NCBI GenBank assembly: GCA_016699365.1
Contig: CP064973.1
Coordinates: forward strand, 507,524 to 571,523
Source of the DNA: Candidatus Nomurabacteria bacterium
Lineage (GTDB): Bacteria > Patescibacteriota > Minisyncoccia > Phycocordibacterales > UBA9973
Direction: 5' to 3'
DNA: 64,000 nt
Part shown: positions 1-64,000 of the stretch, piece after piece
How positions within the stretch are numbered: the stretch's first letter is position 1
Layout of the letters: each line of letters starts with the position of its first letter
Program-made: the position numbers and the translations under genes
Notes under the pieces: model-generated
The model's input: only the letters and a program-made list of their open reading frames with translations
What the model was told of the DNA's origin: nothing
The model's database searches: none

Positions 1-650
1 GCACGTTCTACTTCTGTAAGATATTTTGCATTTACTTCCTTTTTTTCTTTTAGAAGTTCAACAACCAACGCATGCTCTTTTGGGTATGCATAGGGGAATG
101 CTGCGTCTTCAAGTTCACCCTTGAGCTTACCCATACCGAGTCGGTTTGCTAGTGGTGCATATATTTCAAGAGTCTCAAGTGCAATGCGCTTTTGTTTATC
201 AGGGCGTAGATGTGAAAGGGTTTGAATATTGTGTAAACGATCGGCAAGCTTTATAACAATTACGCGCAAATCTTCAGCCATTGATACAAAGAATTTTCGC
301 ATGTTTTCTACGTTACGTTCTACTCCGCGGTATTTTAATTTTCCTAGCTTTGTAATTCCGTGAACAAGAAATTGTATTTCCTTACCAAAAATTTTCTCCA
401 AGTCTTCTTCGGTTACTTCGGTATCTTCGACAGTATCGTGAAGTAAGCCTGAGGCTATAACAGTACTACTCATACCCAAATCTGCCAGAGTAATAGCTGT
501 AGAATATACGTGATTGAAATAGGGTTCTCCACTAGCCCTCTTTTGAGGTAGATGGGCTTTTTCTGCGTATTCATATGCACGAGTAATAAGCTCAATATCT
601 TTTTCGTTTGGGCTATTTGTGTGCTTTAGTAGCTCCTTTAAGCTTGGCAT
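1..650 (-). CDS. (p)ppGpp synthetase/hydrolase, RelA/SpoT family. N-terminal HD domain; the gene continues beyond the window edge
   Basis: Minus-strand translation from ATG (rc of 648-650) reads MPSLKELLKHTNSPNEKDIELITRAYEYAEKAHLPQKRASGEPYFNHVYSTAITLADLGM...LLHDTVEDT (HD motif)...IKLADRLHNIQTL. This is the typical RelA/SpoT N-terminal hydrolase domain. Confidence 0.8.
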   Translation of the reverse strand, partial: MPSLKELLKHTNSPNEKDIELITRAYEYAEKAHLPQKRASGEPYFNHVYSTAITLADLGMSSTVIASGLLHDTVEDTEVTEEDLEKIFGKEIQFLVHGITKLGKLKYRGVERNVENMRKFFVSMAEDLRVIVIKLADRLHNIQTLSHLRPDKQKRIALETLEIYAPLANRLGMGKLKGELEDAAFPYAYPKEHALVVELLKEKKEVNAKYLTEVER

Positions 651-723
651 ATATAAACTATATCCTATAAATATTTTTTTGACAAAAAAGATTTATAGTG
701 TTAGATTTTTTAAAATTGTTTTT

Positions 724-1332
724 ATGAATATATACATAGCCAGGCATGGCGAAAATGAAGATAATGCAAAAGGTATTCTAAATGGGCATCGTGACCTACC
801 TCTTACAGATAAGGGATATGAACAGGCAAGGATTCTTGCAGGTAAAATAAAAGAAACCCAGATTAATTTCGACGTGGTCTACTCATCTCCACTTGAGCGA
901 GCGTATGAAACAGGGAGAGTCATAACAAGAGTATTGCGTTTGATGAATCCAGTAGTCCATCCTCTATTGATCGAAAGAGACTTTGGTGTTATGACTGGAC
1001 TCAAGGCCAGTCAAATCGAAGAAGTATGTGGAAGCCGTATTATTAAAGGGGAACACATCACATATTTCCTTGATCCACCAGAAGCTGAAACATTTCCTGA
1101 CCTGATGGTTCGAGCAAGAGAATTCTTGGATTTTTTGCAAGAAGTTCATAGCGAGAATGAGAATATCTTGCTTACTTGTCATGGAGATATTGGCAAAATG
1201 ATTTACGCAGAATTTTACGGTCTTGATTGGGAGGATGTTCTTGTAAATTTCCATTTTGGAAATTGCGACTTACTTTTGCTATCTAAAGATTCTCCAAAAG
1301 AAGATGTTCACGTGTTTGAATTCAAGCATTAA
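724..1332 (+). CDS. histidine phosphatase family protein (phosphoglycerate mutase-like)
   Basis: ATG at 724. The N-terminus MNIYIARHGENEDNAKGILNGHRDLPLTDKGYEQA carries the RHG catalytic motif of histidine phosphatase branch 1. The track ORF 619.. only adds an upstream non-ATG extension. Confidence 0.75.
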   Translation: MNIYIARHGENEDNAKGILNGHRDLPLTDKGYEQARILAGKIKETQINFDVVYSSPLERAYETGRVITRVLRLMNPVVHPLLIERDFGVMTGLKASQIEEVCGSRIIKGEHITYFLDPPEAETFPDLMVRAREFLDFLQEVHSENENILLTCHGDIGKMIYAEFYGLDWEDVLVNFHFGNCDLLLLSKDSPKEDVHVFEFKH

Positions 1333-1389
1333 AGCAAAATCCCGCATGACTTGCGGGATTTTTATTTGTGTGGTATGGTTGGAAAAAAT
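1333..1389 (+). repeat. 57-bp direct repeat copy A: terminator hairpin (AAATCCCGCA-tgact-TGCGGGATTT plus T-run) followed by TGTGGTATGGT extended -10-like box and a GGAAAAAA RBS-like tract
   Basis: Exact 57-nt identity with 1823-1879. The hairpin and T-tract are read directly from the sequence. Confidence 0.9.
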
Positions 1390-1394
1390 AATAT

Positions 1395-1808
1395 ATGGAA
1401 AAATTTGTTATTTCCCATGAGAACGTCATGGAAGTGTCTAAATTAGTAAACAAGGCACTTGGTAGAGGTTTTGACATCAGTGGTATTTGGGGACACTCAC
1501 TTTTGAGTGGTGAGTATGTTGGGATGACTCACAATATCCCAAAGCTTGATACAAGTAATGTGAACGACGGGAAGCATTATGCATACAACGGCGTCCAGAT
1601 GAAGTTTCAAAAGGCAAGAGTTGAAAATGCCGATGCTAAATCACTTGCAGAGATTGCTAAGTACATTTCACAGGGAAGCTCCGAAAGTATCCATTCCGTA
1701 TTTGAAGGAGATGTTGTGATAATAAACAGGGAAAAAGTTTATTTTATTTCCCCTGGCGGGCCGAAGAAAAAAATCGCAGCTCTCGTCCCTTCTGTTGGGC
1801 TAAAATAA
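1395..1808 (+). CDS. hypothetical protein (137 aa) bracketed by the 57-bp direct repeats
   Basis: Intact ATG..TAA ORF (MEKFVISHENVMEVSKLVNK...) with no family recognised. Each flanking repeat supplies a terminator plus promoter. Confidence 0.55.
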   Translation: MEKFVISHENVMEVSKLVNKALGRGFDISGIWGHSLLSGEYVGMTHNIPKLDTSNVNDGKHYAYNGVQMKFQKARVENADAKSLAEIAKYISQGSSESIHSVFEGDVVIINREKVYFISPGGPKKKIAALVPSVGLK

Positions 1809-1822
1809 AATATACTTTACCT

Positions 1823-1879
1823 AGCAAAATCCCGCATGACTTGCGGGATTTTTATTTGTGTGGTATGGTTGGAAAAAAT
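1823..1879 (+). repeat. 57-bp direct repeat copy B (identical to 1333-1389)
   Basis: Exact identity of agcaaaatcccgcatgacttgcgggatttttatttgtgtggtatggttggaaaaaat. Confidence 0.9.
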
Positions 1880-1884
1880 TAATA

Positions 1885-2226
1885 ATGGAACAAGCGTTTA
1901 CGGACTTCAATTTCTTCATTAAGATGGTGGTTATTTTATTTTGGTATTCAGCTCAGCTCTTCATAACTTTTCATTTTTTGAAAAAAATGAAAGAAGAGGC
2001 TGGAACAAGTGCGGAAAAATATTTTAGTAGCCCGCAATTCCTCCGGTCCAAGAAATTGAAATTCATTGTGACCATAATTGCTCTTTTTGTTCTTATAATT
2101 ATTTTCCTTTTGGAAATTTATTTTGACCTAGAAAGAATGATTGTTTTGCAGCTGGTGTTTATATTATTTGCATACTTGGATCATAGGTCATGGAAAGACC
2201 TTCAGGAAAGATATAAAAAAATATAA
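1885..2226 (+). CDS. small hydrophobic membrane protein, hypothetical
   Basis: ATG at 1885 directly after repeat copy B. Two predicted TM helices (VVILFWYSAQLFITFHF, IVTIIALFVLIIIFLLEIYF). The 1858 start would overlap the upstream terminator. Confidence 0.5.
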   Translation: MEQAFTDFNFFIKMVVILFWYSAQLFITFHFLKKMKEEAGTSAEKYFSSPQFLRSKKLKFIVTIIALFVLIIIFLLEIYFDLERMIVLQLVFILFAYLDHRSWKDLQERYKKI

Positions 2227-2233
2227 ATAAAAA

Positions 2234-2266
2234 AAATCCTTTGTTTGATCAAAGGATTTTTCTTTT
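2234..2266 (+). terminator. rho-independent terminator (AAATCCTTTG-tttgat-CAAAGGATTT plus T-run)
   Basis: 10-bp stem and T-tract immediately after the TAA at 2224-2226. Confidence 0.65.
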
Positions 2267-2269
2267 GGC

Positions 2270-2341
2270 TTATTTATTGAGTTTGTGAGGATTGTGATTT
2301 GGGCAAGATTTATTACTACAACGTTCCGGTATCGTTTTAGG
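2270..2341 (-). pseudogene. decayed duplicate of the topA 3' end (last ~23 codons: PKTIPERCSNKSCPNHNPHKLNK*)
   Basis: Minus-strand translation matches the authentic topA C-terminus TKTIPERCSNNKCPNHRPDKLNKPVK*. The nucleotide alignment runs from ggcttattta through caacgttccggtatcgt. Confidence 0.6.
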
Positions 2342-2348
2342 TCACAAG

Positions 2349-2427
2349 TCAATAATTCTTCGTCAAGAATTATTGCTCGCGACCCCGACTCGCGGTTTCT
2401 GTTGCTACAGAAACATCGCTCCGTCCG
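2349..2427 (+). repeat. GC-rich multi-hairpin element, copy 1: hairpin CAATAATTCTT/AAGAATTATTG, core CTCGCGACCCCGACTCGCGG, hairpin GTTTCTG/CAGAAAC, tail ATCGCTCCGTCCG
   Basis: Homologous to 14959-15030 and to the reverse complement of 39521-39593. The second hairpin shows compensatory substitutions between copies. Confidence 0.55.
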
Positions 2428-2461
2428 ACGAAGACGATTATAAATGCAAATAAATTTGCAT

Positions 2462-4690
2462 TTATTTAACTGGCTTATTTAGTTTATCTGGGCGGTGGTT
2501 AGGACACTTATTGTTACTGCAACGTTCAGGTATCGTCTTCGTCCCTTCCATCATAAGGCTTCCGCACATATCACAGATACGGCCTGTCGGTTTTGCTTTG
2601 ATTGCGTTTTTACAATCTGGATAGTTTGAGCAAGAATAAAATATTCCAAATCTTCCTTTGCGCTCCATCATCTCACCTTTTTTACAAACCGGACATTCTA
2701 CGCCAGTCATCTTTTTCTTGCGCTCTTCTTCGTCTTCTTTTATAAATTTACATTTTGGATAACGTGAGCAAGATATAAACATTCCAAAACGCCCTTCGCG
2801 TATTACTAGTTTTCCACCGCCAGATTTTGTAAGTTCCTTTTGTTTACCATCTTTATCTGTTCCGCAGAGTGGGCAAGGTTCTCCAATTTCTTTTGGCCCT
2901 TCCATGATTTTACCTTCAATAGTTCTTCCACCCATACAGTTTGGAAAATCTGCACAAGAAAGAAATTTTCCGTTCTTTCCTAGCTTTATGTACATTTCTT
3001 TGCCGCACACTGGGCAAGGGAATTCTTTTGGTCCAGCTCCTAGGTTTGTAATCTTATCTATTTTGTCTTTTGCTTTTACATCTTTTGTAAATGGCCCATA
3101 GAAATCTTTTAGAGTTTTTACATATTCTTTTTTACCTTCGGCAATATCGTCGAGATTGTCTTCCATATCTGCAGTAAATGTATCTGATATGTAGTCCATA
3201 AAGTTTGCTTCAAGAAAACTTGAAACTACATCACCTGTATCAGTAGGGAAAAGTGTACGGCCTTCTTTTGTTACATATCCGCGCTCTTCGATTGTGCGCA
3301 TGATTGATGCATATGTAGACGGGCGTCCTATACCGCGAGATTCAAGTTCTTTGACTAGTCCAGCTTCAGTGTATCGAGATGGAGGTTGTGTTTCTTTTTC
3401 TGTACTACGTAAGTCCACAAGTGTTATGGTCTCTCCAATAGAAACTTTTGGTAGCTCTACATCTTCTCCTCGAGCGTCTGTATCTACAGTGAGCCATCCT
3501 GGGAAAATAACTCGTGATCCATTTGCAGTGAAGTCTGGAATATCACTATCGATATTTGCTGTAATTTTTGTACGCAACACTTTTGCATCTACCATTTGTG
3601 AAGAAACAGCTCTTTCCCAGATTAGGCGGTATAGTTTTTGCTGTTCTTCGGTGGAGCCTTCGCGAAGATTTTCAACATGAGTCGGGCGGATCGCTTCGTG
3701 AGCCTCTTGAGCGTTTTTGGATTTTGTTTTATAAGTATGAGCTTCGGCATATTCTTTTCCATATTTTTTTGCGATAAGAGCAAGTATCTGATCTTGTGCT
3801 TGTTTACTAAGATTTGTCGAATCTGTACGCATGTACGATATGTGTCCAGCTTCATAAAGTTTCTGTGCGACTTGCATAGTGCGGGATGGAGAAAATCCAA
3901 GACGAGTTGAAGCAACTTGCTGAAGTGTTGAGGTAGTAAAAGGTGCACGTGCTGATCTTTTTTGTTCGGTTTCTTTTACGTCTGTTACTTTCCAAGTTCC
4001 TTTTTTACCTTCTGCAAGAATTTTGTTTACTATTTTCTCATCACGAGGTTCTTCTACACACGAAAGGGTTAGAGCTTCTTTTTTTGAAGTTTTAAAATCT
4101 CCATCAATAACCCAGAATTTTTCAGGAATAAAAGCACGAATCTCACGTTCGCGTTCCATTATGATACGAAGTGCAGGGGATTGCACTCGTCCAGCTGAAA
4201 GTCCATAACGAACCTTTTTCCAGATAAGTCCTGACAGATCGTAGCCGACAAGTCTATCCAATACTCTACGAGCTTCTTGGGCTTTTACAAGTTTTTCATC
4301 TATATCACGAGGGTGCTTGAGAGCTTCCTCGATTGCTTCTTTTGTGATTTCATTGAAAGCTACGCGCTTGATATCACTCTTCACTTTCTTATCTGCATCT
4401 AGAATTTGTTTTATATGCCAAGAAATAGCCTCTCCTTCACGGTCCGGGTCAGTTGCAAGTATTATAGAATCAGCTTTGTGTGCAAGGGTCTTTAGTTCAC
4501 TTATGACTTTTTCTTTACCAACAGAATTTTCATAGTGTGGTACAAACCCAGCTTCTATATCAATAGCTTTTTTATTTGATTTTGGAAGGTCTCGAATATG
4601 TCCAACAGACGCGCGAACAGTGTACTTGCCGTCCAAGTACTTTTCTATAGTCTTTGCTTTTGATGGTGATTCGACGATTAAGAGTTTCAT
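2462..4690 (-). CDS. topA: DNA topoisomerase I with four C-terminal Cys4 zinc ribbons
   Basis: 742-aa ORF. N-terminal TOPRIM region MKLLIVESPSKAKTIEKYL, catalytic region with active-site Tyr (ISYMRTDSTNLS), then repeated CPxCG...C..C zinc-ribbon modules. Confidence 0.95.
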   Translation of the reverse strand: MKLLIVESPSKAKTIEKYLDGKYTVRASVGHIRDLPKSNKKAIDIEAGFVPHYENSVGKEKVISELKTLAHKADSIILATDPDREGEAISWHIKQILDADKKVKSDIKRVAFNEITKEAIEEALKHPRDIDEKLVKAQEARRVLDRLVGYDLSGLIWKKVRYGLSAGRVQSPALRIIMEREREIRAFIPEKFWVIDGDFKTSKKEALTLSCVEEPRDEKIVNKILAEGKKGTWKVTDVKETEQKRSARAPFTTSTLQQVASTRLGFSPSRTMQVAQKLYEAGHISYMRTDSTNLSKQAQDQILALIAKKYGKEYAEAHTYKTKSKNAQEAHEAIRPTHVENLREGSTEEQQKLYRLIWERAVSSQMVDAKVLRTKITANIDSDIPDFTANGSRVIFPGWLTVDTDARGEDVELPKVSIGETITLVDLRSTEKETQPPSRYTEAGLVKELESRGIGRPSTYASIMRTIEERGYVTKEGRTLFPTDTGDVVSSFLEANFMDYISDTFTADMEDNLDDIAEGKKEYVKTLKDFYGPFTKDVKAKDKIDKITNLGAGPKEFPCPVCGKEMYIKLGKNGKFLSCADFPNCMGGRTIEGKIMEGPKEIGEPCPLCGTDKDGKQKELTKSGGGKLVIREGRFGMFISCSRYPKCKFIKEDEEERKKKMTGVECPVCKKGEMMERKGRFGIFYSCSNYPDCKNAIKAKPTGRICDMCGSLMMEGTKTIPERCSNNKCPNHRPDKLNKPVK

Positions 4691-4781
4691 ATATTTATTA
4701 CTTATTTATATAAACACAATAAGTATGTTGCTAAATTAGTACCACGCTTCAATTTTTTTAGCAAATTTGATAATTTTAATT

Positions 4782-5642
4782 TTAAATTCTTATGATCTCT
4801 CCGAACTCTTCTTTTATAAGACCTTTTATCTCCAATACTGATAATATGGAGTTTATTTCTGTAACGGATTTATCTATGGTGCGCAGAACTTCGTCACGTG
4901 CTTTTGGTTCACTTAAAAATTCTAAAATTATCTTTTCGTCCTGAGAGCAATCTTCCAATTCACGGTTTATATCCTCTTTTTTCTCAACAGAAAAACCTAA
5001 GGCTTCTAATAGTTCGTTGGAATTTGTTATAGGTGTTGCACCAAGTCTAATCAACGAATTTGTTCCTTTTGATACAGGAGAGAATATAGAGCCCGGGACC
5101 ACTAAAACATCTCTATTGTATTCAGTAGCAAGACGCGCGGTTATGCGAGTTCCTGATTTTTCTTCAGCTTCTATTATTAGCACAGCTTTTGATATTCCGG
5201 CCATTAGACGATTGCGTCTTGGGAAGGTCCATATAGCCGCAGATTGTTCTGGCTCAAATTCAGAAACAAGACATCCTCCTTGTGTAATTATGCTATCCGC
5301 AAGACCTCTATTTGAATACGGATAAAGATTTTTATTTGAAAGCCCTGATCCAGGGAAGGCTACTGTCTTTAATCCAGCTCTCATGGCGGCTTTATGTGCG
5401 ATAGTGTCTATACCAAGAGCAAGTCCTGAAACTATAACAATAGGGTATCCACGGAGTCCTTCTATTAGCATTTCACAAGCATCGCGTCCATAGCTTGTGT
5501 ATTTTCTAGAGCCGACAATTGTTAGATATATAGAACCAATAGGTGGTAACTTGCCTTTGATGTAAATTTTTTTAGGTGGCTCTGGTATTTCATTCAGGCC
5601 GAAAGGGAAGTCTTCTTTTTTTAGTTCTTCTATATTTTCCAT
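4782..5642 (-). CDS. dprA: DNA processing protein DprA (Smf)
   Basis: Rossmann-like DprA core (GSRKYTSYGRDA...IVSGLALGIDTIAHKAAMRAG...VAFPGSGL) plus a C-terminal winged-helix-like tail. Confidence 0.85.
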   Translation of the reverse strand: MENIEELKKEDFPFGLNEIPEPPKKIYIKGKLPPIGSIYLTIVGSRKYTSYGRDACEMLIEGLRGYPIVIVSGLALGIDTIAHKAAMRAGLKTVAFPGSGLSNKNLYPYSNRGLADSIITQGGCLVSEFEPEQSAAIWTFPRRNRLMAGISKAVLIIEAEEKSGTRITARLATEYNRDVLVVPGSIFSPVSKGTNSLIRLGATPITNSNELLEALGFSVEKKEDINRELEDCSQDEKIILEFLSEPKARDEVLRTIDKSVTEINSILSVLEIKGLIKEEFGEIIRI

Positions 5643-5692
5643 ATGTTTACTTGCTTTGAATATTTTTATACAATTATAAAAAATTATAGCAG

Positions 5693-6004
5693 ATGGTAAA
5701 GAGAATAGATGTTACCCCTTTTCCAAAGAAGAAACTTGAGAGGTTAAATGGAACTAATAATATTGATTTTGTTGAAAATGATGGATGGGTTGGGTTCTTG
5801 ATTCAAATAGAATTTGAAGATGGAAGAATTTTAGAAGAAAGAACTTCTGCTCCGCTCAATTCTGAAACAGAACTTACACCAGCTTATTATTTTACAGTTG
5901 GAGTACAGATGCTTGCTTCTATTATTGGCGCTGAATACAGCTTCGTTCATCACAAGAAAGATTTTACAAAATTAGGAAACCTACAAGAGGACTATGAGAA
6001 TTAA
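5693..6004 (+). CDS. hypothetical protein (103 aa)
   Basis: ATG..TAA ORF followed by a hairpin at 6008-6035. No recognisable motif. Confidence 0.45.
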   Translation: MVKRIDVTPFPKKKLERLNGTNNIDFVENDGWVGFLIQIEFEDGRILEERTSAPLNSETELTPAYYFTVGVQMLASIIGAEYSFVHHKKDFTKLGNLQEDYEN

Positions 6005-6057
6005 AGCTCTAAAGACTAGAGCTTTTTTATTTTGGAATATTTTGTTATAGTTTTAAA

Positions 6058-7371
6058 ATGCTAGACATAAAATTCATCCGTGAAAATCAAGATATTGTAA
6101 AACAGGCTATTTTAAAGAAAAGGGCATCTGTCGATATAGACGAGCTTCTTTCTTTGGATGACAGAAGGCTTGAGTTATCTAAAGTGTGCGAAGGTCTACG
6201 TGCAGAGCAAAATCTTGCTTCAAAACAAATCGCTGTAGAACGTGATGAAAATAAACGTGCTCAGATGATTTCTGAAATGAAATTGATCAAAGATGATTTT
6301 GAAAAGAATGAAGTTAGTCTGAGAGAGATAATGGAATCTTGGCAAAAAATAATGCTTACAATTCCAAATATTCCTTCTGTAGATACTCCCGAAGGAGAAG
6401 ATGATAGTGCAAATGTGGTAATAAAAGAATGGGGTCAGAAACCAGAATTTTCTTTTACACCAAAGGAGCATTTTGAAATTGGTAAAGCGTTAGGAGTTAT
6501 AGACACCGAGACTGCGACTGAAGTAGCTTCATCTAGATTTGCATATCTAAAAGGTGATCTTGTCTTGATGCAGTTTGCATTGATACAAATGTGTTATGAA
6601 TTGCTCGGCAACAAAGAAGTTCTTTCTGATATAGCAAAAAATGCAAACATCTCAATTCCTGTTGATGCTTTTATGCCGATAATACCTCCATTTTTTGTTC
6701 GGCCTGTAGCGCAGGTAAAAATGGCACGTTTTATGGGTGCTGAAAATCACTATATGTTTCCAGAAGATGATCTCATGCTTATAGGTTCTGCTGAACACAC
6801 ACTCGGAACTATGTATATGGATAAGATAATAGAAGAGCGCGATCTACCTATAAGACTTGCTGGATATTCAACCGCTTTTCGAAGAGAAGCAGGTACATAC
6901 GGAAAGGATACAAATGGAATATTAAGACAACATCAATTTGATAAATTAGAGATGGAAGTTTTTTCTTTGCCGGAGAACTCAATGCAAGAACAAAATTTTC
7001 TAGTCGCAATACAAGAGCATATACTTCAGAAGCTAAATATTCCTTATCAAGTCCTATCGGTCTGTTCTGGTGATATGGGATTCCCAGACTATAGACAAGT
7101 AGATATAAATTCTTGGATGCCAGGGCAAAATAAATATCGTGAGACTCACAGTGCTGACCTTACAGGAAATTTTCAATCAAGAAGATTGAATACTCGCGTT
7201 AGACGCGCAGATGGAAAGATAGAACCTGTTCATATGAATGATGCAACTGCAATTGCTATAGGAAGAATGCTGATTGCTATAATTGAAAACTATCAACAAG
7301 AGGATGGTTCTGTAAAAATTCCAGAAGTACTTAGACCATATTTAGGTAATAGAGAGTTTATTGGAAAATAA
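6058..7371 (+). CDS. serS: seryl-tRNA synthetase
   Basis: N-terminal coiled-coil arm (MLDIKFIRENQDIVKQAILKK) and class II motifs (FRREAGTYGKDTNGILRQHQFDKLE). Confidence 0.9.
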   Translation: MLDIKFIRENQDIVKQAILKKRASVDIDELLSLDDRRLELSKVCEGLRAEQNLASKQIAVERDENKRAQMISEMKLIKDDFEKNEVSLREIMESWQKIMLTIPNIPSVDTPEGEDDSANVVIKEWGQKPEFSFTPKEHFEIGKALGVIDTETATEVASSRFAYLKGDLVLMQFALIQMCYELLGNKEVLSDIAKNANISIPVDAFMPIIPPFFVRPVAQVKMARFMGAENHYMFPEDDLMLIGSAEHTLGTMYMDKIIEERDLPIRLAGYSTAFRREAGTYGKDTNGILRQHQFDKLEMEVFSLPENSMQEQNFLVAIQEHILQKLNIPYQVLSVCSGDMGFPDYRQVDINSWMPGQNKYRETHSADLTGNFQSRRLNTRVRRADGKIEPVHMNDATAIAIGRMLIAIIENYQQEDGSVKIPEVLRPYLGNREFIGK

Positions 7372-7386
7372 TAAGATTGTTTTTTC

Positions 7387-8280
7387 ATGGACAATAAAAG
7401 AGTCGTACTGAAGCCATCTCATATAGCAGAGCGTGAACGGAGGGCCAAAAGACGCCGTGTGTATTTTTTTGTGGCCACTATATTAGTGCTTTTAGGTATA
7501 TTGTCTTTTGCTTCACACTTGCGTTCGATAAATATATCAAATGTAATAGTAGAAGGTAATCGCATAAGCAGTGTTCGGGATATAACAAAATCTGCAAACA
7601 AAACTATAGAAGGTAATTATTTTTTTATATTCTCTAAATCTAATATTTTTATATTTTCTAAATCGAGTATAGAAAAGGATTTATTGAACGAATATCCTAG
7701 ACTTGAATCAGTTTCAGTATCGAGACTCGGATTCAACGGCATAAAGATAGTTGTAAAAGAGCGTGAAGGTCAGTATCTGTGGTGCGGATATTTGAATGAA
7801 GAATTTAATATAAATTCTGAATCGGCTTGTTATTTTACTGATGAGGAGGGTTATATATTTGGTACATCTCCGTATTTTTCTGGAGATGCATATTTTAAGT
7901 TTTATGGATCTGAAACGATAAATCGCACACTTAGTCCAATTGGTCAAAACGTAACTGACAAAGCAAGATTTATTGAGCTTATTCGACTAGTCTACGGACT
8001 AGAAGGTTTGGATATTGTTCCTGAGTCTATAAAAATACAAGACAATGGTGAATATCGTATTGTTTTAACAAAGACAGATAATAATCAGACTAATAAATCA
8101 TTTATTCTATTTTCACGAGAAAACAATTTAGAAGAATCTTTGGATAATTTAGCTATCGCGCTATCATCGGTTGATTTCAAGAAGCAATTTGACGAAGAGC
8201 GTTCAAACTTGCTATACATAGACTTACGATTTAAAGACAAGGTCTATTATAAATTTATGCCGAAGACAGCAAACTTTTAA
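7387..8280 (+). CDS. ftsQ: cell division protein FtsQ/DivIB-like (TM anchor plus POTRA)
   Basis: N-terminal TM (VYFFVATILVLLGILSFA) and a POTRA-like segment (NVIVEGNRISS...YPRLESVSVSRLGFNGIKIVVKERE). Contains an in-frame 24-bp tandem duplication at ~7622-7669. Confidence 0.6.
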   Translation: MDNKRVVLKPSHIAERERRAKRRRVYFFVATILVLLGILSFASHLRSINISNVIVEGNRISSVRDITKSANKTIEGNYFFIFSKSNIFIFSKSSIEKDLLNEYPRLESVSVSRLGFNGIKIVVKEREGQYLWCGYLNEEFNINSESACYFTDEEGYIFGTSPYFSGDAYFKFYGSETINRTLSPIGQNVTDKARFIELIRLVYGLEGLDIVPESIKIQDNGEYRIVLTKTDNNQTNKSFILFSRENNLEESLDNLAIALSSVDFKKQFDEERSNLLYIDLRFKDKVYYKFMPKTANF

Positions 8281-9309
8281 ATGAACAGTAAGGATATTGA
8301 AAACAAAGGAAATTTTTGGAAAGGTTTGAATAAACCCTTTTTTTGTCTTGCCCCAATGGCTGATGTTACTGATATTGCATTTAGGACAATAATTTCTAAA
8401 TACAGTAGGCATGGACAGGTTGGAGGTGGACCTGATGTATTTTGGACAGAGTTTGTTTCTGCTGATGGACTTATGAGCGAAGGTAGAGATGCTCTAAAAG
8501 TAGATTTAAAATATGGGACAGGTGAGCACCCTATAGTTGCGCAAATATTTGGATCGAATTTAGAAAATATGTATGGAGCTAGTAAACTTTGCGCGACTTT
8601 GGGTTTTGATGGTGTTGATATAAATATGGGATGCCCAGATAGATCTATAGAGAAACAAGGTGCAGGCGCAAGTCATATAAAAGATCCCGAACATGCAGTA
8701 GAGGTAATACGCGCAGTAAAGCGAGGGATAAAAGATAGCGGCAGAGATATTCCTGTTTCTGTAAAAACTCGAATTGGTTATAACAAGAATAGTATAAATG
8801 AATGGATACCAAAACTTTTAGGAGAAAACTTGGCTGCACTTACGATACATGCCAGAACCAGAAAAGAAATGTCGCTTGTGCCTGCGCGATGGGAACATGT
8901 GCGTGAAGTTGTTGAGATTAGAGATAGGATGGGAGTAGATACACTCATAATAGGCAATGGTGATTTGCAAAATCTAGACATGGCGAAAGAGAAGGTAAGT
9001 GTGTCGCATGCAGATGGTGCAATGCTTGGTAGAGCTATATTCGGAAACCCGTGGCTTTTTGATTCTAATAAAAAAGAAGTTTCTCTAAAAGAGAAACTTG
9101 AAGTTATGTGTGAACATACAGAACTTTTTGAGCGGGAGCTCGGTGGATTGAAAAATTTTGCGATTATGAAGAAGCATTATAAGGCTTATGTTAATGGCTT
9201 TGATGGAGCCAAGGAACTCCGAGTTAGACTTATGGAAGATGCGACCACGGCAAAAGAGGTAAGGGAAATTGTGGAAAACTTCCTTGCAGGTTATAGAAAT
9301 CTGCTATAA
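8281..9309 (+). CDS. dus: tRNA-dihydrouridine synthase
   Basis: TIM-barrel Dus signature (CLAPMADVTDIAFR...GFDGVDINMGCP...KTR). Confidence 0.85.
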   Translation: MNSKDIENKGNFWKGLNKPFFCLAPMADVTDIAFRTIISKYSRHGQVGGGPDVFWTEFVSADGLMSEGRDALKVDLKYGTGEHPIVAQIFGSNLENMYGASKLCATLGFDGVDINMGCPDRSIEKQGAGASHIKDPEHAVEVIRAVKRGIKDSGRDIPVSVKTRIGYNKNSINEWIPKLLGENLAALTIHARTRKEMSLVPARWEHVREVVEIRDRMGVDTLIIGNGDLQNLDMAKEKVSVSHADGAMLGRAIFGNPWLFDSNKKEVSLKEKLEVMCEHTELFERELGGLKNFAIMKKHYKAYVNGFDGAKELRVRLMEDATTAKEVREIVENFLAGYRNLL

Positions 9310-9433
9310 TCATATCAATGTGCTATAAGACTAATCAAAAATGTTTTTGTCGACCGTTTTTGGTTTTTCGCAAAAATGCCTTTCTGTAAAAACAGAAAGG
9401 CATTTTTGTTTTATAAATTTATTAGAAAATAAT

Positions 9434-10270
9434 ATGGTAAAAAATCACAATGGTATCGAAGATACTAAAAGTTTTAGTGCGGTCGTAAATAGTTTACGAT
9501 CATTTTTTATAAGTAGGGGATTTTTAGAAGTTCACACCCAAGACAGACTTTCAATTCTTGCAGCTTGTGAAGATCCTTCTACTGTCGCTACGTACAATTA
9601 CTTGGGCGATGTGTGGCCACTGCCACAGACAGGTCAGATGTGGCTCGAATATGAATTGTTGAAGAACCCCGATGTAGCGGGGTATTTTTGTGTCTCAACA
9701 AGCTATCGCAATGAGCAGAATCCAGTAGAAGGTAGGCATAAATTTATTTTCCCTATGTTTGAATTTGAATCAAAAGGCAACATAGAAGATTTGTTGAATA
9801 TGGAAAAAGAATTATTGGAACATCTAGGATTTACAAAGGATAAATTTGCAGAGAAAACATATGACGAGCTCACGGAAAAATATGGGACAGATGATTTATC
9901 TTGGAAAGAAGAAGGCAAGATGTATGAGGATTTTGGATCAACTGTTTTTTTGAAAAAATTTCCAATACGTACCTCACCATTTTGGAACATGAAAAAAGAA
10001 GGTGAGTATGCAAGAAAAATTGACGTTATAATATCGGGCCACGAAACTATCGGCTCAGCTGAGCGTAGTTCGGATATAGATGAGATGCGTAAACAATTTC
10101 ATACAATAAGCGACGGTGGATACACAGGTAAGTTGTATGAACTTTTTGGGCACGATCGAGTAGAGAAGGAGCTTGAAGAATTCTTGTCTTTCGATTTCTT
10201 TCCTAGGTTTGGAGGGGGGATTGGAATAAGTAGACTTATTGACGGAATGAAAAAAGAAGGTCTGCTTTAG
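9434..10270 (+). CDS. asnA: AsnRS-like class II catalytic-domain protein without anticodon-binding domain; likely archaeal-type asparagine synthetase A
   Basis: Class II motif 1 (RGFLEVHT), motif 2 (YRNEQNPVEGRHKFIFPMFEFE) and motif 3 (GGGIGISRL). ATG at 9434 sits just after a terminator hairpin at 9369-9407. Confidence 0.6.
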   Translation: MVKNHNGIEDTKSFSAVVNSLRSFFISRGFLEVHTQDRLSILAACEDPSTVATYNYLGDVWPLPQTGQMWLEYELLKNPDVAGYFCVSTSYRNEQNPVEGRHKFIFPMFEFESKGNIEDLLNMEKELLEHLGFTKDKFAEKTYDELTEKYGTDDLSWKEEGKMYEDFGSTVFLKKFPIRTSPFWNMKKEGEYARKIDVIISGHETIGSAERSSDIDEMRKQFHTISDGGYTGKLYELFGHDRVEKELEEFLSFDFFPRFGGGIGISRLIDGMKKEGLL

Positions 10271-10337
10271 ACGGCGTTGATCTTTCCTGAACCCAAGGGT
10301 ATAACCTCCCTTGGGTTTTTGGTTTATTCTGCCAGGT

Positions 10338-10346
10338 GCTATAATC
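10338..10346 (+). promoter_or_regulatory. extended -10 promoter element TGCTATAAT upstream of dnaX
   Basis: ggtgctataat lies 7 nt upstream of the dnaX ATG at 10353 and follows the hairpin at 10291-10325. Confidence 0.5.
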
Positions 10347-10352
10347 TCGAGG

Positions 10353-11390
10353 ATGGCAACAGAGCATACATCACTATATAGAAAATACAGACCACAAAAT
10401 TTCAATGATGTTGTGGGACAGGATCATATTGTTAAGGTACTAGAATCTAGTATCAAAGATGGCAAGATTGCTCACGCATATCTTTTTGCTGGTTCCAGGG
10501 GCACAGGGAAGACTTCAATTGCTAGAATCATGGCTAGTGCTCTTGGTGTGACTAATAAAGATTTTTATGAAATAGATGCAGCTTCTAATAATAAAGTAGA
10601 AGATATACGTGATTTACGCGAGGGTGTTAGCACACTACCTTTTGACTCAAAATACAAAATATATATTTTAGATGAGGTGCACATGTTATCTAAAGGTGCT
10701 TTCAATGCACTACTGAAGACTCTCGAGGAGCCACCTGCTCATGTGATATTTATATTGGCTACTACTGAGCTAGACAAAGTTCCTGAGACTATAATTTCAA
10801 GATGCCAAACTTTTAGTTTTAAGAAACCAAATGAATTGCTTTTAGCTGGTGTGGTCAGAGATGTAGTCAAAAAAGAAGGTTTTACAATACCAGAAGATAG
10901 TATTGATCTGATAGCTGTTTTAGGTGAGGGATCTTTTCGTGACACATTAGGAGTTTTACAAAAAGTCCTATCTTCTTCAAAGAATAAAAAAATCAGTTCT
11001 GAAGAGATTGAGTCCATAACAGGAGCACCAAGCTCTACTTTGGTAAATGACTTCTTGTTTGCCTTGTCTGAAAAAAATATAGCTCTCGGAGTTTCTGTTT
11101 TAAATACTTTAAATGAACGCAATATAGACCCTAGGTTGTATTTAAATCTTGTATTGATAAAATTACGCTATGCGCTGTTACTGCGTTATGCCCCAGAGAT
11201 GAGGTCCAATATTTCCGAGCGTATTAGTGCTGTAGATTTGGAATTTCTAGAAGATTTAGTTTCTAGAAAGCCTGACACTATAACTTCTAGAACATTGGAA
11301 GTATTGTTAGATACTTATCAAAATTTACGTAATCCAGTAATACCGAGTTTGCCTATAGAAATTGCATTGATTGATATATGTAATAGATAG
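10353..11390 (+). CDS. dnaX: DNA polymerase III subunit gamma/tau (short form)
   Basis: MATEHTSLYRKYRPQNFNDVVGQDHI...Walker A GSRGTGKTS...DEVHML...SRCQ. Start placed at ATG 10353 rather than the 10311 track start, which lies inside the terminator hairpin. Confidence 0.9.
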   Translation: MATEHTSLYRKYRPQNFNDVVGQDHIVKVLESSIKDGKIAHAYLFAGSRGTGKTSIARIMASALGVTNKDFYEIDAASNNKVEDIRDLREGVSTLPFDSKYKIYILDEVHMLSKGAFNALLKTLEEPPAHVIFILATTELDKVPETIISRCQTFSFKKPNELLLAGVVRDVVKKEGFTIPEDSIDLIAVLGEGSFRDTLGVLQKVLSSSKNKKISSEEIESITGAPSSTLVNDFLFALSEKNIALGVSVLNTLNERNIDPRLYLNLVLIKLRYALLLRYAPEMRSNISERISAVDLEFLEDLVSRKPDTITSRTLEVLLDTYQNLRNPVIPSLPIEIALIDICNR

Positions 11391-11393
11391 TGT

Positions 11394-12365
11394 ATGAATT
11401 TTAATAATCATAAAAAAAGCATATTGATAGGACTCACAGCTTTTATTATTGGTGGGTTATGTGTGTATCTTTATCACGGGCACAGTGATTATAATTTTGA
11501 TTTTTCCCAAGAAAGATTTACAGATAAATATGAATTCATATCTCCACTTTTGGAGTGTGATAGCTTTGAATCAAAAGAATTAAATTCTTTTGATGAAGGT
11601 ATATATGAATCAGCTAGCTTGTTGATGGAAAATGGTTCTATAGATGACCTGTCTTATTATTTTAGAGATTTGAACAACGGTGTGTGGGTTGGGTTAAACG
11701 AAGAGGAAAAATTTGCTCCAGCGTCGCTTATGAAGTTACCACTGATGATTTCTTACTTGAAACAATCTGAAGACGATCTTTCTGTGCTAAAGCAGTCATA
11801 TACATTCAATATTGAGGATGATAATTATAGTAAACAAAATATAGCACCAGAAGAGTTGATGTCCATAGGCACGCCTTACACAGTAGAAGAACTAATTTTT
11901 AGGATGATTGCATATTCTGATAATTCTGCGCTTAGGATTTTATTAAAAAACAGTGGTACTTTTGGTCTTAGAGTTTTTAACGATCTGAGTATAGAGTTAC
12001 CAGAAGATCAGTCAAATGAGGATTTTATGTCTGTTAGAACATACTCAAAATTCTTTAGAACTCTATACAATGGATCTTATTTAAATTATGTAAATTCGGA
12101 TGAAGCATTGAGGGTTTTATCTAAGACGCAATACAAAGATGGTATTGTAGCTGGTGTTCCAGAAGATATAGTGGTGGCTCACAAATTCGGAGAAAGAGAA
12201 AACAATGGGGTTATACAATTGCACGACTGCGGTATAGTTTATCACCCAGATAAACCATATGTTCTATGTATTATGACTAGAGGTAGTGATATAAATAAAA
12301 TGTCTAGCGCAATATCATATTTGTCTAAATATACATACGAAGAAGTTGATGATAATTTCAAATAA
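11394..12365 (+). CDS. serine hydrolase of the class A beta-lactamase / PBP-like family, membrane-anchored
   Basis: N-terminal TM helix; S-x-x-K (SLMK), SDN (YSDNSA) and KTG-like (HKFG) motifs. Confidence 0.6.
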   Translation: MNFNNHKKSILIGLTAFIIGGLCVYLYHGHSDYNFDFSQERFTDKYEFISPLLECDSFESKELNSFDEGIYESASLLMENGSIDDLSYYFRDLNNGVWVGLNEEEKFAPASLMKLPLMISYLKQSEDDLSVLKQSYTFNIEDDNYSKQNIAPEELMSIGTPYTVEELIFRMIAYSDNSALRILLKNSGTFGLRVFNDLSIELPEDQSNEDFMSVRTYSKFFRTLYNGSYLNYVNSDEALRVLSKTQYKDGIVAGVPEDIVVAHKFGERENNGVIQLHDCGIVYHPDKPYVLCIMTRGSDINKMSSAISYLSKYTYEEVDDNFK

Positions 12366-12377
12366 TTTACTAAAATA

Positions 12378-12406
12378 AAAATCAGAGATTACTTATCTCT
12401 GATTTT
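12378..12406. terminator. bidirectional hairpin terminator (AAAATCAGAGAT-tactt-ATCTCTGATTTT)
   Basis: Perfect 12-bp stem flanked by A and T runs between convergent genes. It overlaps the last codons of the GIY-YIG gene. Confidence 0.6.
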
Positions 12407-12655
12407 TATTTTAGTATTTTTGATTAATTCCATTTTTGATTCTCGAGACAATCTTTTTATCTGTGCTTCGCGTACTCTGGCTTTTGCGTATGTTTTGTAT
12501 TTCTCAGAGTATTTCAACGTAACTGGTCTTCGGATCTTTGTATAATGCGCACCGTTTTTTAGATTGTTGTGCGCATATACACGTTTTTCTAGATCGTTTG
12601 TAGATCCGGTGTACAGAGTTTTGTCAGAACACTCGAGAATATATACGAAATACAT
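12389..12655 (-). CDS. GIY-YIG nuclease family protein (UPF0213/YhbQ-like, 88 aa)
   Basis: MYFVYILECSDKTLYTGSTNDLEKRVYAHN. A stand-alone small GIY-YIG domain. Confidence 0.8.
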   Translation of the reverse strand: MYFVYILECSDKTLYTGSTNDLEKRVYAHNNLKNGAHYTKIRRPVTLKYSEKYKTYAKARVREAQIKRLSRESKMELIKNTKIKIRDK

Positions 12656-12667
12656 TTCTTTTATAAT

Positions 12668-14146
12668 TTATTTTTCTAAGTCTAGTGTTTCATCAATTCT
12701 GATTTGTGATACGAATTCTGGTACGTGCGAAACTAGTATCATAGCTCCAGTATATGCGCTAAGTGCCTTTGCGATTACTGGTAGATGACGGAAGTTTATG
12801 TGATTTGTTGGCTCATCTAGGATCAATAATCCTGGGCATAATAGTACAAGTCTTGCAAAAGCCACAAGCCCTTTTTGTCCCTCAGACAATGCACCGATTT
12901 TTGTATTGATTACATCGGACTTTATCAAAAAACTTGATGCAACAGCGCGTAGTTTTTCCTGATCTATTTTTACGCCACTCTCTAGCATTGCATCGGCAAG
13001 ACACTTGAATACCGTATCGTCAAAATTTAGAGTTGAAAAATCTTGTCTATAATACCCAACGCGAATATTGTCAGATATTTTTGCACCACGTGCTCGTCCA
13101 GTAGCCATACTTTCCAAGAGTGTGCTTTTTCCTATTCCATTTGGACCTTTTAGCAACAGATGCTGATTTTTCTTCAATTTTATATTTGCTGTTCGCTCAA
13201 TTATCTTATGAGTAGATGGATGCATAATTGTAAAAGATGAGATATTCATTATTTCTCCCAAGATTTCATTTTGTGCAGGTATCGTAAAATCTCGAATAGT
13301 TTTATCTTCTTTACGAACATCTACCATCTCCTCTTCGAGCTCTTCGGCCAGTTCTTTCATGCGTTTTGCTACCAGACGCAGTCTACCTCCTTTATGAGCG
13401 AATTCATTGGACTTATCTTTTTTAGCTTGGATTTGTTTTGCAAGTTGGGCGTTCTTCATGTTTTCTTTTTCAACTCGAGCGCTTATATCTTTCAAAACAT
13501 CTTTATAGTTTCCGACATATTGTTCTACTTTGCGAGTGTATACATCCAGATATAGAACCCCGGTCGAAAAAGCATTTAGAAAATCTGCATCGTGAGAAAT
13601 AACCATCACAGTTTTTTTATAGTTAACCAAGAAGTCCGTTAGATGTTTTATTCCTGCATGATCTAGGTTGTTTGTGGGCTCATCGAGTAGCAACAAATCT
13701 GGGTCTTGAATCAGGGCGCTGGCTAAAAGCAGACGAGCTTGTTGTCCGCCAGAAAAGGTTTTTATGATTTTGTCGTGAACTTTTGTATGACCTTTTAGGT
13801 TTACGATTTCGAGCACCTCATCAATTTTAGGGTCTATATCATATATTTTTTTATTGAAACAGTTTTGGAAAAAATCCCGTACACTTAGTTCCATATATTC
13901 ACGAGGAATCACTTGTCTTGCGATTGCTATAGATGTTCCGTTGACTATGTTTATAGTCCCATTTTCAGGATTGTGTAAACCAGTAATAAGACCAAATATG
14001 GTACTTTTGCCCGCACCGTTTTGTCCCATGATTGTTATCTTGCTTCCTTCACGCAAAGTAAAACTCACCTCATCCAGGATTGGCTTGTTTGGTCCGTATT
14101 CAAATGTTACTCCTTCAAAACGGAGAATTGCTTCGTTTTTCGCCAT
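12668..14146 (-). CDS. ABC-F family ATPase (tandem ABC domains, no TMD)
   Basis: Two Walker A motifs (GQNGAGKST, GPNGIGKST), two LSGGQ signatures and a linker; no transmembrane domain. Confidence 0.9.
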   Translation of the reverse strand: MAKNEAILRFEGVTFEYGPNKPILDEVSFTLREGSKITIMGQNGAGKSTIFGLITGLHNPENGTINIVNGTSIAIARQVIPREYMELSVRDFFQNCFNKKIYDIDPKIDEVLEIVNLKGHTKVHDKIIKTFSGGQQARLLLASALIQDPDLLLLDEPTNNLDHAGIKHLTDFLVNYKKTVMVISHDADFLNAFSTGVLYLDVYTRKVEQYVGNYKDVLKDISARVEKENMKNAQLAKQIQAKKDKSNEFAHKGGRLRLVAKRMKELAEELEEEMVDVRKEDKTIRDFTIPAQNEILGEIMNISSFTIMHPSTHKIIERTANIKLKKNQHLLLKGPNGIGKSTLLESMATGRARGAKISDNIRVGYYRQDFSTLNFDDTVFKCLADAMLESGVKIDQEKLRAVASSFLIKSDVINTKIGALSEGQKGLVAFARLVLLCPGLLILDEPTNHINFRHLPVIAKALSAYTGAMILVSHVPEFVSQIRIDETLDLEK

Positions 14147-14258
14147 ATATTTCTTGTTAGATTCTTGAGAGTAGACTATAGCAGAAATTGTCTAAATTTC
14201 TAAATTTTTCTTGACCTATTTTCTAGCAGTGCTATTGTTGTAACAAAATAAATAAAGT

Positions 14259-14852
14259 ATGAATATTGTTCTTTCGACACGCAATGTAAGTAAAGCTGAG
14301 CAAATAAAGACTATTTTTTCTGGATCACTGATAAACATAGATACTTTAGATGAAGCGGGAATAAAAGGTGAGGCAGTAGAGGATGGAGACACTCTCAAAG
14401 AAAATGCATTTAAAAAAGCTATCTTTGCTCTCGCCTTTGCTGAAAAAGGATCTTGGGTAATGGCCGAAGATACAGGCATATTTATCGACGCTCTCGACGG
14501 TGCTCCTGGGATAATATCTGCAAGATGGGCCGGGGAGGGTAAGAGTACTCTTGAGATAATGGAATACTGTCTTTCAAAAATGAAAGGTATAAAAAATAGA
14601 AAAGCTTATTTTGAAACTGTGGTTGCTCTGGTTTCTCCGCAAGGCAAAGAATATTTTTTTACCGGTAAGGTCTATGGAATTTTACTTGATGCTCCACGTA
14701 CAGCTCCACAACCCAGCATGCCGTACAGTCCACTTTTTATTCCAAATGGACAAGACAAGACTTGGGCAGAAATGAGCCTTGAAGAAGAAAATAAAATTTC
14801 TCATAGAGGAAAAGCATTTCGCCAAGCACTTCTATTTTTGCAAAAGTTTTAA
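14259..14852 (+). CDS. rdgB: non-canonical purine NTP pyrophosphatase (RdgB/Ham1)
   Basis: MNIVLSTRNVSKAEQI...EDTGIFIDALDGAPGIISARW...SHRGKAFR. Confidence 0.9.
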   Translation: MNIVLSTRNVSKAEQIKTIFSGSLINIDTLDEAGIKGEAVEDGDTLKENAFKKAIFALAFAEKGSWVMAEDTGIFIDALDGAPGIISARWAGEGKSTLEIMEYCLSKMKGIKNRKAYFETVVALVSPQGKEYFFTGKVYGILLDAPRTAPQPSMPYSPLFIPNGQDKTWAEMSLEEENKISHRGKAFRQALLFLQKF

Positions 14853-14854
14853 AA

Positions 14855-14886
14855 ACAAAAACCTCCCAAGTGGGAGGTTTTTTAAA
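14855..14886 (+). terminator. rho-independent terminator (CCTCCCA-agt-GGGAGG plus T-run)
   Basis: aaaacctcccaagtgggaggtttttt directly after the rdgB stop. Confidence 0.7.
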
Positions 14887-14958
14887 TACTTGTTATTAAT
14901 TTTCTTGGCTGTGGGACTTGGACTCGGTCACGAGTTACTAAGTCTGCTCGTGTGAGTA

Positions 14959-15030
14959 CACACTGCGCGGACTAAGTACTCTCGACCCCGACTCGGCGAC
15001 AAGCATTCTTCGTTTCACTTAGAATCTTGT
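14959..15030 (+). repeat. GC-rich multi-hairpin element, copy 2 (core CTCGACCCCGACTCGGCGAC, rearranged flanks)
   Basis: Shares core and CACTGCGCGG tail motifs with 2349-2427 and rc(39521-39593). Confidence 0.45.
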
Positions 15031-15045
15031 ATACCGCCTGCGTCT

Positions 15046-15133
15046 TTCTCGTCCAGGTCTGGCGAGCAATCGAGCATAATTTTTTATAAAATAATTTATA
15101 AAAAATTTCGCTTGCTGCCAGACCTGGACTCGA
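15046..15133. repeat. inverted duplicate of the tRNA-Gln 3' end (GTCCAGGTCTGGC, 13 bp perfect, ~24 bp imperfect) forming a long hairpin with a 34-nt AT loop
   Basis: 15051-15063 is the reverse complement of 15117-15129, which is the T-arm and acceptor 3' half of the minus-strand tRNA. Confidence 0.7.
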
Positions 15134-15185
15134 ACCAAGATAACCTCCTCCAGAGGGAGGTGTCCTACCATTAGACGATCTGGCA
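15115..15185 (-). tRNA. tRNA-Gln (anticodon CUG)
   Basis: Manual fold on the minus strand: acceptor TGCCAGA/TCTGGCA (bacterial Gln U1-A72), D arm GTCT/GGAC, anticodon stem CCTCC/GGAGG with loop CTCTGGA (anticodon CTG), T arm CTTGG-TTCGAGT-CCAGG. CCA is not encoded. Confidence 0.85.
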
Positions 15186-15270
15186 ATATTCTTAACACGT
15201 TCACAATACTATATTAGAGTCTTATTTTCAACGATTTTGAAAATATTCAAAGAACATCTATACTTGATAT

Positions 15271-15897
15271 GTGGAAAATCAAAGTACTCAAACAAATGTT
15301 CGCCTAGTTTTGGCACAGATAGGTGTTATTTTTGTTTTACCAGTATTTTTACTTTATTTTGGATTGGTTCCAGAATCTTGGCGCATAGTTGTATTGTTTA
15401 TATCTTCACTTTTTATTTACGGAATTATTCAACATGAGCGGTGGCAGCAAAAAGATTTTGGATACAGACTCGACAACTTTCGTCACGCACTCTTGCCTTA
15501 TGCTGCATTTACTCTAACAGGAGCAACTTTGATAATCTGGTTTGCAAATCAAAATGGCATGACTCCTGTGGAGGGGTGGTGGACCAATCCACATTTCTTG
15601 TATTTATTCTTGGTCGTTTCTTTTTTGCAAGAGTTTGCTTTCAGAGGATTTCTAATTCCATTACTTAGAAAAGTTTTTTCTGACAGATTGGGAATCGTAT
15701 TAATAAATGCACTATTGTTTACATTGATTCATATTCTGTATCCGATTCCAACCATTATGTTGCCGCTAGCTTTTATTGGAGGTTTAGGCTTTGCGACTGT
15801 GTATATGATTTACCCAAATCTTATTTTGATTAGTCTTGCTCATTCAGTGTTGAACTTTATCGCTGTACTTTTTGGTTTTTTCGTAATAATCTCATAA
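15271..15897 (+). CDS. CPBP (CAAX protease/Abi) family intramembrane metalloprotease
   Basis: Multi-TM protein with EFAFRGFLIP (motif 1) and ALLFTLIH / H-containing motifs. The start is GTG at 15271, so the exact start is uncertain. Confidence 0.7.
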   Translation: MENQSTQTNVRLVLAQIGVIFVLPVFLLYFGLVPESWRIVVLFISSLFIYGIIQHERWQQKDFGYRLDNFRHALLPYAAFTLTGATLIIWFANQNGMTPVEGWWTNPHFLYLFLVVSFLQEFAFRGFLIPLLRKVFSDRLGIVLINALLFTLIHILYPIPTIMLPLAFIGGLGFATVYMIYPNLILISLAHSVLNFIAVLFGFFVIIS

Positions 15898-15898
15898 G

Positions 15899-16542
15899 AT
15901 GCTCGATCAACTAACACTCTATGTACAAAACTCAATCTTGCCTCTTGGAGCGCTTGGAGTTTTTACAGGTTCTATTATCGAAGAGGTAATTGCTATCATA
16001 CCTTCATATATAGTGCAGATGGGAGGAGGTTTTTTGCTTATGGGACTTGATCCTATAAGTCTCGCGTCTATACTTAAACTTTTTATTTTAGTAATAATCC
16101 CTGCGTCACTTGGAGTTACAGTTGGCTCTATATTTGTATACTATCTTGTTTTAAAAGGAGGGGAGCCAATGGTCCGAAAATTTGGTTGGATACTTGGCGT
16201 GAGCTGGGAGTCTATAGAGTTGTTCGTTGCTAAACAGCGCTCTCGGGGAAATGACACTCTGATTGTTTTTATATTCAGAACTCTACCTTTTATACCGAGT
16301 GTTGTAGTTTGTGCTTATGCAGGGATTATTGGCATGACTATGACTAGATACATGGTATTAACTTTTTTGGAACTCTTATACGCGCAGGGGTTTTAGGATT
16401 TATGGGTTGGCAGAGTGGAGTGGCTTATGAAAAATATGGCAAAGATATCCAGAATTTTGAACACATAGGTTTGTATGTGATTGGTTTTATGGTTTTACTT
16501 TTTATCTTCTTGCAGCTTAGAAAAAATAAACTAAATAAATAG
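15899..16542 (+). pseudogene. DedA/VTT-family membrane protein, reading frame broken at a T6 homopolymer (16363-16368). As sequenced, the ORF is 15899-16396; a +1 T restores a ~214-aa protein ending at 16542
   Basis: Frame A gives ...RTLPFIPSVVVCAYAGIIGMTMTRYMVLTFLELLYAQGF*. The -1 frame continues FFGTLIRAGVLGFMGWQSGVAYEKYGKD...FMVLLFIFLQLRKNKLNK*, which matches the DedA C-terminal pattern. Confidence 0.55.
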
Positions 16543-16571
16543 TTTTCCTCATACAGTGGAGTGCAAAATTA

Positions 16572-16580
16572 TGCTATAAT
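16572..16580 (+). promoter_or_regulatory. extended -10 element TGCTATAAT upstream of the surface-protein island
   Basis: attatgctataatttttct ATG. The same TGnTATAAT style precedes dnaX, the 23216 gene, mreB and others. Confidence 0.45.
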
Positions 16581-16586
16581 TTTTCT

Positions 16587-19139
16587 ATGTTTTTTCGTCG
16601 TAGAAGTAAGACGAGTCATATAAAAAATACATGGATAGAAGATGTCACGATTTCTGGTAAATCTAAGGTTCTTTCTCTGCGACCAACCTATTTTGTAATA
16701 AGAATTGATAAACAAAAAATACGCGAACTTTTCAGTAAGGATAAATATTTTATAGGTTATGGTTTGGTTGTATTGATGGTGCTAGCGGTTTCATCTCTAT
16801 CAAATCCTACAAAAGCTGATGTTGTAAATTTCTATCCCACAAGCTGTCTTGGTGGTTGGGAGAATCCTGAAAATGCAACAGGTGCTCCGAGTTTGGAGAA
16901 AGATGACAGTATAGAATCTTTCAATGACGAGAACTCAGCTCGTATGCGTGGCACATCAGATATATTCTGCGGTGGGTTTGAAGGAGAGATACCTCCAGAA
17001 GCAATCGCCAATTCTTTTTCTTTGAGTTTTAGAATTTCTGTCGACGATGGATCTGTTGAACATAGTAAGACAGAGATACTTGTTGTTCCAGAAACTGAAG
17101 ATGTCCGAGTTGGTACTGACAATATAGAAATAATAGAAATAGAAAATTCAAATGACGGGACTCAATCAACTGATTCTTTAGAAAGTGATGTTTTAGATAG
17201 TGGAGTAGATTCTACAGATACTGTTCAATCAGAAGAAGCTCCATCAGTTGCTCCAGAAGTTATTGAGCAAGTAATTGAAGTCGAAGCTCCGGCAGAAGAA
17301 TCTCCAGAGCCAGTAAGTTCACCGGAGCCAGAACCTAGTCCCGCAGAGCCTGCTGGTGAATCTGCATTTCTTAGATTCTTTACAAAGAGAGTGCATGCTG
17401 AAGGTGAAGATATATCAAGTGTGGAAACAGCAGAACCACAAATAGTTGAGGTGGTAGTAGATGAACCTGTTGTGATAGAAGAAATTCCAGAACCACAATC
17501 TGAAAACCTAGAGCAAGCAGATACTAGTTCTGGTGAAGTTATAAATATAGACAGATCTTCATCTGAAAACGGTGAAGCCGATTTGGATAGTACTCCAAAT
17601 GAAGATTCAGAAAATATTGCAGAGGTTATACCAAACGATGCAATATTGAAAATTGTTTATACATTGGATGGAGAAAAGTGGGTGTCACTCGGATATGTTT
17701 CTATGAGTTCTTGGAAAGATTTGAATTTTAGTCTGCCTCTGAAGGAATGGTCAGATGTAAATAGTTTTCAAATAAAATTGGAACAAGTTTCTAGTTTCGA
17801 TGAAAAGCCTGTTGTGTTTTTGGATTCAGTTATTCTTTCAGCTGAATACGACGGACTAGGAGAAGATCCTATAAGACAGCCAGATTTTGGTACAGATGTA
17901 ATCTTGTCTGATAAAACAATTGACGATATAAGAGTAATAAAGATTTTACGCAACGATATACCGATGATTTGGTATACAAAGATTCCACCAGCAGTAGAGC
18001 TTCCAGAAGGTGAGATAATAGAAGAACAGGGTGGTGTAGAAATTATAGTTGTAACAGAAGATGAAACTGAGGGGTCTCTCGATAACCCAGTAGAAGTAGA
18101 GGTTGTAGCTCCAGTAGAAGAGATAGTAGAACCAGAAGTAGTGGAAACAATAGAGGAGCCTGTTGTCGAAACTTTGCCAGTAGATCTGGCTCCGGAAAAT
18201 ACAGAAATAGTTCCATCAGAGAATACAGAAATTATTTCATTTGGTAGAAAAATCAAAAATCTTTTTGGTGTACTGCAAGTATATGCTGAAGGTGAAGATG
18301 GTGGTGGTGAATCTTCAGGAGGTAGTGGTGGCGAGAGTGGTGGCGGAGAAAGCTCTTCTAGCGGAGGAGATTCATCTTCTTCGGCAGAGAGTAGTTCAAG
18401 TACTTCAGAATCTTCTGCGGGTGACGAAGCTTCTTCAGCTAGTAGTACAAGCGACGGAAGTGAAGCTGGTTCTTCTGAGAATTCTATTTCTGATAGTACT
18501 GTAGACAATCCTGATTCATCAGAAAATTCTGTAGTATCAGAAGACAATTCTGAAACATTAAATTCAGATGCAATTATAGAAAATCAAGTAAATGATTCAA
18601 TAAACAAAGTTCTAGATGATATAAATATTGGTGAGAGTGGTAATATTATTATCGACACTATTCATAAATATGATAATAGTGATGTTAAAATCACAGAGGA
18701 TCTTATTTTGAGTACAACAGAAGCTATTGTCCCAGGACTTACTCCTATTTCATATACAGAAGAACAAATCATGAACGAGAGAGCTAGTGGAACAGAGTGG
18801 AATTTGGTTGCGTTGGGATCAAGCGTAGATGTTGCGACCACTGTCGACGTGAGTGGAGGTATAATCTTTTGGTTTGCTCCGGGCAATACTGCAATTTATC
18901 AATACAACACAGCTTCAGGGGGAATTTCTTCTGAAGGAATTAGTTCCACAGTTGATTCTGAGATAAAATATTTAGAACCAAACGGTGATATTTCAGAGAT
19001 ATCTGTAGACGCACAGAATTCCGAACTCATCACACCCAAAGAAGAAAAAGATACTTTAGAAATAGAGTCTATATCGAATTCAGAAAGCATAAAAGAAGAG
19101 GGTGTGGAAGATATTACGACAAAGGAAAAAATTGATTAA
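16587..19139 (+). CDS. large acidic low-complexity surface protein (850 aa) with N-terminal TM anchor
   Basis: A TM helix (GYGLVVLMVLAVSSL), then Glu/Ser/Pro/Val-rich tracts (PEPVSSPEPEPSPAEPAGE; GGGESSGGSGGESGGGESSSSGGDSSSSAESSSS). A ...AEGED motif preceded by a hydrophobic stretch occurs twice. Confidence 0.6.
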   Translation: MFFRRRSKTSHIKNTWIEDVTISGKSKVLSLRPTYFVIRIDKQKIRELFSKDKYFIGYGLVVLMVLAVSSLSNPTKADVVNFYPTSCLGGWENPENATGAPSLEKDDSIESFNDENSARMRGTSDIFCGGFEGEIPPEAIANSFSLSFRISVDDGSVEHSKTEILVVPETEDVRVGTDNIEIIEIENSNDGTQSTDSLESDVLDSGVDSTDTVQSEEAPSVAPEVIEQVIEVEAPAEESPEPVSSPEPEPSPAEPAGESAFLRFFTKRVHAEGEDISSVETAEPQIVEVVVDEPVVIEEIPEPQSENLEQADTSSGEVINIDRSSSENGEADLDSTPNEDSENIAEVIPNDAILKIVYTLDGEKWVSLGYVSMSSWKDLNFSLPLKEWSDVNSFQIKLEQVSSFDEKPVVFLDSVILSAEYDGLGEDPIRQPDFGTDVILSDKTIDDIRVIKILRNDIPMIWYTKIPPAVELPEGEIIEEQGGVEIIVVTEDETEGSLDNPVEVEVVAPVEEIVEPEVVETIEEPVVETLPVDLAPENTEIVPSENTEIISFGRKIKNLFGVLQVYAEGEDGGGESSGGSGGESGGGESSSSGGDSSSSAESSSSTSESSAGDEASSASSTSDGSEAGSSENSISDSTVDNPDSSENSVVSEDNSETLNSDAIIENQVNDSINKVLDDINIGESGNIIIDTIHKYDNSDVKITEDLILSTTEAIVPGLTPISYTEEQIMNERASGTEWNLVALGSSVDVATTVDVSGGIIFWFAPGNTAIYQYNTASGGISSEGISSTVDSEIKYLEPNGDISEISVDAQNSELITPKEEKDTLEIESISNSESIKEEGVEDITTKEKID

Positions 19140-19141
19140 AA

Positions 19142-22100
19142 ATGAAATTTTTATATCTTAAAACAAAAATAAATAAAATTTCAAATTTTTTTAATTTTAA
19201 AAAAGTTCTAACCATTTTTTTAATTGTGGCATTTTTATTTAGTGGTTTTACAGACATGGTTCTGATGCGTGTTTTAGACAAAAGATCAGAAGAGCCTGTT
19301 GTAAAAAATGCAGAAGCGGCCACCTATCAATTTTTCCCAACTGACGTAGTAGTCGAGACAGGCACTGAGCAAAATGTCACATCTGCGACTATTGCTGCAA
19401 CCGAAGGAACAAACTTAGGTTCTCATCAAGGAATGATGACAAACGATGGTTTCCATTGGCAAGTTGCTGGTGCAGGTGCATCTGGTATCTCTATGGTTGT
19501 TACCATAGGTGGAGTCGGGCTAAACGGTGCAAACAAACTCGATATCGGTACAGAGATAGATATGGATGCTACAGCGTACAGTATGCTTTTTCAGATATGC
19601 GACTTTACTTCAACAACCAACGTAGACAACGCAGCCGATGCAAACTGTACTGGAGGCGGGTGGCGTACAATAAACACTCAGAATGCATCAAACGCCGATG
19701 TAGCATATACGGATACTGCAAACGATCAGTTGCGATGGCAACTTTACAATGGTGTTTTTTCCAACGGAACATCTGATGCCGGTACACCTATCGATACACC
19801 ACTTACGTACTTCGTGAATGGAAGTAATGAAATGAAATTTCGGTACTACTCTACAACAAGCTCTACTTCTGTTGTATCTATAGACTATCTAACTGCATTT
19901 GCATATATAGACTCTGTGTACTATGCAGCAGACTATGTAGATCAGGTTTCTGGTGGAGGTACGGAGACAGGGGTGTATGTAAACTCTGTTCCGATAGTTA
20001 ACAACGCTACCGCATGGACTTCTGCAAGTACAAACGACAACAACCGTGTAGGAGTATCTGCAACTTCGCAGGTCGTAGACTTCTATTTGTCATATCAAAA
20101 TATCAAACAGTATACGGGGATGAATACCATACTCGTCGGTTCTTCGGTGAACTGTACTGGTGCAACAACTATCCGACAGTATTTGTACAACTTTACTGAT
20201 AGCGCATGGGATCAGATAGGTTCGGATGTTTCGTGTACGACATCGGACGTAGATAGATATTTTGCGCACAACTCGGCAGTTGATGGAGGATTTGTATTCA
20301 ATGACTACATATCAGCAGGTGAGATGCGCGTTCGATGGGCGTCGACTGCGTCTGTGACAAACGGTATTTTTGTTGACTGGCAATATGTAATGCTCGGTTC
20401 TGTAAATACAGATTCATCTCTGTGTGAGATATCTTTTGGTACAGGTACTGCAACAAACTGCACAAACACTCGAACTCTCAATACTCTTGCTGCAGCATCT
20501 ACTTTTGATATCGCAGGTGAAGACGAAGCTGCTGCTATGGGAACAGGAGAAGCAAATTCATTTTATCCAAACGATACCGATCAGGATACTACTGTTGAAG
20601 AGGGTGTATCTGCAAATATATCTGTACCGGTAACAGTTCCTGCCAATGCACAAGTGGTTGGTATAAACTGGTCTAGTCGTACGACTTCGCGCAGCACTGG
20701 AACTACGAGAGTTACAAATAGTTTGAGGGATTACTCAGGACTAACTTCTACTACTGGTGGATGGACGGATGTCGGAGCTGCAGTAAACGCAACAACACAG
20801 ACTTATCAAGACAATGTTATAACAGCAGCTGTTTTATCATATGGGCAACAAATAAATCCAGAGGACTATGTCGACACAGTGAACGGTCGTATGAATATGC
20901 GTCTACGTACGTCTACGTCAGGAGCGACAACGGACAACTCTACAACAGCATGGGATTTTGCAATGATGTCTATTCAATGGATAGAGGATTCTAGTAATCC
21001 TACAGTTACGTACCAGTTTACACCTACCGGACAAACTCTGGTTACAGGTACAGATACAACAGCAAATAATACTATTGCCGCGGGAGCAAACGGCGCAAAT
21101 ACTGGCTCATGGAAAGGTACACTTGCTGATGACAATCGTCACTGGGAGCTTACTGGAACAGCGAGTGGTATAGATGTAGAGCTTTTCATGAACGGGGTAA
21201 AGCTCAATGGGGCAAACACTATAATAGTACAGTCTGAAATAGACGTAGATGCTACAGCTCCGACATTGCTTGTACAGATATGTGATTGGGTTTCAACTAC
21301 AAGCGTAGACCATGCTGCAGATTCAAATTGTACAGGAGGAGGGTGGAGGACACTCAACTCTCGTGATGCGGTAATAACACCAACTACAGCAACTGCATAT
21401 ACATGGAACGTCTATGACGGTAAGTGGTCCAACGGATCCAATACTCCAGTTTCTACTCCACTTACGAACTTTGTTACAACCGACTCAAACAAGCGCGTTT
21501 TGGTCAGGTACTATTCAACAACAAACGCTACAACAGCCGGTAACTTCGCGATAGATTATTTGCGTATATATCCTGTGATTAATCCTGTCTATGAACCAGG
21601 TGACGCAACAGCACTTACAAACTCTTTTACTGGAGATTACACAAATGCAAATACAGTCACACAAGGAGGTGCAGACAATACGGACCTTCAGTGTCTCGGT
21701 ACAACCGGTGGGCCAGACTGTTATTTGTCATTTTTCAATGTCAAAACGTATCCGAGTATGAATACAATTCTTGCTCGTTCAGAGTTCGCGTGTACAGCAA
21801 CAACAGAAGCTCCTGAAATAAAAATGGCACTAAGGAATTTTACAACTGGTGCATGGGACGACATAACGACAGAAATACCAAACTGTTCAACAACGGACAC
21901 AGTACGTATCGGTGCCAAAAACAATATTACGGTCAGTGACTATGTTTCAAATGGTGAAGTGCGCTTGCGATATTATAGATCATCTGGAGCTGGTACTGGA
22001 GCAATCCAGATAGACTATTCATATATAATGCTTGGAACTACGAATTCGGATTCTGCTGGGGCCTATTGTTTCATATCATTTGGGACAAACTCAGCAAATG

Positions 22101-23149
22101 ATTGTACTGCAACTCGTACAATAGATATGAATGGTTCTACAAACAACGGTACGACATGGCAGATACTTGCAGAAGATGAGTCGACAAACAGAGGAGCAGG
22201 AGAGGCGAATGACTTCTATTCCTTTGATGTAGATATGAACGCGACAGCTTCTCAGGAGGGGTCGGCCTCGCATACCAAATTTAGCTTGAGTGGAGAGCCA
22301 GCGTACGGCGCTATAACAGGTATTTTCTTTTCATCTCAACATATGGCTGGTACAGCTGGTACTGTCGCCTTAAATATCGCAGACTATTCTGGATATAACA
22401 CAGCAGCAGTTGCTGCGGGAGGGTTCATTGCTCTCGGAGCGACTGCAACAACGGCACTTGTATATACAGACAACATAACCGTAGGTACAGCTATATCTGG
22501 AGGTGCAGCTGGTTATATGACAAACCCCGATGACTTGGTAAATACCTCAGGTGATGAAGGTTGGTTTAGGTTGCGTACATCGACAGACGGTAGTTCGGCG
22601 TCAAACGCAGTTCGGCAATGGGATTTTGCAATGATGTCTTTGCAGTGGGTGGAGACCGAAGATAGGACTATATCATTTGATATATCAGATACCACTATAG
22701 GATTTGGTCCACTTACAACATCGAATGCTCGCTATGCAACAGGGGATGCAGCTGGTAGCGATACTGAGGCTACAGCCCATACTCTCACAGCGTCTTCAAG
22801 TGCAGCTGGTGGATATACAATAACAGTAGAAGGTCCTACACTAACTAGTGCTGGCGGCACAATAGATGCAATTGGTAGTACGAATACCGCTTCGAGCGCA
22901 GGAACAGAACAGTTTGGAATCAAGGCTACAGTAGCAGGTATTTCATATTATGATGCCGTAGATGATACATATAGTGGTTCTGGTTATGGATACGACGGCA
23001 CTTCTGGTGCGTCAACATTTGCAACACAGTCACAAGGAGATGGATTTACTTCAACTTATTCAGTTGGTTATATTGCCAACATGTCCACAGGAACAGAAAC
23101 AGGTGCGTATTCTACAGATCTAAACTACATAATGACAGGGAACTTCTAA
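19142..23149 (+). CDS. giant Thr/Asn/Ser/Gly-rich surface protein (1335 aa) with N-terminal TM, two ~510-aa internal repeats and a C-terminal domain shared with the next two genes
   Basis: Repeat 1 (~19440-20990) and repeat 2 (~21130-22660) share ICDFTSTTNVDNAADANCTGGGWRTIN / ICDWVSTTSVDHAADSNCTGGGWRTLN and WDFAMMSIQW / WDFAMMSLQW. The C-terminus ...YIANMSTGTETGAYSTDLNYIMTGNF parallels the paralogs. Confidence 0.7.
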   Translation: MKFLYLKTKINKISNFFNFKKVLTIFLIVAFLFSGFTDMVLMRVLDKRSEEPVVKNAEAATYQFFPTDVVVETGTEQNVTSATIAATEGTNLGSHQGMMTNDGFHWQVAGAGASGISMVVTIGGVGLNGANKLDIGTEIDMDATAYSMLFQICDFTSTTNVDNAADANCTGGGWRTINTQNASNADVAYTDTANDQLRWQLYNGVFSNGTSDAGTPIDTPLTYFVNGSNEMKFRYYSTTSSTSVVSIDYLTAFAYIDSVYYAADYVDQVSGGGTETGVYVNSVPIVNNATAWTSASTNDNNRVGVSATSQVVDFYLSYQNIKQYTGMNTILVGSSVNCTGATTIRQYLYNFTDSAWDQIGSDVSCTTSDVDRYFAHNSAVDGGFVFNDYISAGEMRVRWASTASVTNGIFVDWQYVMLGSVNTDSSLCEISFGTGTATNCTNTRTLNTLAAASTFDIAGEDEAAAMGTGEANSFYPNDTDQDTTVEEGVSANISVPVTVPANAQVVGINWSSRTTSRSTGTTRVTNSLRDYSGLTSTTGGWTDVGAAVNATTQTYQDNVITAAVLSYGQQINPEDYVDTVNGRMNMRLRTSTSGATTDNSTTAWDFAMMSIQWIEDSSNPTVTYQFTPTGQTLVTGTDTTANNTIAAGANGANTGSWKGTLADDNRHWELTGTASGIDVELFMNGVKLNGANTIIVQSEIDVDATAPTLLVQICDWVSTTSVDHAADSNCTGGGWRTLNSRDAVITPTTATAYTWNVYDGKWSNGSNTPVSTPLTNFVTTDSNKRVLVRYYSTTNATTAGNFAIDYLRIYPVINPVYEPGDATALTNSFTGDYTNANTVTQGGADNTDLQCLGTTGGPDCYLSFFNVKTYPSMNTILARSEFACTATTEAPEIKMALRNFTTGAWDDITTEIPNCSTTDTVRIGAKNNITVSDYVSNGEVRLRYYRSSGAGTGAIQIDYSYIMLGTTNSDSAGAYCFISFGTNSANDCTATRTIDMNGSTNNGTTWQILAEDESTNRGAGEANDFYSFDVDMNATASQEGSASHTKFSLSGEPAYGAITGIFFSSQHMAGTAGTVALNIADYSGYNTAAVAAGGFIALGATATTALVYTDNITVGTAISGGAAGYMTNPDDLVNTSGDEGWFRLRTSTDGSSASNAVRQWDFAMMSLQWVETEDRTISFDISDTTIGFGPLTTSNARYATGDAAGSDTEATAHTLTASSSAAGGYTITVEGPTLTSAGGTIDAIGSTNTASSAGTEQFGIKATVAGISYYDAVDDTYSGSGYGYDGTSGASTFATQSQGDGFTSTYSVGYIANMSTGTETGAYSTDLNYIMTGNF

Positions 23150-23179
23150 TTTGTTTTTTTGCAAAATATTATTTTGGTA

Positions 23180-23188
23180 TGCTATAAT
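23180..23188 (+). promoter_or_regulatory. extended -10 element TGCTATAAT upstream of the 23216 paralog
   Basis: ggtatgctataatta lies 28 nt before the ATG. Confidence 0.45.
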
Positions 23189-23215
23189 TAAAGTAACTTT
23201 AGAGAACATACTTAT

Positions 23216-24313
23216 ATGATAAAAAAAATCACAAGTTCAATAATGATACTTTCTGTCATCACTGCAAACTTTGTGGGATTTAGTGATACAGCTTTTGCTG
23301 CAAGTGTAACAACTTTCTCTGATACACTTTCTACACTCACAGCCTCAACTGCGGCGAACCACGAAATACTTTTTATAACTCCAACTGGTGTAGAGGCCAA
23401 CAATGACACGATGATTTTTACTTTTACAGGCTTTGATGGTACATCACTAGACGCAATTGCATTTGGAGATGTAGATCTAGCAGAAAGTACAAATGCCAGC
23501 TGTTCAAACCCAGGTACATGGAACGAGAAAACACTTGCTGCCACAGACGCAGCTTCTACATATGGTGTAGCCACAAACTCCACAACACTTCTTTTTGATC
23601 CACCAACAACATCTGGATATATTACAGCTGGTAATTGTATAAGAATCAAAATCGGAACAAATGCTTCTACTGGTGTTGCTGGTACAAACCAGATTACAAA
23701 CGGAGGAGCTGCAACTGCACACTCAATTGCTATATCAGGAAACTTCGCTGACACAGGAACAGCATCTATAGATATTATTGCTGATGATTCTGTTAGCTTA
23801 AGTGCAACAGTTGATTCAGCTATATCTTTTACTGTAGATGATACAACTATAGGTTTTGGAACCTTGGATGCCGCCGCCGCTAGGTGGGCAACAGGTGATG
23901 CAACAGGAACATCTTCTTTGCCAGGAGATACATCAGGTGCACATCAAATGACACTTTCTACAAACGCAGCCTCTGGATATTCAATCACTTACAACGGAGC
24001 AACGCTCACAAGTGGTGCAAATACTATAGACGTAGCTACTATATCTGAAGATGATGATGGAACTCCTGCCTCAGAGCAGTTCGCGATCGGGCTAGACGAC
24101 AATGGTAGTAATGTAACAATAGTTTCAGACTATGATTTAGCTACTACAAACAGTTATAAGTTTGTTGCAGGTACTACTACAACAGTTGCGTCTGAAACTG
24201 CGCCTACTGCCACAGAGACATTTGATGTTCAGTATATTGCGAATATATCTACAGTGACAGAAGCAGGATCATACTCAACAAATGTTACTTGGATAGCAAC
24301 AGGTAACTTTTAG
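23216..24313 (+). CDS. secreted surface protein, paralog A (signal peptide, C-terminal shared domain ending ...TWIATGNF)
   Basis: Signal peptide MIKKITSSIMILSVITANFVGFSDTAFA. The last ~165 aa are near-identical to the 24407 product and homologous to the C-terminus of the giant protein. Confidence 0.7.
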   Translation: MIKKITSSIMILSVITANFVGFSDTAFAASVTTFSDTLSTLTASTAANHEILFITPTGVEANNDTMIFTFTGFDGTSLDAIAFGDVDLAESTNASCSNPGTWNEKTLAATDAASTYGVATNSTTLLFDPPTTSGYITAGNCIRIKIGTNASTGVAGTNQITNGGAATAHSIAISGNFADTGTASIDIIADDSVSLSATVDSAISFTVDDTTIGFGTLDAAAARWATGDATGTSSLPGDTSGAHQMTLSTNAASGYSITYNGATLTSGANTIDVATISEDDDGTPASEQFAIGLDDNGSNVTIVSDYDLATTNSYKFVAGTTTTVASETAPTATETFDVQYIANISTVTEAGSYSTNVTWIATGNF

Positions 24314-24406
24314 AACATGATATCCACAGTGTTGCTATGATATTTTTTGTGTGTTTATATGGTACAATTTTAAAATAGATTATTAAATTATTATCCAGAT
24401 TCAAAT

Positions 24407-25498
24407 ATGATAAAAAAATTTACAAGCTTCCTAGTAATATTCTCTGTAATCGCTACAAACTTTGTAGGATTTGCAGATAAGGCTCTCGCTGCAAGTGTAA
24501 CAACTTTCTCTGATACACTTTCAACACTACAAGCATCGACTGCTGCGAACCACACAATATACTTTGTAACTCCTACAGGAGTAGCCTCTGGAGGCACAGT
24601 CACTCTTACTTTCGATGCAGACTTTACCGGAGTATCTGCAATTGACGATACAGACTTGGACTTCGCAGAAGGTGACTCTGGTACTTGTACTTCAGCTTCA
24701 TATACAGAAGAAACTCTTGTTGCGTCTGGTGCAACTTCTTCACAGTTCAACGCTTCTGCTTCAGGTCAGGTTATTACTTTTGAATCTGGAGGTGCATCAG
24801 CAACAGTAACAGCAGCTCGATGTATTCGTATCAAGATTGGTACAAACGCAACTTCTGGAGTTACTGGTGCTGAGCAAATCTCAAACGGGGCTGCTGCAAA
24901 CGGACACTCAGTTACAATCGGAGGAACTTTTGGTGACTCAGGTACAGCAGCTATAGATATTATTGCTGATGATTCTGTTAACATAACTGCAACAGTTGAT
25001 CCTACTATTACTTTTACAATATCTGACACCACAGTAGGTTTTGGTACACTAACAACAGGCTCTGCTTCTTGGGCTACTGGAGATTTGGCAGGTGTAACAT
25101 CTGTTCCAGGAGATACATCAGGTGCACATGAAATGACAGTTGCTACAAACGCAGCTTCTGGATACTCAATCACTTACAACGGCGCAACACTTACAAGTGG
25201 TGCAAATACTATAGACGTAGCTACTATATCTGAAGATGATGATGGAACTCCTGCCTCAGAGCAGTTTGCTCTAGGAATAGATGACAACGGTGGAAACGTA
25301 ACTATAGTTTCTGATTACGACCTTGCGACTGCAAACAGTTATAAATTCGTCGCAGGTACTACTACAACAGTCGCATCTGAGACTGTTGCTACAGCAACAG
25401 AAACAATAGATGTGCAGTATATTGCCAATGTATCTGGAGTTACAGAAGCTGGTTCATATACAACTAACGTTACTTGGATAGCAACAGGTAACTTCTAA
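24407..25498 (+). CDS. secreted surface protein, paralog B
   Basis: Signal peptide MIKKFTSFLVIFSVIATNFVGFADKALA. It shares 74-nt and 35-nt identical stretches with paralog A. An extended -10 TGCTATGAT sits at ~24338-24346. Confidence 0.7.
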   Translation: MIKKFTSFLVIFSVIATNFVGFADKALAASVTTFSDTLSTLQASTAANHTIYFVTPTGVASGGTVTLTFDADFTGVSAIDDTDLDFAEGDSGTCTSASYTEETLVASGATSSQFNASASGQVITFESGGASATVTAARCIRIKIGTNATSGVTGAEQISNGAAANGHSVTIGGTFGDSGTAAIDIIADDSVNITATVDPTITFTISDTTVGFGTLTTGSASWATGDLAGVTSVPGDTSGAHEMTVATNAASGYSITYNGATLTSGANTIDVATISEDDDGTPASEQFALGIDDNGGNVTIVSDYDLATANSYKFVAGTTTTVASETVATATETIDVQYIANVSGVTEAGSYTTNVTWIATGNF

Positions 25499-25503
25499 AT
25501 CTT

Positions 25504-26544
25504 ATGCTTAAAAGAACATCAATAGTCACACTATTCGTCGCACTATCATTTGTTTCTTTTGGCTTCACTAAAAACGCTCAAGCGCTAACACTTACTCCTG
25601 TAAGAATAGAAGTTAGTGGTGATGCTGGTAGTACTGTAACAAGTGAGATTACGCTTATAAATGACAGAGATACAGAAGAAACATTCTACTCATCATATGC
25701 AAACTTTGAGGCTCAAGGTGAAACAGGAAGTCCAAACTTCGTAGACCCAACAGAAGGTCTTGGAACATGGATAAAGACAGATGAAGTAGTCGTATTAGGT
25801 CCTGGAACAAGTAAGATCATACCTGTCACAATAACAATACCTTCCAATACTGAACCAGGAGGATACTTTGCTGCTGTATTTTTTGGCACAAATAATCCAA
25901 ACCTTGGAGACGCAGGGAGTGTTTCTATAGGCGCAAAGACTGGAGTCCTAGTACTACTTCGAGTAAATGGTGAAGTAAACGAGCAAGGTGGAATACTAGA
26001 ATACGACACAAAAGATCACAAGAGATTTTTCACATCACTGCCTGTTGATTTTTATTACAGATTTCAAAATACAGGAGGAGATAGAGTTAAGCCAGAAGGA
26101 GATATAACAGTGAAGCATTTTCTAGGTTTTGTTCGAGCGAAAGTTCCAGCAAACCTAGTAGAAGGTAACGTTCTACCAAATCAAATAAGAAGATTTGAAG
26201 CTTCATGGCAGAGTAAGAACGGCAATAGTGTCGCAGTTGATGAGAATTTGAATTTTATTGAAAACGTAAAAAATCAATGGGTCAACTTTGCTTTTGGATA
26301 CTACAAAGCAAATATAAGTCTTGTGTATGGAGAAGGAGACAAGATAACAGAATCTTCTGTAGGAATATGGGTTTTTCCATGGCAACTTCTCATAACTATA
26401 CTAGTAGCCCTATTTATAATAAGATTTATTTGGAAGAAAATATCCATTCATCGCAGAAAAGAATTGATGTCTGAGATGCGCGAAGAGCTGATGAAAGAAA
26501 TGAATAGTAAAAATAGCACTGAAAAGACTCATATACAGTTTTAG
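25504..26544 (+). CDS. secreted protein with C-terminal TM anchor and short basic cytoplasmic tail (DUF916/DUF3324-like architecture, tentative)
   Basis: Signal peptide (cleavage near AQA-LT), a beta-rich ectodomain, then a TM (WQLLITILVALFIIRFIW) and KKISIHRRKEL... tail. Confidence 0.55.
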   Translation: MLKRTSIVTLFVALSFVSFGFTKNAQALTLTPVRIEVSGDAGSTVTSEITLINDRDTEETFYSSYANFEAQGETGSPNFVDPTEGLGTWIKTDEVVVLGPGTSKIIPVTITIPSNTEPGGYFAAVFFGTNNPNLGDAGSVSIGAKTGVLVLLRVNGEVNEQGGILEYDTKDHKRFFTSLPVDFYYRFQNTGGDRVKPEGDITVKHFLGFVRAKVPANLVEGNVLPNQIRRFEASWQSKNGNSVAVDENLNFIENVKNQWVNFAFGYYKANISLVYGEGDKITESSVGIWVFPWQLLITILVALFIIRFIWKKISIHRRKELMSEMREELMKEMNSKNSTEKTHIQF

Positions 26545-26559
26545 TATAGGTAAAGGCCG

Positions 26560-27459
26560 ATGTCTTTATTCAATAAAAACAAAAAGCATATTGTAGGCAT
26601 ATTTTTGCTTGGTATGCTTTTTGTTTTTTCTGCTGAAGTATCCAGTGCTGTTGATTTGAGTATATCTGCGCAGGTTGGTGCAGGGGGCGGTGGAGATGTT
26701 GGCGGGGGCGGAGGAGGTGGGGGTGGTGGAGGCGCAAATGATGGGGACTCCACTGTAAACTTTTCTGGATATGCATATCCACTGTCTCAGGTTATAGTAC
26801 TCCGTGACGGTATAGAGGTTGTACAGACTATTGCTGGTCCTGATGCAAAATTTAGTATAAGTATCTCAGATCTCCCAGAAGGTAACTATACTTTTTCTGT
26901 TCTAGCTGAAGATTATCAAGAAAGAAGATCCACTCTTTTTACATTTCCACTATATCTTACTGATGGATTGACTACTACTATATCCGGAATCTTTATTGCT
27001 CCATCTATTGCAATAGATAAAAGCGTAGTAAAGCAAGGAGAACAGATTACAATATTTGGACAATCTACTCCAAATTCTGAAGTTTCTATTAGTGTGAATT
27101 CGTTGAATGAGTTTATATTGAATACTTTTACTGATAGTAGTGGTATCTATCTATCTGTTTTTAATACAAGCTTACTTGAAATAGGTGATCATACTACACG
27201 ATCATATTCAAAGTACTTAGAAGCCACTTCTTCATATTCTAGTACACTTGCTTTTGAAGTTTCAGACAAAGCTGGGGAGGTTTTGGTGTGTGGTACAAAA
27301 GCCGATGTAAGTTCTGATTGTAGAGTAAACCTAGTGGATTTTTCCATGTTGGCTTATTGGTTTGAGAGAGGAACTCCACCTGTGGCGTTTGATTTATCTG
27401 GAGACGGCAAAATTACTTTGATTGATTTTTCTATAATGGCTTATTATTGGACTGGCTAA
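26560..27459 (+). CDS. secreted Gly-rich protein with C-terminal tandem dockerin-like repeats
   Basis: Signal peptide, a poly-Gly tract (GAGGGGDVGGGGGGGGGGGANDGD), and a C-terminus DVSSDCRVNLVDFSMLAYWFE ... DLSGDGKITLIDFSIMAYYWTG, which is two D-x-[SN]-x-D-G-x-[VI]-x-x-x-D-F-x-x-[LM] segments. Confidence 0.6.
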   Translation: MSLFNKNKKHIVGIFLLGMLFVFSAEVSSAVDLSISAQVGAGGGGDVGGGGGGGGGGGANDGDSTVNFSGYAYPLSQVIVLRDGIEVVQTIAGPDAKFSISISDLPEGNYTFSVLAEDYQERRSTLFTFPLYLTDGLTTTISGIFIAPSIAIDKSVVKQGEQITIFGQSTPNSEVSISVNSLNEFILNTFTDSSGIYLSVFNTSLLEIGDHTTRSYSKYLEATSSYSSTLAFEVSDKAGEVLVCGTKADVSSDCRVNLVDFSMLAYWFERGTPPVAFDLSGDGKITLIDFSIMAYYWTG

Positions 27460-27464
27460 AAAAC

Positions 27465-28364
27465 ATGAGAAACAATTATTTTAAAATACTTTTTATATTC
27501 ACCTTGCTTGTATTCACTAACAATATGATATTTGCTAGTGGCTCTGATGTCGTATTCAAATATCCAGAAAATACAACAAAGACAAGTAGTCCATTTTCCT
27601 TGAGTGTCTTATTGGATACATCCGGAGATGATATCAATGCTATTGAAGGCACTCTGTATTATGATGATAATTTTTTTGAACTAGTAGATATTGTTGATGG
27701 TAATAGTGTAGTTACTTCTTGGGTGAAAAAACCAGTAGAAGAAGGAGGGAAAATAACTTTTTCGGGGATCATGGCAGGTGGGTATCTTGGAACAATTGAG
27801 CCGTTGACCAACAATATCGGTCCAGGTGTCTTGTTTGAATTGGTATTATTGCCAAAGATAGAAGGATCTGGGTCTATTACACTTACAGATACAATTGTAT
27901 ATAAAAATGATGGACTAGGTACTTCAAAAAGTATTGCTACAAAAGACATATCAATAGAATCTAACATAAATGGATTTTCAGATTATATCCAAAATGTAGA
28001 CAATATAAGACCATTGGTTTTTTCTCCTATAATTTCAAAAAATCCGGATATGTTTGAGAATAGATATTTTATTGTATTTGATACACAAGATAAAGAATCT
28101 GGTATAGATCATTTTGAAGTAAGAGAAGGTAGGAGAGATTGGGTATTGGCAGAGAGTCCGTATGTCCTACAAGATCAGACATTGAAGAGTCATATACGTG
28201 TTAAGGCAGTAGATAAGGCTGGTAACGAGCGTGTAGTTAACTATGAAGACAGAATAGATTTTCCTATTTCAATTCTTTCTATACCGATTATTATTATCTT
28301 AATCATAATCATTTCTGTATACTTTTGGTACACTAGAAAAATACGTATTTTAAGTGTAAAATAA
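27465..28364 (+). CDS. membrane-anchored protein with cohesin-like beta-sandwich module and C-terminal TM
   Basis: Start at ATG 27465 (MRNNYFKILFIFTLLVFTNNMIFA; the track start 27447 is TTG). Cohesin-like pattern FSLSVLLDTSGDDINAIEGTLYYDDNFFELVDIVDG...GKITFSG...LFELVLLPKIEGSGSITL. C-terminal TM ILSIPIIIILIIIISVYFW. Confidence 0.5.
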   Translation: MRNNYFKILFIFTLLVFTNNMIFASGSDVVFKYPENTTKTSSPFSLSVLLDTSGDDINAIEGTLYYDDNFFELVDIVDGNSVVTSWVKKPVEEGGKITFSGIMAGGYLGTIEPLTNNIGPGVLFELVLLPKIEGSGSITLTDTIVYKNDGLGTSKSIATKDISIESNINGFSDYIQNVDNIRPLVFSPIISKNPDMFENRYFIVFDTQDKESGIDHFEVREGRRDWVLAESPYVLQDQTLKSHIRVKAVDKAGNERVVNYEDRIDFPISILSIPIIIILIIIISVYFWYTRKIRILSVK

Positions 28365-28369
28365 AATAC

Positions 28370-30121
28370 ATGACTCTTCCTTCGTTTAACATAAGAATTT
28401 TTTCTGTAACACTTTTTTTGTGTATATTTTTTATTGTTCCAAAAAATACAAATGCTGCTTCATTTCAAATATCTCCAACTACAGGCAATGTATCAAATTC
28501 AGGATCAATAACTCTCACGGTTAGTCTTGCGACTAGCTCATCTGTTCCAGTAAATGCTTTTTCAGGTAGGTTGAATTTTCCTACAGAATTAGTTTCGAAT
28601 ACAAATATATCTGTTAGTGGTTCAATCGCAAATTTTTGGACAGTGCAACCCTCAGTCTCTTCAGATGGTGTAATAAGATTTGAAGGTATTGTTTTAAATC
28701 CAGGTTTTAGTGGATCTAGTGGTAAGTTGTTTACAGCTACATTCAAGACAGAAGGTACAGGCACAGCAAACTTTAACCTTACTAGTGCGTCTATATTGGC
28801 AAACGATGGACTTGGTACAAATGTTTTGACTGCTACTTTACCTACATCTGTATTTACAATTGGAAACGCAGCCCCAGTGGCCACTACTCCTGCTACGACT
28901 AGCTCCACTCCGATTGCTCCGGAGATAATGTCTTCGTCACACCCAAATCCAAATGGCTGGCATAAAGAGACTGTAGCTGATCTTTATTGGGATCTTCCAG
29001 AAGATGCCAATGGAGTGTCATTTGTTTTAGATAAAAATCCTGGAACCATACCAGCAAAAGTTTCAAAGGGCTTAGTAAGTTCATATAAGTCTGAACCTCT
29101 AGAAGATGGTGTGTGGTACATGCATGTCATGATAAAGAATTCTGTCGGATGGGGAAGCGTTGCTCATTATAGAGTAGGCGTTGATACAGTTGCACCAGAA
29201 TCTGTGAGTATAACTCACGTCCACGAGGAAATTCCTATGGGCACTAGCAAGTTTGATATATCAGCCGAAGATATAACTTCAGGGATTGCTTACTATGAGA
29301 TAAGTTTTGATGCGGGAGATACGGAAATATTTAAAAAATATTCAGAAACTGATTTGTTTGAATCAAAAATCTTGCCACCAAAAAGATATCTTGTGGTTGT
29401 AAATGCATATGACTTTGCTGGAAATACAACTCCAGCCATTATGTATTTTACTGCAATGCCTGTGAATCAGCCGGTGATTACAGAGTACTCAAAAGAATTA
29501 AATAGTGGAGAATATTTAACTCTTTCGGGTACTGGATATGAAAATCAAAACGTAAGAGTTCGTTTTGAAAAAAGTAAAACATCTTTCTTTTATAAAATAT
29601 TTGCCCACACAAGAAGCGCTGCATTAAATGAAGAAGTAACAAAAGTAGACAAGGATGGGAAGTTCTCTTTTAGAAATGACGAATCTTGGAACGCTGGAAT
29701 ATATTATGTAACAGTTCGAAACGAACTATCCAACGGAGCTTTCAGTGAATACACAACTCCTGTTCAAATAACAGTAGAGAGTGGTGCTTTTGTTAGATTC
29801 ATAGAATCCTCTCTAAGATTCTTGATACCTGTCATTCCTTTCTTGCTTGCAATCATACTTATACTTTTTGCAGGATTGTTTATTTTAAGATTTTTCAAAA
29901 AATACAGAAGAATCCTGTCTAAACAAGTAAGAGAAGCTGAGGGTGTGGCCGATGAATCTATGAGATTGATTGACAGTGAAGTCTTGGATGAGATAAATCT
30001 GCTCAAAAAAGTACGCTCAGGTGAACCTCTATCAGAAAGAGAGCAGGCTTTCCTAACTAAACTTCGAGGGGATTTGGGTGTTGCAAATTCTATAATTCAA
30101 AAAGAAATAAAAGATATATAA
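28370..30121 (+). CDS. large surface protein with N-terminal cohesin-like module, Ig/FN3-like middle, and C-terminal TM plus cytoplasmic tail
   Basis: Signal peptide, cohesin-like segment (GSITLTVSLATSSSVPVNAFSGRLNFPTELVSNTNI...GVIRFEGIVLNPGFSGSSGKLFTATFKTEGTGTANFNL), a TM (FLIPVIPFLLAIILILFAGLFIL), then a charged tail. Confidence 0.5.
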   Translation: MTLPSFNIRIFSVTLFLCIFFIVPKNTNAASFQISPTTGNVSNSGSITLTVSLATSSSVPVNAFSGRLNFPTELVSNTNISVSGSIANFWTVQPSVSSDGVIRFEGIVLNPGFSGSSGKLFTATFKTEGTGTANFNLTSASILANDGLGTNVLTATLPTSVFTIGNAAPVATTPATTSSTPIAPEIMSSSHPNPNGWHKETVADLYWDLPEDANGVSFVLDKNPGTIPAKVSKGLVSSYKSEPLEDGVWYMHVMIKNSVGWGSVAHYRVGVDTVAPESVSITHVHEEIPMGTSKFDISAEDITSGIAYYEISFDAGDTEIFKKYSETDLFESKILPPKRYLVVVNAYDFAGNTTPAIMYFTAMPVNQPVITEYSKELNSGEYLTLSGTGYENQNVRVRFEKSKTSFFYKIFAHTRSAALNEEVTKVDKDGKFSFRNDESWNAGIYYVTVRNELSNGAFSEYTTPVQITVESGAFVRFIESSLRFLIPVIPFLLAIILILFAGLFILRFFKKYRRILSKQVREAEGVADESMRLIDSEVLDEINLLKKVRSGEPLSEREQAFLTKLRGDLGVANSIIQKEIKDI

Positions 30122-30144
30122 AAGAAAATATAATATCTTATAAT

Positions 30145-30981
30145 ATGAATTTTAAAAAAATATTCCTAATCACAATAATACTGTTTTCTTTTTCTAGTCC
30201 AGTGCTGGCCATAGAATCAAATAATACTGGCTTTATATCAGAAAGTGTTTGGTTTTCCGAAGAAGATTTAATCTTGGGGGAAAGTGTAAATATATATACA
30301 GCTTTGTTCAACAATTCCTCTTCTGTACTTGAGGGAAGTGTTACCTTTTTTGACAAAGATGTAGTATTAGGAGTTAAGACTTTTTCTATACCTGAAAAAT
30401 CTGTCAGGGATGTAAAACAATCTTGGATTGTAACATCAGGAGATCATGAGTTGTATGCGAGTCTAAGTATTAAAAAAACTGACATAGAGCTTGGTGAAAA
30501 AATTACAGAACCACTTAAATTCACAATCCAAGCCCCTGTTATTGCAGAAAAAGATTTGGTAGCTGATGAAACCAAAGAATTGCTATCTGATGTAGATAAT
30601 CTACAAGACAAAATAATAGAAAGTATTCCGCCTTCTGTGTCAGAAAAAATATCCGATTCTTTTTCAGGAGTAGAGATTTTTAGAACTGAAACTTCTAGTA
30701 ATATAGAAGCAAAAAAAGACCAGAAACAAGAAATTGTTGATGAGCTTAAGGCCCAGCCAACAAAGGATTCTGTGGATTTGGAAGTTGGTCTTGAAGATGG
30801 AAAGACAAATATTGATATAAAATCAACACCTCTGGATACTCCACTTGCATATGCCGGGTTGTTTTTCTATACAATAGTTAGCTATATATTCAAATCTACA
30901 GTCCTATTTTATGGTTTATGTATAGTTGTAATTTTCTTGATTTTACGTGCTATTTATAGGGCTATACGTAAACGTCCTTAA
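30145..30981 (+). CDS. secreted protein with CARDB/Ig-like N-terminal domain and C-terminal TM anchor
   Basis: Signal peptide MNFKKIFLITIILFSFSSPVLA; CARDB-like pattern (GESVNIYTALFNNSSSVLEGSVTFFDKDVVLGVKTFSIPEKSVRDV...GDHELYASL); C-terminal TM. Confidence 0.45.
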   Translation: MNFKKIFLITIILFSFSSPVLAIESNNTGFISESVWFSEEDLILGESVNIYTALFNNSSSVLEGSVTFFDKDVVLGVKTFSIPEKSVRDVKQSWIVTSGDHELYASLSIKKTDIELGEKITEPLKFTIQAPVIAEKDLVADETKELLSDVDNLQDKIIESIPPSVSEKISDSFSGVEIFRTETSSNIEAKKDQKQEIVDELKAQPTKDSVDLEVGLEDGKTNIDIKSTPLDTPLAYAGLFFYTIVSYIFKSTVLFYGLCIVVIFLILRAIYRAIRKRP

Positions 30982-31042
30982 TACTATAAAAAACGATTTT
31001 TGTAAGACTCGACAGCTACGAAACTCGTGATATACTCATTAT

Positions 31043-31303
31043 ATGCCAAGGCCACTTTTTATAGCCCTAATATTCGCAAGTGTGCTGTTTGCGCCTTGGT
31101 GGTTGTCATTACTCTTGATCTTGAGTGGTATAATTTTTTTAGACTTTGCACTAGAATCCATAATCGCAGCTTTTGTGATTGATATGCTTTACGGAGTTCA
31201 GTTGTCTAGGGCTATAGATGGACCTTTTGTAATTACGCTTATTGCACTTATATTATTTTTTGCTAAAAGAATTTTGAAACCTTATATTTTTATAAACAAA
31301 TGA
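31043..31303 (+). CDS. small 3-TM membrane protein (86 aa), possibly MreD-like, directly upstream of PBP2
   Basis: Hydrophobic ORF overlapping the PBP2 start by 4 nt (ATGA). The MreD-like call is positional inference only. Confidence 0.35.
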   Translation: MPRPLFIALIFASVLFAPWWLSLLLILSGIIFLDFALESIIAAFVIDMLYGVQLSRAIDGPFVITLIALILFFAKRILKPYIFINK

Positions 31304-32985
31304 TTTTCAGAAGACATAGAAGAAAAGTAGCTATACCAGAAGTTGACCCAGATGAAATATTTTTGGATTCTCAAAATATACCTTCATTTGATAGTCAGCA
31401 GTTTGAGGGTAGGATTGAGAGTGCTATACCAAAACGCACGATTGTATTTTTGGGTTCTTTTTTTGTGTTTGTAGGTGTTATCTTTATTTTCAAAGCCGGA
31501 GTGCTTCAAATAAAAATGGGGGAAGCTTATTCACTTAGAAGTGAGCAAAATAGTCTAGACACATTACCTTTGTTTTCTGATAGAGGAATTATTTTTGATA
31601 GAAACGGAGTAGAACTTGTTACAAATAAAATGATTCCAGATTCAGATTTTCCTGTTCGAAATTATACAGACAAGCAAGGATTCTCTCATATTTTGGGTTA
31701 TGTAAGTTACCCAGCAAAAGATACGAGTGGAGTATATTGGCAAAAAGAAATTATCGGAAAAGATGGGATTGAAAAATCCATGAATAGTATTTTATCTGGT
31801 AAAAACGGTCTAAAAATTTTTGAAACAGATGCATTGGGAGATATAAAATCTGAGAATCTAGTGAACGCACCAGAGCATGGTGAAAATGTAAATTTGGCTA
31901 TAGACGCGCGATTGCAAAATGAATTTTCTGAATCGATAGAGAGATTGGCGGATACTGCAGGTTTTATAGGCGGAGCGGGAGTTATTATGGATGTAAATAC
32001 AGGAGAAGTAATAGTTATGACTAGTTTTCCTGAATATGATTCAAATATTCTTTCTTTGGGGAGTGACAGAGCAACTATTTCTTCGTACATACATGACAAT
32101 CGTAAGGTTTTTCTAAACAAAACAATAGGTGGGTTGTATACACCCGGATCCATTGTGAAGCCTTTTGTTGCAGTAGGAGCTCTTATGGAGGGTGTTATTG
32201 ATCCAAGTAAGCAGATCTTGAGTACCGGTTCTATATCTCTACCAAATCCTTACAATCCAGAACTAAAAACTATTTTCAATGACTGGAAAGCTCATGGCTG
32301 GGTAGATATGCGTAAAGCTTTGGCAGTTTCTTCGAACGTTTATTTTTATGCAATCGCCGGAGGTTTTGGTGATCAAAAAGGAATGGGTATAAGCAATATT
32401 AAAAAATACACTCAGATGTTTGGTCTAGGTAAAAAAACTGGCATAGATATGGTCGGTGAACTTACTGGTACTATTCCTTCACCAGAATGGAAAGAGAAAA
32501 ATTTTCCAGGAGACGTATGGAGAGTGGGAGATACTTATAACACTGCTATTGGTCAATATGGATTCCAAGTAACTCCAATTCAAATGGTTCGAGCGGTTGC
32601 TGCTATAGCAAATGGTGGAAAATTGTTGAATCCTACTATTTTAAAAACTGACGAACCTGTTGGTAATATTGAAACAATCAATATACCAGAAGATGTTTTG
32701 AATATAGTTAGAGAAGGTATGAGAATGGTTGTAACAGAAGGCTCAGGAACAATTATGAATTATTCGGGGATTACTGTCGCTGCAAAGACTGGTACAGCTC
32801 AGGTTGGTATATCAAAGAACTATATGAACTCATGGTCGATGGGATTTTTCCCTTATGAGAATCCTAGGTATGCGTTTATCGTCCTCATGGAAAAAGGTCC
32901 AAAGACAAATACAATCGGAGCTAGTCATGTTATGAAAGATGTCCTTTCATATATAAATACTTATGCTCCAGAATACGTGGAATAG
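31300..32985 (+). CDS. mrdA: penicillin-binding protein 2-type class B transpeptidase
   Basis: N-terminal TM; SxxK (SIVKPF), SxN (VSSNVYFY) and KTG (AKTGTAQ) motifs. Confidence 0.85.
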   Translation: MIFRRHRRKVAIPEVDPDEIFLDSQNIPSFDSQQFEGRIESAIPKRTIVFLGSFFVFVGVIFIFKAGVLQIKMGEAYSLRSEQNSLDTLPLFSDRGIIFDRNGVELVTNKMIPDSDFPVRNYTDKQGFSHILGYVSYPAKDTSGVYWQKEIIGKDGIEKSMNSILSGKNGLKIFETDALGDIKSENLVNAPEHGENVNLAIDARLQNEFSESIERLADTAGFIGGAGVIMDVNTGEVIVMTSFPEYDSNILSLGSDRATISSYIHDNRKVFLNKTIGGLYTPGSIVKPFVAVGALMEGVIDPSKQILSTGSISLPNPYNPELKTIFNDWKAHGWVDMRKALAVSSNVYFYAIAGGFGDQKGMGISNIKKYTQMFGLGKKTGIDMVGELTGTIPSPEWKEKNFPGDVWRVGDTYNTAIGQYGFQVTPIQMVRAVAAIANGGKLLNPTILKTDEPVGNIETINIPEDVLNIVREGMRMVVTEGSGTIMNYSGITVAAKTGTAQVGISKNYMNSWSMGFFPYENPRYAFIVLMEKGPKTNTIGASHVMKDVLSYINTYAPEYVE

Positions 32986-33000
32986 TCTATTTTTTGATTG

Positions 33001-33026
33001 ACTTTTAGGCTCTAAAAGTTACAATA
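33001..33026 (+). promoter_or_regulatory. sigma-70-like promoter for greA (TTGACT-17-TACAAT)
   Basis: ttgacttttaggctctaaaagttacaat ends 6 nt upstream of the greA ATG at 33032. Confidence 0.5.
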
Positions 33027-33031
33027 CCCTC

Positions 33032-33502
33032 ATGCAAAAAGATGATGAATATATAAGTATTGAAAGAAAAAAGGCTTTAGAAATAGAGCTTCATGAACTT
33101 CAAACTGTCAAAAGAAAAGAGATACTTGAGAATCTTGAATACGCAAAATCACTGGGTGATTTGTCTGAAAATGCTGAATACCACCAAGCTCGCGATGAAC
33201 AAGGTAAACTTGAAGAACGTATTGCTAAAATAGAACACATAATCAAAGCATCGAAAGTTATAAGTAAAGCAACAGGTGGAACTAGTATAGATATAGGTTC
33301 AAAAGTTGTGGTCTCAAAAGCTGGTTCTGATCAAAAACAAGAATATGAAATAGTTGGTAGTGAAGAGGCTGATATGGCACAAGGCAGACTTTCTCATCGC
33401 TCACCGCTCGGAGTAGCTCTAATGGGAAAAACAAAAGGTGATGTAGTGGATATAGAATCACCAAGAGGAAAGTCGAGTTATAAAATAGTTTCAGTTGAAT
33501 AA
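33032..33502 (+). CDS. greA: transcription elongation factor GreA
   Basis: Coiled-coil N-terminus with acidic tip (LGDLSENAEYHQARDEQ) and an FKBP-like C-terminal domain. Confidence 0.9.
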   Translation: MQKDDEYISIERKKALEIELHELQTVKRKEILENLEYAKSLGDLSENAEYHQARDEQGKLEERIAKIEHIIKASKVISKATGGTSIDIGSKVVVSKAGSDQKQEYEIVGSEEADMAQGRLSHRSPLGVALMGKTKGDVVDIESPRGKSSYKIVSVE

Positions 33503-33508
33503 TTTTTT

Positions 33509-34972
33509 ATGGCAGCATTAGACGAAATTCGTGAGTCGCGTTTACAAAAATTGGCGCGTTTGCGTGAAGCTGGGATGGATCCATATCCAGCGCGTATTTC
33601 TCGCGACCTAAGTCTAAAAGATTTGCGTGAGAATTTTGACTCTAAACAATCCGCTAGTGAAAAAGTTACTGTAGCAGGACGCATCATGGCGATTCGTGGA
33701 CAAGGTGCGATACTTTTTGTCGTACTAGATGATGGAACAGATAAGTTTCAATGTGTTTTCAAAAAGGACACAATTGATGAAAAACTTTTTACTTTATTTA
33801 CTGAAGCCATAGACATAGGAGATTTTATCTCTGTCTCTGGAACACTCTTTACAACAGAGCGTGGTGAGAAAAGCATACTAACAGAATCTTGGAATATTGT
33901 TACAAAATCTCTTTTGCCGCTTCCTGAAAAATGGCACGGTATAACGGACGAGGACGAACGCTATAGAAAGCGATATTTGGACATGCTTATGAATCCAGAG
34001 CTCAGAGAGATTTTTAAAAAGAGATCAAAATTCTGGAATGTTATGAGAGAATACCTTCTATCAAAAGATTTTATAGAAGTAGAAACTCCTGTACTTGAAA
34101 ATACAACCGGGGGTGCAGACGCACGTCCATTTATAACTCACCACAATGCGCTTGATATTGATGTATATTTACGTATTTCAGCAGGAGAGCTGTGGCAGAA
34201 GAAATTACTCGTTGCTGGGTTCCCAAGAACATTTGAAATAGGCCGAATATTTAGAAACGAAGGGATGTCCGCTGAACATCTTCAGGACTATACACAACTC
34301 GAATACTATATGGCGTATTCTGATTTTAACCAGGGTATGGAGATGACAAAAGAGTTGTATCGACTTATTGGAGAGAAGGTATTTGGAACTACAAAATTTA
34401 CTATAAAAGGATTTGAAATAGATCTAGCGGGTGATTGGCAGATATATGACTTTGTTGAAATAATAAAAAAGGAATACGGGATTGATGCGCTCGATACCAA
34501 TGCTCTAGAAATTGAAGATACATTGAAAAAATATGAAATAAAATATGAGGCCAATGATGTAAGTGTCAAGAGAGGAGTTGATCTTCTGTGGAAGAGAGTT
34601 CGCAAGACAATTGGTGGGCCAGGATTTTTGATAAATGTACCAGTATATTTGGAGCCACTTGCAAAGAAGAATCCTGAAAATCAAAAGACAGTTGAACGTT
34701 TTCAGGTGATACTTGCTGGTAGTGAGATGGGTAAAGGATTTAGTGAGTTGAACGACCCAGTAGATCAAAAAGAAAGATTTATGAGCCAGCAAGCACTTCG
34801 CGATGCAGGTGATGATGAAGCACAGATGGCAGATATGGAATTCGTCGAGGCACTAGAACACGGTATGCCTCCAGCATTTGGTTTCGGACTCTCAGAGAGA
34901 TTGTTTAGTTTTCTAATTGATAAACCTGTCAGAGAAACTGTATTATTTCCATTGATGAAGCCTAGAGAATAA
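33509..34972 (+). CDS. lysS: lysyl-tRNA synthetase (class II)
   Basis: OB-fold N-terminal domain, then class II motifs (FRNEGMSAEHLQDYTQLE; GFGLSERL). Confidence 0.95.
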   Translation: MAALDEIRESRLQKLARLREAGMDPYPARISRDLSLKDLRENFDSKQSASEKVTVAGRIMAIRGQGAILFVVLDDGTDKFQCVFKKDTIDEKLFTLFTEAIDIGDFISVSGTLFTTERGEKSILTESWNIVTKSLLPLPEKWHGITDEDERYRKRYLDMLMNPELREIFKKRSKFWNVMREYLLSKDFIEVETPVLENTTGGADARPFITHHNALDIDVYLRISAGELWQKKLLVAGFPRTFEIGRIFRNEGMSAEHLQDYTQLEYYMAYSDFNQGMEMTKELYRLIGEKVFGTTKFTIKGFEIDLAGDWQIYDFVEIIKKEYGIDALDTNALEIEDTLKKYEIKYEANDVSVKRGVDLLWKRVRKTIGGPGFLINVPVYLEPLAKKNPENQKTVERFQVILAGSEMGKGFSELNDPVDQKERFMSQQALRDAGDDEAQMADMEFVEALEHGMPPAFGFGLSERLFSFLIDKPVRETVLFPLMKPRE

Positions 34973-34977
34973 TATTT

Positions 34978-35015
34978 AAAAAAGAAAACCTCCCTGATTG
35001 GGAGGTTTTTATTTT
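34978..35015. terminator. bidirectional terminator hairpin (AAACCTCCC-tgatt-GGGAGGTTT, T-run on both sides)
   Basis: aaaaaagaaaacctccctgattgggaggtttttatttt. Confidence 0.7.
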
Positions 35016-35232
35016 ATGCGAGCAATACTTGTGCGAGCGATGTTGGTGGTCCATCGTACTCGTACCTTTGACCTATTCCGCCAGTTTTTGAGAGTTCGTG
35101 TATCTGGGCGGTGGTGTAAAGTATTTTTTCATTTTCTATTTTTGCCAACAAGATACCTGGCATTATGCTTGAACCATTGTCTTTGGGTACATCTTCGAAG
35201 ATGTTTTTATTTTCTGTAGTGTTATTTTCCAT
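35014..35232 (-). CDS. small hypothetical protein (72 aa)
   Basis: ATG..TAA ORF on the minus strand between lysS and mraZ. No recognisable motif, so weak support. Confidence 0.3.
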   Translation of the reverse strand: MENNTTENKNIFEDVPKDNGSSIMPGILLAKIENEKILYTTAQIHELSKTGGIGQRYEYDGPPTSLAQVLLA

Positions 35233-35318
35233 TTGTGCTGTTTTTTATAGATTACCACAAATAAAATCTTTGTCAAAAAAGAAAATATAGTTATCCACAG
35301 AAGGGAATTTGTTGAGAA

Positions 35319-35364
35319 GTGGGACGAAGTGGAGTATAATTACACCAAGTGGGATTAAGTGGGA
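35319..35364 (+). promoter_or_regulatory. putative MraZ operator: four GTGG(G/A)(A/G) direct repeats phased at 10-bp intervals (35319, 35329, 35349, 35359) flanking a TATAAT -10 box (35335-35340)
   Basis: aaGTGGGAcgaaGTGGAGtataattacaccaaGTGGGAttaaGTGGGAaat lies immediately upstream of mraZ. Phased GTGGG repeat arrays upstream of mraZ are the known MraZ binding-site architecture. Confidence 0.6.
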
Positions 35365-35377
35365 AATATTAAAAACT

Positions 35378-35812
35378 ATGCTAATCGGAGAATACACACA
35401 TTCAATAGACGACAAAAATCGTATATCGCTTCCAGCAAAATTTCGAAAGGAGATGGGGAAGAGTGTTATTCTAGCGCCTGGACTCGACAAATGTATAGCC
35501 ATGTATACAGCTCGAGAATGGGAGCGGGTTTCAGAGAAACTTGCCGAAAGCTCAGTTCTCCAGTCTGACAACAGGAGTTTCGGCCGCTTTATGTTTGGTG
35601 GCGCGGTCGAGGCTCCAGTTGATGCAGCTGGTCGTATTCTCATACCGGATTTTTTAATACAACGTGCAGGTCTCAAATCTAAAGTCGCTCTGATAGGTGT
35701 GCAAAATAGAATTGAACTTTGGAACGACAAGGTATGGCAAGAATACAAGCGTGCGGTTGATTCACAAGCTGATCAACTTGCTGAAAAGTTAGGCCAGATA
35801 GGCGTTCTCTAG
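35378..35812 (+). CDS. mraZ: transcriptional regulator MraZ
   Basis: MLIGEYTHSIDDKNRISLPAKFRKEM... with a duplicated DxxxR-containing SpoVT/AbrB-like fold. ATG at 35378. Confidence 0.9.
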   Translation: MLIGEYTHSIDDKNRISLPAKFRKEMGKSVILAPGLDKCIAMYTAREWERVSEKLAESSVLQSDNRSFGRFMFGGAVEAPVDAAGRILIPDFLIQRAGLKSKVALIGVQNRIELWNDKVWQEYKRAVDSQADQLAEKLGQIGVL

Positions 35813-35815
35813 AAT

Positions 35816-36724
35816 ATGAATTCACAAGAAGGGAATCGTCCACATATAAGCGTTCTTTTAAACGAATCAATAGAAGGATTAGATATAAAGCCAAAAGATA
35901 TCGTGATAGACGGTACTGTGGGGGCTGGAGGTCATACATTTGAAATTTTAAATAGATTTAATGGCTCCGGTGTAAAAGTAATCGCTCTCGATAGAGATGT
36001 TCAGGCCCTAGAGATTGCTAAATCAAGATGTGCGGGTTATGAAAACATTTCTTTTCATAAAGAAAATTTCCGCAACTTAGATAGAGTTCTTGCAGGTTTG
36101 GGCATAGATAAAGTAAATGCGATTCTGCTCGACTTAGGTGTTAGCTCTATGCAGCTCGATACACCTGGACGCGGATTCTCGTTTATGAGAGATGAACCGC
36201 TTTCGATGACTATGGCAAGTGATGGGTCTGATACAGGTGTTACTGCCTATGATGTAGTGAACACTTGGGGAGAAGAAAACCTTGCGGATATCATCTACGG
36301 ATACGGCGAGGAGAGGTACTCAAGACGGATCGCACGAGCAATAGTAGAAGCTAGAGAATTGGCTCCTATAAAGTCTACAGGACAGCTTGCTCTGATAATC
36401 AAAAGCGCAGTACCTGGATCTTATAGAAATGGTCGCATACATCCAAGCACAAAAACTTTTCAAGCTATCCGTATCGCAGTGAACGATGAGCTGGGAGCAA
36501 TCAAAGAAGGTCTAGACAAAGCTTGGGAACATTTAGATAAAGACGGAAGACTTGTAGTTATATCTTTTCACTCCCTAGAAGATCGTATTGTAAAGAATTT
36601 TATTAAAGAACATAAAGACGAAGGAACGATTATCACAAAAAAACCAAAGACTGCTAGTGATGAGGAGATGAGATTGAACCCAAGATCACGCAGTGCAAAA
36701 TTAAGAATTTTTCAAAAAAATTAA
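35816..36724 (+). CDS. rsmH: 16S rRNA (cytosine1402-N4)-methyltransferase RsmH (MraW)
   Basis: HISVLLNESIEGL...DGTVGAGGH...LLDLGVSSMQLD. Confidence 0.9.
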   Translation: MNSQEGNRPHISVLLNESIEGLDIKPKDIVIDGTVGAGGHTFEILNRFNGSGVKVIALDRDVQALEIAKSRCAGYENISFHKENFRNLDRVLAGLGIDKVNAILLDLGVSSMQLDTPGRGFSFMRDEPLSMTMASDGSDTGVTAYDVVNTWGEENLADIIYGYGEERYSRRIARAIVEARELAPIKSTGQLALIIKSAVPGSYRNGRIHPSTKTFQAIRIAVNDELGAIKEGLDKAWEHLDKDGRLVVISFHSLEDRIVKNFIKEHKDEGTIITKKPKTASDEEMRLNPRSRSAKLRIFQKN

Positions 36725-37065
36725 TGACTATAAAAAAAATACAACAAAAAAGCAAAACACTAACTGAGACACGAGGCAGACAACTTTTCTTCTGGATGGT
36801 TTTATGTGCCGGCGGACTATTTGCTATGTATTTATATTTTTTATCTACTACAGTATTTAGTATAGTCACTAGAAAAAATGTAGAAAATGATATTAGAGCT
36901 AAAGTAACCTCTATCGGAGAGCTCGAACTTACATATCTAAATTATTTCTCATCAATCAATAAAACTTTGGCATATGAAGAAGGTTTTATAGAACCAAAAG
37001 AAGTATATTTTGTATCAAGAAACACACTGCTAACAAAAGCAGAAAATTCTTCATATGAACTCTAG
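36724..37065 (+). CDS. ftsL: FtsL-like small bitopic division protein
   Basis: 113 aa with a single TM (LFFWMVLCAGGLFAMYLYFL) and a short coiled-coil-like ectodomain. Sits in the canonical slot between rsmH and ftsI. Confidence 0.5.
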   Translation: MTIKKIQQKSKTLTETRGRQLFFWMVLCAGGLFAMYLYFLSTTVFSIVTRKNVENDIRAKVTSIGELELTYLNYFSSINKTLAYEEGFIEPKEVYFVSRNTLLTKAENSSYEL

Positions 37066-38770
37066 TTTTCTTGTACGTATACGTGTATTGGTAATACTTT
37101 TTGTTTTCGCAATTCTACTTGTGGTTGCGAAGCTTTTTTATCTTCAGGTATTACACAATGATAAATACACTGAGAAAGCTGACAGACAGTATGCCACACC
37201 TACTGGAAGTATGTTTGATCGTGGAAGTATATATTTTAGTACAAAGGACGATACTTTGGTTTCTGCGGCTACACTAAAAACTCTTTTTAAAATAGCTATC
37301 AAGCCAAAAGAAATAGTCCAATCAGAAGAGGCTTTTACCAAGCTTAGTGCTTATATACCACTTGAATACGATGAGTTTATGAAGCAGGTCGCAAAGACCG
37401 AAGACCCTTATGAAGAGATAGCAGTAAAACAGACGAAAGAGGTTGCAGATAGCATAAGTCTACAAAAGATACCAGGTGTTTATATATATAAAGAAAAAAC
37501 AAGATTTTATCCTGGCGATTCACTCGCTTCTCATGTTTTAGGTTTTGTCGCTTACAAGGGTGATGAACTTTCTGGACGTTATGGGCTAGAGAGAAGTTAC
37601 AACGAGACTCTTTCGAGAGGTAAGGAATCAGTATATATGAATTTTTTTGCAGAAATTTTTGCAAATATTCATGACACTATTTTTACTCGTGAGGAAAAAG
37701 ATGGAGATTTGGTTTTGTCTATTGAGCCACAGGTGCAGACTCTTCTTGAAGATGAGCTTATAAAGGCAGTTGAGCGCTATGGAGCAGATTTTGCCGGAGG
37801 AATGATAGTTGATCCACGCAACGGAGAGATGGTTGCGATGGCGCGTGTGCCAGGGTATGACCTAAATGCATTTCAAGATGTATCAAATCCACTATTGTAT
37901 GGAAATACCAATGTTGAGAACGTATATGAGTTTGGTTCTGTTATAAAGCCACTTACTATAGCTTCTGGTATAGATGCTGGAGTCATAACTCCAGAAACTT
38001 CATACAACGACCAAGGTTTCGTGATTTTAAATACAAAAAAGATAAACAACTTCGACCTTAAAGGGCGCGGACCGGGAACTACGATGCAAGATGTACTAAA
38101 TGAATCTTTGAACACTGGAAGTGTATTTGTGATGCAGAAGTTGGGTCATGACAAGTTCCGTGACTATATGCTCTCTTTTGGTATAGGAGAAAAAACAGGC
38201 ATAGATCTACCAAACGAAACAACTGGTCTTATTTCAAACTTAAAAAGTACACGTGAAATTGAATACGCGACTGCAGCTTTCGGACAAGGTATAGCACTTA
38301 CACCTATTGAGGCACTCCGTGCTTTTACAGTGTTTGCAAACGACGGTAGATATGTAACTCCGCACTTAGTAAAAGAGATTAGATACACAGATGGAACAAC
38401 TTATAAGACTGAGGTAAAAGAAAGCGAGCAAGTTATTTCTGAAGAATCTGCTTATACAATTACACAGATGCTCACAGTTGTAGGAGATACGATGATGAAA
38501 ACATACGGATTGTCTTTCCCGCATTATTCTCTAGCTGTGAAGACTGGTACAGCTCAGGTGGCTCTAGAGAACGGAGGTGGATACTATGATGACAAGCATC
38601 TTCACTCTATATTTGGATATTTCCCAGCTTATGAGCCTAGATTCTTGGTATTTATGTACATAATGGATCCAAAAGGAGTTAAGTATTCTGCACAGACTCT
38701 TTCAGGCCCACTTGTGAATACAGCAAAATACTTGAGTACATACTACAATGTACCACCGGATAGTATTTAA
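37055..38770 (+). CDS. ftsI: peptidoglycan transpeptidase FtsI (PBP3-type class B PBP)
   Basis: TM anchor; SxxK (GSVIKPLT), SxN (SLNTGSV), KTG (VKTGTAQ). Confidence 0.85.
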   Translation: MNSSFLVRIRVLVILFVFAILLVVAKLFYLQVLHNDKYTEKADRQYATPTGSMFDRGSIYFSTKDDTLVSAATLKTLFKIAIKPKEIVQSEEAFTKLSAYIPLEYDEFMKQVAKTEDPYEEIAVKQTKEVADSISLQKIPGVYIYKEKTRFYPGDSLASHVLGFVAYKGDELSGRYGLERSYNETLSRGKESVYMNFFAEIFANIHDTIFTREEKDGDLVLSIEPQVQTLLEDELIKAVERYGADFAGGMIVDPRNGEMVAMARVPGYDLNAFQDVSNPLLYGNTNVENVYEFGSVIKPLTIASGIDAGVITPETSYNDQGFVILNTKKINNFDLKGRGPGTTMQDVLNESLNTGSVFVMQKLGHDKFRDYMLSFGIGEKTGIDLPNETTGLISNLKSTREIEYATAAFGQGIALTPIEALRAFTVFANDGRYVTPHLVKEIRYTDGTTYKTEVKESEQVISEESAYTITQMLTVVGDTMMKTYGLSFPHYSLAVKTGTAQVALENGGGYYDDKHLHSIFGYFPAYEPRFLVFMYIMDPKGVKYSAQTLSGPLVNTAKYLSTYYNVPPDSI

Positions 38771-39334
38771 TTATTCTACTGTTATAAAAATTGGAATAGT
38801 TGAAACCAATATTTTAGCTACACCATCTTCTACTAGATAGCCTCTCTTTAGTGGCTCGGTCTCACCAGCTTTTAGAAAACGTTCAGTTCGTACCATAGAG
38901 CCTTGGATGGGGAAGTTTGCAGTTAGATCAGACATATCTGTAAAATTTTCATCTAGCCAGATTATCCACTCCACATCTTCTCCATTTTTGAAACTATACA
39001 ATATGAATTCAGGAGAGCTCTCGATGCGCAGTGGGATACCTGCATTTTCTAGGCGATCTTTTATTTGATTTAAAAACATGTCTTCAATAGACCCTTCTTT
39101 GTATGTGAAGTTTTGCGATAGTAGCGCAAAGCTATATGAAAGCTCTAGGTTATTTGCGGCGCTAGTTGCTACGAGTTCTTGAATTTTTTCTGTTAGTCCA
39201 GATATACTCTCTCGGTCTTGTTCGACTAGTACTGTAGGTCGAGGGTTGTGGTCAGGCAGCAGTCCAATGAGCAGAAATATTACTATACATGAGATTAGTA
39301 TTAAAGTTTGTTTTTTGGTTATTAGGTTGGTCAT
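38771..39334 (-). CDS. hypothetical membrane-anchored protein (187 aa)
   Basis: N-terminal TM (LILISCIVIFLLIGLL). No recognisable family. Confidence 0.45.
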   Translation of the reverse strand: MTNLITKKQTLILISCIVIFLLIGLLPDHNPRPTVLVEQDRESISGLTEKIQELVATSAANNLELSYSFALLSQNFTYKEGSIEDMFLNQIKDRLENAGIPLRIESSPEFILYSFKNGEDVEWIIWLDENFTDMSDLTANFPIQGSMVRTERFLKAGETEPLKRGYLVEDGVAKILVSTIPIFITVE

Positions 39335-39360
39335 AGATTTAGTATATACCCGAAAGTTAT

Positions 39361-39391
39361 TTGCGAAAAGTCATAAAAATTGGTATATTCT
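39361..39391 (+). promoter_or_regulatory. promoter for tRNA-Glu (TTGCGA-17-TATATT, with TGg extended -10)
   Basis: ttgcgaaaagtcataaaaattggtatattc ends ~11 nt before the tRNA 5' end. Confidence 0.55.
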
Positions 39392-39401
39392 CGAGGCAAA
39401 T

Positions 39402-39473
39402 GGCCCTATCGTCTATCGGTTAGGACACATCCTTCTCAAGGATGGAAGCGCGGTTCGATTCCGCGTAGGGTCA
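39402..39473 (+). tRNA. tRNA-Glu (anticodon CUC)
   Basis: Manual fold: acceptor GGCCCTA/TAGGGTC, D arm GTCT/GGAC, anticodon stem CATCC/GGATG with loop TTCTCAA (anticodon CTC), T arm CGCGG-TTCGATT-CCGCG. Layout parallels E. coli tRNA-Glu. Confidence 0.9.
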
Positions 39474-39484
39474 CACATAACAAA

Positions 39485-39512
39485 AAGACTGAACTGCTCC
39501 AGTCTTTTTGTT
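39485..39512 (+). terminator. tRNA-Glu terminator hairpin (GACTG-aactgctc-CAGTC plus TTTTTGTT); the outer stem extends to 18 bp (39474-39517)
   Basis: cacataacaaaaagactgaactgctccagtctttttgttatgtg. Confidence 0.55.
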
Positions 39513-39520
39513 ATGTGTGA

Positions 39521-39593
39521 CGGGCGCAGTGATGTTTTATGAGCACATAAAACCACGAGCCGGGGTCGCGAGAAATTTCCTTCAGGAAATTTA
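39521..39593 (-). repeat. GC-rich multi-hairpin element, copy 3 (minus-strand sense: hairpin AAATTTCC/GGAAATTT, core CTCGCGACCCCGGCTCGTGG, hairpin GTTTTAT/ATAAAAC, tail ATCACTGCGCCCG)
   Basis: The reverse complement aligns with 2349-2427. Hairpin-2 stem bases differ from copy 1 (GTTTCTG/CAGAAAC) but keep their pairing. Confidence 0.55.
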
Positions 39594-39641
39594 CTTGTGA
39601 CACAAAATAGCCAGGTATTTATTTTATGCTAAAATAATTCC

Positions 39642-40031
39642 ATGAATCATTTTGGAGAACATGTAACCCTGGATGGTTACGGAGGAGACGAAGAGCTTTT
39701 GAATAGTAAAGACGTGGTACTGTCTTGTCTTAAAAATCTACCTGCACTACTCGATATGCATATACTCGCAGAACCTGTCGTATATTTTGCAAAGGGCAAT
39801 GACGACAAAGACCCAGGTGGATGGAGTGGTTTTGTGGTGATAGAGGAGAGTCATATCAGCATCCATACTTTTCCTAAAAGGGGATTTGTGAGTATCGATG
39901 TATATACCTGTAAAAATGGTATGGATCAGAAATACATAGAAGATTATTTTATAAAAGAATTTAAACTCACTGACATAGAAACAAATTTCATAATCCGAGG
40001 CAAAAAGTATCCTGAAAAGAATATAATCTAA
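39642..40031 (+). CDS. speH: S-adenosylmethionine decarboxylase proenzyme, class 1B (SpeH-type, pyruvoyl-dependent)
   Basis: ~129 aa with the self-cleavage motif ...VIEESHISIHTFPK... (E-S processing site). Confidence 0.8.
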   Translation: MNHFGEHVTLDGYGGDEELLNSKDVVLSCLKNLPALLDMHILAEPVVYFAKGNDDKDPGGWSGFVVIEESHISIHTFPKRGFVSIDVYTCKNGMDQKYIEDYFIKEFKLTDIETNFIIRGKKYPEKNII

Positions 40032-40034
40032 ATA

Positions 40035-40066
40035 TTAAATCCCGCTTCAGCTGAAGCGGGATTTCT
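40035..40066 (+). terminator. rho-independent terminator (AAATCCCGCTTCAG-CTGAAGCGGGATTT)
   Basis: Perfect palindrome directly after the speH stop. Confidence 0.7.
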
Positions 40067-40075
40067 AGTTCGTAT

Positions 40076-40417
40076 CTAAGATAAAAGTAGAATAATATTA
40101 TTGAGTTCTTCCTTGAGAAGAAGCATCGAGATAACAATATTTTCTCTTTTTTCATCCATAAGTTTACTGTCAATTTCGTCTTTTATTTCTTCTATAGCGG
40201 AACACATCTGGCTAATTTTATCGTTTGAAATTTTTTTGTTCCAATTTGGGAATTGTAGACGGCCACTATTTATTTCTTTCTGTATTTTATAGAAGGTGCT
40301 TTCGTAATAGTAATTCCACATCCCATTTTTTGAAAACGGACAGCAATCCATGAGTTTATCTATACTTTCAAACCGTATAAAGAGCTTTAAAGAAAGTTCG
40401 TAGTTACTATTTATCAT
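40076..40417 (-). CDS. hypothetical protein (113 aa)
   Basis: ATG..TAG ORF; charged, helical; no family recognised. Confidence 0.4.
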   Translation of the reverse strand: MINSNYELSLKLFIRFESIDKLMDCCPFSKNGMWNYYYESTFYKIQKEINSGRLQFPNWNKKISNDKISQMCSAIEEIKDEIDSKLMDEKRENIVISMLLLKEELNNIILLLS

Positions 40418-40473
40418 TGTTTGTACATTTAGTTGTATAAATCATAACATAATTGATTTAAAAAGTCAAATAA

Positions 40474-40503
40474 AAAGACCTTATATCATAAGGTCTTTTT
40501 TAA
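40474..40503. terminator. bidirectional terminator (AAAAAGACCTTATATCATAAGGTCTTTTTT)
   Basis: Perfect hairpin with flanking A and T runs. Confidence 0.65.
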
Positions 40504-40507
40504 TAGT

Positions 40508-41437
40508 TTATTTATTCTTGTGAACCCAGATATACAGGTCTTCGAGGGCTTTTACAGCATCTCCAGCTGCAATGTTGTTCTGGTGGTATAGACCGTTTGT
40601 AGCGTCTCCTGCAGCCCATATACCGGCCACTGAGGCACGTTGGTTCATAGGGTCGACGATTATCTTCTTCTCTTTGTCTAGCTCTACAAAACCAGCTAGA
40701 AAGTCAGTATTTGGTAATTGGCCAATTTCTACGAATATTCCAGTTGTAGGTATAGTGATTTCTTCACCGGTGTTCTTGTTTCTGTAACTTATAGATTCCA
40801 CGAATTGTGAACCACTAACTTTTGTAATTTCTGCGTCGGTTATGATTTTTACTTTTGGATTTGCGCGAAGTTTTTCGACTGTGATTTCATCTGCGCGGAA
40901 TTCAGAGCTTCGATGTATCAGAGTCACGCTTTTGCAATATGCAACAAGTTGGAGTGCAGATTCAAAGCCTGCATTACCACCACCAAGCACCACTACATCT
41001 TGGTCAGAGAAAAGTGGTCCGTCACAAGATGCGCAATATGTAATACCTTTGTTTTCAAATTCAACCGCTCCAGGCACATCTATTTTTCTTCTTTTTGAAC
41101 CAGTGGTGATAAGTACACTTCTAGCCTCGATTTGTTTCCCGTCGTTTGTACTTACTACAAAAATATCGTCTTTCTTTTCAATTTTTTCCCCACGTACACC
41201 TTCCATAAGTGTGAGGCATTTACCACTGTAATCCTCGGCATGCTTTTTAAGACTCTTTGCTAGTTCGGCACCAGATATGGCAGGGGTTCCAATCCAGTTG
41301 TAGATAGTTTCAGATACGCTAGATTGCCCACCGAATTCTTCTGCTATTAAAAGTGTTTCTAAGCGTTTGCGTGCAGCGTAAACAGCGCCGGCAACTCCAG
41401 CAGGCCCTCCTCCTAAAATGATTAGATCGTATGTCAT
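40508..41437 (-). CDS. trxB: thioredoxin reductase
   Basis: FAD motif GGGPAGVAGAVYAAR, redox CASCDG, NADPH motif GGGNAGFESA. Confidence 0.9.
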   Translation of the reverse strand: MTYDLIILGGGPAGVAGAVYAARKRLETLLIAEEFGGQSSVSETIYNWIGTPAISGAELAKSLKKHAEDYSGKCLTLMEGVRGEKIEKKDDIFVVSTNDGKQIEARSVLITTGSKRRKIDVPGAVEFENKGITYCASCDGPLFSDQDVVVLGGGNAGFESALQLVAYCKSVTLIHRSSEFRADEITVEKLRANPKVKIITDAEITKVSGSQFVESISYRNKNTGEEITIPTTGIFVEIGQLPNTDFLAGFVELDKEKKIIVDPMNQRASVAGIWAAGDATNGLYHQNNIAAGDAVKALEDLYIWVHKNK

Positions 41438-41544
41438 AGGTTTTGATTATAACTTAGACATTTTGAATGTGCAAAATTTTAGTTTAAAAGGCTCCTATGG
41501 CGCAGTCGATTATCTAAAGTTTTGTTTCTGGAAAACTCTTTTTT

Positions 41545-41633
41545 ATCCCCACTATTTAAAAGTACGGATATTTTCTTGCTAGAAAATTCCTCGAGTTTCG
41601 CGCCGTCGCGCTCACTAGTCTTTTAAATAGTGG
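41545..41633. repeat. 16-bp perfect inverted repeat (CCCCACTATTTAAAAG ... CTTTTAAATAGTGGGG) enclosing 57 bp with internal hairpins (ATTTTCT/AGAAAAT; CGCG-ccgt-CGCG)
   Basis: Read directly from the sequence. It lies in the 447-bp non-coding gap between ftsZ and trxB. A second ~13-bp inverted-repeat pair sits at 41671-41683 / 41777-41791. Confidence 0.7.
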
Positions 41634-41849
41634 GGATCTGGTATGTTTGAATCCTAACTCAGGCTTTGCCTTGTATCAAGAAACATACACGAACACACGA
41701 GAGTAAGTGTTACGAAGTAAAAAATATTCTGTTTGAGCGAAGCGAGTTTATATTTTTAACAAACTCGAGTGTAGTGAGTGTTTTTCTTGATACACGCAAA
41801 GAAGTTTTTGTGTTACTTTTTTGAAAAAGTGACAAAAGCAAATATAACA

Positions 41850-41880
41850 AAACCCACCAAAGGTGGGTTTTGTATGAAAG
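41850..41880. terminator. bidirectional terminator downstream of ftsZ (AAAACCCACC-aaa-GGTGGGTTTT)
   Basis: Hairpin plus T-run 5 nt past the ftsZ stop. Confidence 0.65.
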
Positions 41881-41884
41881 TTTT

Positions 41885-43078
41885 TTATTTCTTTGGTCGT
41901 CTTAGGAACGCAGGTACTGCACTCCAATCATCTGTATCATCTTCAAAAATATCATCTTCTTTTACCTCTGCTTTCTTTAGATAGTCAGAAGGTAGGGAAT
42001 TGTGTATTTCTTTTTTTGGTTCTATTACCAATTCAGATTTAGGAGTAGGTTGTATTACAGGTTTTGCTTCAAATTCTTTTTGTCCTTGAAAAAGAGATCT
42101 CTTTGAAGAGTCAGTAGGGAATCCAGTTGCGATAACTGTAACCTTCATCTCGCCCTTCTTGAGTCTTTCGTCACGGATAGTTCCAAATATTACACGTGCA
42201 TCTTTGTCGATAGATTCTGTGATTATTTTTGCTGCTTCTTGGATTTCTAGAATTCCCAAGTCGTCACCACCAGATATTGCAAAGAGTACTCCACGTGCGC
42301 CATTTATAGATAGATCGAGTAGAGGTGAGTTTATAGCTTGTAGAGCTGCTGTTTGCGCACGGTTGTCGCCTGAGCCAAATCCGATACCCATCAGTGCACT
42401 ACCTGCATCAGACATAACTGCCTTGATGTCAGCGAAGTCTACGTTGATTATACCTGGAGTTGTGATTAGGTCTGAGATTCCTTCTACTGCTTGGCGAAGG
42501 ATTTCGTCACACAATGCAAAAGCTTGTTTGAATCCAGTGTCTTTGTCAGCGATCATCAAAAGACGATCGTTTGGTATTACGAGTATTGCATCAACTTCTT
42601 TTTCGAGTTCACTGAGTCCATTTTCAGCAAGCTTCATACGTTGATTACCTTCAAATGAGAATGGTTTTGTAACTACTGCTACTGTTAGTATTCCTTGTTC
42701 TTTTGCTGCACGAGCAACTATAGGAGCTGCACCAGTTCCTGTTCCTCCTCCCATACCACAAGCTATGAAAACCATATCAGCACCTTTGATTGTGTCTTGT
42801 ATTTCAGCTTTTGTTTCTTCTGCTGCTTTCTTTCCAACATCAGGGTTCATTCCAGCACCAAGACCTTTGGTAAGGTTCTTACCAATGTGAATTTTCTTGT
42901 CTGCAAGAGACTTGTGAAGGTCTTGAGTGTCAGTATTCATACATATGAATTCAACACCCTTTACCTTAGAGCTAATCATGTGATTTATGGCATTGCCGCC
43001 GGATCCTCCGACTCCAATTACCTTTATTCGTGCAAATGTTTCAATTTCTGGGTTTATTTTAGGCATACAAAACGGCAT
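41885..43078 (-). CDS. ftsZ: cell division GTPase FtsZ
   Basis: IKVIGVGGSGGNAINHM ... tubulin signature GGGTGTGAAP ... T7 loop NVDFADI; disordered C-terminal tail. Confidence 0.95.
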   Translation of the reverse strand: MPFCMPKINPEIETFARIKVIGVGGSGGNAINHMISSKVKGVEFICMNTDTQDLHKSLADKKIHIGKNLTKGLGAGMNPDVGKKAAEETKAEIQDTIKGADMVFIACGMGGGTGTGAAPIVARAAKEQGILTVAVVTKPFSFEGNQRMKLAENGLSELEKEVDAILVIPNDRLLMIADKDTGFKQAFALCDEILRQAVEGISDLITTPGIINVDFADIKAVMSDAGSALMGIGFGSGDNRAQTAALQAINSPLLDLSINGARGVLFAISGGDDLGILEIQEAAKIITESIDKDARVIFGTIRDERLKKGEMKVTVIATGFPTDSSKRSLFQGQKEFEAKPVIQPTPKSELVIEPKKEIHNSLPSDYLKKAEVKEDDIFEDDTDDWSAVPAFLRRPKK

Positions 43079-43174
43079 TTGAGGGATTCCCCCAAACGCG
43101 TACTAAAAGTAGTAATGGACCAAAACTGTTATGTGACCACTATAGCAGATAATATTGAAAAGACACAAGGGGTG

Positions 43175-44329
43175 CTAGGGAAGTAGTTGCTTACCTAAAA
43201 TTCGGAAGAATTTTTTAAGGTTTGCGATGGCTCCTCCACCACTTCCTGCCATAGAGGATTCTTTCTGTATGATTGCAAGACCAAATGCATTACTCCAAAC
43301 AGAATCGCGAATTTTACCTTTTGATATTTCTACAAGCGGATCTATTCCTAGTCTTGCAGGGAGTTTCAGAGAAAGTCTAGCGCCCTCTTCTAGATTTGTG
43401 AACTGAGAACTACCTCCGATAAATATTGCTCCTGCGGGTAACAATCCGTTTCTACGAATTTTTTTAAGATGTGTATCTATAAGTTCGAACATGTCTCCCA
43501 ATCTTGCTTCGATAATATCGTCGAGTTTTCTTTTTGGAAAATTACTCATGATGCTTCCGGTTTTTATACTTTCTGCTTCTTCGAGAGGAATTTTTAGTCC
43601 AAGTGCGATGTCGTTTGTAATATCATTTCCGCCAATAGGGAATACAGCTAGTGTGACAGGTTGGTTATCTTCATAAACGACCAGACTGGTAGTTTCAGAA
43701 CCTATGTTCACAAGTGCACATCCTGCAGTTTTTTGCTTTTCTCCCAAGTGCACTACTCCTGCTGCTACTATACTTGGAACTATATCTATAATATCTACGC
43801 CTGCTTCACTAACTGCACCTATAAGTAAGTCCAAGTGTTGAGCTAGTGATGTATTAAATAGAGTTTTTACTTCGAGCTTGATACCTTTCATTCCTATTGG
43901 AGAACCTAAAACAGGCTTACCGTCTATGCGAAAGCCAATTGGGTGATTGTCTACTATTTTTTTGTTTGCAAGTGTTAGTTCTTCTTCGGATTCAAGCATT
44001 GCCTTCTCGACATCCAAATGGGTAACTTCATTGTCTGCTTTTGATATGATTGCAGCACCAGAACTTGTTTCGCAAGATAGAGTTACTCCTCCAACACCTA
44101 GAGTGACTCTTTTTATAGAGACTCCAGAATTTTTCTCGGCATCTTTCAATGCACGTAAAACTGAAGCAGATACATGAGCTTGATTCACAACATATCCATG
44201 ACGCATTCCACGAGTAGGACTAGAACCCAGACCAATAACCCTAGGGTTTTGTTCTCCTTGTACTTTTTCACACACAACAACACGTGTAGTTTGTGTGCCT
44301 ACGTCTAAGCCGGCTGTAATATTTCGCAT
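43175..44329 (-). CDS. ftsA: cell division protein FtsA (actin-like ATPase)
   Basis: LDVGTQTTRVVV ... DIGGGTT-like (NIGSETTSLV) ... GGSS; sits immediately upstream of ftsZ. Confidence 0.9.
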   Translation of the reverse strand: MRNITAGLDVGTQTTRVVVCEKVQGEQNPRVIGLGSSPTRGMRHGYVVNQAHVSASVLRALKDAEKNSGVSIKRVTLGVGGVTLSCETSSGAAIISKADNEVTHLDVEKAMLESEEELTLANKKIVDNHPIGFRIDGKPVLGSPIGMKGIKLEVKTLFNTSLAQHLDLLIGAVSEAGVDIIDIVPSIVAAGVVHLGEKQKTAGCALVNIGSETTSLVVYEDNQPVTLAVFPIGGNDITNDIALGLKIPLEEAESIKTGSIMSNFPKRKLDDIIEARLGDMFELIDTHLKKIRRNGLLPAGAIFIGGSSQFTNLEEGARLSLKLPARLGIDPLVEISKGKIRDSVWSNAFGLAIIQKESSMAGSGGGAIANLKKFFRILGKQLLP

Positions 44330-44356
44330 GTTTATGTTTGGAATTCGAAAAGAGAA

Positions 44357-44749
44357 TTATTTTATGTGAAAATATTTCTTCCACTTTTCTTCCTTAGCTT
44401 CCATTGTACTACCATGATCGAATCCTAACAAATGTAGCATTCCGTGGATAATTAAGAATCCTGTGAAATTTTTTATATTCATGCCAAATTTTGGAGCTTC
44501 TTTTTTTATTACATCTGGAGCTAGGAGTATTTCGCCAGAATTTTCTGTTAGAGAAAAAGATAGGACGTTTGTGGGCTTGTTCTTGCCTCTATACTTTTTA
44601 TTTATCTTTTTTATTTCCTTATCTTCCAAAAATACGATTGAGAGTTCGTATTTTTTACCCAATATTTTGTCCTTGATATTCGCAAAAGGCAAGCGTGGAA
44701 GCTTGCCTTTTGTTTGGTTGATGATACTGATTGTATCTGGTCTCAACAT
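44357..44749 (-). CDS. ybeY: rRNA maturation endoribonuclease YbeY
   Basis: HGMLHLLGFDH zinc-binding H3xH5xH motif. Confidence 0.85.
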   Translation of the reverse strand: MLRPDTISIINQTKGKLPRLPFANIKDKILGKKYELSIVFLEDKEIKKINKKYRGKNKPTNVLSFSLTENSGEILLAPDVIKKEAPKFGMNIKNFTGFLIIHGMLHLLGFDHGSTMEAKEEKWKKYFHIK

Positions 44750-44752
44750 ATC

Positions 44753-44992
44753 TTAGCGAGAACGTTCTACGATTTTACCAAGTTTTTTTAGTCGTTCAAC
44801 ATTTTTTCTCTTTGCAAGATTTTTTAGTTTACCTTTTTTTAGTGCGAGCTTTGAAAGTGGTCTTTCACTGTATCGATTGCCCTTCACTTTTTGAAGTAAA
44901 CCAGCTTCTTGTACTCGACGAGTAAAACGTCTTAGGACGCTGGCGTTGTTTTCGTTTGTGTTCTTTTTTATTTCTATACTTACGGTTGACAT
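44753..44992 (-). CDS. rpsU: 30S ribosomal protein S21-like
   Basis: MSTVSIEIKKNTNENNASVLRRFTRRVQEAGLLQKVKGNRYSERPLSK..., the basic S21 pattern (ALRRFKR...AG). Start taken at the internal ATG rather than the longer track ORF. Confidence 0.65.
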   Translation of the reverse strand: MSTVSIEIKKNTNENNASVLRRFTRRVQEAGLLQKVKGNRYSERPLSKLALKKGKLKNLAKRKNVERLKKLGKIVERSR

Positions 44993-45034
44993 AAGTGTAA
45001 AGATACCATAGTAAAATGAGTCTTGCAAGGGTTC

Positions 45035-47008
45035 CTAGAGGATACTTCCTGGGTTTATTTCTATTTGTACGTCTAAAGGCAGGCTTGCTAGTTTGGATTC
45101 TATAATAGGGTCCAAATCTTTCTTTTGAGCCAATCTTTCTATAGACCAGGAGTTTTCAGGTATTTTCATGAGAAGAGATACTTTGTATTCATTTTTTCCT
45201 CCTGCAATTACACTTTCCCATATATCAAACTGTACTCCCGAGAACACTTCTTTTAATATATTGGTCACTTCTCCGATTCTTTCCTTTTTACCTTTTGCTG
45301 TAATTTTGAATATCGTTGAATATGGCGGGTAAAAGAAATTTTTTCTATCAGAAAGTTCATTTCTAAAGAATGAGTGTAAAGTTCCGTGCATGTATGCTTC
45401 TAGTACATCCTCTTCACTTCTCGATTGGATGATTAATTCATTTTGTGTATTTACAGATACATCATCTAAAAGTCTTATAACTTTTTCACTAATTGTATAA
45501 GATGGAATCGAAAATAGTGTGTCGAAAGATACAATCACAGACACGGGGACTTTTTTTGTAAAATAGTACATCGCAAGTTCGGTTCCAACCAAGATACTTC
45601 CTGGTGAATTTTCGAATTCCTCTATAAGTGCCACAGCTTCTTTGTGTGATTTTACGCGCTCTTTGTCTATTTGGAATATTTTTCTAGAAGGGAAGCGCTC
45701 TGTTAGTGCTTCAAAAACTCTGTCCGTACCGATTCCTAGAGCTACAAGATTCCAACTTCCACAAGATGAACAGGTTATGTTGGTGCGTTCTTTGTATTTG
45801 CATTTTTGACATATAAATTTTCGCATAGGATCATCATTTTTTTTATCAGACCCAAGTAGGAAAAGTGGAGTTTTGCATTTTGGACAACGAACACGCTCTC
45901 CGCAGTCATTGCAAACAGTTGTGGGGGCAAATCCTTTTCGAAGTGCAAACATAAAAACATTCGTTTTTTCTTTGTCAGTTTTTATTAGTAAGCTTTCTAC
46001 CTCTTCTGAAAATATGAAGCCCTGCTTTTTGTCAGTTTTTATAGAACGGTCTACTAGGGTTACTGATTTTGGTTTTTCGATTCTAAAATTCAAAGGCCGA
46101 ATTTCTAAAAATTCATGTGTTTCAAGTTTATATAGAGTTTCAGAACGGAGTATTGTATCGCATAGCAACAATCTTATTCTGTGGGTGTGTGCATAAAAAT
46201 ACGCTACTGTTCGCATGTCTATATGAGGAGTAGATATAGTCTTGTATGCATCGGAACTCTCGTTCTCTACTATCAGGGTTCCAATATCTTTCCTCGGTAT
46301 ACACAGGAAACTTCCCGTACCTATAATACAAAGAGGATGAGGTTCATCAGTAATTTTTTTGAATGATTTTATCAATACAGAATCTTTTTCTCCGCTATAC
46401 AAAAGCACTGAATGCTCTTCTATGCCACGTGACAAAAAGTCATAAAGTTTTTGTGCGTCGAACCATGTTGGGACCATTATGAAAACTGATTCTTTTCGAG
46501 CAAAAGATTCACGGATGAGTGTTTTGTAGTAGCTCTGTCTCTCGCTTCTAGGTGCCTGCAGAATAAATTTTTCTATAGATTTTTTATCTGTGTTTGCAGT
46601 AGTTGGCTCAGATTTTTTATCTAGTTTTATTTTTTGTACAAATATAGATGGTATAAGCGTGCCAAAAACACTAGGACTACTCGTAGCAAAATATCTTCGA
46701 GTCATCTCCACGACTTCTAGAAATTTTTCATTTAAAAAAGAGTGACCTTTTACACGTAGTATTTTTTTGAGTTTAAAAGAAGCCCTCTTGAATTCTTGTT
46801 TATCAGTTTTTAGATCTTTGCATTCTAGTACGAGTGCATCTATCTCTCTTCTTCCAATTTCAACAACAACCACACTTCCAGGTTCTATAGGATTTGCGGA
46901 AAAGTAAGTCAGTTCTTCTAACTTAGCTACCTTTTTAATTGGGACGACTCGGATGCTGTACATAACTAAAAAATACCATATAGGTTGTTTTCTAACTATT
47001 CTTGCCAA
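45035..47008 (-). CDS. priA: primosomal protein N' (PriA) homolog with degenerate ATPase/helicase motifs
   Basis: N-terminal 3'-DNA-binding domain, then the region aligned to Walker A reads FILQAPRSERQSYYK (E. coli LLAGVTGSGKTEVYL). Motif II reads LIVENESSDAYK (E. coli VIVIDEEHDSSYK). The Cys-rich zinc-binding region is conserved (FAPTTVCNDCG...CPKC...CQKC...CSSCG). Confidence 0.8.
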   Translation of the reverse strand: MARIVRKQPIWYFLVMYSIRVVPIKKVAKLEELTYFSANPIEPGSVVVVEIGRREIDALVLECKDLKTDKQEFKRASFKLKKILRVKGHSFLNEKFLEVVEMTRRYFATSSPSVFGTLIPSIFVQKIKLDKKSEPTTANTDKKSIEKFILQAPRSERQSYYKTLIRESFARKESVFIMVPTWFDAQKLYDFLSRGIEEHSVLLYSGEKDSVLIKSFKKITDEPHPLCIIGTGSFLCIPRKDIGTLIVENESSDAYKTISTPHIDMRTVAYFYAHTHRIRLLLCDTILRSETLYKLETHEFLEIRPLNFRIEKPKSVTLVDRSIKTDKKQGFIFSEEVESLLIKTDKEKTNVFMFALRKGFAPTTVCNDCGERVRCPKCKTPLFLLGSDKKNDDPMRKFICQKCKYKERTNITCSSCGSWNLVALGIGTDRVFEALTERFPSRKIFQIDKERVKSHKEAVALIEEFENSPGSILVGTELAMYYFTKKVPVSVIVSFDTLFSIPSYTISEKVIRLLDDVSVNTQNELIIQSRSEEDVLEAYMHGTLHSFFRNELSDRKNFFYPPYSTIFKITAKGKKERIGEVTNILKEVFSGVQFDIWESVIAGGKNEYKVSLLMKIPENSWSIERLAQKKDLDPIIESKLASLPLDVQIEINPGSIL

Positions 47009-47069
47009 AGTCTATTTTATTCTGTACTATCCGAATTAATATTGCTCACTAAAATAAAACTTAATATAA

Positions 47070-48239
47070 ATGCAAAGATTAACCACAGAGACTAATTTCT
47101 CTACTCACTTGATTGACTCAATCAAGAACGAGGCTGAGCTTGCCATTAGAGCAGGAATATTTCCGGGTTGTGTGATTGGTTTGATTAAACCTAGCGCAAA
47201 TAACGGTAAGGATATCGATGATGTTTTTGATTCACTCATATTGAGTTATGGGGCCTCAAGATACGACCATTCGCCGTTCCTGGGACAGTATTCTGTATAT
47301 GATATTGCAAGTATCACAAAAACTTTCACAGCAATGCTTGCCCTCAAGCTTGTAAATGAAGGTAAAATTTCGCTCGATACAAAGATTGCAAGTATCTTAC
47401 CTTTAGAAGGTGAGCACACAGAAGACGTAACTTTATACCACCTGCTTACTTTTACTGTTGAATTTAATTTGCGTGAAGGTATAGATGTCTTATGGAGTAT
47501 GCCTACAGAAAAAATATTGAATACTATTTTTACTGCAGGGCTTCGAGAAGCTCCCGGGACACATCACCAATATCGAAATTCTACAACCTTACTTCTAGGT
47601 TTAGTAATTGAGACGGTGGTTCAAAAATCAATTGACGTATTGATGAAGGAGGTAATTTTCGAACCTTTTGGGATGCACTACACTACGTATCATCCAAGTG
47701 ACTTTTGCCTGTGGAAAGATGCGATTGTTCCGACTGAATTCGATGAAAAATTTAGAAAGAGAATGATTGTAGGAGAGGTACATGATGAATTGTCTTGGAA
47801 GTTTTATCAGGACAATAAAAGATGTACTGGAGTAGCTGGAGTATTTTCTACACCAAACGACCTTGTGCAGTTTGCAAAAGCAGTGTTGCGAGGATGTCAG
47901 AGTGGTAGATACAAGCTTTACCCAAATGGCTTTCAAGATGAAAGAAATATCGGCATTCAAATGCAAAAGGATCAACTAACTCATTTGCCTGGGCATAGAT
48001 TTGGATTTGGGTGGGATAAATTTTTTCCTGAATATTCACATTGTAAATGTTTCACTGAAAATGCGATTGTGGCTACAGGTTTTACAGGATGTTCAGTAAC
48101 ACTTCATACTGAGAAGAAGCTTGGTATTGTGGTCTGTTCAAACGTTGTGCACCCCAAAAGACGTACTGATAAGGCAATGAAAGAATTCCGTCAGCGTATT
48201 GCAAATCTCGTTGTGTATTGTAAACATTGCGATGATTGA
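47070..48239 (+). CDS. serine hydrolase of the class C beta-lactamase / PBP4*-like esterase family
   Basis: SxxK (ASITKTF), YxN-like and downstream motifs; no signal peptide evident. TGA stop at 48237-48239. Confidence 0.65.
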   Translation: MQRLTTETNFSTHLIDSIKNEAELAIRAGIFPGCVIGLIKPSANNGKDIDDVFDSLILSYGASRYDHSPFLGQYSVYDIASITKTFTAMLALKLVNEGKISLDTKIASILPLEGEHTEDVTLYHLLTFTVEFNLREGIDVLWSMPTEKILNTIFTAGLREAPGTHHQYRNSTTLLLGLVIETVVQKSIDVLMKEVIFEPFGMHYTTYHPSDFCLWKDAIVPTEFDEKFRKRMIVGEVHDELSWKFYQDNKRCTGVAGVFSTPNDLVQFAKAVLRGCQSGRYKLYPNGFQDERNIGIQMQKDQLTHLPGHRFGFGWDKFFPEYSHCKCFTENAIVATGFTGCSVTLHTEKKLGIVVCSNVVHPKRRTDKAMKEFRQRIANLVVYCKHCDD

Positions 48240-48287
48240 TTTTATAAACGACTCGAAAAAGAGTCGTTTTTTTGTTATTATTTCCTT

Positions 48288-49787
48288 ATGTTACCTGAAG
48301 CAGAAAAATATTATGGTGAAAAACTTAGAGTCTTGGCGGATGCGGATATTAGAAGTGCAAGGAGAAACGAACCAGAGGGTATATCTGAGATAAAAAAAGT
48401 TCACCTCACAGGTGTTTGTGGTACTGCTATGGGATCACTCGCGGGACTTTTTCAAGAGGCGGGGTATGAAGTAAGTGGAAGTGACGAAAAATGTTATCCG
48501 CCGATGAGCGATTTTATAAAAGACAATAACATAAAATTTTATGAAGGATTCGATGCTGGCAATGTTGTAGGAAAAGATTTGTCAGTAACTGCAAATATGT
48601 TCGGTGCAGATAATATAGAAGCAGTGGTAGTGAGGAATAATTTTTTACCACAGCTTTCGATGGCTAGCGCAATCAACAAATTTTTCATTAGAGATAGAAA
48701 ATCATTGGTGGTTTGTGGTACGCATGGCAAAACTACGACAACAGGATTACTCGAACATGTTTTTACTGTGTGTGGTAGGGATCCAGGATATTTAGTAGGA
48801 GGAATACCTGTGGGGAGTGAAAAAAGTTATCATGTAGGTTCTGGTGAATATTTCATAATTGAAGGAGATGAATATGATACTTCATATTTTGATAAGAGTC
48901 CGAAATTTTTACACTACAATCCATATATCGCTATAGTTACCTCTATAGAACTTGATCATGTAGATATATATAGAGACTTGGAAGACTACAAACAGGCTTT
49001 TAGATTTTTAGCACAGATTGTAAAACCAGAAGGCTTGTTAATCTTGTGCAAAGAAAATTTAAATACTTTGGAACTTATGAATTTCACAAAAGCAAAAGTT
49101 GTAACTTATGGTTTTGATGAAAGTGCAAATATTTTTGCAAAAGATATAAAAAACGATGAGTCTGGTCAGAGTGCAGATATATATATGAATAAGGTTTTAC
49201 TAGGCAGGATAACAACACCTTTGTTTGGTAAATACAACTTACTCAATACTCTATCTGTTATAACAGCTGCGCTCCATGAAGGCATAGATTTTGAAAATAT
49301 CTCGCATTCGTTGAAACTTTTTAATGGGATGAAAAGACGGCAGGAAATAATAGGAATTGTAAACGGAATTACAGTTATAGATGATTTTGCACATCATCCG
49401 ACTGCTGTACGAGAGACACTCTCTGGGATAAGAGAAAGATTTTTAGGCAGAAGAATCGTGGTTTTCTTTGAACCTCGTTCAGTCACTAGTAGAAGGAAAA
49501 TATTTGAAGCTGATTACGCTAGTTCATTTGGAAATGCTGACATGATATTTTTATCTACACCTGCTCTCCGCAGCGTAGATGATCCAAAAGATTTTATTGA
49601 TCCAAATATTGTAGCAGGATTGATAAGAGAAAAAGGTAAACAGGTTTATGCATTGAATAATGCCGGTGAAGTTTTAGAGAAAGCACTTCCTTTATTGAAG
49701 TCAGATGATGTTGTTGTAATTATGAGCAATAGTTCATTTGATGGAATACACAAAAAACTCCTAGAAAAATTAAAAGACCTCAATTGA
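48288..49787 (+). CDS. Mur ligase family protein, Mpl/MurC-like (UDP-N-acetylmuramate-L-Ala or murein tripeptide ligase)
   Basis: HLTGVCGTAMGSLAGLFQEAGYEVSGSDEKCYPPMS parallels the Mpl N-terminus; ATP-binding GTHGKTTTT; TGA stop inside a palindrome at 49775-49795. Confidence 0.75.
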   Translation: MLPEAEKYYGEKLRVLADADIRSARRNEPEGISEIKKVHLTGVCGTAMGSLAGLFQEAGYEVSGSDEKCYPPMSDFIKDNNIKFYEGFDAGNVVGKDLSVTANMFGADNIEAVVVRNNFLPQLSMASAINKFFIRDRKSLVVCGTHGKTTTTGLLEHVFTVCGRDPGYLVGGIPVGSEKSYHVGSGEYFIIEGDEYDTSYFDKSPKFLHYNPYIAIVTSIELDHVDIYRDLEDYKQAFRFLAQIVKPEGLLILCKENLNTLELMNFTKAKVVTYGFDESANIFAKDIKNDESGQSADIYMNKVLLGRITTPLFGKYNLLNTLSVITAALHEGIDFENISHSLKLFNGMKRRQEIIGIVNGITVIDDFAHHPTAVRETLSGIRERFLGRRIVVFFEPRSVTSRRKIFEADYASSFGNADMIFLSTPALRSVDDPKDFIDPNIVAGLIREKGKQVYALNNAGEVLEKALPLLKSDDVVVIMSNSSFDGIHKKLLEKLKDLN

Positions 49788-49798
49788 GGTCTTTGTTT

Positions 49799-50437
49799 TT
49801 ATTTTGTCACAAGCCATGCACGTGACCAGATTCGGCACACGCCATAGTAATTGTTTTCTACCATAAAGCCGAAGGAGAGCTCTTCTCGCATAAAGTCGCC
49901 GTCTCCGCCAAATTTCCCATCAAGTTTTGGGCTATCAGAAAAGCTTGTCCCCCAATTTCCTCGTTCACTTTCGATAAATGTATAGAGTAGGTCACCTATA
50001 GATAATTCTTGTTCAGGGAATGATTCGTATTCTTGTTCATCAATTACATGGAACATAAACTGAAGTGCAAATTTTGGGACAACTCGCATTTGAAGCAGGA
50101 ATCCATCGGATTGGGGATCTCTGGATTCTTCAATGAAGACCGAATAATCTTTATCGTTTGAATTAACTTCAGTTATACGCAAGAGTGCACCGAAGTCTTC
50201 TTCGGTGATTTCGTTACCAAAATAAACATATCCGCCCGTAGCCTCTTGTGGAGGTGCGGATTTAAATGGATTGGGTACATTTTTGTTTTGATATCCATAC
50301 ACTCCATTTCCTGAAGGTAATAATTTAGATAAATCTCCTGGCTGTGTTTTTACACGTGCATTGGGCCATATTAGTGGAGAAATTTTTACTTTTCCTCCAA
50401 GGTCAAAAATTAGTCTTGTTCCTTTATCTTTTTCCAT
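49799..50437 (-). CDS. hypothetical protein (212 aa)
   Basis: Intact ORF divergent from mreB; no recognisable motif. Confidence 0.45.
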   Translation of the reverse strand: MEKDKGTRLIFDLGGKVKISPLIWPNARVKTQPGDLSKLLPSGNGVYGYQNKNVPNPFKSAPPQEATGGYVYFGNEITEEDFGALLRITEVNSNDKDYSVFIEESRDPQSDGFLLQMRVVPKFALQFMFHVIDEQEYESFPEQELSIGDLLYTFIESERGNWGTSFSDSPKLDGKFGGDGDFMREELSFGFMVENNYYGVCRIWSRAWLVTK

Positions 50438-50500
50438 AATAACAATTTTCTACATTATACATATTTTATTAAATTTGTCAAAAATATAATTAGAAATTTT

Positions 50501-50511
50501 TAAGTATGCTA
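50501..50511 (+). promoter_or_regulatory. extended -10 element TGCTATACT upstream of mreB
   Basis: agtatgctatactatcgggactg ATG. Confidence 0.45.
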
Positions 50512-50525
50512 TACTATCGGGACTG

Positions 50526-51539
50526 ATGGGATTTTTTTCTAAAAAATTGGGTATAGATTTAGGAACCGCGAACACGCTCGTGTTTGTACCAGGCAAGGGG
50601 ATCGTCTTGAACGAACCTTCTGTTGTGGCTGTTTCAGAGATAGACAACAAAATTTTGGCTGTGGGCAATGATGCCAAAGACATGATAGGACGAACTCCAG
50701 ATAGTATTATCGCGTACCGTCCAATGAAAGATGGAGTGATAGCAGACTATAGAGTTACGGAAGCGATGCTTCGATACTTTATAAGCAAGGCTCTTGGGAA
50801 GTGGAACTTCATAAAACCAGAAGTTATGATCTCAGTTCCAGCAGGTGTGACATCAACAGAGCGTCGTGCGGTCGTAGAAGCTGCAATCAAGGCTGGAGCA
50901 AAAAGTGCATATGTTGTGAAGGAGCCGATACTTGCTGCAATTGGTGCAGGTATTCCGATTCACGAATCTCGTGGATACATGATTGTTGATATTGGTGGAG
51001 GTACTACAGACGTTGCTGTGATATCACTTGGAGGTATAGTGTCATGTACTTCGGTTAAATGCGCTGGAAATAAAATCGATGCCGCAATCGCTGATTATAT
51101 AAAGAAAAAGTTTTCACTTGCTATTGGAGACAAGACCGCAGAAGAAGTAAAAATAAATATAGGTGCAGCGGTTATGCTTGAAGAAGAATTCACTATGACA
51201 ATAAAAGGTAGAGACTTTATCCAAGGCCTTCCTCGTACTGCTCAAGTTTCAACAAATGAAATTGTAAAAGCTATAGATGCAGAATTGAAGCAAATGGTTC
51301 GCGCAATCAAAGATGTATTACAAGAAACTCCACCTGAACTTGCAGCAGATATTATCGATCAGGGTATTATCATGACAGGAGGATCTTCCATGCTCAGGTC
51401 TCTGCCCGATCTCGTATATAGAAAGACTGGAGTAAAGGCACGGTTAGCCGATGACGCTCTATATTGTGTAGTAAAGGGAACAGGTGTAGCGCTAAACCAT
51501 CTAGATACATACAAGAAAGCAATTATTTCAAAAAGATAA
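50526..51539 (+). CDS. mreB: rod shape-determining protein MreB
   Basis: GIDLGTANTLVFV ... DIGGGTTDVAVIS ... GGSSML. Confidence 0.95.
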   Translation: MGFFSKKLGIDLGTANTLVFVPGKGIVLNEPSVVAVSEIDNKILAVGNDAKDMIGRTPDSIIAYRPMKDGVIADYRVTEAMLRYFISKALGKWNFIKPEVMISVPAGVTSTERRAVVEAAIKAGAKSAYVVKEPILAAIGAGIPIHESRGYMIVDIGGGTTDVAVISLGGIVSCTSVKCAGNKIDAAIADYIKKKFSLAIGDKTAEEVKINIGAAVMLEEEFTMTIKGRDFIQGLPRTAQVSTNEIVKAIDAELKQMVRAIKDVLQETPPELAADIIDQGIIMTGGSSMLRSLPDLVYRKTGVKARLADDALYCVVKGTGVALNHLDTYKKAIISKR

Positions 51540-51540
51540 A

Positions 51541-52239
51541 ATGCTCAAAGTATTTTTTGAAAATATCACCCTCGATAAACTAGACTCCACTCTTATTGTA
51601 GAAGGAGACAAGGATCAGGTTCTAGATATAATAAAAAATTTCTTAGATAAGTCTGGTATAAGCTGTATAGGCAATCCAGATGTTTCGATAGAAGATTTCT
51701 CAACTTTTACTGTTGAAGATGCAGAAGATTTGTTTGCTCGTTCAAATCTACTATCCTATTCAGGTAAAAAATCTTTCAATATATTTTATTGCGCATCCAT
51801 GACATCTGAGGCAATGAATAAAATTTTGAAACTTTTCGAAGATCCTAAAAAAGACAAACATTTTATATTAGTAGTTCCTAGAAAGATAGATATATTGCCG
51901 ACTCTTTTATCTAGAGCGACAGTGCTCACACTCTCAGGAGAAAAAATTGATAAAAATGCAGAAGAATTTTTAAGCATGAGTATTTCTGATAGATTGGAAT
52001 TTATAGTTTCTTTTCTGGATAAATTTGAAGATGAAGAGGATACTGGAATCAAGAGAGATAGCGTAGTCAGAGTACTAGATTCAATAGAAATTATTTTAAA
52101 TAAATCTGGAGGTGTCGCAGACAATATAAATTCTTTAAAATTGATATCCAAGTACAAGAATTATCTTAGACTTAGGGGTTCAAATCCAAAAATGCTACTT
52201 GAACATCTTGCTCTAGTTTTACCTAAAATACCCGCTTAG
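51541..52239 (+). CDS. holB: DNA polymerase III clamp-loader delta'/delta-like subunit (no Walker A)
   Basis: NKILKLFEDPKKDKHFILVVPRKIDILPTLLSRATVL parallels the delta' signature ALLKTLEEPP..FIL......LLPTIRSRC. Confidence 0.5.
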   Translation: MLKVFFENITLDKLDSTLIVEGDKDQVLDIIKNFLDKSGISCIGNPDVSIEDFSTFTVEDAEDLFARSNLLSYSGKKSFNIFYCASMTSEAMNKILKLFEDPKKDKHFILVVPRKIDILPTLLSRATVLTLSGEKIDKNAEEFLSMSISDRLEFIVSFLDKFEDEEDTGIKRDSVVRVLDSIEIILNKSGGVADNINSLKLISKYKNYLRLRGSNPKMLLEHLALVLPKIPA

Positions 52240-52269
52240 AATTAATAAAAAATATGTTACAATAGTCCC

Positions 52270-52806
52270 ATGTATTCAATAGACACATTTTCACAAAACG
52301 CAAAAAAAGCCGGCGAATGGCTCTTAAAAGAATATTCACAAATTCACACTGGACGAGCTAGTCCAACTGTTTTAGATGGGGTTAGTGCAGAAGCCTATGG
52401 AGTTTTTCAGCCTTTAAAAAATATTTCATCTATAACTATCGAAGATCCGAAAACTCTACGTGTTGTACCTTGGGACAAGACTTTAGTTAAGGTTATAGAA
52501 AAAGCCTTACAGTCTGCAGATATAGGTTTGTCTGTTGCGACAGATGATTCTGGTATTCGAGTTATATTTCCTGCACTTACAACCGAGAACAGAACAAAGT
52601 TAGTAAAAATTCTAAAAGAAAAACTAGAAGATGCTCGTATAACAATACGCAAAGAGCGTGAAGAGGCTATTAGTCAGATGGAAGCTGACAATCTACCAGA
52701 AGATCAAGAGTTTCGAATGAAGGAAGACTTACAAAAGAAAGTTGGTGAAGCAAACGCAAATCTAGAAGCTATATTCAATAAAAAAGAAGCGGAAGTAATG
52801 AACTAA
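52270..52806 (+). CDS. frr: ribosome recycling factor
   Basis: Full-length RRF pattern (HTGRASPTVLDGV ... IRVIFPALTTENRTKL ... IRKEREEA). Confidence 0.9.
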   Translation: MYSIDTFSQNAKKAGEWLLKEYSQIHTGRASPTVLDGVSAEAYGVFQPLKNISSITIEDPKTLRVVPWDKTLVKVIEKALQSADIGLSVATDDSGIRVIFPALTTENRTKLVKILKEKLEDARITIRKEREEAISQMEADNLPEDQEFRMKEDLQKKVGEANANLEAIFNKKEAEVMN

Positions 52807-52812
52807 TATCGT

Positions 52813-53910
52813 ATGTCTATAATAATCTTTATTCTCGTTTTACTAATACTAGTCTTAGTTCATGAGTTGGGACATTTTCTTGTCGCAAAGCGTTTTGGAA
52901 TTCGCGTTGATGAATTTGGTTTTGGTTTTCCACCTCGTGCTAAAACTCTTTTTAAAAAAGGTGAGACTATATACAGCTTGAACTGGATTCCTTTCGGTGG
53001 TTTCGTAAAGATTTTTGGTCAAGACCGAGATGATGAATCAGTGAATGGCGTAGACAAGGATAGAGCCATGATAAACAAGCCTGCATACGTACAGGCTCTC
53101 GTACTTGTAGCAGGAGTTGTTTTCAATCTGGTTTTGGCATGGATTTTGTTTACTGTTGGGTTTGCAAGTGGCATGCCTACTTCCTCTAGCTCATTGCCTA
53201 AAAATACAATTCTTGAAAATCCTTCACTCATGATCACGGATGTTTTAAAAGATTCTCCTGCGCACGTAGCCGGACTTATGCCGGGCGATAAAATTCTTTC
53301 GCTTTCTTCAGGAGAGGAAATATTAGACGGGCTCATAACTCCGACTGAGCTTCAGACTTTTATACAAGCACATGAAGATAGCTCTATATCTGTAACTCAT
53401 GATGATGGAAAAGAAATCAAGGTTGCTGAAATAATTCCAGAAACCAATGACTCTGGTAAAAAAGTAATTGGTATTTCTATGGATACAGTTGGAATTGTGA
53501 AGCTTCCTTTTTTCCGAGCAGTAGCTGAAGGTGCTAGATATACAGCTATTACTACTTGGGGAACAGTTGTTGGGTTTTACACACTTATTCACGATGCAGT
53601 TGTTGGCTCAGGAGATATTAGTTCTGTAACTGGTCCAGTTGGAATAGTAAAGATCGTTGGCTCAGCTTATGATATTGGTTTTATATATTTGCTTTCTTTT
53701 ACTGCAATAATCTCTGTAAACTTGGCGGTTATAAATCTTATTCCATTCCCAGCACTCGATGGAGGAAGATTACTATTTTTACTTATTGAAAAGATAAAAG
53801 GTTCTAGTATAAATCAGAAATTTGCGAATACAGCAAACTTTGTAGGGTTCTGTATTCTAATAGGACTCATGCTTATTGTGACTTATCACGATATAGTAAA
53901 GTTGTTCTAA
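52813..53910 (+). CDS. rseP: RIP metalloprotease RseP (site-2 protease)
   Basis: HELGHFLVAKRFG (HExxH), a PDZ segment, LDG motif (PFPALDGGRL). Confidence 0.85.
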   Translation: MSIIIFILVLLILVLVHELGHFLVAKRFGIRVDEFGFGFPPRAKTLFKKGETIYSLNWIPFGGFVKIFGQDRDDESVNGVDKDRAMINKPAYVQALVLVAGVVFNLVLAWILFTVGFASGMPTSSSSLPKNTILENPSLMITDVLKDSPAHVAGLMPGDKILSLSSGEEILDGLITPTELQTFIQAHEDSSISVTHDDGKEIKVAEIIPETNDSGKKVIGISMDTVGIVKLPFFRAVAEGARYTAITTWGTVVGFYTLIHDAVVGSGDISSVTGPVGIVKIVGSAYDIGFIYLLSFTAIISVNLAVINLIPFPALDGGRLLFLLIEKIKGSSINQKFANTANFVGFCILIGLMLIVTYHDIVKLF

Positions 53911-53996
53911 TTTTTACTATTGCTAAAACTCAAAAATATTGGTAAAGTATAAATGCCTTAAATCTCGGGCATTTTATTTTTATACTCACAAAACTC

Positions 53997-55775
53997 ATGT
54001 CAATCAGAAACATTGCAATCATCGCACACGTGGACCATGGAAAGACAACTCTTGTAGACGCTCTCATGCGCCAGGCAGGAATGTTTGAAGTTGGTTCATC
54101 TATGGACTCAAACGCTCTAGAACAAGAGCGTGGTATTACTATATATTCTAAAAATACGTCTCTTATATATAAAGGAACAAAAATCAATATAGTTGATACA
54201 CCAGGTCACGCGGACTTCGGGTCTGAAGTTGAGCGCGTACTCCGTGCAGTGGATTCAGTTGTTTTGCTTGTTGATGCGCAGGAAGGTCCTATGCCACAAA
54301 CTCGTTTCGTATTGAAGAAATCTCTAGAGTTAGGTCTAAAGCCGATTGTTGTCATAAACAAAATAGATAAACCAGCTGCTGATATAAATCGCGTACACGA
54401 TCAAGTACTTGAGCTTTTTATAGAACTCGGTGCAGATGAGTCACAGATAGATTTCCCGACTCTATATGCTATTGGTCGTGATGGTATTGCAAAGAAAAAT
54501 ATAACAGATGATTCAAAAGATCTATCTCCACTACTAGATACAATTTTAGAAAAAGTTCCAGAAGCTAGTACGAAAGCTGGTGAGCCTTTTCGCGCGCAGG
54601 TTTTCAACCTAGCATATGACAATTTCCTAGGACGTCTAGCTTTGGTGCGTATATATTCTGGAAGTATGAAAACAGGGAAGTCTATATTTGTTAGATTGCC
54701 TGATGGAGAAGTTCGTACTGCTAAAATCACAAAGTTGAATACATTTGAAGGCTTGGTTCGCAAAGAAGTTCCAGAAATATTTGCAGGCGATATCGCCATG
54801 ATAGCTGGAATCAGCGATGTGTATATTGGTGAGACTATAAGTGAAGAAGCAAATGCAGAAGCACTACCAGCGATTGGTATAGACGAACCTACTATTTCCC
54901 TAGATTTCTTTGTAAACGATTCACCTTTTGCAGGACGTGAAGGTAAGTTCGTAACTAGTCGTCAGATTCGTGAACGTCTAGAAAAAGAACTTGAAATAAA
55001 CGTTGGACTAAAAATTGATTTCAACAACATGGACAAGCTTACAGTCTTTGGTCGTGGAGAACTCCATATCGCAGTATTGCTTGAGACAATGCGTCGTGAA
55101 GGTTTTGAACTTTCTGTGTCACAGCCACACGTAATCGTGAAGCATGAAAACGGCGTTGACCTTGAACCATTCGAAGAAGTTATAGTGGATGTCCCAGTTG
55201 AGAGTGCGAGTGCGGTTATAGAGAAACTTACAAAGCGTCGTGCTTCTATGACTGAAATGCATGAAAAGGATGGTATAAATCGTCTCGTATTTGAGATGCC
55301 TACAAGAGGTCTGCTTGGATATCGTGGACAATTCGTGATCGATACAAAAGGTGAGGGGATTATATCTTCACGTGTTCTAGGGTTTAAGCCTTATGCAGGT
55401 GAAATAAAACTTCGTGAAGTTGGATCTATGACTTCAATGATATCTGGAAAAGCTGCAGGGTATGCGCTGTGGAATCTTCAAGATAGAGGAGTTCTATATA
55501 TTGGTCACGGTACAGAAATATACGAAGGTATGGTTATTGGTAATACTTCAAAGGGTGATGAGATGGCAGTGAATCCTATCAAGGGTAAAAATCTTACAAA
55601 CGTGCGCTCATCTGGAAACGATGAAGCTATTGTTCTAAAGCCACCATTTACTTTGTCTATAGAAAGAGGTCTTGAGACAATGAGTGATGATGAATTTTTA
55701 GAGATAACTCCAAAATCTATACGTCTTCGCAAGAAGTGTCTAACAGAGCAAGATAGAATAAAATCCAATAGATAG
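53997..55775 (+). CDS. typA: translational GTPase TypA/BipA
   Basis: [21 protein letters not shown] ... DTPGHADF ... NKIDK; EF-G-like domains; C-terminal BipA-specific domain. Confidence 0.95.
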
Positions 55776-55823
55776 TGGATATTGTCCGGTTTTCCACAGT
55801 CCTTGACTAATTTATTGACTTCT

Positions 55824-55853
55824 GTTATATTCTAAAGTATAGTTTAGATACAA
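55824..55853 (+). promoter_or_regulatory. promoter TTGACT-17-TATATT with TGt extended -10
   Basis: ccttgactaatttattgacttctgttatattct lies upstream of the 55890 gene. Confidence 0.45.
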
Positions 55854-55889
55854 TTTTAATTAATTTTAAACATTTTAAAGAAAAAAAGT

Positions 55890-56918
55890 ATGGCAACCAC
55901 GACTTTTAAACCAAAACAGGTCACAAAAAAAATCCTATCTCCATTGCAGGACAGAGCTTATGATGTAATCATAAGTAGATTTGGTCTTGATGATAGTGCA
56001 GAAAGAAAAACTCTAGAAGCTATCGGCGAGATATATGGTATTACACGTGAGCGTGTGCGCCAGATTGAAAATGCAGCTCTACAATCAGTTCGTAAGTCTG
56101 ATTCATACAAAGAACATGCTCCAGTTTTTAGTGAACTTCGTTCAATAATAGAAGATCTTGGTGGTGTTGTATCTGAAGATGAATTACTTTCAAACCTATC
56201 AAAAGACAAATCAACTCAGAATCATTTTCATCTATATTTGGTTTTAGGTGATGAATTTACAAAACATAAAGAAGATGAGCATTTCAAATCACGCTGGTCA
56301 GTAGACAACGACACAACTGATAAAGTTCATGATTCTTTGAAGAAACTATACACTTCACTTAAAGACGAAGAACTTATTCCAGAAAGTGATCTAATAGAAA
56401 AATTCTTGGATTACGTAAAAGATATCTCAGCAGAATATCGCAACGAAGAAATTGCTCGTCGCTGGTTATCTATTTCAAAAACAATCAATAAAAATCCTCT
56501 AGGTGAATGGGGTAAAGCAGATTCTTCAAACGTTAAGACTCGTGGTATCAAGGACTATGCTTTTCTTATGATGAGAAAAAATGGTGAACCTATGCACTTC
56601 CGTGAAGTTGCTGATGCAATATGTAAAACTTTTGGTAAAAAAACTCATGTTGCTACATGTCACAATGAGCTTATAAAAGATTCTCGCTTTGTACTCGTTG
56701 GACGAGGAAAGTATGCTCTAAAAGAGTGGGGTTACAAACCAGGTGTTGTAAAAGATGTTATAAAGGAAATTCTTAAGAAAGAAGGCCCACTATCAAAAGA
56801 CGAAGTTGTAGAGAAGGTCATGAAAGAAAGATTCCTAAAGAAGAATACAATCCTAGTAAACCTACAAAATCCAAAATATTTCAAGAAAAATAAACAAGGT
56901 CTATATACTCCAGTATAA
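55890..56918 (+). CDS. DNA-binding protein: N-terminal sigma-70 region-4-like HTH fused to a C-terminal HARE-HTH/winged-helix domain
   Basis: LQDRAYDVIISRFGLDDSAERKTLEAIGEIYGITRERVRQIENAALQSVRK (sigma r4.2-like). C-terminal YAFLMMRKNGEPMHFREVADAI...FVLVGRGKYALKEW (HARE-HTH pattern). Confidence 0.5.
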   Translation: MATTTFKPKQVTKKILSPLQDRAYDVIISRFGLDDSAERKTLEAIGEIYGITRERVRQIENAALQSVRKSDSYKEHAPVFSELRSIIEDLGGVVSEDELLSNLSKDKSTQNHFHLYLVLGDEFTKHKEDEHFKSRWSVDNDTTDKVHDSLKKLYTSLKDEELIPESDLIEKFLDYVKDISAEYRNEEIARRWLSISKTINKNPLGEWGKADSSNVKTRGIKDYAFLMMRKNGEPMHFREVADAICKTFGKKTHVATCHNELIKDSRFVLVGRGKYALKEWGYKPGVVKDVIKEILKKEGPLSKDEVVEKVMKERFLKKNTILVNLQNPKYFKKNKQGLYTPV

Positions 56919-56919
56919 A

Positions 56920-56950
56920 AAAGAAACCCCCTAGAGGGGTTTTCTTTTTT
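56920..56950 (+). terminator. rho-independent terminator (AAACCCCCTAGAGGGGTTT plus T-run)
   Basis: aaagaaaccccctagaggggttttctttttt. Confidence 0.7.
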
Positions 56951-57032
56951 ATACTTTTATAATATATATGTGATTTTTTGTTTACACACAAAACCCTTAG
57001 CACTATTCACTACTTTTGTTATACTAATATCA

Positions 57033-57515
57033 ATGAACCAAAAAGGTTTTGCAAATCTACTTCTAATAATCTTCGGGTTTATCCTGGTTGCTTTTATAAT
57101 AGGCTTCTTCGCTTCTCGCAAGAGCTATTCTCCTATAATGTTTCCAAATGTTACAGGAGACAGCAATTCTCCTTTTACAATGTATAGTCAAAACAAATGC
57201 GGGCTTTCGATCACTGATCCTTCCATGAATGAATCTGTTGGTAGAACTATAAACATAAGTGGTTATGTAAATGGTTGTGGGTGGAAATTAGAAGGCTCTA
57301 GTGCTGGTACTGTTCAAGCATTGAATTCTGCGGGGCAAGTTATAAGTGGCACATACAATCTTTACGTAGCAAAACATTCTCCTTTTAGTGCTTCTTATTT
57401 CAACGCTACCTTATATATAAACGGACAAACTTCTGATACAGGTTCTTTGTTATTTAGAAGTAATGGCAATACCGAGGATACACAACTTATAGTTTTACCC
57501 ATAGATTTCAAATAA
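57033..57515 (+). CDS. hypothetical secreted/membrane-anchored protein (160 aa)
   Basis: ATG 57033; N-terminal hydrophobic anchor (FANLLLIIFGFILVAFIIGFFA); Gly/Ser/Asn-rich ectodomain. Confidence 0.5.
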   Translation: MNQKGFANLLLIIFGFILVAFIIGFFASRKSYSPIMFPNVTGDSNSPFTMYSQNKCGLSITDPSMNESVGRTINISGYVNGCGWKLEGSSAGTVQALNSAGQVISGTYNLYVAKHSPFSASYFNATLYINGQTSDTGSLLFRSNGNTEDTQLIVLPIDFK

Positions 57516-57541
57516 ACTCACTAATCGTGTAAGATATATAT

Positions 57542-58804
57542 ATGCAACCTGATTTTTTTACCGGAACATTAATCCAACTCGTACTATTCATATCATCACT
57601 CGCTCCTATATGGGTGCCGATTGTGCTTATGTTGGTAGCTTGGAAAATGTGGGTAAAATATTTACGGGTTAGTTATCTGGCAAGTCTAGAATGGACTCTT
57701 ATTGAAATCCGTATTCCGCGTGATGTCTTCAAATCTCCAGAAGCTATGGAGATTGCTTTAGTAAATGCTTTTCATCAAGGAGGAGGAATGGGTAATTGGT
57801 ATCAAAAATACTGGCAAGGTCGTGTTCATATGTGGTTTTCTTTGGAAATAGTATCGCTTGAAGGCAAGGTTTACTTCTTCATAAGAACCCCAAAACTTTT
57901 TCGTACTCTAGTAGAATCTCAAATATACGCACAGTATCCTCAAGCTGAGATAAATGAAGTGAATGATTACACAGGAAGAATTCCTCATTCAAAGATTGGT
58001 GAGTGGAGTATGTTTGGTAGTGAATTTAGATTAACCAAGCCAGACCCATATCCTATAAAAACTTATGTTGATTATGGTTTAGATAAATCATCTAGTTCTC
58101 TTGACCCGGAGCAACAAATAGATCCTATAACTCAGATGTTAGAATTCATGGGTTCTATTGGAAAGGGTGAGCAGATCTGGTTTCAGATTTTAATAAAAGT
58201 TCATACTAGTAGATACCATAAACCAGGAACATGGTTTGAAACTCGTGACTGGAAAGATTTAGCAAAAGAAGAAATCCAAAAAGTTATAAAGGGTGGTCTA
58301 ATGGTCACCGATGATGCTGTTACTCGAACAACTATGAACCTTACAAAAGGTCAGCAAGATGTGATCGCGGCTATCGAACGCAATGTAAACAAGCAAGGTT
58401 TTGATTGTGGTATGAGAGTTATTTACTTAGCTGAAAAAGATAGATTCAATCCAATAAACATAACTGGAGTGCTTAGTATGGTTAAGCAATATAACTCACC
58501 ATCACTAAATGGATTTGCTCCTACAAATGCAACTGGTTTTGATTATCCTTGGCAGGATCCAAAAGGTCGTCGTACTCAAGCTCTAAAACTTGAAATGTAC
58601 AACGCATATCGCGAAAGATCTTTTTTCTATCCACCACATCATTCGAAAAAAGTTGCAAATAAGTCTGTTCATAGAAAACCTTTTGTTCTATCTAGTGAAG
58701 AACTTGCTACTGTATTTCATTTCCCTGGTCGTGTGGCTGAGACACCTTCGTTTAAACGTATTGATTCAAAGAAAGTTGAGCCACCGGTCAATCTGCCTAT
58801 ATAG
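57542..58804 (+). CDS. hypothetical membrane protein (420 aa) with two N-terminal TMs and a large soluble domain
   Basis: Intact ORF; no known family recognised from the sequence. Confidence 0.5.
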   Translation: MQPDFFTGTLIQLVLFISSLAPIWVPIVLMLVAWKMWVKYLRVSYLASLEWTLIEIRIPRDVFKSPEAMEIALVNAFHQGGGMGNWYQKYWQGRVHMWFSLEIVSLEGKVYFFIRTPKLFRTLVESQIYAQYPQAEINEVNDYTGRIPHSKIGEWSMFGSEFRLTKPDPYPIKTYVDYGLDKSSSSLDPEQQIDPITQMLEFMGSIGKGEQIWFQILIKVHTSRYHKPGTWFETRDWKDLAKEEIQKVIKGGLMVTDDAVTRTTMNLTKGQQDVIAAIERNVNKQGFDCGMRVIYLAEKDRFNPINITGVLSMVKQYNSPSLNGFAPTNATGFDYPWQDPKGRRTQALKLEMYNAYRERSFFYPPHHSKKVANKSVHRKPFVLSSEELATVFHFPGRVAETPSFKRIDSKKVEPPVNLPI

Positions 58805-58807
58805 TTT

Positions 58808-59818
58808 ATGGACACACAAGACTCTTCAACAAACCCTGATATAAACCAAGTAGTTTCAAATAAATGGTTTAATAATAAAAAACGAAATCTAATAATTTCG
58901 TTTTTAATACTTGCCTTATTTTTAGTTACAGTTAGATCTGTTTTTGTTCCCTCGAGTAGTTTCAATGTTGGCTCTTCTATTGAGGTGGAGTACGGAGATA
59001 GTCTTATGACTATATCTGAAAAACTTTATGATGCTGGCGTAATAGAATCTATACCAGTATTTCAGTTTTTTGTAGTTTTGTATGGAAACGACAAGAGTAT
59101 TTTAGCTGGTAGTTATTATTTTGATAGACCTATTTCTACAATCAATGTAGCATTGCGTATGGTTAGAGGTGACTACAACAAGGAAGAGATTAGGGTTACT
59201 TTTCCAGAAGGTATGACTGTATACGAAATGAGTAATTTATTGGACAAAAAGATTTCAAATTTTAATAAAGAGAAGTTCTTAGAGATAGCAGAAGCAAAGG
59301 AAGGGTATCTTTTTCCTGATACATATTTTATATCTCCAAGTGCAGATGAAGAGGATATAATAAATCAGCTCGAGAAAAATTTTGAAAGAAGAATTTCGGA
59401 AATTGAAGAAAAGTTTCTAGAATCTGAACATTCTCTCGAAGATATAATCATAATGGCCTCTATAATAGAAAAAGAGGCGAGTGGTGACGACGATAGATCA
59501 GTTATATCCGGAATACTTTGGAAGAGAATTAGGATCGGTATGGCATTGCAAGTAGACGCAACACTGACTTATATAACTGGTAGGGATTCAAGTGAGCTTA
59601 CTCTAAGTGATCTTGATAGCAAATCTCCATTCAACACTTATGAGAATAAGGGCCTACCACCATCTCCGATTTCGAATCCCGGTATCTTGTCTATTGTAGC
59701 TGCTCTAGAGCCTACAGAGAGTCCGTATCTTTATTATTTGCACGATAGCAATGGGGGTATTCATTACGCAAGAAACTTCGAAGAGCACAAGCAAAACAAG
59801 GCTCTATATTTACAATAA
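58808..59818 (+). CDS. mltG: endolytic murein transglycosylase MltG (YceG-like)
   Basis: N-terminal TM, YceG-like domain with conserved ...FNTYENKGLPPSPISNPG... motif. Confidence 0.8.
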   Translation: MDTQDSSTNPDINQVVSNKWFNNKKRNLIISFLILALFLVTVRSVFVPSSSFNVGSSIEVEYGDSLMTISEKLYDAGVIESIPVFQFFVVLYGNDKSILAGSYYFDRPISTINVALRMVRGDYNKEEIRVTFPEGMTVYEMSNLLDKKISNFNKEKFLEIAEAKEGYLFPDTYFISPSADEEDIINQLEKNFERRISEIEEKFLESEHSLEDIIIMASIIEKEASGDDDRSVISGILWKRIRIGMALQVDATLTYITGRDSSELTLSDLDSKSPFNTYENKGLPPSPISNPGILSIVAALEPTESPYLYYLHDSNGGIHYARNFEEHKQNKALYLQ

Positions 59819-59838
59819 TAATTTTATATTTAAAAAAG

Positions 59839-60390
59839 ATGCACAAACAAAATTTGGCTTTTATTGATACGGAAACTACAGGTCTTGATCCAGAAAATCA
59901 TGAGATTATTCAAATTGGTTGTGTATTGGTTTCGCAAAACCAAGACGCTGATGGTAATCAAGTCTATGAAATTGTCGAAGAATTTGAGCTCAAGGTAAAG
60001 CCAGAAAAAATTGAAAATGCAGACAAGGTTGCTTTGCGTATAAACGGTTACAATGAGGCTGATTGGGTTTTTGCCTACACTCTAAAAGAAGCGATGCAGA
60101 TTTTTTCTGATAAAACTAAAGATGCGATTATGGTAGCTCATAATATGCCTTTTGATTTTGCTTTTTTATTAAAAGCTTTTTCCACTACAAAAGTTGAAAA
60201 CAAACTTCATTATCACAAGCTCGACACTATATCTATTGCATACGCAAAGGCAAAAAAACGTGATGATATAAGTAGATTCTCTTTGAGATTTCTATGTGAG
60301 GTTTTTAAAATAGATAACAAGAAGGCACACACAGCTCTCTCAGATTGTCGTGCTACTTTCGAATTGTATAAAAAACTCATGAATCTATAG
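59839..60390 (+). CDS. DEDDh 3'-5' exonuclease (DnaQ/epsilon-like)
   Basis: Exo I FIDTETTGLD, Exo II AHNMPFDFAFL, Exo III H...D (HTALSDCRAT). Confidence 0.8.
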   Translation: MHKQNLAFIDTETTGLDPENHEIIQIGCVLVSQNQDADGNQVYEIVEEFELKVKPEKIENADKVALRINGYNEADWVFAYTLKEAMQIFSDKTKDAIMVAHNMPFDFAFLLKAFSTTKVENKLHYHKLDTISIAYAKAKKRDDISRFSLRFLCEVFKIDNKKAHTALSDCRATFELYKKLMNL

Positions 60391-60436
60391 TTTTTTGATT
60401 TTTGCAAAATTTTTAAATAAAGGTAGAGTGTCTATT

Positions 60437-61507
60437 GTGAGAGAAAATAAATCTAAAAAAGTCTTTGTGGGAATATCTGGCGGTGTAGATTCGTCGGTTT
60501 CAGCCCACCTGCTTATAAAAGCTGGCTACGATGTAACTGGTGTTTTTATTCGTACCTGGACTCCAGAGTGGATAGAGTGTACATGGAGAGAGGAGCGTCG
60601 TGATGCGATGCGTGTATGTGCGCACTTAGATATTCCATATTTAGAATGCGACGCAGAAGATGTTTACAAAAAAGGTGTTGCAGATTATATGATCGAAGAA
60701 TACAGATTAGGGCGCGTCCCAAATCCAGACGTGATGTGTAATAGAGAAGTAAAGTTCGGTATATTTTGGGAATTTGCAAAAGCTCACGGCGCAGATTTTA
60801 TAGCCACTGGTCACTACGCACAAAACAAATCAGAAGACGGGGTGCACAAGCTTTTAGTTGGAAAAGATGAATCCAAAGATCAGAGCTATTTCTTGTATAG
60901 ACTAAATCAGAGTGATTTATCACATACTCTTTTACCTATAGGGCATATGGAAAAAAGTGAAGTTAGAAATATTGCTATGCGCGCAGGACTTTTTACAGGC
61001 AACAAAAAAGATTCTCAAGGAGTTTGTTTTTTAGGACCCTTGGATATGAAGGATTTTCTCGGGCACTATATTAAAAGTGAAAAGGGAATAGTTCTGGACG
61101 AACAAGGTGTAGAAATCGGTGAACATGAGGGGGCACTTTTCTTTGCACTTGGAGAGAGACATGGTTTTACTATTACAAAAAAAACCAATCAAGATACTAG
61201 ATACTATGTTGTATCAAAAGATATTACGAAGAATACTATAACAGTTAGCCATGAACCAAAGCCTCTAGACAACACAAAGGATATAAAAATTATAAATACA
61301 AATTGGATTAGCGGTGTGCCTGAGGGTGGTAAAAAATTATACGCACAAATCCGTTATCATGGAGAATTGCACCCTGCTGTTTTGTCGAAAATAGAAAATA
61401 ATAATGCAGTTATTTTGTTTGAAGATGACAAGCCCTTGGTTTCAAGTGGGCAGTCTATAGTTATGTACGAGAATGGTGTCTGCTTAGGGGGAGGTATTGT
61501 TGCATAA
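60437..61507 (+). CDS. mnmA: tRNA-specific 2-thiouridylase MnmA
   Basis: PP-loop VGISGGVDSSV; catalytic Cys region. GTG start proposed at 60437 (the track ORF start 60395 is TTG), so the exact start is uncertain. Confidence 0.85.
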   Translation: MRENKSKKVFVGISGGVDSSVSAHLLIKAGYDVTGVFIRTWTPEWIECTWREERRDAMRVCAHLDIPYLECDAEDVYKKGVADYMIEEYRLGRVPNPDVMCNREVKFGIFWEFAKAHGADFIATGHYAQNKSEDGVHKLLVGKDESKDQSYFLYRLNQSDLSHTLLPIGHMEKSEVRNIAMRAGLFTGNKKDSQGVCFLGPLDMKDFLGHYIKSEKGIVLDEQGVEIGEHEGALFFALGERHGFTITKKTNQDTRYYVVSKDITKNTITVSHEPKPLDNTKDIKIINTNWISGVPEGGKKLYAQIRYHGELHPAVLSKIENNNAVILFEDDKPLVSSGQSIVMYENGVCLGGGIVA

Positions 61508-61547
61508 TTCTGTAAATATTGTATAGTAAAGACAAAATCTTTAAGCT

Positions 61548-61997
61548 ATGAACATAGACAACGCCCTGCTCTTGCAGATTCTTGTAACAAGATGGTTACT
61601 ACTTTTTCTTGCGGTATTTATCGTCGGAGAACCGGTAAAATGGATTTTTCCAAAACTGTACGCATGGTACAGTGACTATTGGTACCGTACAAAATATAAA
61701 TTTATATCTATTGAGCTCCGGAGTTATCTGTGGTTCAGGGGGTATTGGGTTGTTTTTTACCTGATGGTTGCGGCATACCACTGCTATATGTACTACAGTT
61801 ATTTCGGTAGTGCACTCATAGCATTTAGTACAGGTATGCTTGTAAGTGCCGGGATAGTAGGACTCATAAGATACTATGGCAGAAAAAGAAATGTTTACGC
61901 ACAGAGTACATATTCTGTGGTTACAATCGCAGTTGCGCTCTTGCTCATACATTTTCTTGAGCCTTGGTTACTAACACAACTTTTGCCTTATGTATAA
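61548..61997 (+). CDS. hypothetical 4-TM membrane protein (149 aa)
   Basis: Hydrophobic ORF; no family recognised. Confidence 0.45.
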   Translation: MNIDNALLLQILVTRWLLLFLAVFIVGEPVKWIFPKLYAWYSDYWYRTKYKFISIELRSYLWFRGYWVVFYLMVAAYHCYMYYSYFGSALIAFSTGMLVSAGIVGLIRYYGRKRNVYAQSTYSVVTIAVALLLIHFLEPWLLTQLLPYV

Positions 61998-62064
61998 ATT
62001 ATTTAACCCTTCCACAGCGGAAGGGTTTTGTTTTATTTTGTATCGAGTATAATTAGGCTTACAT

Positions 62065-62547
62065 ATGGAACAAATATTTACAGCAGAAAATATATTTTTT
62101 ATTGAAAGACTTGGCTTTGCGATGCTCTTGGGTATGGCGATAGGTGCGGAGCGCATAATAGCTCACAAAACTGCCGGCATGCGAACGTACTCACTTGTTG
62201 CTATGGGTTCTGCATTATTTGTAATTATCTCTGAGATGATAATAGACATGCACCCAGGGCTCGACAACAACCCTGCACAGATTCCATCGCTTGTTATCAG
62301 TGGTGTCGGATTCTTGGGAACAGGTCTTATGATTTGGAAAGATTCAAAGCTTTTTGGTCTTACTACGGCCACAAGTATATGGGTTGCAGCAGGTATTGGT
62401 ATTGCGTGTGGATTCGGATTCTTCGAACTTGCAGTCCTTGCAACCATACTCACACTTTTTATATTCGTAGTTTTGTGGTTTTTGGAAAACAGACTACGCC
62501 ATTCATCTTTGGTGCAGCACAGTGATCCCGAAGATTTTAATATCTAG
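62065..62547 (+). CDS. MgtC/SapB family membrane protein
   Basis: GAERIIAHKTAGMRTYSLVAMGSALF matches the MgtC signature. Confidence 0.75.
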   Translation: MEQIFTAENIFFIERLGFAMLLGMAIGAERIIAHKTAGMRTYSLVAMGSALFVIISEMIIDMHPGLDNNPAQIPSLVISGVGFLGTGLMIWKDSKLFGLTTATSIWVAAGIGIACGFGFFELAVLATILTLFIFVVLWFLENRLRHSSLVQHSDPEDFNI

Positions 62548-62563
62548 ATTTATAAGAATAAAA

Positions 62564-62597
62564 AAAACCGTCTCGTGACGGCTTTTTTTATTTGCAA
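62564..62597 (+). terminator. rho-independent terminator (CCGTCTCG-tga-CGGC... plus T-run)
   Basis: aaaaaaaccgtctcgtgacggctttttttatttg. Confidence 0.6.
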
Positions 62598-62617
62598 AAA
62601 TACGCTATATTCAAAAG

Positions 62618-64000
62618 ATGCAATCAAAAGACATAAGGAATAAATTTCTAGCTTTTTTTGAAAAAAGGGGACACTCTATTGTGCCTTCGTCTCCACTCGT
62701 ACCCCAGAACGATCCTTCTGTGCTTTTCAATACAGCTGGTATGCAGCCGTTTGTGCCGTATCTAATGGGAGAGAAACATCCACTAGGCTCTCGTATTGCA
62801 GATATTCAGAAGTGCGTTAGAACCGGAGACCTGGAAGATATTGGAGACAACAGACACTTTTCTTTTTTTGAAATGATGGGGAATTGGTCACTCGGAGACT
62901 ACTTTAAAGATGATGCAATAAAATGGAGTTATGAATTTTTAACTTCAAAAGAAGAAGGTCTAGGTCTCGATCCAAATTTGCTCTATGTAACTATTTTCGA
63001 AGGTGATGAAAATGCTCCACTTGATGAAGAGTCTAAAAAAATCTGGATGAGTCTTGGTATACCTGAGAATCGTATCTATGCTTTACCTGCAGAAGACAAC
63101 TGGTGGAGTCCTGGAGACAATGGCCCTTGTGGTCCATGTAGTGAAATGTTCTACGACATGACAAGTGGGTCTGTAGGAGATTTGAACAAAGATTCATTTA
63201 TCCAAGCAGTAAAAGACGAGCGAGTTATAGAAATCTGGAATGATGTTTTCATGGAATATGAAAAGAAAGAAGGAAAAGTAATTGGTAAACTTGCTCAGAA
63301 AAATGTAGATACAGGCGCTGGGCTAGAGCGCATGACAGCGGTGATGCAAGGAAAAAATACTGCATATGATACTGATATTTTTGAAAATATTATGGTTCAT
63401 GCAAAAACTCTTTCGCCAGAAATTTCTTCACAGAGGGTTATTGCTGATCATATGAGAACTGCTGTATTTATGATTGCCGATGGAGTAATACCTTCAAATA
63501 CAAAGCAAGGTTATGTTCTGAGAAGACTTATTCGCAGAGCAGTTTTGAAATCTGCTAACAAAGAAATCGATAGTGTAAAAATTTCTACCATTGTAGATTC
63601 TGTAGTAAATTTTTATGAAGAATTTTATCCAGAAATAAAACAAAAAACAGAAGTCATAAAGACAGAGATTGAAAAAGAAGTTTCAAAGTTTAAAGAAACA
63701 CTACAATCAGGACTCAAGGAATTTGAAAAAGGAACAGATCCTTTTGTCTTGTTTACAACATATGGTTTTCCTATTGAAGTAACTCTTGAGCTTGCAAAAG
63801 AAAAGGGAGTTGAGATTGATATTGTAGATTTCAATCAAAAAATGTCCGAACACCAGAAGCTCTCGCAGACTTCTTCTGCTGGTATGTTCAAAGGTGGTCT
63901 TGCAAATCACAACGAGCAAACTATTAAGCTCCATACTGCTCACCATTTACTACTTTCTGCACTTCAGGAAGTGTTAGGTAAAGAAGTAAAACAACGAGGT
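62618..64000 (+). CDS. alaS: alanyl-tRNA synthetase (5' portion; gene continues past the window end)
   Basis: MQSKDIRNKFLAFFEKRGHSIVPSSPLVPQNDPSVLFNTAGMQPF...FEMMGNWSLGDYFK. Confidence 0.95.
   Translation, partial: MQSKDIRNKFLAFFEKRGHSIVPSSPLVPQNDPSVLFNTAGMQPFVPYLMGEKHPLGSRIADIQKCVRTGDLEDIGDNRHFSFFEMMGNWSLGDYFKDDAIKWSYEFLTSKEEGLGLDPNLLYVTIFEGDENAPLDEESKKIWMSLGIPENRIYALPAEDNWWSPGDNGPCGPCSEMFYDMTSGSVGDLNKDSFIQAVKDERVIEIWNDVFMEYEKKEGKVIGKLAQKNVDTGAGLERMTAVMQGKNTAYDTDIFENIMVHAKTLSPEISSQRVIADHMRTAVFMIADGVIPSNTKQGYVLRRLIRRAVLKSANKEIDSVKISTIVDSVVNFYEEFYPEIKQKTEVIKTEIEKEVSKFKETLQSGLKEFEKGTDPFVLFTTYGFPIEVTLELAKEKGVEIDIVDFNQKMSEHQKLSQTSSAGMFKGGLANHNEQTIKLHTAHHLLLSALQEVLGKEVKQRG

Follow-up and report, generated by a model that had tools for sequence, protein, structure and literature searches.

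Three GC-rich, multi-hairpin sites in the genome of a Candidatus Nomurabacteria bacterium are copies of a widespread and apparently undescribed family of small insertions of ultra-small (CPR) bacteria. These insertions lie in the ends of tRNA, tmRNA and a few protein genes, the end of the host gene is restored, and each carries a conserved folded core next to a segment complementary to its target. The family is best read, with moderate confidence, as a non-autonomous, site-specific mobile element that acts as a folded single strand, probably DNA, and possesses a guide-like helix. The stretch of DNA analysed, hereafter the window, comprises 64,000 nucleotides (assembly GCA_016699365.1, contig CP064973.1, positions 507,524 to 571,523 of the forward strand).

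A preliminary description of these sites, made from sequence alone, proposed a module of approximately 75 nt present in three copies, with stems that change in sequence yet keep pairing, and suggested either a structured ncRNA family or a miniature integrative or REP-like element targeting gene 3' ends. The observation is confirmed, as are the proposed tRNA-Glu, tRNA-Gln and topA contexts and the duplicated gene 3' ends, and of the two readings the integrative one is favored by the evidence. Three corrections nevertheless apply: the functional strand is the reverse complement of the one described, that is, the sense strand of the neighboring gene; the GC core does not fold on itself; and the unit is larger than 75 nt and includes an inverted copy of the target that had been seen only in part.

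Occurrence and distribution

The 17-nt core CTCKCGACCCCGRCTCG has exactly three matches in the window (2376+, 14979+ and 39556-), while shuffled sequences are expected to contain 0.03 and none of 100 shuffles reached three, such that chance is excluded. Alignment of the three regions revealed a further shared segment, GTCACRAGT, at one end. A covariance model built from 17 unrelated short copies of 66 nt each recovers all three sites at slightly wider limits, with scores of 40-42 bits and E about 1e-8, and additionally identifies a fourth, divergent and reduced copy, at E about 1e-6, downstream of ftsZ (Table 1).

Beyond the window, the same module (hereafter M) occurs in more than 120 loci of species-representative genomes, almost all of which belong to Patescibacteria. 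By record title these comprise 45 Saccharibacteria, 56 other Patescibacteria, 6 Elusimicrobia from five MAGs, 10 unclassified, and 3 others that may be mis-binned (individual loci are designated below by L numbers). The pattern matched only one of 2.9 million viral contigs, and BLAST of a short copy found nothing in the phage or plasmid collections. Similarly, a scan of the window against Rfam 15 at gathering thresholds returned only the two tRNAs, and permissive scans (E<=10) of three copies yielded only generic hairpin and miRNA noise on the D-D' palindromes described below, and nothing on M. Full-text literature searches, including one with the literal core sequence, returned only E. coli tRNA-Gly primers and unrelated papers, and the element is not described in a paper on Patescibacteria tRNA introns, in a 224-motif survey or in an intergenic-feature preprint; no prior description was therefore found, although the libraries searched do not cover all journals.

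Table 1. Features of the four copies and of their host genes within the window.
Copy	Feature	Coordinates	Strand	Basis
1	Core module M (P2, P3/hp2 and P1/hp1)	2340-2429	-	Covariance model, 42.4 bits, E 5e-9; folds as predicted
1	D': perfect 12-nt complement of topA 2532-2543, spanning the junction (2 nt upstream plus 10 nt downstream)	2427-2438	-	Inverted repeat; sequence reading
1	Apex hairpin (12-bp perfect AT-rich stem) overlapping the topA stop codon	2440-2465		Inverted repeat
1	topA, host gene	2462-4690	-	ORF
1	D_new: functional topA 3' end from the junction (between A2542 and C2541) to the stop codon, encoding a C-terminus KTIPERCSNNKCPNHRPDKLNKPVK	2462-2541	-	Repeat analysis; translation; sequence reading
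1	D_old: displaced in-frame topA C-terminus KTIPERCSNKSCPNHNPHKLNK with stop codon, directly after GTGAC	2270-2340	-	Direct repeat (2274-2338 against 2475-2539), 72% over 65 nt; translation
1	Terminator-like hairpin with T-run following the displaced topA end	2229-2264		Inverted repeat; sequence reading
2	Core module M (long hp1 and hp2 type)	14926-15048	-	Covariance model, 41.8 bits
2	D': 18-nt complement (16/18) of the tRNA-Gln T-loop, T-stem and acceptor 3' strand (15117-15134)	15046-15063	-	Inverted repeat
2	AT-rich apex hairpin between tRNA-Gln and D'	15073-15112		Inverted repeat; ssDNA fold
2	tRNA-Gln(CTG), host gene; D_new is C56 to the 3' end (15114-15132), junction between 15133 and 15132 (T55 and C56)	15114-15185	-	ARAGORN; Rfam; repeat analysis
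2	D_old: displaced tRNA 3' end (CGAGTCCAAGTCCCACAGCCA...), not compatible with the resident acceptor 5' strand	14898-14926	-	Direct repeat (against 15104-15132), 72%
3	tRNA-Glu(CTC), host gene (3'-end class of junction)	39402-39474	+	ARAGORN; Rfam
3	22-bp perfect hairpin joining the tRNA 3' end (D_new) to D'; the AACTGCTC loop resembles the recurrent hp3 loop	39470-39521	+	Inverted repeat (39470-39491 with 39500-39521)
3	Core module M	39519-39602	+	Covariance model, 39.7 bits
4	Divergent reduced module lacking GGGGUCG, downstream of ftsZ	41560-41619	-	Covariance model, 32.7 bits, E 1.5e-6
4	Perfect 16-nt inverted repeat (CCCCACTATTTAAAAG / CTTTTAAATAGTGGGG) enclosing copy 4, equivalent to a D':D closing helix	41547-41635	-	Sequence reading

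Conserved structure and strand of the module

Across the loci from the genome-contig and viral-contig scans plus the window, the model gives 158 hits, of which 126 distinct sequences were used to evaluate the structure. In this set 95.1% of cells form pairs, as compared to 72.5% in shuffles, and 22 of 23 pairs show changes on both sides. The covariation score is 0.492, while shuffles give 0.133 (0 of 500 reach the observed value) and slid partners give 0.02-0.08. Though this alignment is fitted to the model, covariation in the 3-bp helix P2, the middle pair of which is CG 38, GC 37, AU 33 and UA 8, was already plain in the raw listings. Both hairpins keep pairing while their sequence changes, within the window as well as among the homologues, consistent with the covariation proposed in the preliminary description. 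The GC core itself, previously thought capable of folding alone, pairs elsewhere: one half pairs with the distant ACTYGTGAC segment (the complement of GTCACRAGT) to form P1, while the other pairs with the conserved "tail" to form P2 and P3.

The strand on which the module folds can be deduced from a G.U wobble in P1 that is kept in 120 of 126 sequences and that would be an A-C mismatch on the other strand; the folded strand is therefore the sense strand of the neighboring gene. Consistent with this finding, the hairpin tips are strongly strand-specific: GCGNAGC occurs 60 times on the sense strand and 0 times on the antisense strand, GNA triloops number 48 against 1, and only 4 GNRA and 2 UNCG loops occur among 219 distinct hairpin domains. 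As d(GCGNAGC) appears to be the classic ultra-stable DNA mini-hairpin, whereas selected RNA hairpins tend to favor GNRA and UNCG loops, these data provide an indirect hint that the active form is single-stranded DNA. The argument is only indirect, as G.U pairs and tandem G.A loops suit RNA equally well. When folded as ssDNA, whole units give three adjacent helices, D:D', P2/P3 and P1, with z-scores of -7.7 to -11.7.

The module is not recognized as a tRNA, as neither ARAGORN nor the Rfam tRNA model hits M, and only a 14-nt stretch equals E. coli tRNA-Gly(GCC) from the variable loop into the T-stem. Of interest, GUCGGGGUCGCGAG of the core (e.g., window 2376-2392) is identical to E. coli tRNA-Gly(GCC) from the anticodon-stem 3' end through the variable loop into the T-stem 5' strand, and the partner strand CUYGU equals the T-stem 3' strand of that tRNA, including its G.U wobble. 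This could reflect descent from a tRNA half or mimicry of the target.

Genomic context and insertion junctions

M is one part of an insertion of about 90-225 bp that contains no ORF. On the sense strand the order is always the gene up to the junction, D (the gene 3' segment from +1), an apex hairpin (often a terminator, or "hp3" with a CTGC loop), D' (the reverse complement of the target, running exactly 2 nt past the junction), M, and then a displaced second copy of D. In the window, copies 1 and 2 lie inside inserts of 201 and 206 bp, respectively, flanked by imperfect direct repeats of the host gene 3' end, and an inverted copy of the same gene end lies next to the "tail" of the module in copies 1, 2 and 3 (Table 1). 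Neither window tRNA gene encodes the 3' CCA, whereas the displaced tRNA-Gln end of copy 2 does (..CACAGCCA).

Of 191 evaluable tRNA and tmRNA genes in the loci, 109 have M within 400 nt downstream on the same strand (median gap 66 nt), while only two have it on the opposite strand and 82 lack it; twenty isotypes and two tmRNA genes are hit. In the main class of insertion the junction lies exactly between T55 and C56 of the T-loop, with D starting at C56 and typically ending 0-3 nt after the tRNA end, while in a second class the junction lies at the tRNA 3' end (..TG/CAC.., the slash here and below marking the junction). In topA it lies at GA/CGAAGACGAT in the window and at CA/CAAAAACC in relatives. 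The first nucleotide of the distal D is C in 93 of 107 copies, and can pair with the first G of P1. D', in turn, always ends with the complement of positions -2, -1 and +1 (GAA for TT/C, GTC for GA/C, and GTG for CA/C), and therefore spans the intact target in a fixed register. Beyond the conserved T-loop, the reverse complement of D' matches its own tRNA at 0.53, as compared to 0.31 for permuted pairs, with a maximum of 0.35. In 54 of the 109 cases a terminator-like hairpin with a T-run lies between the tRNA and M, such that read-through transcription is often unlikely.

Variations upon this arrangement were also observed. Six copies at different tRNAs in different genomes (L006, L017, L037, L083, L090, L100) share an extra CGAA-AGTGTACTCAC mini-hairpin between M and the resident T-loop sequence, just 3' of GTGAC, and in this subfamily the first nucleotides of the distal repeat therefore appear to travel with the element. 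In L013 and L112 (about 6.3-6.6 kb), a variant sits upstream of a tRNA gene: a displaced 5' fragment (ATTCCGGGGTAG) precedes the module, and the target-like hairpin (CAGCGG..CCGCTGAGCTAC, D-arm sequence) lies on its 3' side, a mirror arrangement aimed at the D-loop. Lastly, the spacer between ftsZ and thioredoxin reductase that holds copy 4 (window 41438-41884, - strand) contains no tRNA gene, but holds loose pieces that look like decayed elements, namely GGATTCAAAC (D'-like) and ACTCGCTTCGCTCAAAC (typical of hp1 tips).

Evidence for insertion and turnover

Young copies possess perfect flanking repeats, of 47 nt in L028 (including the terminator hairpin downstream of the tRNA), 38 nt in L050 and 102 nt in L102. 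L111 and L015 are tandem arrays, and several loci hold decayed or sister modules between the tRNA and M.

Further evidence comes from topA. A metagenome scan with the C-terminal half of topA returned 80 related loci, in 12 of which the model finds M 29-77 nt after the stop codon; L044, from the earlier genome scan, carries the same insertion. All are at the same codon (..GTK/TIPERC..), and each is followed by a displaced C-terminus that is in frame at the junction, though in L162, L044, L122 and L185 this displaced copy is truncated, interrupted or frameshifted. In L122, the interruption is a 32-nt hairpin-forming insert (TTTGCCATGCCGAAGCTTCAAGCGAAGGCTGG) containing a GCGAAGG tip. The closest relative, L122 at 91% identity, carries a clearly different M, so the site has been hit or replaced independently. 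Moreover, D' follows host-specific synonymous codons: GACGAAGACGAT in the window, CAAAACCAT in L122 and AAAAACCA in L144. Two C-terminal types (..CPNHRPDK.. and ..CPNHNPHK..) are scattered among related topA genes (L122-L201) whether or not the element is present, which would fit repeated cassette-like replacement of the gene end.

In L144 the distal copy resembles the C-terminus of related topA genes (93/80/80/73% per 15 nt) while the proximal working copy does not (67/67/60/47%), as would be produced by an element bringing its own gene end, and L155 shows the mixed pattern expected from a crossover inside D. Window copies 1 and 2 do not fit so simply, as it is their distal copies that look foreign, the distal end of copy 2 being of a tRNA-Gln(TTG) type. 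Recombination between dispersed M copies, or replacement of an earlier element, may explain this difference, and relatives at about 80% identity did not settle which D copy is native. No strain-level empty site and no excised-circle junction was found, and two apparently "empty" twins are probably truncated contigs of the same genotype.

A search for an enzyme encoded in cis was likewise negative. Clustering of 862 ORFs from the 8-kb flanks gave no recurrent recombinase, transposase or reverse transcriptase, though only a few of the clusters were compared to Pfam, and only housekeeping genes were seen among the 19 window ORFs scanned. An HTH protein occurs in 9 loci and large serine recombinase genes lie in 5 of 120 (L002 4580-6253, L112 4790-6409, L015, L086 and L090), but only those of L002 and L112 are adjacent to M, ending within 30-165 nt of a copy. 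A search for cargo-bearing versions, in which larger segments lie between D copies, found only two. In L015, a 6.6-kb segment containing a serine recombinase separates a tRNA-like 3' end from a tandem M array, while in L041 (480-1656) a 1.05-kb stretch holding small ORFs, tRNA-His and tRNA-Arg(TCG) lies between a tRNA-Arg(TCT) 3' end and a matching distal repeat after M, and is either a cargo-bearing version or the product of recombination between copies. Elsewhere in the window, GC content rises to 0.40-0.44 between 19000 and 26000, against about 0.36 in the remainder, in a region containing a 1335-aa ORF (19142-23149) and ORFs without Pfam matches (e.g., 23216-24313).

Proposed mechanism and alternative explanations

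Taken together, the architecture, the exact junctions, the covariation and strand specificity, the patchy and recurrent occupancy, the preservation of the host gene through the proximal D copy and the decay of the distal copy fit a non-autonomous, site-specific insertion element that keeps its host gene intact and whose conserved core works as a folded single strand, most likely DNA. The geometry suggests a mechanism. In the fold, the phosphate between -1 and +1 lies 2 bp from the inner end of the D:D' helix, the phosphate after GTGAC lies 1 bp from the inner end of P1, and both lie at the same three-way junction, so that one active center could exchange them. It is inferred that D' acts as a guide that selects or positions the target, and that an enzyme supplied in trans, which has not been identified, cuts and joins at this junction such that a unit carrying its own D recombines with the D of the target. 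Exchange in one direction would excise a unit carrying D, while the reverse would insert it at a matching target and give the flanking direct repeat, in the manner of a Campbell-type integration. Several observations sit less comfortably with this model, including the absence of a recurrent enzyme in the flanks and the inconsistency as to which D copy is native. In addition, in recent insertions D_new and D_old are identical over 47-102 nt while D' is imperfect, which fits either homing between conspecifics or a true variable-length target duplication, and the model leaves unexplained how D' is first made for a new target.

An RNA-based mobile element, akin to a SINE or a retrohoming element, is less likely but remains a serious rival, and an RNA stage cannot be excluded. 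In such a scenario the hp3-D'-M(-D) transcript would pair with the target through D', a nicked target strand would prime reverse transcription, and variable second-strand joining would produce the variable-length duplication. The variable left junction and fixed right junction, with duplications of 7 to about 100 nt in recent copies, are as expected of target-primed reverse transcription and constitute the main support for this reading, while the conserved G.U wobble, the tandem G.A internal loop and the covariation are typical of RNA, and the guide-like D' ends exactly 2 nt upstream of the junction. Weighing against it are the terminator-like hairpins that precede half of the tRNA-linked copies, the GNA rather than GNRA or UNCG tips, the lack of an identified reverse transcriptase in the flanks and of an identified promoter, and the reported absence of group II introns from Patescibacteria (PMC13011429). 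More doubtful still is the possibility that the copies are bare attachment-site remnants, or minimal attP-only elements, of classical tyrosine-integrase islands, with M serving as arm DNA bound by proteins as a duplex. The identity block, which runs from the T-loop or 3' end to the end of the tRNA and includes tmRNA targets, is as would be usual for integrase sublocations (Williams, 2002), the unit is about the size of an attP site, and larger segments lie between D copies in L015 and L041. Arbitrary stem sequences with maintained pairing, a strand-specific G.T pair and strand-specific loop types are not, however, expected of duplex protein-binding arms; furthermore, the core is conserved across phylum-level lineages, no integrase recurs nearby, and matches in the viral, phage and plasmid collections are limited to the single viral contig noted above.

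That M is a functional cis-acting RNA of tRNA transcription units, serving for example as a 3'-processing, stability or termination signal with the repeats as by-products, is unlikely. Such a role would account for the strict strand and position of M in tRNA 3' flanks and for its deep conservation of sequence and structure, but not for the 82 tRNA and tmRNA genes that lack it, its presence after topA and ftsZ, its occurrence in only 12 of 80 related topA loci, the tandem arrays and decayed copies, or the terminator-like hairpins that often precede it. An intron is excluded because the distal D copy decays while the proximal copy stays functional. A diversity-generating retroelement was rejected because differences between the repeats are not confined to adenines, a hairpin-forming transposase footprint because the palindrome apex holds element-specific sequence, and a tRNA-like minihelix because it fails for topA.

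Relationship to known systems

Among known systems, the folded single-stranded attP of CTX-phi-type IMEX elements is one of the closest analogues. There, too, one strand folds so that two inverted copies of the target form a duplex mimic of the chromosomal site, integration leaves both arms inside the element next to a regenerated target, and function is strand-specific; D and D' likewise form long hairpins in all three copies. The targets described here are, however, the tRNA or tmRNA T-loop, the tRNA 3' end or a codon of topA rather than dif, no XerC/D-type half-sites were recognized, the element is under 250 nt without genes, and it carries a three-helix core absent from IMEX attP sites as well as an inverted arm extending 2 nt into the upstream flank of the target, which a pure self-hairpin would not need. 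Integron attC sites also work as folded single-stranded DNA, are 57-141 nt long and are conserved in structure more than in sequence. In contrast, the ends of M are AGNCGGAG... and ...ACTYGTGAC, with no RYYYAAC/GTTRRRY core sites, cassette arrays, or attI or intI context; copies sit singly after tRNA genes, topA and ftsZ, the core sequence is strongly conserved, and a target-complementary segment is present.

Like the IS200/IS605 family and its miniature derivatives (PATEs), and REP elements with RAYT transposases, the element is small, non-coding, hairpin-rich and strand-specific, with many copies at gene 3' ends, and in that family cleavage sites are chosen by base pairing with a short guide inside the element. 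IS200/IS605 elements nevertheless make no target duplication, carry no copy of the target, insert 3' of a fixed 4-5 nt sequence, use guides of 4-5 nt rather than 7-45 nt, and have conserved hairpin sequences, whereas here direct repeats of 7-102 nt flank the insert, targets differ except for C at +1, and the hairpins vary while the junction core is conserved. No Y1 transposase was seen among the few flanking ORF clusters compared to Pfam or the window ORFs scanned. M is also unlike REP/BIME sequences, 20-40 nt imperfect palindromes with a conserved 5' tetranucleotide in clusters of alternating orientation, in being a 63-120 nt multi-helix module in one orientation relative to the gene, and unlike MITEs in that its two ends differ, the inverted repeat is made of target sequence and lies on one side of the core, and duplication length is variable.

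Genomic islands and prophages integrated by tyrosine integrases into tRNA or tmRNA genes, such as mycobacteriophage Ms6 and tycheposons, share the target sublocations, the identity block restoring the gene 3' end, the displaced 3' end at the far side and the remnant arrays next to tRNA genes, but differ in that the element has no integrase or cargo and possesses a covarying single-strand structure and an inverted target copy, neither of which is a feature of known attP sites. Finally, the group I intron internal guide sequence and P1 helix offer a parallel in which a guide helix spans the junction and defines the reactive phosphate by its distance from the helix end, with a conserved G.U wobble next to the other junction. 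Here the core is far too small (63-120 nt) and matches no intron model, splicing is not required given the decay of the distal "exon" copy, and a duplicated target is not an intron feature.

The element is of a known kind, a small site-specific integrative element, although there is a substantial chance that its design of a guide plus a conserved core marks a new class. It is possible, though tentative, that M plus D' constitutes a programmable, nucleic-acid-guided insertion device of about 130 nt that chooses its integration point by a 7-45 nt guide helix spanning the target junction at a fixed register of 2 bp, uses the three-way-junction core as a platform for strand transfer by an unrecognized trans-acting enzyme common to Patescibacteria and Elusimicrobia or by the nucleic acid itself, and rewrites the gene 3' end as it goes. 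This would make it a new class of guided mobile element, distinct from bridge-RNA IS110 elements, from IS605 and TnpB, and from group II introns.

Biological significance

Candidate-phyla-radiation bacteria have tiny genomes and are thought to hold few mobile elements, yet this family sits behind more than half of the tRNA genes sampled around it, is present at four copies in the 64 kb examined here, and is conserved across phylum-level lineages. The covariance model provides a means by which annotators can mask or label these sites and the pseudo-tRNA ends and pseudo-C-termini they create. If the guide role holds, target choice would be programmable by simple base pairing, and the small core would be a tractable object for finding the partner enzyme. 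The element repeatedly replaces the 3' ends of essential genes (tRNAs, tmRNA, topA) with copies that in some loci appear to come from another lineage, and it is therefore a route of horizontal sequence exchange and a source of dispersed repeats for rearrangement.

Follow-up and report, generated by a model that had tools for sequence, protein, structure and literature searches.

What do ten consecutive plus-strand genes, whose products match no enzyme family in Pfam and NCBIfam profile searches, build at the surface of a Candidatus Nomurabacteria bacterium? The genes (P1 to P10, Table 1) occupy positions 16587-31303 of the window, the 64,000-nucleotide stretch of DNA that we analysed, with neighbouring ORFs overlapping by up to 13 nt or lying up to 93 nt apart, and all their products are secreted or membrane-anchored. 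A hydrophobicity heuristic detects a hydrophobic N-terminal segment in 10 of the 10 proteins and a further C-terminal TM helix in P5, P7, P8 and P9, with helices also present in the AF2 models of P5 and P3. A first-pass annotation had read the locus as a surface-assembly operon of a reduced-genome bacterium with the layout of the Firmicute Csc/WxL clusters; its ten ORFs on the plus strand, their secreted or membrane-bound products and the lack of enzymes all hold, as does surface assembly in a CPR bacterium. The co-directional run spans about 14259-38770 and exceeds the ten genes; hence, strand alone cannot delimit an island. The higher coding GC which that annotation noted is real in P2-P4 and confined to them (0.41-0.43 versus 0.32-0.39). 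However, the excess lies at codon position 2 (0.51-0.56) and not at position 3 (0.21-0.32, the same as in the flanks), and thus reflects the amino-acid composition of Thr/Ala/Gly/Ser-rich proteins rather than foreign DNA.

Table 1. Positions in the window of the ten genes and of the domains and motifs discussed in the text.
Feature	Position	Strand	Basis
P1, accessory, 850 aa	16587..19139	+	topology, rarity in related loci
P2, candidate tip adhesin, 1335 aa	19142..23149	+	NF058581, internal repeat, absence of linker
P2 module A, residues 61-615	19322..20986	+	internal repeat; contains Cys
P2 module B, residues 623-1171	21008..22654	+	paralog of module A
P2 C-terminal pilin (acceptor) domain, residues 1166-1335	22637..23149	+	NF058581 and likeness to P3
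P3, shaft pilin, 365 aa	23216..24313	+	NF058581, 82.3 bits
P3 linker, putative donor strand A-DDSVSLSATVD-S	23780..23818	+	conservation; coil in monomer model
P4, second shaft pilin, 363 aa	24407..25498	+	NF058581, 75.2 bits; P3 paralog
P4 linker, putative donor strand DDSVNITATVD	24968..25000	+	motif conservation
P5, proposed membrane-anchored chaperone of PapD/WxLIP type, 346 aa	25504..26544	+	predicted fold, topology
P5 loop, candidate complementing strand G-x-V-x-I-G-A-K-T-G	25888..25944	+	low pLDDT, near-invariant
P6, secreted adaptor or terminator candidate, 299 aa	26560..27459	+	domains, motif, topology
P6 mature N-terminal motif V-D-L-S-I-S-A-Q-V-G	26650..26679	+	same register as pilin linker
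P6 dockerin, residues 248-294	27301..27441	+	PF00404, 24.3 bits (cut-off 22.9)
P7, cohesin-like anchored protein, 305 aa	27447..28364	+	cohesin profile, TM helix
P8, P7 paralog, 583 aa	28370..30121	+	hhalign, cohesin in relatives, topology
P9, 278 aa	30145..30981	+	signal peptide and C-terminal TM helix
P10, small polytopic membrane protein, 86 aa	31043..31303	+	stop overlaps PBP2 start

A scan for relatives yielded 262 confirmed matches and roughly 80 species-level relatives, with the source-named homologues coming from Patescibacteria, Nomurabacteria or Paceibacterota. About 64-76 of the 80 species-level loci preserve the order P2-P3/P4-P5-P6-P7-P8: pilins are found in the same order and strand as here in 76, P6 in 73, P7 in 69 and P8 in 64. 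The 80 loci belong to different species and were all gathered via relatives of P5 with identities of 41% or more, so that some of this synteny may reflect shared ancestry; the co-occurrence of P2-P8 is far beyond chance. Synteny does not extend to the whole island, as P1, P9 and P10 are not part of the core. A P1 homologue lies upstream in only 15 of the 80 loci, and we regard this protein as an accessory whose role is uncertain. In P1, a single TM helix (residues 53-74) separates an N-terminal tail in the cytoplasm from a long extracellular part that is acidic and rich in Ser; no Pfam or NCBIfam family matches it significantly. P9, found in only six loci and always with PBP2 downstream, probably lies outside the conserved system; the earlier description of it as CARDB-like is not supported, since neither CARDB nor any other significant Pfam or NCBIfam family is matched. 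P10 (two loci, both with PBP2) probably belongs with the downstream cell-wall genes and not with the core.

The C-terminal ~170 residues are common to P3, P4 (67% identical to each other) and the end of P2 (40-41% identity, E 1e-21 to 1e-23), finishing in ...TGNF, just as the first-pass annotation had described for its two ~365-aa paralogs and giant protein. All three copies pass the NCBIfam model NF058581, "CPR Pam pilus pilin C domain", at its curated cut-off of 55 bits, with P2 matching at 55.5 bits over residues 1198-1335. Judged by these profile matches, the shared domain is a CPR Pam pilin C domain and not a WxL domain. Pam pili have been described in Ca. Mycosynbacter amalyticus as CPR-specific, usher-less filaments formed by donor-strand exchange, for which a structure has been solved (Troman et al., bioRxiv 10.64898/2026.03.03.709456). 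In that system, the PamA and PamB pilins comprise an N-terminal sandwich, a linker and a C-terminal domain, with the linker (the donor strand) and the C-terminal groove being the most conserved parts. PamC and PamD are PapD/FimC-like chaperones with a C-terminal TM anchor, PamT is a tip subunit having an acceptor domain without a linker, and PamR is an RbmA-like terminator and anchor that starts with a strand and brings its own TM helix at the C-terminus. The published operon is without dockerin or cohesin genes like P6-P8, and the system was reported mainly in Saccharimonadia and Microgenomatia, with no mention of Paceibacteria (bioRxiv 10.64898/2026.03.03.709456).

P3 has the architecture of such a pilin: after the signal peptide come a beta-sandwich at about residues 30-185 and, joined to it by a linker, the C-terminal pilin domain (203-365). 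Its AF2 model (pLDDT 90.5) shows about 10 strands for residues 30-185, then coil for 186-202 and further strands for 203-363, and structure searches with the pilin returned generic Ig-like matches only. A sequence search recovered 798 homologues, every source-named one of which is from Patescibacteria; a conserved Cys pair (C96/C141) is also present. Across 59 pilin sequences the most conserved features are the linker and the C-terminal Phe: D191 is kept in 57, V193 in 58, [VI]195 in 57, A197 in 54 and V199 in all 59, while the final residue is Phe in 58.

In P2, a signal or anchor segment and two tandem ~555-aa modules precede the pilin domain, which shares 41% identity with the P3 copy. The modules are 38.6% identical to each other over 577 columns (E 7e-120), in line with the giant repeat protein originally noted, and module A belongs to no known family, with neither a Pfam nor a PDB sequence match. 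The donor-linker motif is absent directly upstream of the C-terminal domain both in P2 and in 14 of 14 giant homologues, three of which have one chance match elsewhere. These features make P2 a candidate tip adhesin, which would offer an acceptor domain without donating a strand. On profile evidence it does not qualify as a PamT equivalog: the PamT model NF058579 does not match P2, and P3 reaches only 34.8 bits against a cut-off of 240.

In the AF2 model of P5, two beta-sandwich domains lie between the signal peptide and a TM helix at the C-terminus, and the best two-domain structural match is the WxL-interacting protein (WxLIP) of Enterococcus faecium. We propose that P5 is a membrane-anchored chaperone with a PapD-like fold. 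The candidate complementing strand is a loop at the end of domain 1, which has a pLDDT of 62 for residues 131-140 and is strongly conserved among 53 relatives (G143 in 53, A144 in 48, K145 in 50, V140 in 47 and I142 in 45). R34, at about position 7 of the mature protein, is retained in 49 of the 53; together with K145 it recalls the invariant Arg8 and Lys112 of PapD, which hold the subunit C-terminus. Neither P5 nor its relatives match the NCBIfam Pam models, and its equivalence to PamC/PamD is suggested by predicted fold and architecture only.

The next three genes encode what might be an anchor. P6 begins with a signal peptide and a donor-strand-like motif; a linker rich in Gly then leads to Ig domains (Big_6) and, at the C-terminus, a dockerin. 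Neither P6 nor any of 66 relatives has a C-terminal TM helix. In its N-terminal motif, A37, V39 and [IVL]35 are kept in 66 of 66 sequences and [VIL]33 in 65. A regular expression for the motif matches 43 of the 66 P6 N-termini and 52 of the 59 pilin linkers versus 182 matches in 871,000 residues of six-frame ORFs, among which the motif is essentially confined to the pilins and P6. When the pilin linker is modelled as a 21-column HMM, few P6 proteins are picked up (7 with scores of 4 bits or more), and the likeness is hence limited to a 7-residue core. The dockerin, as the first-pass annotation had recognised, is detected by PF00404 in P6 itself and in 63 of 66 relatives (best E 2e-7), and the P6 family profile matches solved dockerins (2y3n_B, E 1.2e-5). 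Translation of P7 probably starts at the ATG at 27465. Its signal peptide is followed by a cohesin-like domain spanning residues 40-167, then by an Ig-like domain and, towards the C-terminus, by a TM helix (268-299) that is found in 64 of 64 relatives. P8 is organised comparably: the signal peptide and the cohesin-like domain (about residues 30-165) precede Ig-like (Big_13) domains, a TM helix (477-512) and some 70 residues of cytoplasmic tail, and the two families are paralogous (hhalign probability 100%, E 1.6e-46). The cohesin assignment, likewise anticipated, has its evidence at the level of the families: PF00963 scores 20.5 bits with P7, under its cut-off of 24.1, and does not match P8, while it is found in 14 of 64 P7 relatives (best E 2.7e-8) and 13 of 52 P8 relatives (best E 1.1e-9). 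The P7 family profile also matches the solved cohesin 5aoz_A (E 5.5e-4), with only about 55 residues aligned.

We consider P2-P8 (19142-30121) to be an operon for a Pam-type pilus, with a probability of about 0.85. From these components, we infer a likely scheme of strand exchange, subunit order, termination by P6 and dockerin-cohesin contact. All the parts would be exported by Sec. P5, held at the membrane through its C-terminal helix, would cap the open groove of each pilin C-terminal domain with a strand from the flexible loop V-x-I-G-A-K-T-G. P2, with an acceptor domain and no donor linker, would initiate the filament and display its two large adhesin modules at the tip. P3 and P4 would then polymerise as the linker of each incoming subunit, DDSV-x-[VI]-T-A-T-V-D, displaces the chaperone strand in the previous one. 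P6, with an N-terminal V-x-[IV]-[ST]-A-x-V as in the pilin linker and no acceptor domain, would terminate the filament, and its dockerin might insert into a cohesin-like domain at the membrane, on P7, P8 or both, and so hold the pilus on the cell. Such a two-piece anchor would stand in for PamR, which has no RbmA-like counterpart, with both an N-terminal strand and a membrane helix at its C-terminus, among the ten proteins. The explanation as a whole, strand exchange and anchor included, appears probable, while for the anchoring step by P6/P7/P8 in itself we see an even chance.

The parallels to the M. amalyticus system, drawn via the NCBIfam model and the published description, comprise the family of the pilin C-terminal domain, two-domain pilins with a conserved linker and several paralogs per operon, a linkerless tip subunit, a PapD-like chaperone on a C-terminal membrane helix, the lack of an usher and a CPR host. 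However, the present locus comes from a Paceibacteria/Nomurabacteria-like lineage, its 1335-aa tip protein has two large modules in place of the single-domain PamT, it has one chaperone gene instead of two, and it encodes the secreted dockerin protein P6 and two cohesin-like membrane proteins where the published operon has the RbmA-like PamR with its TM helix. It also lies among cell-wall and division genes, with no ATP synthase seen among the ORFs scanned. The chaperone-usher pili (Pap/Fim/Csu/CFA-I) likewise have an incomplete Ig-like pilin domain, a tip that joins an adhesin module to a pilin domain, a donor strand with alternating hydrophobic residues and conserved basic residues placed like R8 and K112 of PapD. 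In contrast to these, there is no usher here (no family match in the island in Pfam or NCBIfam, with all large proteins accounted for), no outer membrane and no shared sequence family, the chaperone is membrane-tethered, and the donor strand is an inter-domain linker rather than an N-terminal extension. A simple pattern search for the features of sortase-assembled pili gave no LPXTG-like motif in the ten proteins and no TLxTC sortase signature in the window's ORFs.

The resemblance to the Csc/WxL systems of Lactobacillales and Bacillales deserves closer scrutiny, as P2-P4 could alternatively be bound to the wall via their shared domain and held by P5 as a CscA/WxLIP, forming a platform and not a filament. 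The gene layout is identical to that of WxL clusters, in which large and small proteins share a C-terminal domain of 160-190 aa and are accompanied by a 337-365-aa TM protein with two Ig-like domains (PMC10599100); the protein sizes agree, and P5 has the same architecture of signal peptide, two Ig-like domains and TM helix in about 340-365 aa. In these clusters, WxLIP is predicted to contribute one of its strands to the WxL sandwich and so complete it, which is the logic of chaperone complementation. Moreover, PF06030 (DUF916), which does not match the window's P5 (cut-off 27.3 bits), is detected in 44 of 53 relatives at E<=10 (best 3.9e-6), always sub-threshold; when ten relatives were taken individually, nine scored 15-21 bits in a constant register, though generic Ig families (fn3_5) score alike. 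Yet, a WxL identity of the shared domain was rejected: PF13731 matches neither P2-P4 nor any of 59 family members at E<=10, the WxL tripeptide is absent from the C-terminal domains of P2-P4, and the Pam pilin model is passed instead. DUF3324 (PF11797) is not among the families matched by any of the 53 P5 relatives, there is no LPXTG partner of the CscD kind, the small proteins carry an extra N-terminal domain and a conserved linker as in solved Pam filaments, and the host is a CPR bacterium. WxL proteins are regarded as platforms bound to peptidoglycan, whereas the Pam identity of the core implies a filament, and not merely a non-covalent wall complex as first proposed. Thus, the Csc/WxL analogy survives in layout and possibly in a deep homology of the chaperones, but not in family membership, and a wall-bound Csc/WxL-type complex is decidedly improbable.

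The other questions concern P6-P8. These might form a separate surface module for adhesion or matrix binding that merely adjoins the pilus genes and anchors no filament: both strand donation by P6 and the dockerin-cohesin contact are inferred, genes of this kind are absent from the published Pam operon, and the linker HMM scores P6 weakly. Against this, P5, P6, P7 and P8 follow one another in this order, separated by tiny gaps, in 64-73 of the 80 loci even as P7 identities fall to 22-30%, the invariant N-terminal motif of P6 matches the donor motif of the pilins, and the operon otherwise encodes no anchor or terminator; we regard an independent module as unlikely. The presence of dockerin and cohesin-like domains could also evoke a cellulosome-like scaffold for polysaccharide-degrading enzymes. 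As in cohesin-dockerin anchoring elsewhere, a dockerin with two Ca-loop repeats sits at the C-terminus of the secreted protein, with cohesin-like domains on cell-anchored partners encoded next door. However, the island has no glycoside hydrolase or other enzyme, the single dockerin protein carries Ig domains only, a pilus base would be the cargo, the anchor is a TM helix and not SLH domains or sortase, and the cohesin scores of the window's own proteins are sub-threshold. Cohesin-dockerin pairs outside cellulosomes are well known, and a cellulosome-like scaffold seems hardly credible here.

The Pam-type pilus therefore remains our preferred reading, and the combination that had seemed without precedent is, in its core, a known kind of system (bioRxiv 10.64898/2026.03.03.709456). 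What is new is the variant with its putative dockerin-cohesin anchor, undescribed in the literature that could be searched, in which we also found no account of a cohesin-dockerin pair as a pilus plug. That literature also treats CPR Pam and Firmicute WxL systems separately, while the structural and weak sequence link between P5 and WxLIP offers a route to connecting the surface systems of CPR bacteria and Firmicutes. The Pam chaperone and the Firmicute WxLIP (CscA, DUF916) are possibly homologous, and the joint reading, of Paceibacteria-type Pam pili plugged by cohesin-dockerin together with this homology, is advanced tentatively. Were the homology true, Csc/WxL clusters and CPR Pam pili would derive from one strand-complementation system of the monoderm envelope, and WxL proteins may likewise assemble by donor-strand complementation.

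Pam pili are thought to mediate the first contact of ultrasmall CPR bacteria with their hosts, and have so far been known from one cultured Saccharimonadia species. The locus and its roughly 80 relatives point to a conserved version in Paceibacteria/Nomurabacteria-like genomes, and provide a concrete parts list for an uncultured lineage: a giant two-module tip, a proposed terminator and a putative cohesin-dockerin anchor. Of these, the tip protein P2 is a candidate host-recognition factor.

The genes P1-P10 form an uninterrupted series on the plus strand, in which neighbouring ORFs are spaced from a 13-nt overlap to a 93-nt gap. All ten products bear an N-terminal hydrophobic segment, P5, P7, P8 and P9 additionally possess a C-terminal transmembrane (TM) helix, and Pfam and NCBIfam scans recovered no enzyme family in any of the ten. 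The ORFs, hydrophobic segments and family scans thus confirm the first-pass annotation in its picture of a tightly packed run of secreted or anchored non-enzymatic proteins. The flanks hold housekeeping genes. Since the co-directional run reaches far past P1-P10, the unit has to be delimited by content. We read it, with a probability of about 0.85, as a pilus operon of the Pam type, described from Candidatus Mycosynbacter amalyticus.

Features of the operon and its surroundings (window coordinates unless a locus is named), with the number of related loci carrying each component
Feature	Coordinates	Strand	Loci	Remarks
Upstream flank				DNA polymerase III subunit, beta-lactamase-fold protein, ABC ATPase, Ham1, CAAX protease-like protein, VTT protein
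P1-P10	16587-31303	+		ten confirmed ORFs
P1	16587-19139	+	15/80	
Long antisense ORFs in P1 region (example)	17768-18547			
P2-type C-terminal domain		+	60/80	
Promoter-like site	23159-23188			in the 66-nt gap immediately upstream of P3
Pilins (P3/P4)		+	76/80	
P6		+	73/80	
P7		+	69/80	
P8		+	64/80	
P9		+	6/80	
P10	31043-31303	+	2/80	86-aa membrane protein; overlaps PBP2 start by 4 nt (region with PBP2, 31043-32985)
Cell-wall/division cluster	31300-49787			directly downstream of the operon: PBP2, MraW, FtsI-like PBP, FtsZ (minus strand), Mur ligase
Downstream flank				PBP2, GreA, LysS, MraW, second PBP; further on FtsZ, Mur ligase
ORF joining P5- and P6-like parts	L034:9989-11902			single ORF, 637 aa

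While no Pfam family matched P2-P4, the NCBIfam model NF058581 (CPR_Pam_pilin_C, Pam pilus system pilin subunit; curated cut-off 55 bits) recovered P3, P4 and the last 140 residues of P2 with 82.3, 75.2 and 55.5 bits, respectively. In the Pam filament, resolved by cryo-EM from the Saccharimonadia parasite Ca. M. amalyticus, the linker between the two pilin domains of each subunit occupies the next subunit's groove (2026 preprint, 10.64898/2026.03.03.709456). The Pam operon also codes for PamE, for PamT, a tip subunit lacking the linker, for PamC and PamD, chaperones that resemble PapD/FimC and end in a TM helix, and for PamR, an RbmA-like membrane anchor with an N-terminal strand; the system is without an usher (10.64898/2026.03.03.709456). 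Modelling P3 with AF2 from 59 homologues (pLDDT 90.5) gives a signal helix followed by a sandwich of roughly 10 strands (residues 30-185), then a coil (186-202) and another beta domain (203-363). No stretch of the family is more conserved than the coil, D-D-[SQ]-V-x-[VI]-[TS]-A-T-V-D-P (V193 in 58/59, A197 in 54/59 and V199 in 59/59 proteins); the N-terminal domain has two near-invariant cysteines, and 58 of the 59 proteins end in Phe (T-[GA]-x-F-COOH). Fold, linker conservation, terminal Phe and cysteine pair all agree with the published description of Pam. PDB sequence searches with P2, P3, P5 and the pilin and P5 family profiles returned nothing useful from a PDB copy without the Pam structures 25PZ and 25QA.

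We surveyed related loci with a P5 profile over one genome per species, keeping 80 loci from 262 confirmed matches and locating the components by tblastn (Table). The core order [P2]-pilin(s)-P5-P6-P7-P8 on one strand is nearly constant, even where P7 identities fall to 22-30%, and many loci missing a component stop at contig ends. Hence, the synteny expected of the island holds for P2-P8 in most loci but not for P1, P9 and P10, which are mostly absent. P9 and P10 are present only where PBP2 follows, and we reject both as parts of the system on co-occurrence; the CARDB assignment offered for P9 likewise found no Pfam support. P10, which matches no family, accompanies PBP2 in the two closest relatives, L001 and L002, and might work with the elongation machinery as a partner resembling MreD. 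P1 contains two near-repeats in which a hydrophobic segment is followed by AEGED, FLRFFTKRVHAEGED and LFGVLQVYAEGED, each of which runs into acidic low-complexity sequence rich in Ser and Gly, a composition that seems to generate the region's long antisense ORFs as by-products. ATP synthase is reported in the neighbourhood of Saccharimonadia pam operons, whereas none was seen among the part of the window's ORFs that was scanned.

The rise in coding GC remarked on in the first-pass annotation is real but confined to P2-P4, and the argument drawn from it fails. It lies at codon position 2 (0.51-0.56), with GC3 (0.21-0.32) equal to that of the flanks, and the proteins contain 15-18% Thr and 10-14% Ala; we therefore regard it as a composition effect with no sign of imported DNA, and reject horizontal transfer as its source. 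Promoter and terminator counts were at chance level. The sole TG-extended promoter-like site inside the operon with 10/12 matches precedes P3, the first shaft pilin gene; it may represent a separate promoter for the major pilin.

P5 is best read as a tethered chaperone of the PamC/PamD type, a likeness resting on its modelled fold and architecture, as neither P5 nor its 53 relatives matched the NCBIfam Pam models, the chaperone model included. Its AF2 model (pLDDT 87) comprises a signal helix, two sandwich domains and a long C-terminal helix, and matched E. faecium WxLIP1 (9i1y_A; 12.5, 188), CfaA (11.7, 169), SafB (11.5, 162), CsuC (11.3, 176), FimC (11.3, 162) and PapD (10.0, 149). This suits the earlier suggestion of an anchor protein resembling WxLIP, the WxL-interacting protein (CscA) of Firmicutes, as does the C-terminal TM helix in 50/53 relatives. 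A low-confidence loop at the end of domain 1 (129-144) carries the near-invariant motif G-x-V-x-I-G-A-K-T-G, sharing its V-x-I-x-A alternation with the pilin linker. In PapD, Arg8 and Lys112 bind the C-terminal carboxylate of the subunit; P5 R34, about the seventh mature residue (49/53), and K145 (50/53) would be their counterparts by position. Fold, loop, basic pair and TM helix together lead us to the chaperone reading. In L034, one of the related loci, an ORF opens like P5 (LSLTPTRFELRGDPGE...) and continues into P6; this is a genuine fusion of chaperone and adaptor, or else an artefact of assembly or of a frameshift.

The locus had been likened to the Csc/WxL systems of Firmicutes, and the resemblance in gene layout holds. 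Membership in that class fails: the WxL family PF13731, proposed for the shared C-terminal domain, has no match in P2-P4 or 59 relatives even at E<=10, the domain matching NF058581 instead; the C-terminal domains of P2-P4 contain no Trp-x-Leu motifs; none of the ten is an LPXTG protein; and DUF3324, also proposed, matched neither P5 nor its relatives. The predicted insertion of a WxLIP strand into WxL would amount to complementation of the chaperone type under another name. WxL and DUF916 both go unmentioned in the Pam preprint (10.64898/2026.03.03.709456), and full-text literature searching for a tie between WxL proteins and donor strands brought up a single, unrelated review. With this shared logic, and the literature silent on the link, deep kinship between the Pam and Csc/WxL systems stays a live possibility; the locus hints at a possible shared ancestry of the Pam chaperones and Firmicute WxLIP.

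P2 opens with a signal or anchor segment. Next come two modules in tandem, each about 555 aa long and 38.6% identical to the other (E 7e-120), for which Pfam and a PDB sequence search gave no known family, and then a pilin C-terminal domain sharing 41% identity with its equivalent in P3. In ordinary pilins the linker motif lies 19 residues ahead of a conserved IGFG; immediately upstream of the C-terminal domain it is absent from P2 and from 14/14 giant homologues (646-2642 aa) in related loci. As a subunit able to accept but not donate a strand fits only the distal end, we read P2 as a candidate tip adhesin, analogous to PapG/FimH and, as tip subunit, to PamT, yet not a PamT equivalog. In six loci (L039, L049, L050, L036, L055 and L059) a second class of short proteins, of about 317-337 aa, lies upstream of the pilins, combining a pilin C-terminal domain with a Cys-containing N-terminal part (..NCTGYDTT...KVCA..) and lacking the linker motif; where no giant P2 is encoded, such proteins may serve as small tip subunits.

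The dockerin predicted in P6 stands at 24.3 bits against a Pfam cut-off of 22.9 (Dockerin_1), and recurs in 63/66 relatives, and Big_6 Ig domains are present in 58/66; the family profile also matches solved dockerins (2y3n_B at E 1.2e-5). P6 has a signal peptide, with a TM helix in 0/66 relatives. The two anchored proteins foreseen as cohesin-like, P7 and P8, are paralogs (hhalign probability 100%, E 1.6e-46). In both, a signal peptide precedes a cohesin-like domain at the N-terminus, followed by an Ig-like domain and by a TM helix that 64/64 P7 relatives retain. Here the sequence evidence is at the family level: P7 itself scores 20.5 bits, below the cut-off of 24.1, with cohesin matches in 14 of 64 relatives of P7 (E 2.7e-8 at best) and in 13 of 52 relatives of P8 (E 1.1e-9 at best), and the P7 family profile matching solved cohesins over its first ~55 residues (E 5.5e-4).

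The main rival to a role in anchoring is that P6-P8 constitute a separate surface module merely adjoining the pilus genes. Cohesin and dockerin go unmentioned in the Pam preprint (10.64898/2026.03.03.709456), and a full-text literature search found no paper linking them to CPR pili. The mature N-terminus of P6 reads [VIL]-[ST]-[IV]-[ST]-A-x-V-G, ahead of a Gly-rich linker, with Ala37 and Val39 invariant in 66/66 proteins, a conservation equal to that of the dockerin calcium ligands. A core of seven residues, V-x-[IVL]-[STG]-A-x-V, is common to 43/66 P6 N-termini and 52/59 pilin linkers; these two sites account for most of the 182 occurrences counted across the six-frame ORFs of the window and the 80 loci, 871,000 residues in all. 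A 21-column pilin linker HMM recovers pilins well and just 7 P6 proteins at >=4 bits; this poor transfer confines the similarity to the core, where enrichment is clear. In P6 homologues of L007, L009, L010, L063 and L077 a Cys-rich insert (GCGD..I..GE.CDG..LGG.SC...C..C.FN.S.C) directly after the N-terminal motif replaces the Gly-rich linker; the donor-like strand and the Ig domains would there be separated by another kind of spacer. We give the anchoring step an even chance.

Under the pilus reading, Sec would export all parts and the loop strand of P5 would cap the pilin groove. P2 would nucleate the filament as its tip, and P3 and P4 would polymerise through linker exchange. P6 would complete the last pilin by donating its N-terminal strand and, because it is without an acceptor domain, terminate growth; its dockerin would then bind the cohesin-like domain of P7 and/or P8, holding the filament on the membrane, so that this pair would take the place of PamR.

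Pam pilins have been reported mainly from Saccharimonadia and Microgenomatia, with Paceibacteria not mentioned (10.64898/2026.03.03.709456). Records of the 80 loci are named Nomurabacteria, Paceibacterota, Paceibacteria or Patescibacteria. Labels conflict among the closest contigs (L001, L004 and many others), with titles such as 'uncultured Candidatus Saccharibacteria' and, in the case of L004, 'uncultured Pseudomonadales'. Curated MAGs that carry this operon bear the names Nomurabacteria or Paceibacterota. The automatic labels are probably in error, a point to be heeded in any class-level survey of Pam distribution. As to the novelty claimed for this combination, the core system is already known as Pam; what is new here is the proposed cohesin-dockerin anchor and the giant tip protein.

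Follow-up and report, generated by a model that had tools for sequence, protein, structure and literature searches.

Pam pili, recently described from ultra-small CPR bacteria and specific to the CPR, are filaments whose subunits join by donor-strand exchange (Troman et al., bioRxiv 10.64898/2026.03.03.709456), and their named parts comprise the pilins PamA, PamB and PamE, the tip PamT, the chaperones PamC and PamD and the anchor PamR (bioRxiv 10.64898/2026.03.03.709456; NF058581, NF058579). PamA and PamB are known as filaments from cryo-EM, joined by a donated linker strand; the chaperones are PapD-like and anchored by a transmembrane segment, the PamT tip lacks a linker, and PamR, the terminator or anchor, combines a pair of FnIII-like domains with a transmembrane helix and a donor strand at its N-terminus (bioRxiv 10.64898/2026.03.03.709456). 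No dedicated trans-envelope assembly machinery has been identified for these pili, and the same preprint makes no mention of WxL, cohesin or dockerin (bioRxiv 10.64898/2026.03.03.709456). The WxL clusters of Firmicutes, such as the csc clusters of Lactiplantibacillus plantarum, combine small and large WxL proteins with WxLIP, a protein of DUF916-DUF3324-TM layout (Hassan et al. 2023, PMC10599100; PDB 9i1y, 9i25), a strand of which is proposed to complete the WxL sandwich (Hassan et al. 2023, PMC10599100).

The window analysed here, 64,000 nucleotides from the genome of a Candidatus Nomurabacteria bacterium (GCA_016699365.1 CP064973.1:507524-571523), contains a block of genes flanked by cell-division and cell-wall genes, with all features described below on the plus strand. 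At its centre lie open reading frames of 1335 aa (19142..23149), 365 aa (23216..24313) and 363 aa (24407..25498), which the genome's own annotation gives as hypothetical; every protein of the block carries an export or membrane segment. We consider it probable that these genes form a compact operon for a Pam-type pilus, encoding a giant tip adhesin, two shaft pilins and a membrane-anchored chaperone. Because the domain common to the three genes is the joining module of a known type of CPR pilus, this Pam-type locus in Nomurabacteria is a fresh example of an already known system and not a novel kind.

The first-pass annotation had proposed that these three adjacent genes have a C-terminal domain in common, and the alignments bear this out. 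The domain (CTD) is about 160 aa long and occupies residues 1177-1335 of the giant (22670..23146), 203-365 of the first paralog (nt 23822-24310) and 201-363 of the second (nt 25007-25495), as delimited by a local CTD HMM. BLASTP with composition-based statistics aligned the giant with paralog 1 at 41% identity over 181 aa (E=4e-24), and between the two paralogs identity is 67% across the whole length. Since ~55-60% of the residues in the CTD are T, G, S or A, the similarity might in principle reflect low-complexity Thr/Ser/Gly composition, an explanation to which we give practically no credence and which is refuted on several grounds: the E-value holds despite composition adjustment; the local alignment score of the giant CTD, 283, compares with a mean of 60 (sd 9) over 1000 shuffles (z=24, with z=20.6 against paralog 2); and the family extends to 767 clusters in public data. 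In the three-way alignment, moreover, 60 columns are invariant, with aromatic or hydrophobic residues at many of these positions (among them F3, F12, L15, Y49, I51, L58, I65, F82, V97, Y108, V132, Y134, I135, Y147, I154 and F159), so that Thr/Ser/Gly bias alone does not account for the resemblance.

Judged by its sequence, this ~160-aa domain is the already catalogued Pam-pilin C-terminal domain. The NCBIfam model NF058581 ('Pam pilus system pilin subunit', CPR_Pam_pilin_C; curated cutoff 55 bits) scores paralog 1 at 82.3 bits, paralog 2 at 75.2 bits and the giant at 55.5 bits, the last only marginally over the cutoff and accompanied by the BLASTP match to the paralogs. We propose that the CTD is an incomplete Ig-like fold whose groove is filled by a beta-strand from the next subunit, as in donor-strand exchange; the earlier suggestion of a common assembly module is correct, with the CTD as the half that accepts the strand in a pilus of the donor-strand-exchange type. 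For the 150 best family representatives, the CTD lies at the very C-terminus in 148 of 148 cases, and the pilin N-terminal domain or linker motif occurs in none of the 67 CTD proteins of at least 420 aa. All named sources of homologues are CPR (Nomurabacteria, Paceibacterota, Doudnabacteria, Kerfeldbacteria, Uhrbacteria, Andersenbacteria and Microgenomatus). Some third-party MAG titles name other taxa and appear mislabelled.

The two paralogs have the architecture of shaft pilins. Following a signal peptide (residues 1-28 in both), pilin 1 consists of an N-terminal beta-sandwich (residues 29-185, nt 23300-23770), a putative donor-strand linker (residues 186-202, nt 23771-23821; linker HMM E=1e-10) and the CTD; in pilin 2 the N-terminal domain spans residues 29-183 and the linker residues 184-200 (nt 24956-25006; E=3e-13). 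An AF2 model of pilin 1 (pLDDT 91.8) places strands from residue 34 to 185 and a beta-domain at 203-365, with the linker unstructured at a pLDDT of ~65, and so reproduces the two-domain layout with linker that is a feature of the Pam system. Across the family, the linker and the edge strands of the CTD are the most conserved regions of the pilins, as Pam-system membership requires, with majority-residue fractions of 0.75 for the linker, 0.78 for the first and last CTD strands and 0.60 for the N-terminal domain. The segment 'DIIaDDxVxvTATV' occurs in all 96 pilins from 81 loci and is absent from the large CTD proteins encoded upstream; within this block the linker HMM matches the two pilins and nothing else, and across all loci two-domain pilins account for 92 of its 95 matches. 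The paralogs diverge chiefly in the N-terminal domain, where identity is 50% compared with 83% for the CTD, and they probably combine a common joining interface with differing exposed N-terminal domains, building separate stretches, or variants, of a single filament.

The giant protein, our proposed tip adhesin, combines the Pam CTD with head modules and has no donor-strand linker that either the linker HMM or a linker regular expression could find. Behind a hydrophobic export or anchor segment at residues 15-45 stand two head modules of ~560 aa in tandem (residues 61-620, nt 19322-21001, and residues 623-1172, nt 21008-22657), which are 38% identical to one another (E=5e-100). The segment WDFAMMSLQWVE, which precedes the giant's CTD, also closes head module 1 and therefore belongs to the fold of the module. 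Possession of an acceptor domain with no donor strand fits a distal tip adhesin. The giant might instead be a stand-alone adhesin with a borrowed CTD that works outside the pilus, for example displayed separately by the chaperone or acting as an occasional cap: its N-terminal hydrophobic segment could serve as an anchor, it has no match to the PamT equivalog model NF058579 and bears a ~1170-aa head, and it has its own closely coupled upstream partner gene, which ends 2 nt before it and encodes an acidic protein of 850 aa with low-complexity sequence and a transmembrane segment at the N-terminus (16587..19139). This partner is limited to certain lineages (9 loci), mostly alongside heads of the giant's type. 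We regard a stand-alone adhesin as improbable, given that a linker-less CTD protein is encoded directly before the pilins in 30 of the 76 loci with upstream sequence available and that the heads of these proteins vary from lineage to lineage, as would be expected if the operon encoded its own tip subunit. Heads at other loci bear lectin-like and similar binding domains (Laminin_G_3, BNR_2, G8), and we retain the distal tip as the preferred place for the giant.

Directly after the pilins, a 346-aa protein (25504..26544) has a signal peptide, two beta-domains (residues 29-290) and a C-terminal transmembrane helix (residues ~293-315), and we propose it as pilus chaperone and base anchor. Its AF2 model (pLDDT 88.7) shows the two beta-domains and a helix at 293-339, and Foldseek retrieved EfmWxLIP1 first (9i1y/9i25, 3e-11), then CsuC, CfaA, Caf1M, PapD and RbmA, with a probability of 1.0 for CsuC, CfaA, Caf1M and PapD; an operon-encoded PapD/FimC-like chaperone with a C-terminal transmembrane helix, a feature of the Pam system, is thus predicted here as well. 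PF06030 matches 66 of 81 members of the chaperone family, and the family aligns with Firmicute WxLIPs (hhalign 95.4%, E=2e-8; controls <=15%), a homology that is detectable in the first domain only. Profile comparison and the predicted structure together indicate that the 346-aa protein is a true WxLIP homologue, its modelled fold resembling the chaperones of chaperone-usher systems.

This homology bears on the first-pass description of the CTD as WxL-like, which holds for the architecture of the cluster and for the partner protein and fails for the domain itself. As in WxL clusters, proteins of very different size with one common C-terminal domain adjoin a C-terminally anchored partner of two Ig domains, the first of them homologous to DUF916, and the partner is predicted to complete the beta-sandwich of the common domain with a strand of its own. 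The CTD could then be a docking tag that holds monomers on the WxLIP-like protein and/or the cell wall without forming a polymer, as has been proposed for the Firmicute clusters, a possibility for which both the WxLIP homologue and the layout of large plus small proteins speak and which we nevertheless judge unlikely. Pfam WxL (PF13731) matches no protein in the window and, even at E<=1, 0 of 78 family members, a test in which authentic WxL proteins reached 1e-38 to 1e-41; hhalign gave only 2.8% between CTD and WxL domains, with just the last 40 columns aligned, and the three CTDs contain no W-x-L motif. The CTD passes instead the model of the Pam pilins, a family whose members form filaments in cryo-EM, and the near-invariant linker strand, confined to the ~365-aa class, has no obvious role in display. 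WxL proteins are regarded as monomeric and cell-wall-bound, whereas the pilins here have a dedicated putative donor strand for polymerisation; and where WxL clusters have a small LPXTG-anchored protein, the proteins of this block all lack an LPxTG-like motif.

Returning to the reading as a pilus, the locus would resemble the chaperone-usher pili (Pap/Fim, Csu, CFA/I, Caf1) in its Ig-like subunits, complemented by a two-domain chaperone before strand exchange, in a tip adhesin made of a binding head and a pilin domain, and in the placing of tip and major-subunit genes in one operon. It differs in having neither usher nor outer membrane (no protein of the block gave a match of the outer-membrane usher type) and in the tethering of its chaperone to the membrane; the Pam-type donor strand, moreover, is an internal interdomain linker and not an N-terminal extension, and the Pam filament is extended and linear (bioRxiv 10.64898/2026.03.03.709456). 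A biofilm-matrix fibre like TasA, the other comparison made by the first-pass annotation, finds no such resemblance and is highly improbable: Pfam gives no Peptidase_M73/TasA match, the top fold matches include no TasA structure, no SipW-type signal peptidase appears among the window genes scanned against family libraries, and the donor strand is the internal linker and not an N-terminal strand. TasA fibres and the environmental TLP-1 fibrils (PDB 8AUR, 9IKJ, 9IKK) have single-domain protomers with N-terminal donor strands and no sequence relationship to the proteins here. The protein used to model TLP-1 comes from Flavobacteriales and not from the CPR.

The order of tip, pilin and chaperone genes is kept across many CPR lineages: the full order, with one pilin gene or two, occurs in 35 loci, and in 78 of 81 a chaperone gene comes next after a pilin gene. 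Across ~80 CPR loci the chaperone gene is in turn usually followed by a trio of dockerin/cohesin genes. In this window the first encodes a secreted 299-aa protein (26560..27459) with a Gly-run, a Big_6 Ig domain (Pfam, 3.7e-5) and a C-terminal dockerin (Dockerin_1, 3.6e-5), and a dockerin protein stands ~1 kb past the chaperone gene in 56 of 80 loci. The second, a 305-aa protein (27447..28364) with a cohesin, an OmpL47-type domain and a C-terminal transmembrane helix (residues 268-299), is a candidate docking partner or anchor; its cohesin match, at 6e-4, falls under Pfam's cutoff, and its counterparts occur in 57 of 80 loci at ~+1.9 kb. The third is an exported 583-aa protein related to the second (28370..30121; conserved in 55 of 80 loci), with a transmembrane segment at residues 477-512 and a cytoplasmic tail of ~70 aa.

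Separate promoter elements had also been proposed for the two paralogs, and both motif strings are present as quoted; the second site was probably misplaced. Before pilin 1, a promoter-like site at 23159..23188 joins TTGCAA through an 18-nt spacer to the extended -10 element TGCTATAAT (23180-23188), agreeing with the consensus at 10 of 12 positions plus the TG; it sits in a 66-nt intergenic gap, one of only two long gaps in the block, and its -10 element is kept in the related loci L001 and L002. The string first assigned to pilin 2, TGCTATGAT at 24333-24341, is present in the window and L002 only, being absent from L001 and L003, and overlaps the 3' arm of a weak hairpin just after the stop codon of pilin 1 (24319..24348), a 5-6 bp A/T-rich stem in which nt 24319-24324 pair with 24339-24344 before a T-run at 24343-24348; this hairpin may be a terminator or attenuator, as a weak candidate. 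The conserved element is the extended -10-like TGGTACAAT at 24360..24368, which aligns with TGGTATAAT or TGGTACAAT in L001, L002 and L003. Putative extended -10 motifs occur upstream of 61 of 93 pilin genes, against ~4% expected by chance, and, taken with the divergence of the N-terminal domains, they leave independently promoted, interchangeable subunits a plausible suggestion.

Measured against the Pam system, the locus agrees in CTDs that pass the curated model, in two-domain pilins with a conserved linker strand, in more than one shaft pilin, in a membrane-anchored PapD-like chaperone within the operon, in a linker-less CTD protein as possible tip and in the restriction of named homologues to CPR. 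It differs in its host, a member of the Parcubacteria group (Nomurabacteria), where the preprint stresses Saccharimonadia and Microgenomatia; in its linker-less subunit, of 1335 aa with a duplicated head, where PamT is a single domain of ~241 aa; in its one chaperone gene, against two in M. amalyticus; in the dockerin/cohesin trio after the chaperone gene, which is absent from the preprint's account; and in the lack of ATP synthase genes among the window ORFs scanned. No protein of the block is recognisable as PamR-like, the linker HMM finding a pilin-like donor strand in none besides the pilins. The layout of the 305-aa cohesin/transmembrane protein is comparable to that of PamR.

We propose that all components would be exported by Sec and that the membrane-anchored chaperone would temporarily occupy the CTD groove of each new subunit. 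The linker strand of an incoming pilin would then oust the chaperone strand on the previous subunit, so that the fibre would grow from its base. The giant, able to accept a strand and unable to donate one, could therefore take only the distal tip position, there to bind the target with its pair of ~560-aa head modules, and the last subunit would remain on the membrane-anchored chaperone, perhaps with help from the cohesin/dockerin proteins.

More tentatively, Pam pili and the WxL/WxLIP clusters of Firmicutes might be two branches of one old usher-less donor-strand family in single-membrane bacteria, organised around a membrane-tethered WxLIP-type chaperone, with lineage-specific giant heads as exchangeable tip adhesins and the cohesin/dockerin trio as the base of the pilus. 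If this were true, the host cell that an epibiotic CPR bacterium is able to seize would depend on the head joined to the acceptor domain, a duplicated ~560-aa module in this locus and lectin-like, BNR or G8 domains at others.

Three adjacent, co-directional open reading frames, encoding a giant protein of 1335 aa (19142..23149) and two paralogs of 365 aa (paralog 1, 23216..24313) and 363 aa (paralog 2, 24407..25498), share a C-terminal domain (CTD) of about 160 residues. The last ~160 residues of the giant match the C-terminal halves of both paralogs (41% identity over 181 aa against paralog 1; E=4e-24, BLASTP with composition-based statistics), and the paralogs are 67% identical over their full length. 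Because the CTD is high in Thr, Gly, Ser and Ala, we ran a shuffle test, in which the local score of 283 stood against 60 ± 9 in 1000 shuffles (z=24; z=20.6 against paralog 2); in the three-way alignment 60 columns are invariant, many of them aromatic or hydrophobic. The first-pass annotation had proposed the common domain while allowing that the likeness might be Thr/Ser/Gly bias only. The shuffle scores and conserved columns argue against such bias, and thus the domain common to the three genes is real.

Pfam, run on all proteins of the block (this operon and its flanking surface-protein genes), gave no match for the giant or the paralogs, and the source genome, of a Candidatus Nomurabacteria bacterium (Parcubacteria group), labels these proteins hypothetical (QQR76444.1, QQR76446.1). 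All three proteins reach the curated cutoff of 55 bits for the model NF058581 ('CPR_Pam_pilin_C, Pam pilus system pilin subunit'; NCBIfam release June 2026), with 55.5, 82.3 and 75.2 bits for the giant, paralog 1 and paralog 2, respectively. We therefore identify the CTD with the C-terminal domain of Pam pilins, a kind already known, though first described in 2026, to which this locus adds a new and compact member from Nomurabacteria. The Pam filaments of the CPR bacterium Ca. Mycosynbacter amalyticus, studied by cryo-EM, comprise two pilins, PamA and PamB, joined by donor-strand exchange, in which the C-terminal domain of a subunit is open and receives the linker of the adjacent one; the operon also encodes PamT, a single-domain tip subunit without linker, PamR, an RbmA-like anchor, and PamC and PamD, PapD/FimC-like chaperones with a C-terminal membrane helix that is unusual for such proteins (Troman et al., bioRxiv 10.64898/2026.03.03.709456). 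Searches of PDB sequences with single sequences and profiles returned neither PamA/PamB nor any other match for the pilin. An earlier suggestion of a TasA-like module found no support, and the 'F. bacterium' of the TLP-1 fibril template, taken as a CPR organism (Falkowbacteria), was dropped, as the source paper gives Flavobacteriales.

The paralogs have the architecture of two-domain pilins. An AlphaFold2 model of paralog 1 with 78 homologues as input (pLDDT 91.8) has two beta-domains, at residues 34-185 and 203-365, separated by an unstructured stretch of low confidence (186-202). In the family alignment the linker and the first and last CTD strands are the most conserved parts (majority-residue fraction 0.75-0.78 versus 0.60 in the N-terminal domain), in agreement with the conservation pattern reported for Pam pili (Troman et al.). 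Identity between the two paralogs likewise differs by region, being lowest in the N-terminal domain (50%), intermediate in the linker (71%) and highest in the CTD (83%), with many synonymous differences. This pattern points to a duplication that is old and has been under purifying selection, with the joining interface kept and the exposed surface diversified. Recent gene conversion was ruled out, with CTD DNA identity ranging from 63 to 97% per 60 nt and 48 synonymous differences. Such divergence is consistent with the precedent of PamA and PamB, which form distinct stretches in one filament. The representative search also returned some apparently single-domain family members, such as P0349 (205 aa), in which a signal peptide and a linker-like strand, VSVAATVDQS, precede the CTD; this layout, in which the donor strand would be N-terminal, resembles that of classical pilins and may be a clue to the origin of the two-domain pilins.

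The giant is built differently, with an N-terminal hydrophobic segment, two tandem ~560-aa modules (38% identical, E=5e-100) and then the CTD. The 20 residues before the CTD are near-invariant in pilins ('DIIaDDxVxvTATVdPt'; 96 two-domain pilins, 81 loci); in the large CTD proteins, unrelated sequence directly abuts the domain start, 'ISFsISDxTIGF'. The pre-CTD segment of the giant, WDFAMMSLQWVE, also ends module 1, where no CTD lies behind it, which argues that it is part of the head-module fold. Within the block a linker profile matched the two paralogs only (E=3e-13 and 1e-10), leaving the giant without a match, and 92 of its 95 matches across all 3,098 ORFs were two-domain pilins. Under the assembly mechanism that we infer for the Nomurabacteria organism from homology and sequence logic, an acceptor unable to donate a strand would be limited to the distal end of the fiber, so the giant, which would accept a strand and could not donate one, would have its sole possible place there. 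Chaperone-usher pili have distal-tip subunits of their own, FimH and PapG. The giant is thus our candidate for the tip subunit, the distal, linker-less role that the preprint gives to PamT, although it has no match to the PamT model; in principle, the hydrophobic N-terminal segment could instead anchor the protein. Immediately upstream (16587-19139), with its stop 2 nt before the giant gene, lies a gene for an acidic, Ser/Gly/Glu-rich protein of 850 aa with an N-terminal membrane segment; it is present in nine loci, mostly with a tip protein of the same head module, and may therefore be a head-specific accessory factor.

The arrangement recurs widely. Homologue searches gave 798 matches for the pilin and 1,051 for the chaperone-like protein, and when one genome per species was scanned, 80 loci were recovered; they come from Paceibacterota, Nomurabacteria, Doudnabacteria, Kerfeldbacteria, Uhrbacteria, Andersenbacteria, Microgenomatus and unnamed Patescibacteria. 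A pilin gene is followed by a chaperone-like gene in 78 of 81 loci (local HMMs), and in 35 loci a linker-less CTD protein comes first, then one pilin or two, and finally the chaperone; such a linker-less protein, of 249 to >3,000 aa, ends no more than 400 nt before the first pilin in 30 of the 76 loci with upstream sequence. Most remaining loci have a second architecture of pilin, chaperone, another CTD protein and one to three more chaperone paralogs, an arrangement perhaps nearer to that of the M. amalyticus operon with its several chaperones. Examples include L005 (about 12.2-15.3 kb, with two further chaperone paralogs), L013, L015, L018, L026 and similar loci, where the downstream CTD protein has ~365 aa and a different N-terminal domain, 'KIKVKARYG..TE.GYS'. 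Many third-party MAG records that carry the operon (L001, L024, L028, L035-L037, L051, L054 and others) are labelled 'uncultured Gammaproteobacteria', 'Pseudomonadales' or 'Bdellovibrionales', labels that look wrong.

A profile built from the three CTDs of the window found 767 clusters among 1.84 billion representative proteins, 401 of them at E<=1e-10. Among the best 150 of these 767 clusters, our local domain model recognized 148 proteins, about 140 to 3,318 aa long, in which the CTD ends within five residues of the C-terminus, and none of the 67 proteins of at least 420 aa had a pilin N-terminal domain or linker motif. The head type of the window occurs in only 7 of 80 related loci; heads elsewhere include concanavalin-A-like lectin domains (E=8e-26, 4e-27), a BNR propeller and a G8 domain. 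A constant CTD is joined to highly variable heads, reaching about 3,000 aa across the 81 loci and 3,318 aa in the wider protein search. Tip adhesins would be expected to show just this pattern, in which the joining domain stays the same and the binding heads are exchanged.

The next gene after the paralogs (25504..26544) encodes a chaperone candidate of 346 aa. In its model (pLDDT 88.7), a signal peptide precedes two beta-domains, and a long helix forms the C-terminal end. Its top Foldseek matches were EfmWxLIP1 of Enterococcus faecium (9i1y, and 9i25, 'bound to long WxL'; E=3e-11), followed by the chaperone-usher chaperones CsuC, CfaA, DraB, Caf1M and PapD, and also RbmA. Among PDB sequences, its profile drew only a non-significant WxLIP match (E=0.33). 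As a reference set we assembled genuine WxLIP proteins and 16 genuine WxL proteins, drawn from plasmids of Enterococcus, Lactiplantibacillus and Lactococcus and from the matches of a homologue search; against the Firmicute WxLIPs the chaperone family aligned over the first domain with 95.4% probability (hhalign, E=2e-8; five controls <=15%), and 66 of 81 family members independently matched PF06030 (WxLIP_PGBD, formerly DUF916). The chaperone candidate is thus related to WxLIP. Firmicute WxL clusters have the same layout as this block: besides a WxLIP (DUF916-DUF3324-TM) they encode a small WxL protein and a large one whose WxL domain is C-terminal, and a disordered WxLIP loop is predicted by AlphaFold to form the strand that completes the WxL sandwich (Hassan et al. 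2023, PMC10599100). The CTD itself is not a WxL domain: Pfam WxL matched none of 78 family members, hhalign against the 16 genuine WxL proteins gave 2.8%, with likeness only in the last two strands ('G.Y...ITW/Y'), and the CTDs contain no W-x-L motifs and the block no LPXTG protein. The proposal of a WxL-like module thus holds for cluster architecture and partner protein but not for domain family membership, and a common binding principle is probable. A chaperone loop, NNPNLGDAGSVSIGAK (window 25888-25935, residues about 129-144), is unstructured and of low confidence in the model and family-conserved as 'G.V.IGAKTG'; its position is that of the predicted strand-forming loop of WxLIP, making it a candidate complementing strand. 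The preprint mentions neither WxL nor DUF916 (10.64898/2026.03.03.709456).

Three surface-protein genes follow the chaperone gene. The first (26560..27459) encodes a Gly-run/Big_6 protein with a dockerin, the second (27447..28364) a cohesin-like protein that carries a membrane helix, and the third (28370..30121) a related membrane protein of 583 aa whose tail is cytoplasmic. The trio keeps fixed spacing in 55-57 of 80 related loci and may be the base or anchor of the system; cohesin and dockerin also go unmentioned in the preprint (10.64898/2026.03.03.709456). Every block protein has an export or membrane segment, and the linker profile found no PamR-like protein with a pilin-type donor strand among the other block proteins. 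Whereas the Pam operons of the preprint lie in an ATP-synthase neighborhood, this operon lies amid housekeeping and cell-division/cell-wall genes (topoisomerase I, SerRS, FtsQ, PBP2, GreA, LysRS, RsmH, FtsZ, FtsA, MreB and Mur ligase), and none of the window ORFs scanned encodes ATP synthase. The cell-wall and division genes at 31300-51539 comprise PBP2, RsmH, FtsI-like PBP, FtsZ, FtsA, Mur ligase and MreB. Upstream of the block, a CPBP-family intramembrane protease (15271..15897) weakly matches the sorting protease MrtS; as a sorting enzyme for the conserved ...TGNF C-terminus it was rejected, since it lies near the cluster in only two other loci and so falls outside the system, and the two are probably unrelated.

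Intergenic spacing in the block runs from -13 to +23 nt, except for gaps of 66 nt and 93 nt ahead of pilin 1 and pilin 2. A TGnTATAAT-like element, with up to one mismatch allowed in the hexamer, stands upstream of 61 of 93 pilin genes versus 20 of 117 chaperone genes, and of 13 of 42 genes for CTD proteins without a pilin N-terminal domain (the tip class and the downstream CTD class); the background of one per 2,390 nt predicts about 4% per 92-nt region. Because consensus scans for terminators and promoters over the region were no richer than shuffled sequence, it is this cross-locus enrichment that argues that the pilin genes probably have strong promoters of their own, as expected for major subunits. 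The first-pass annotation had assigned each paralog its own promoter, and its motif strings are present where it placed them. The site before pilin 1, TGCTATAAT (23180-23188), with TTGCAA 18 nt upstream, is kept in close relatives; the annotation's second site, TGCTATGAT (24333-24341), is common to the closest relative only, whereas the conserved element before paralog 2 is TGGTACAAT (24360-24368). TGCTATGAT overlaps the 3' arm of a weak hairpin leading into a T-run, which could, tentatively, act as a leaky terminator downstream of pilin 1.

CPR bacteria account for much of bacterial diversity, and the majority apparently live attached to other cells. Our findings place a Pam pilus, in compact form, in a Nomurabacteria genome as well, with related loci in other Parcubacteria-group lineages. 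Beyond the preprint, this work adds a tip candidate that is giant and lacks the linker, the variety of heads of this kind, a single chaperone gene and its WxLIP homology, and a conserved cohesin/dockerin trio, together with the spread into Parcubacteria-group lineages. The chaperone-WxLIP homology suggests a shared strand-completion principle for the WxL clusters of lactic acid bacteria and enterococci, which are poorly understood, and offers a testable link between the Pam and WxL fields, while the variable heads are natural candidates for host-specificity determinants.
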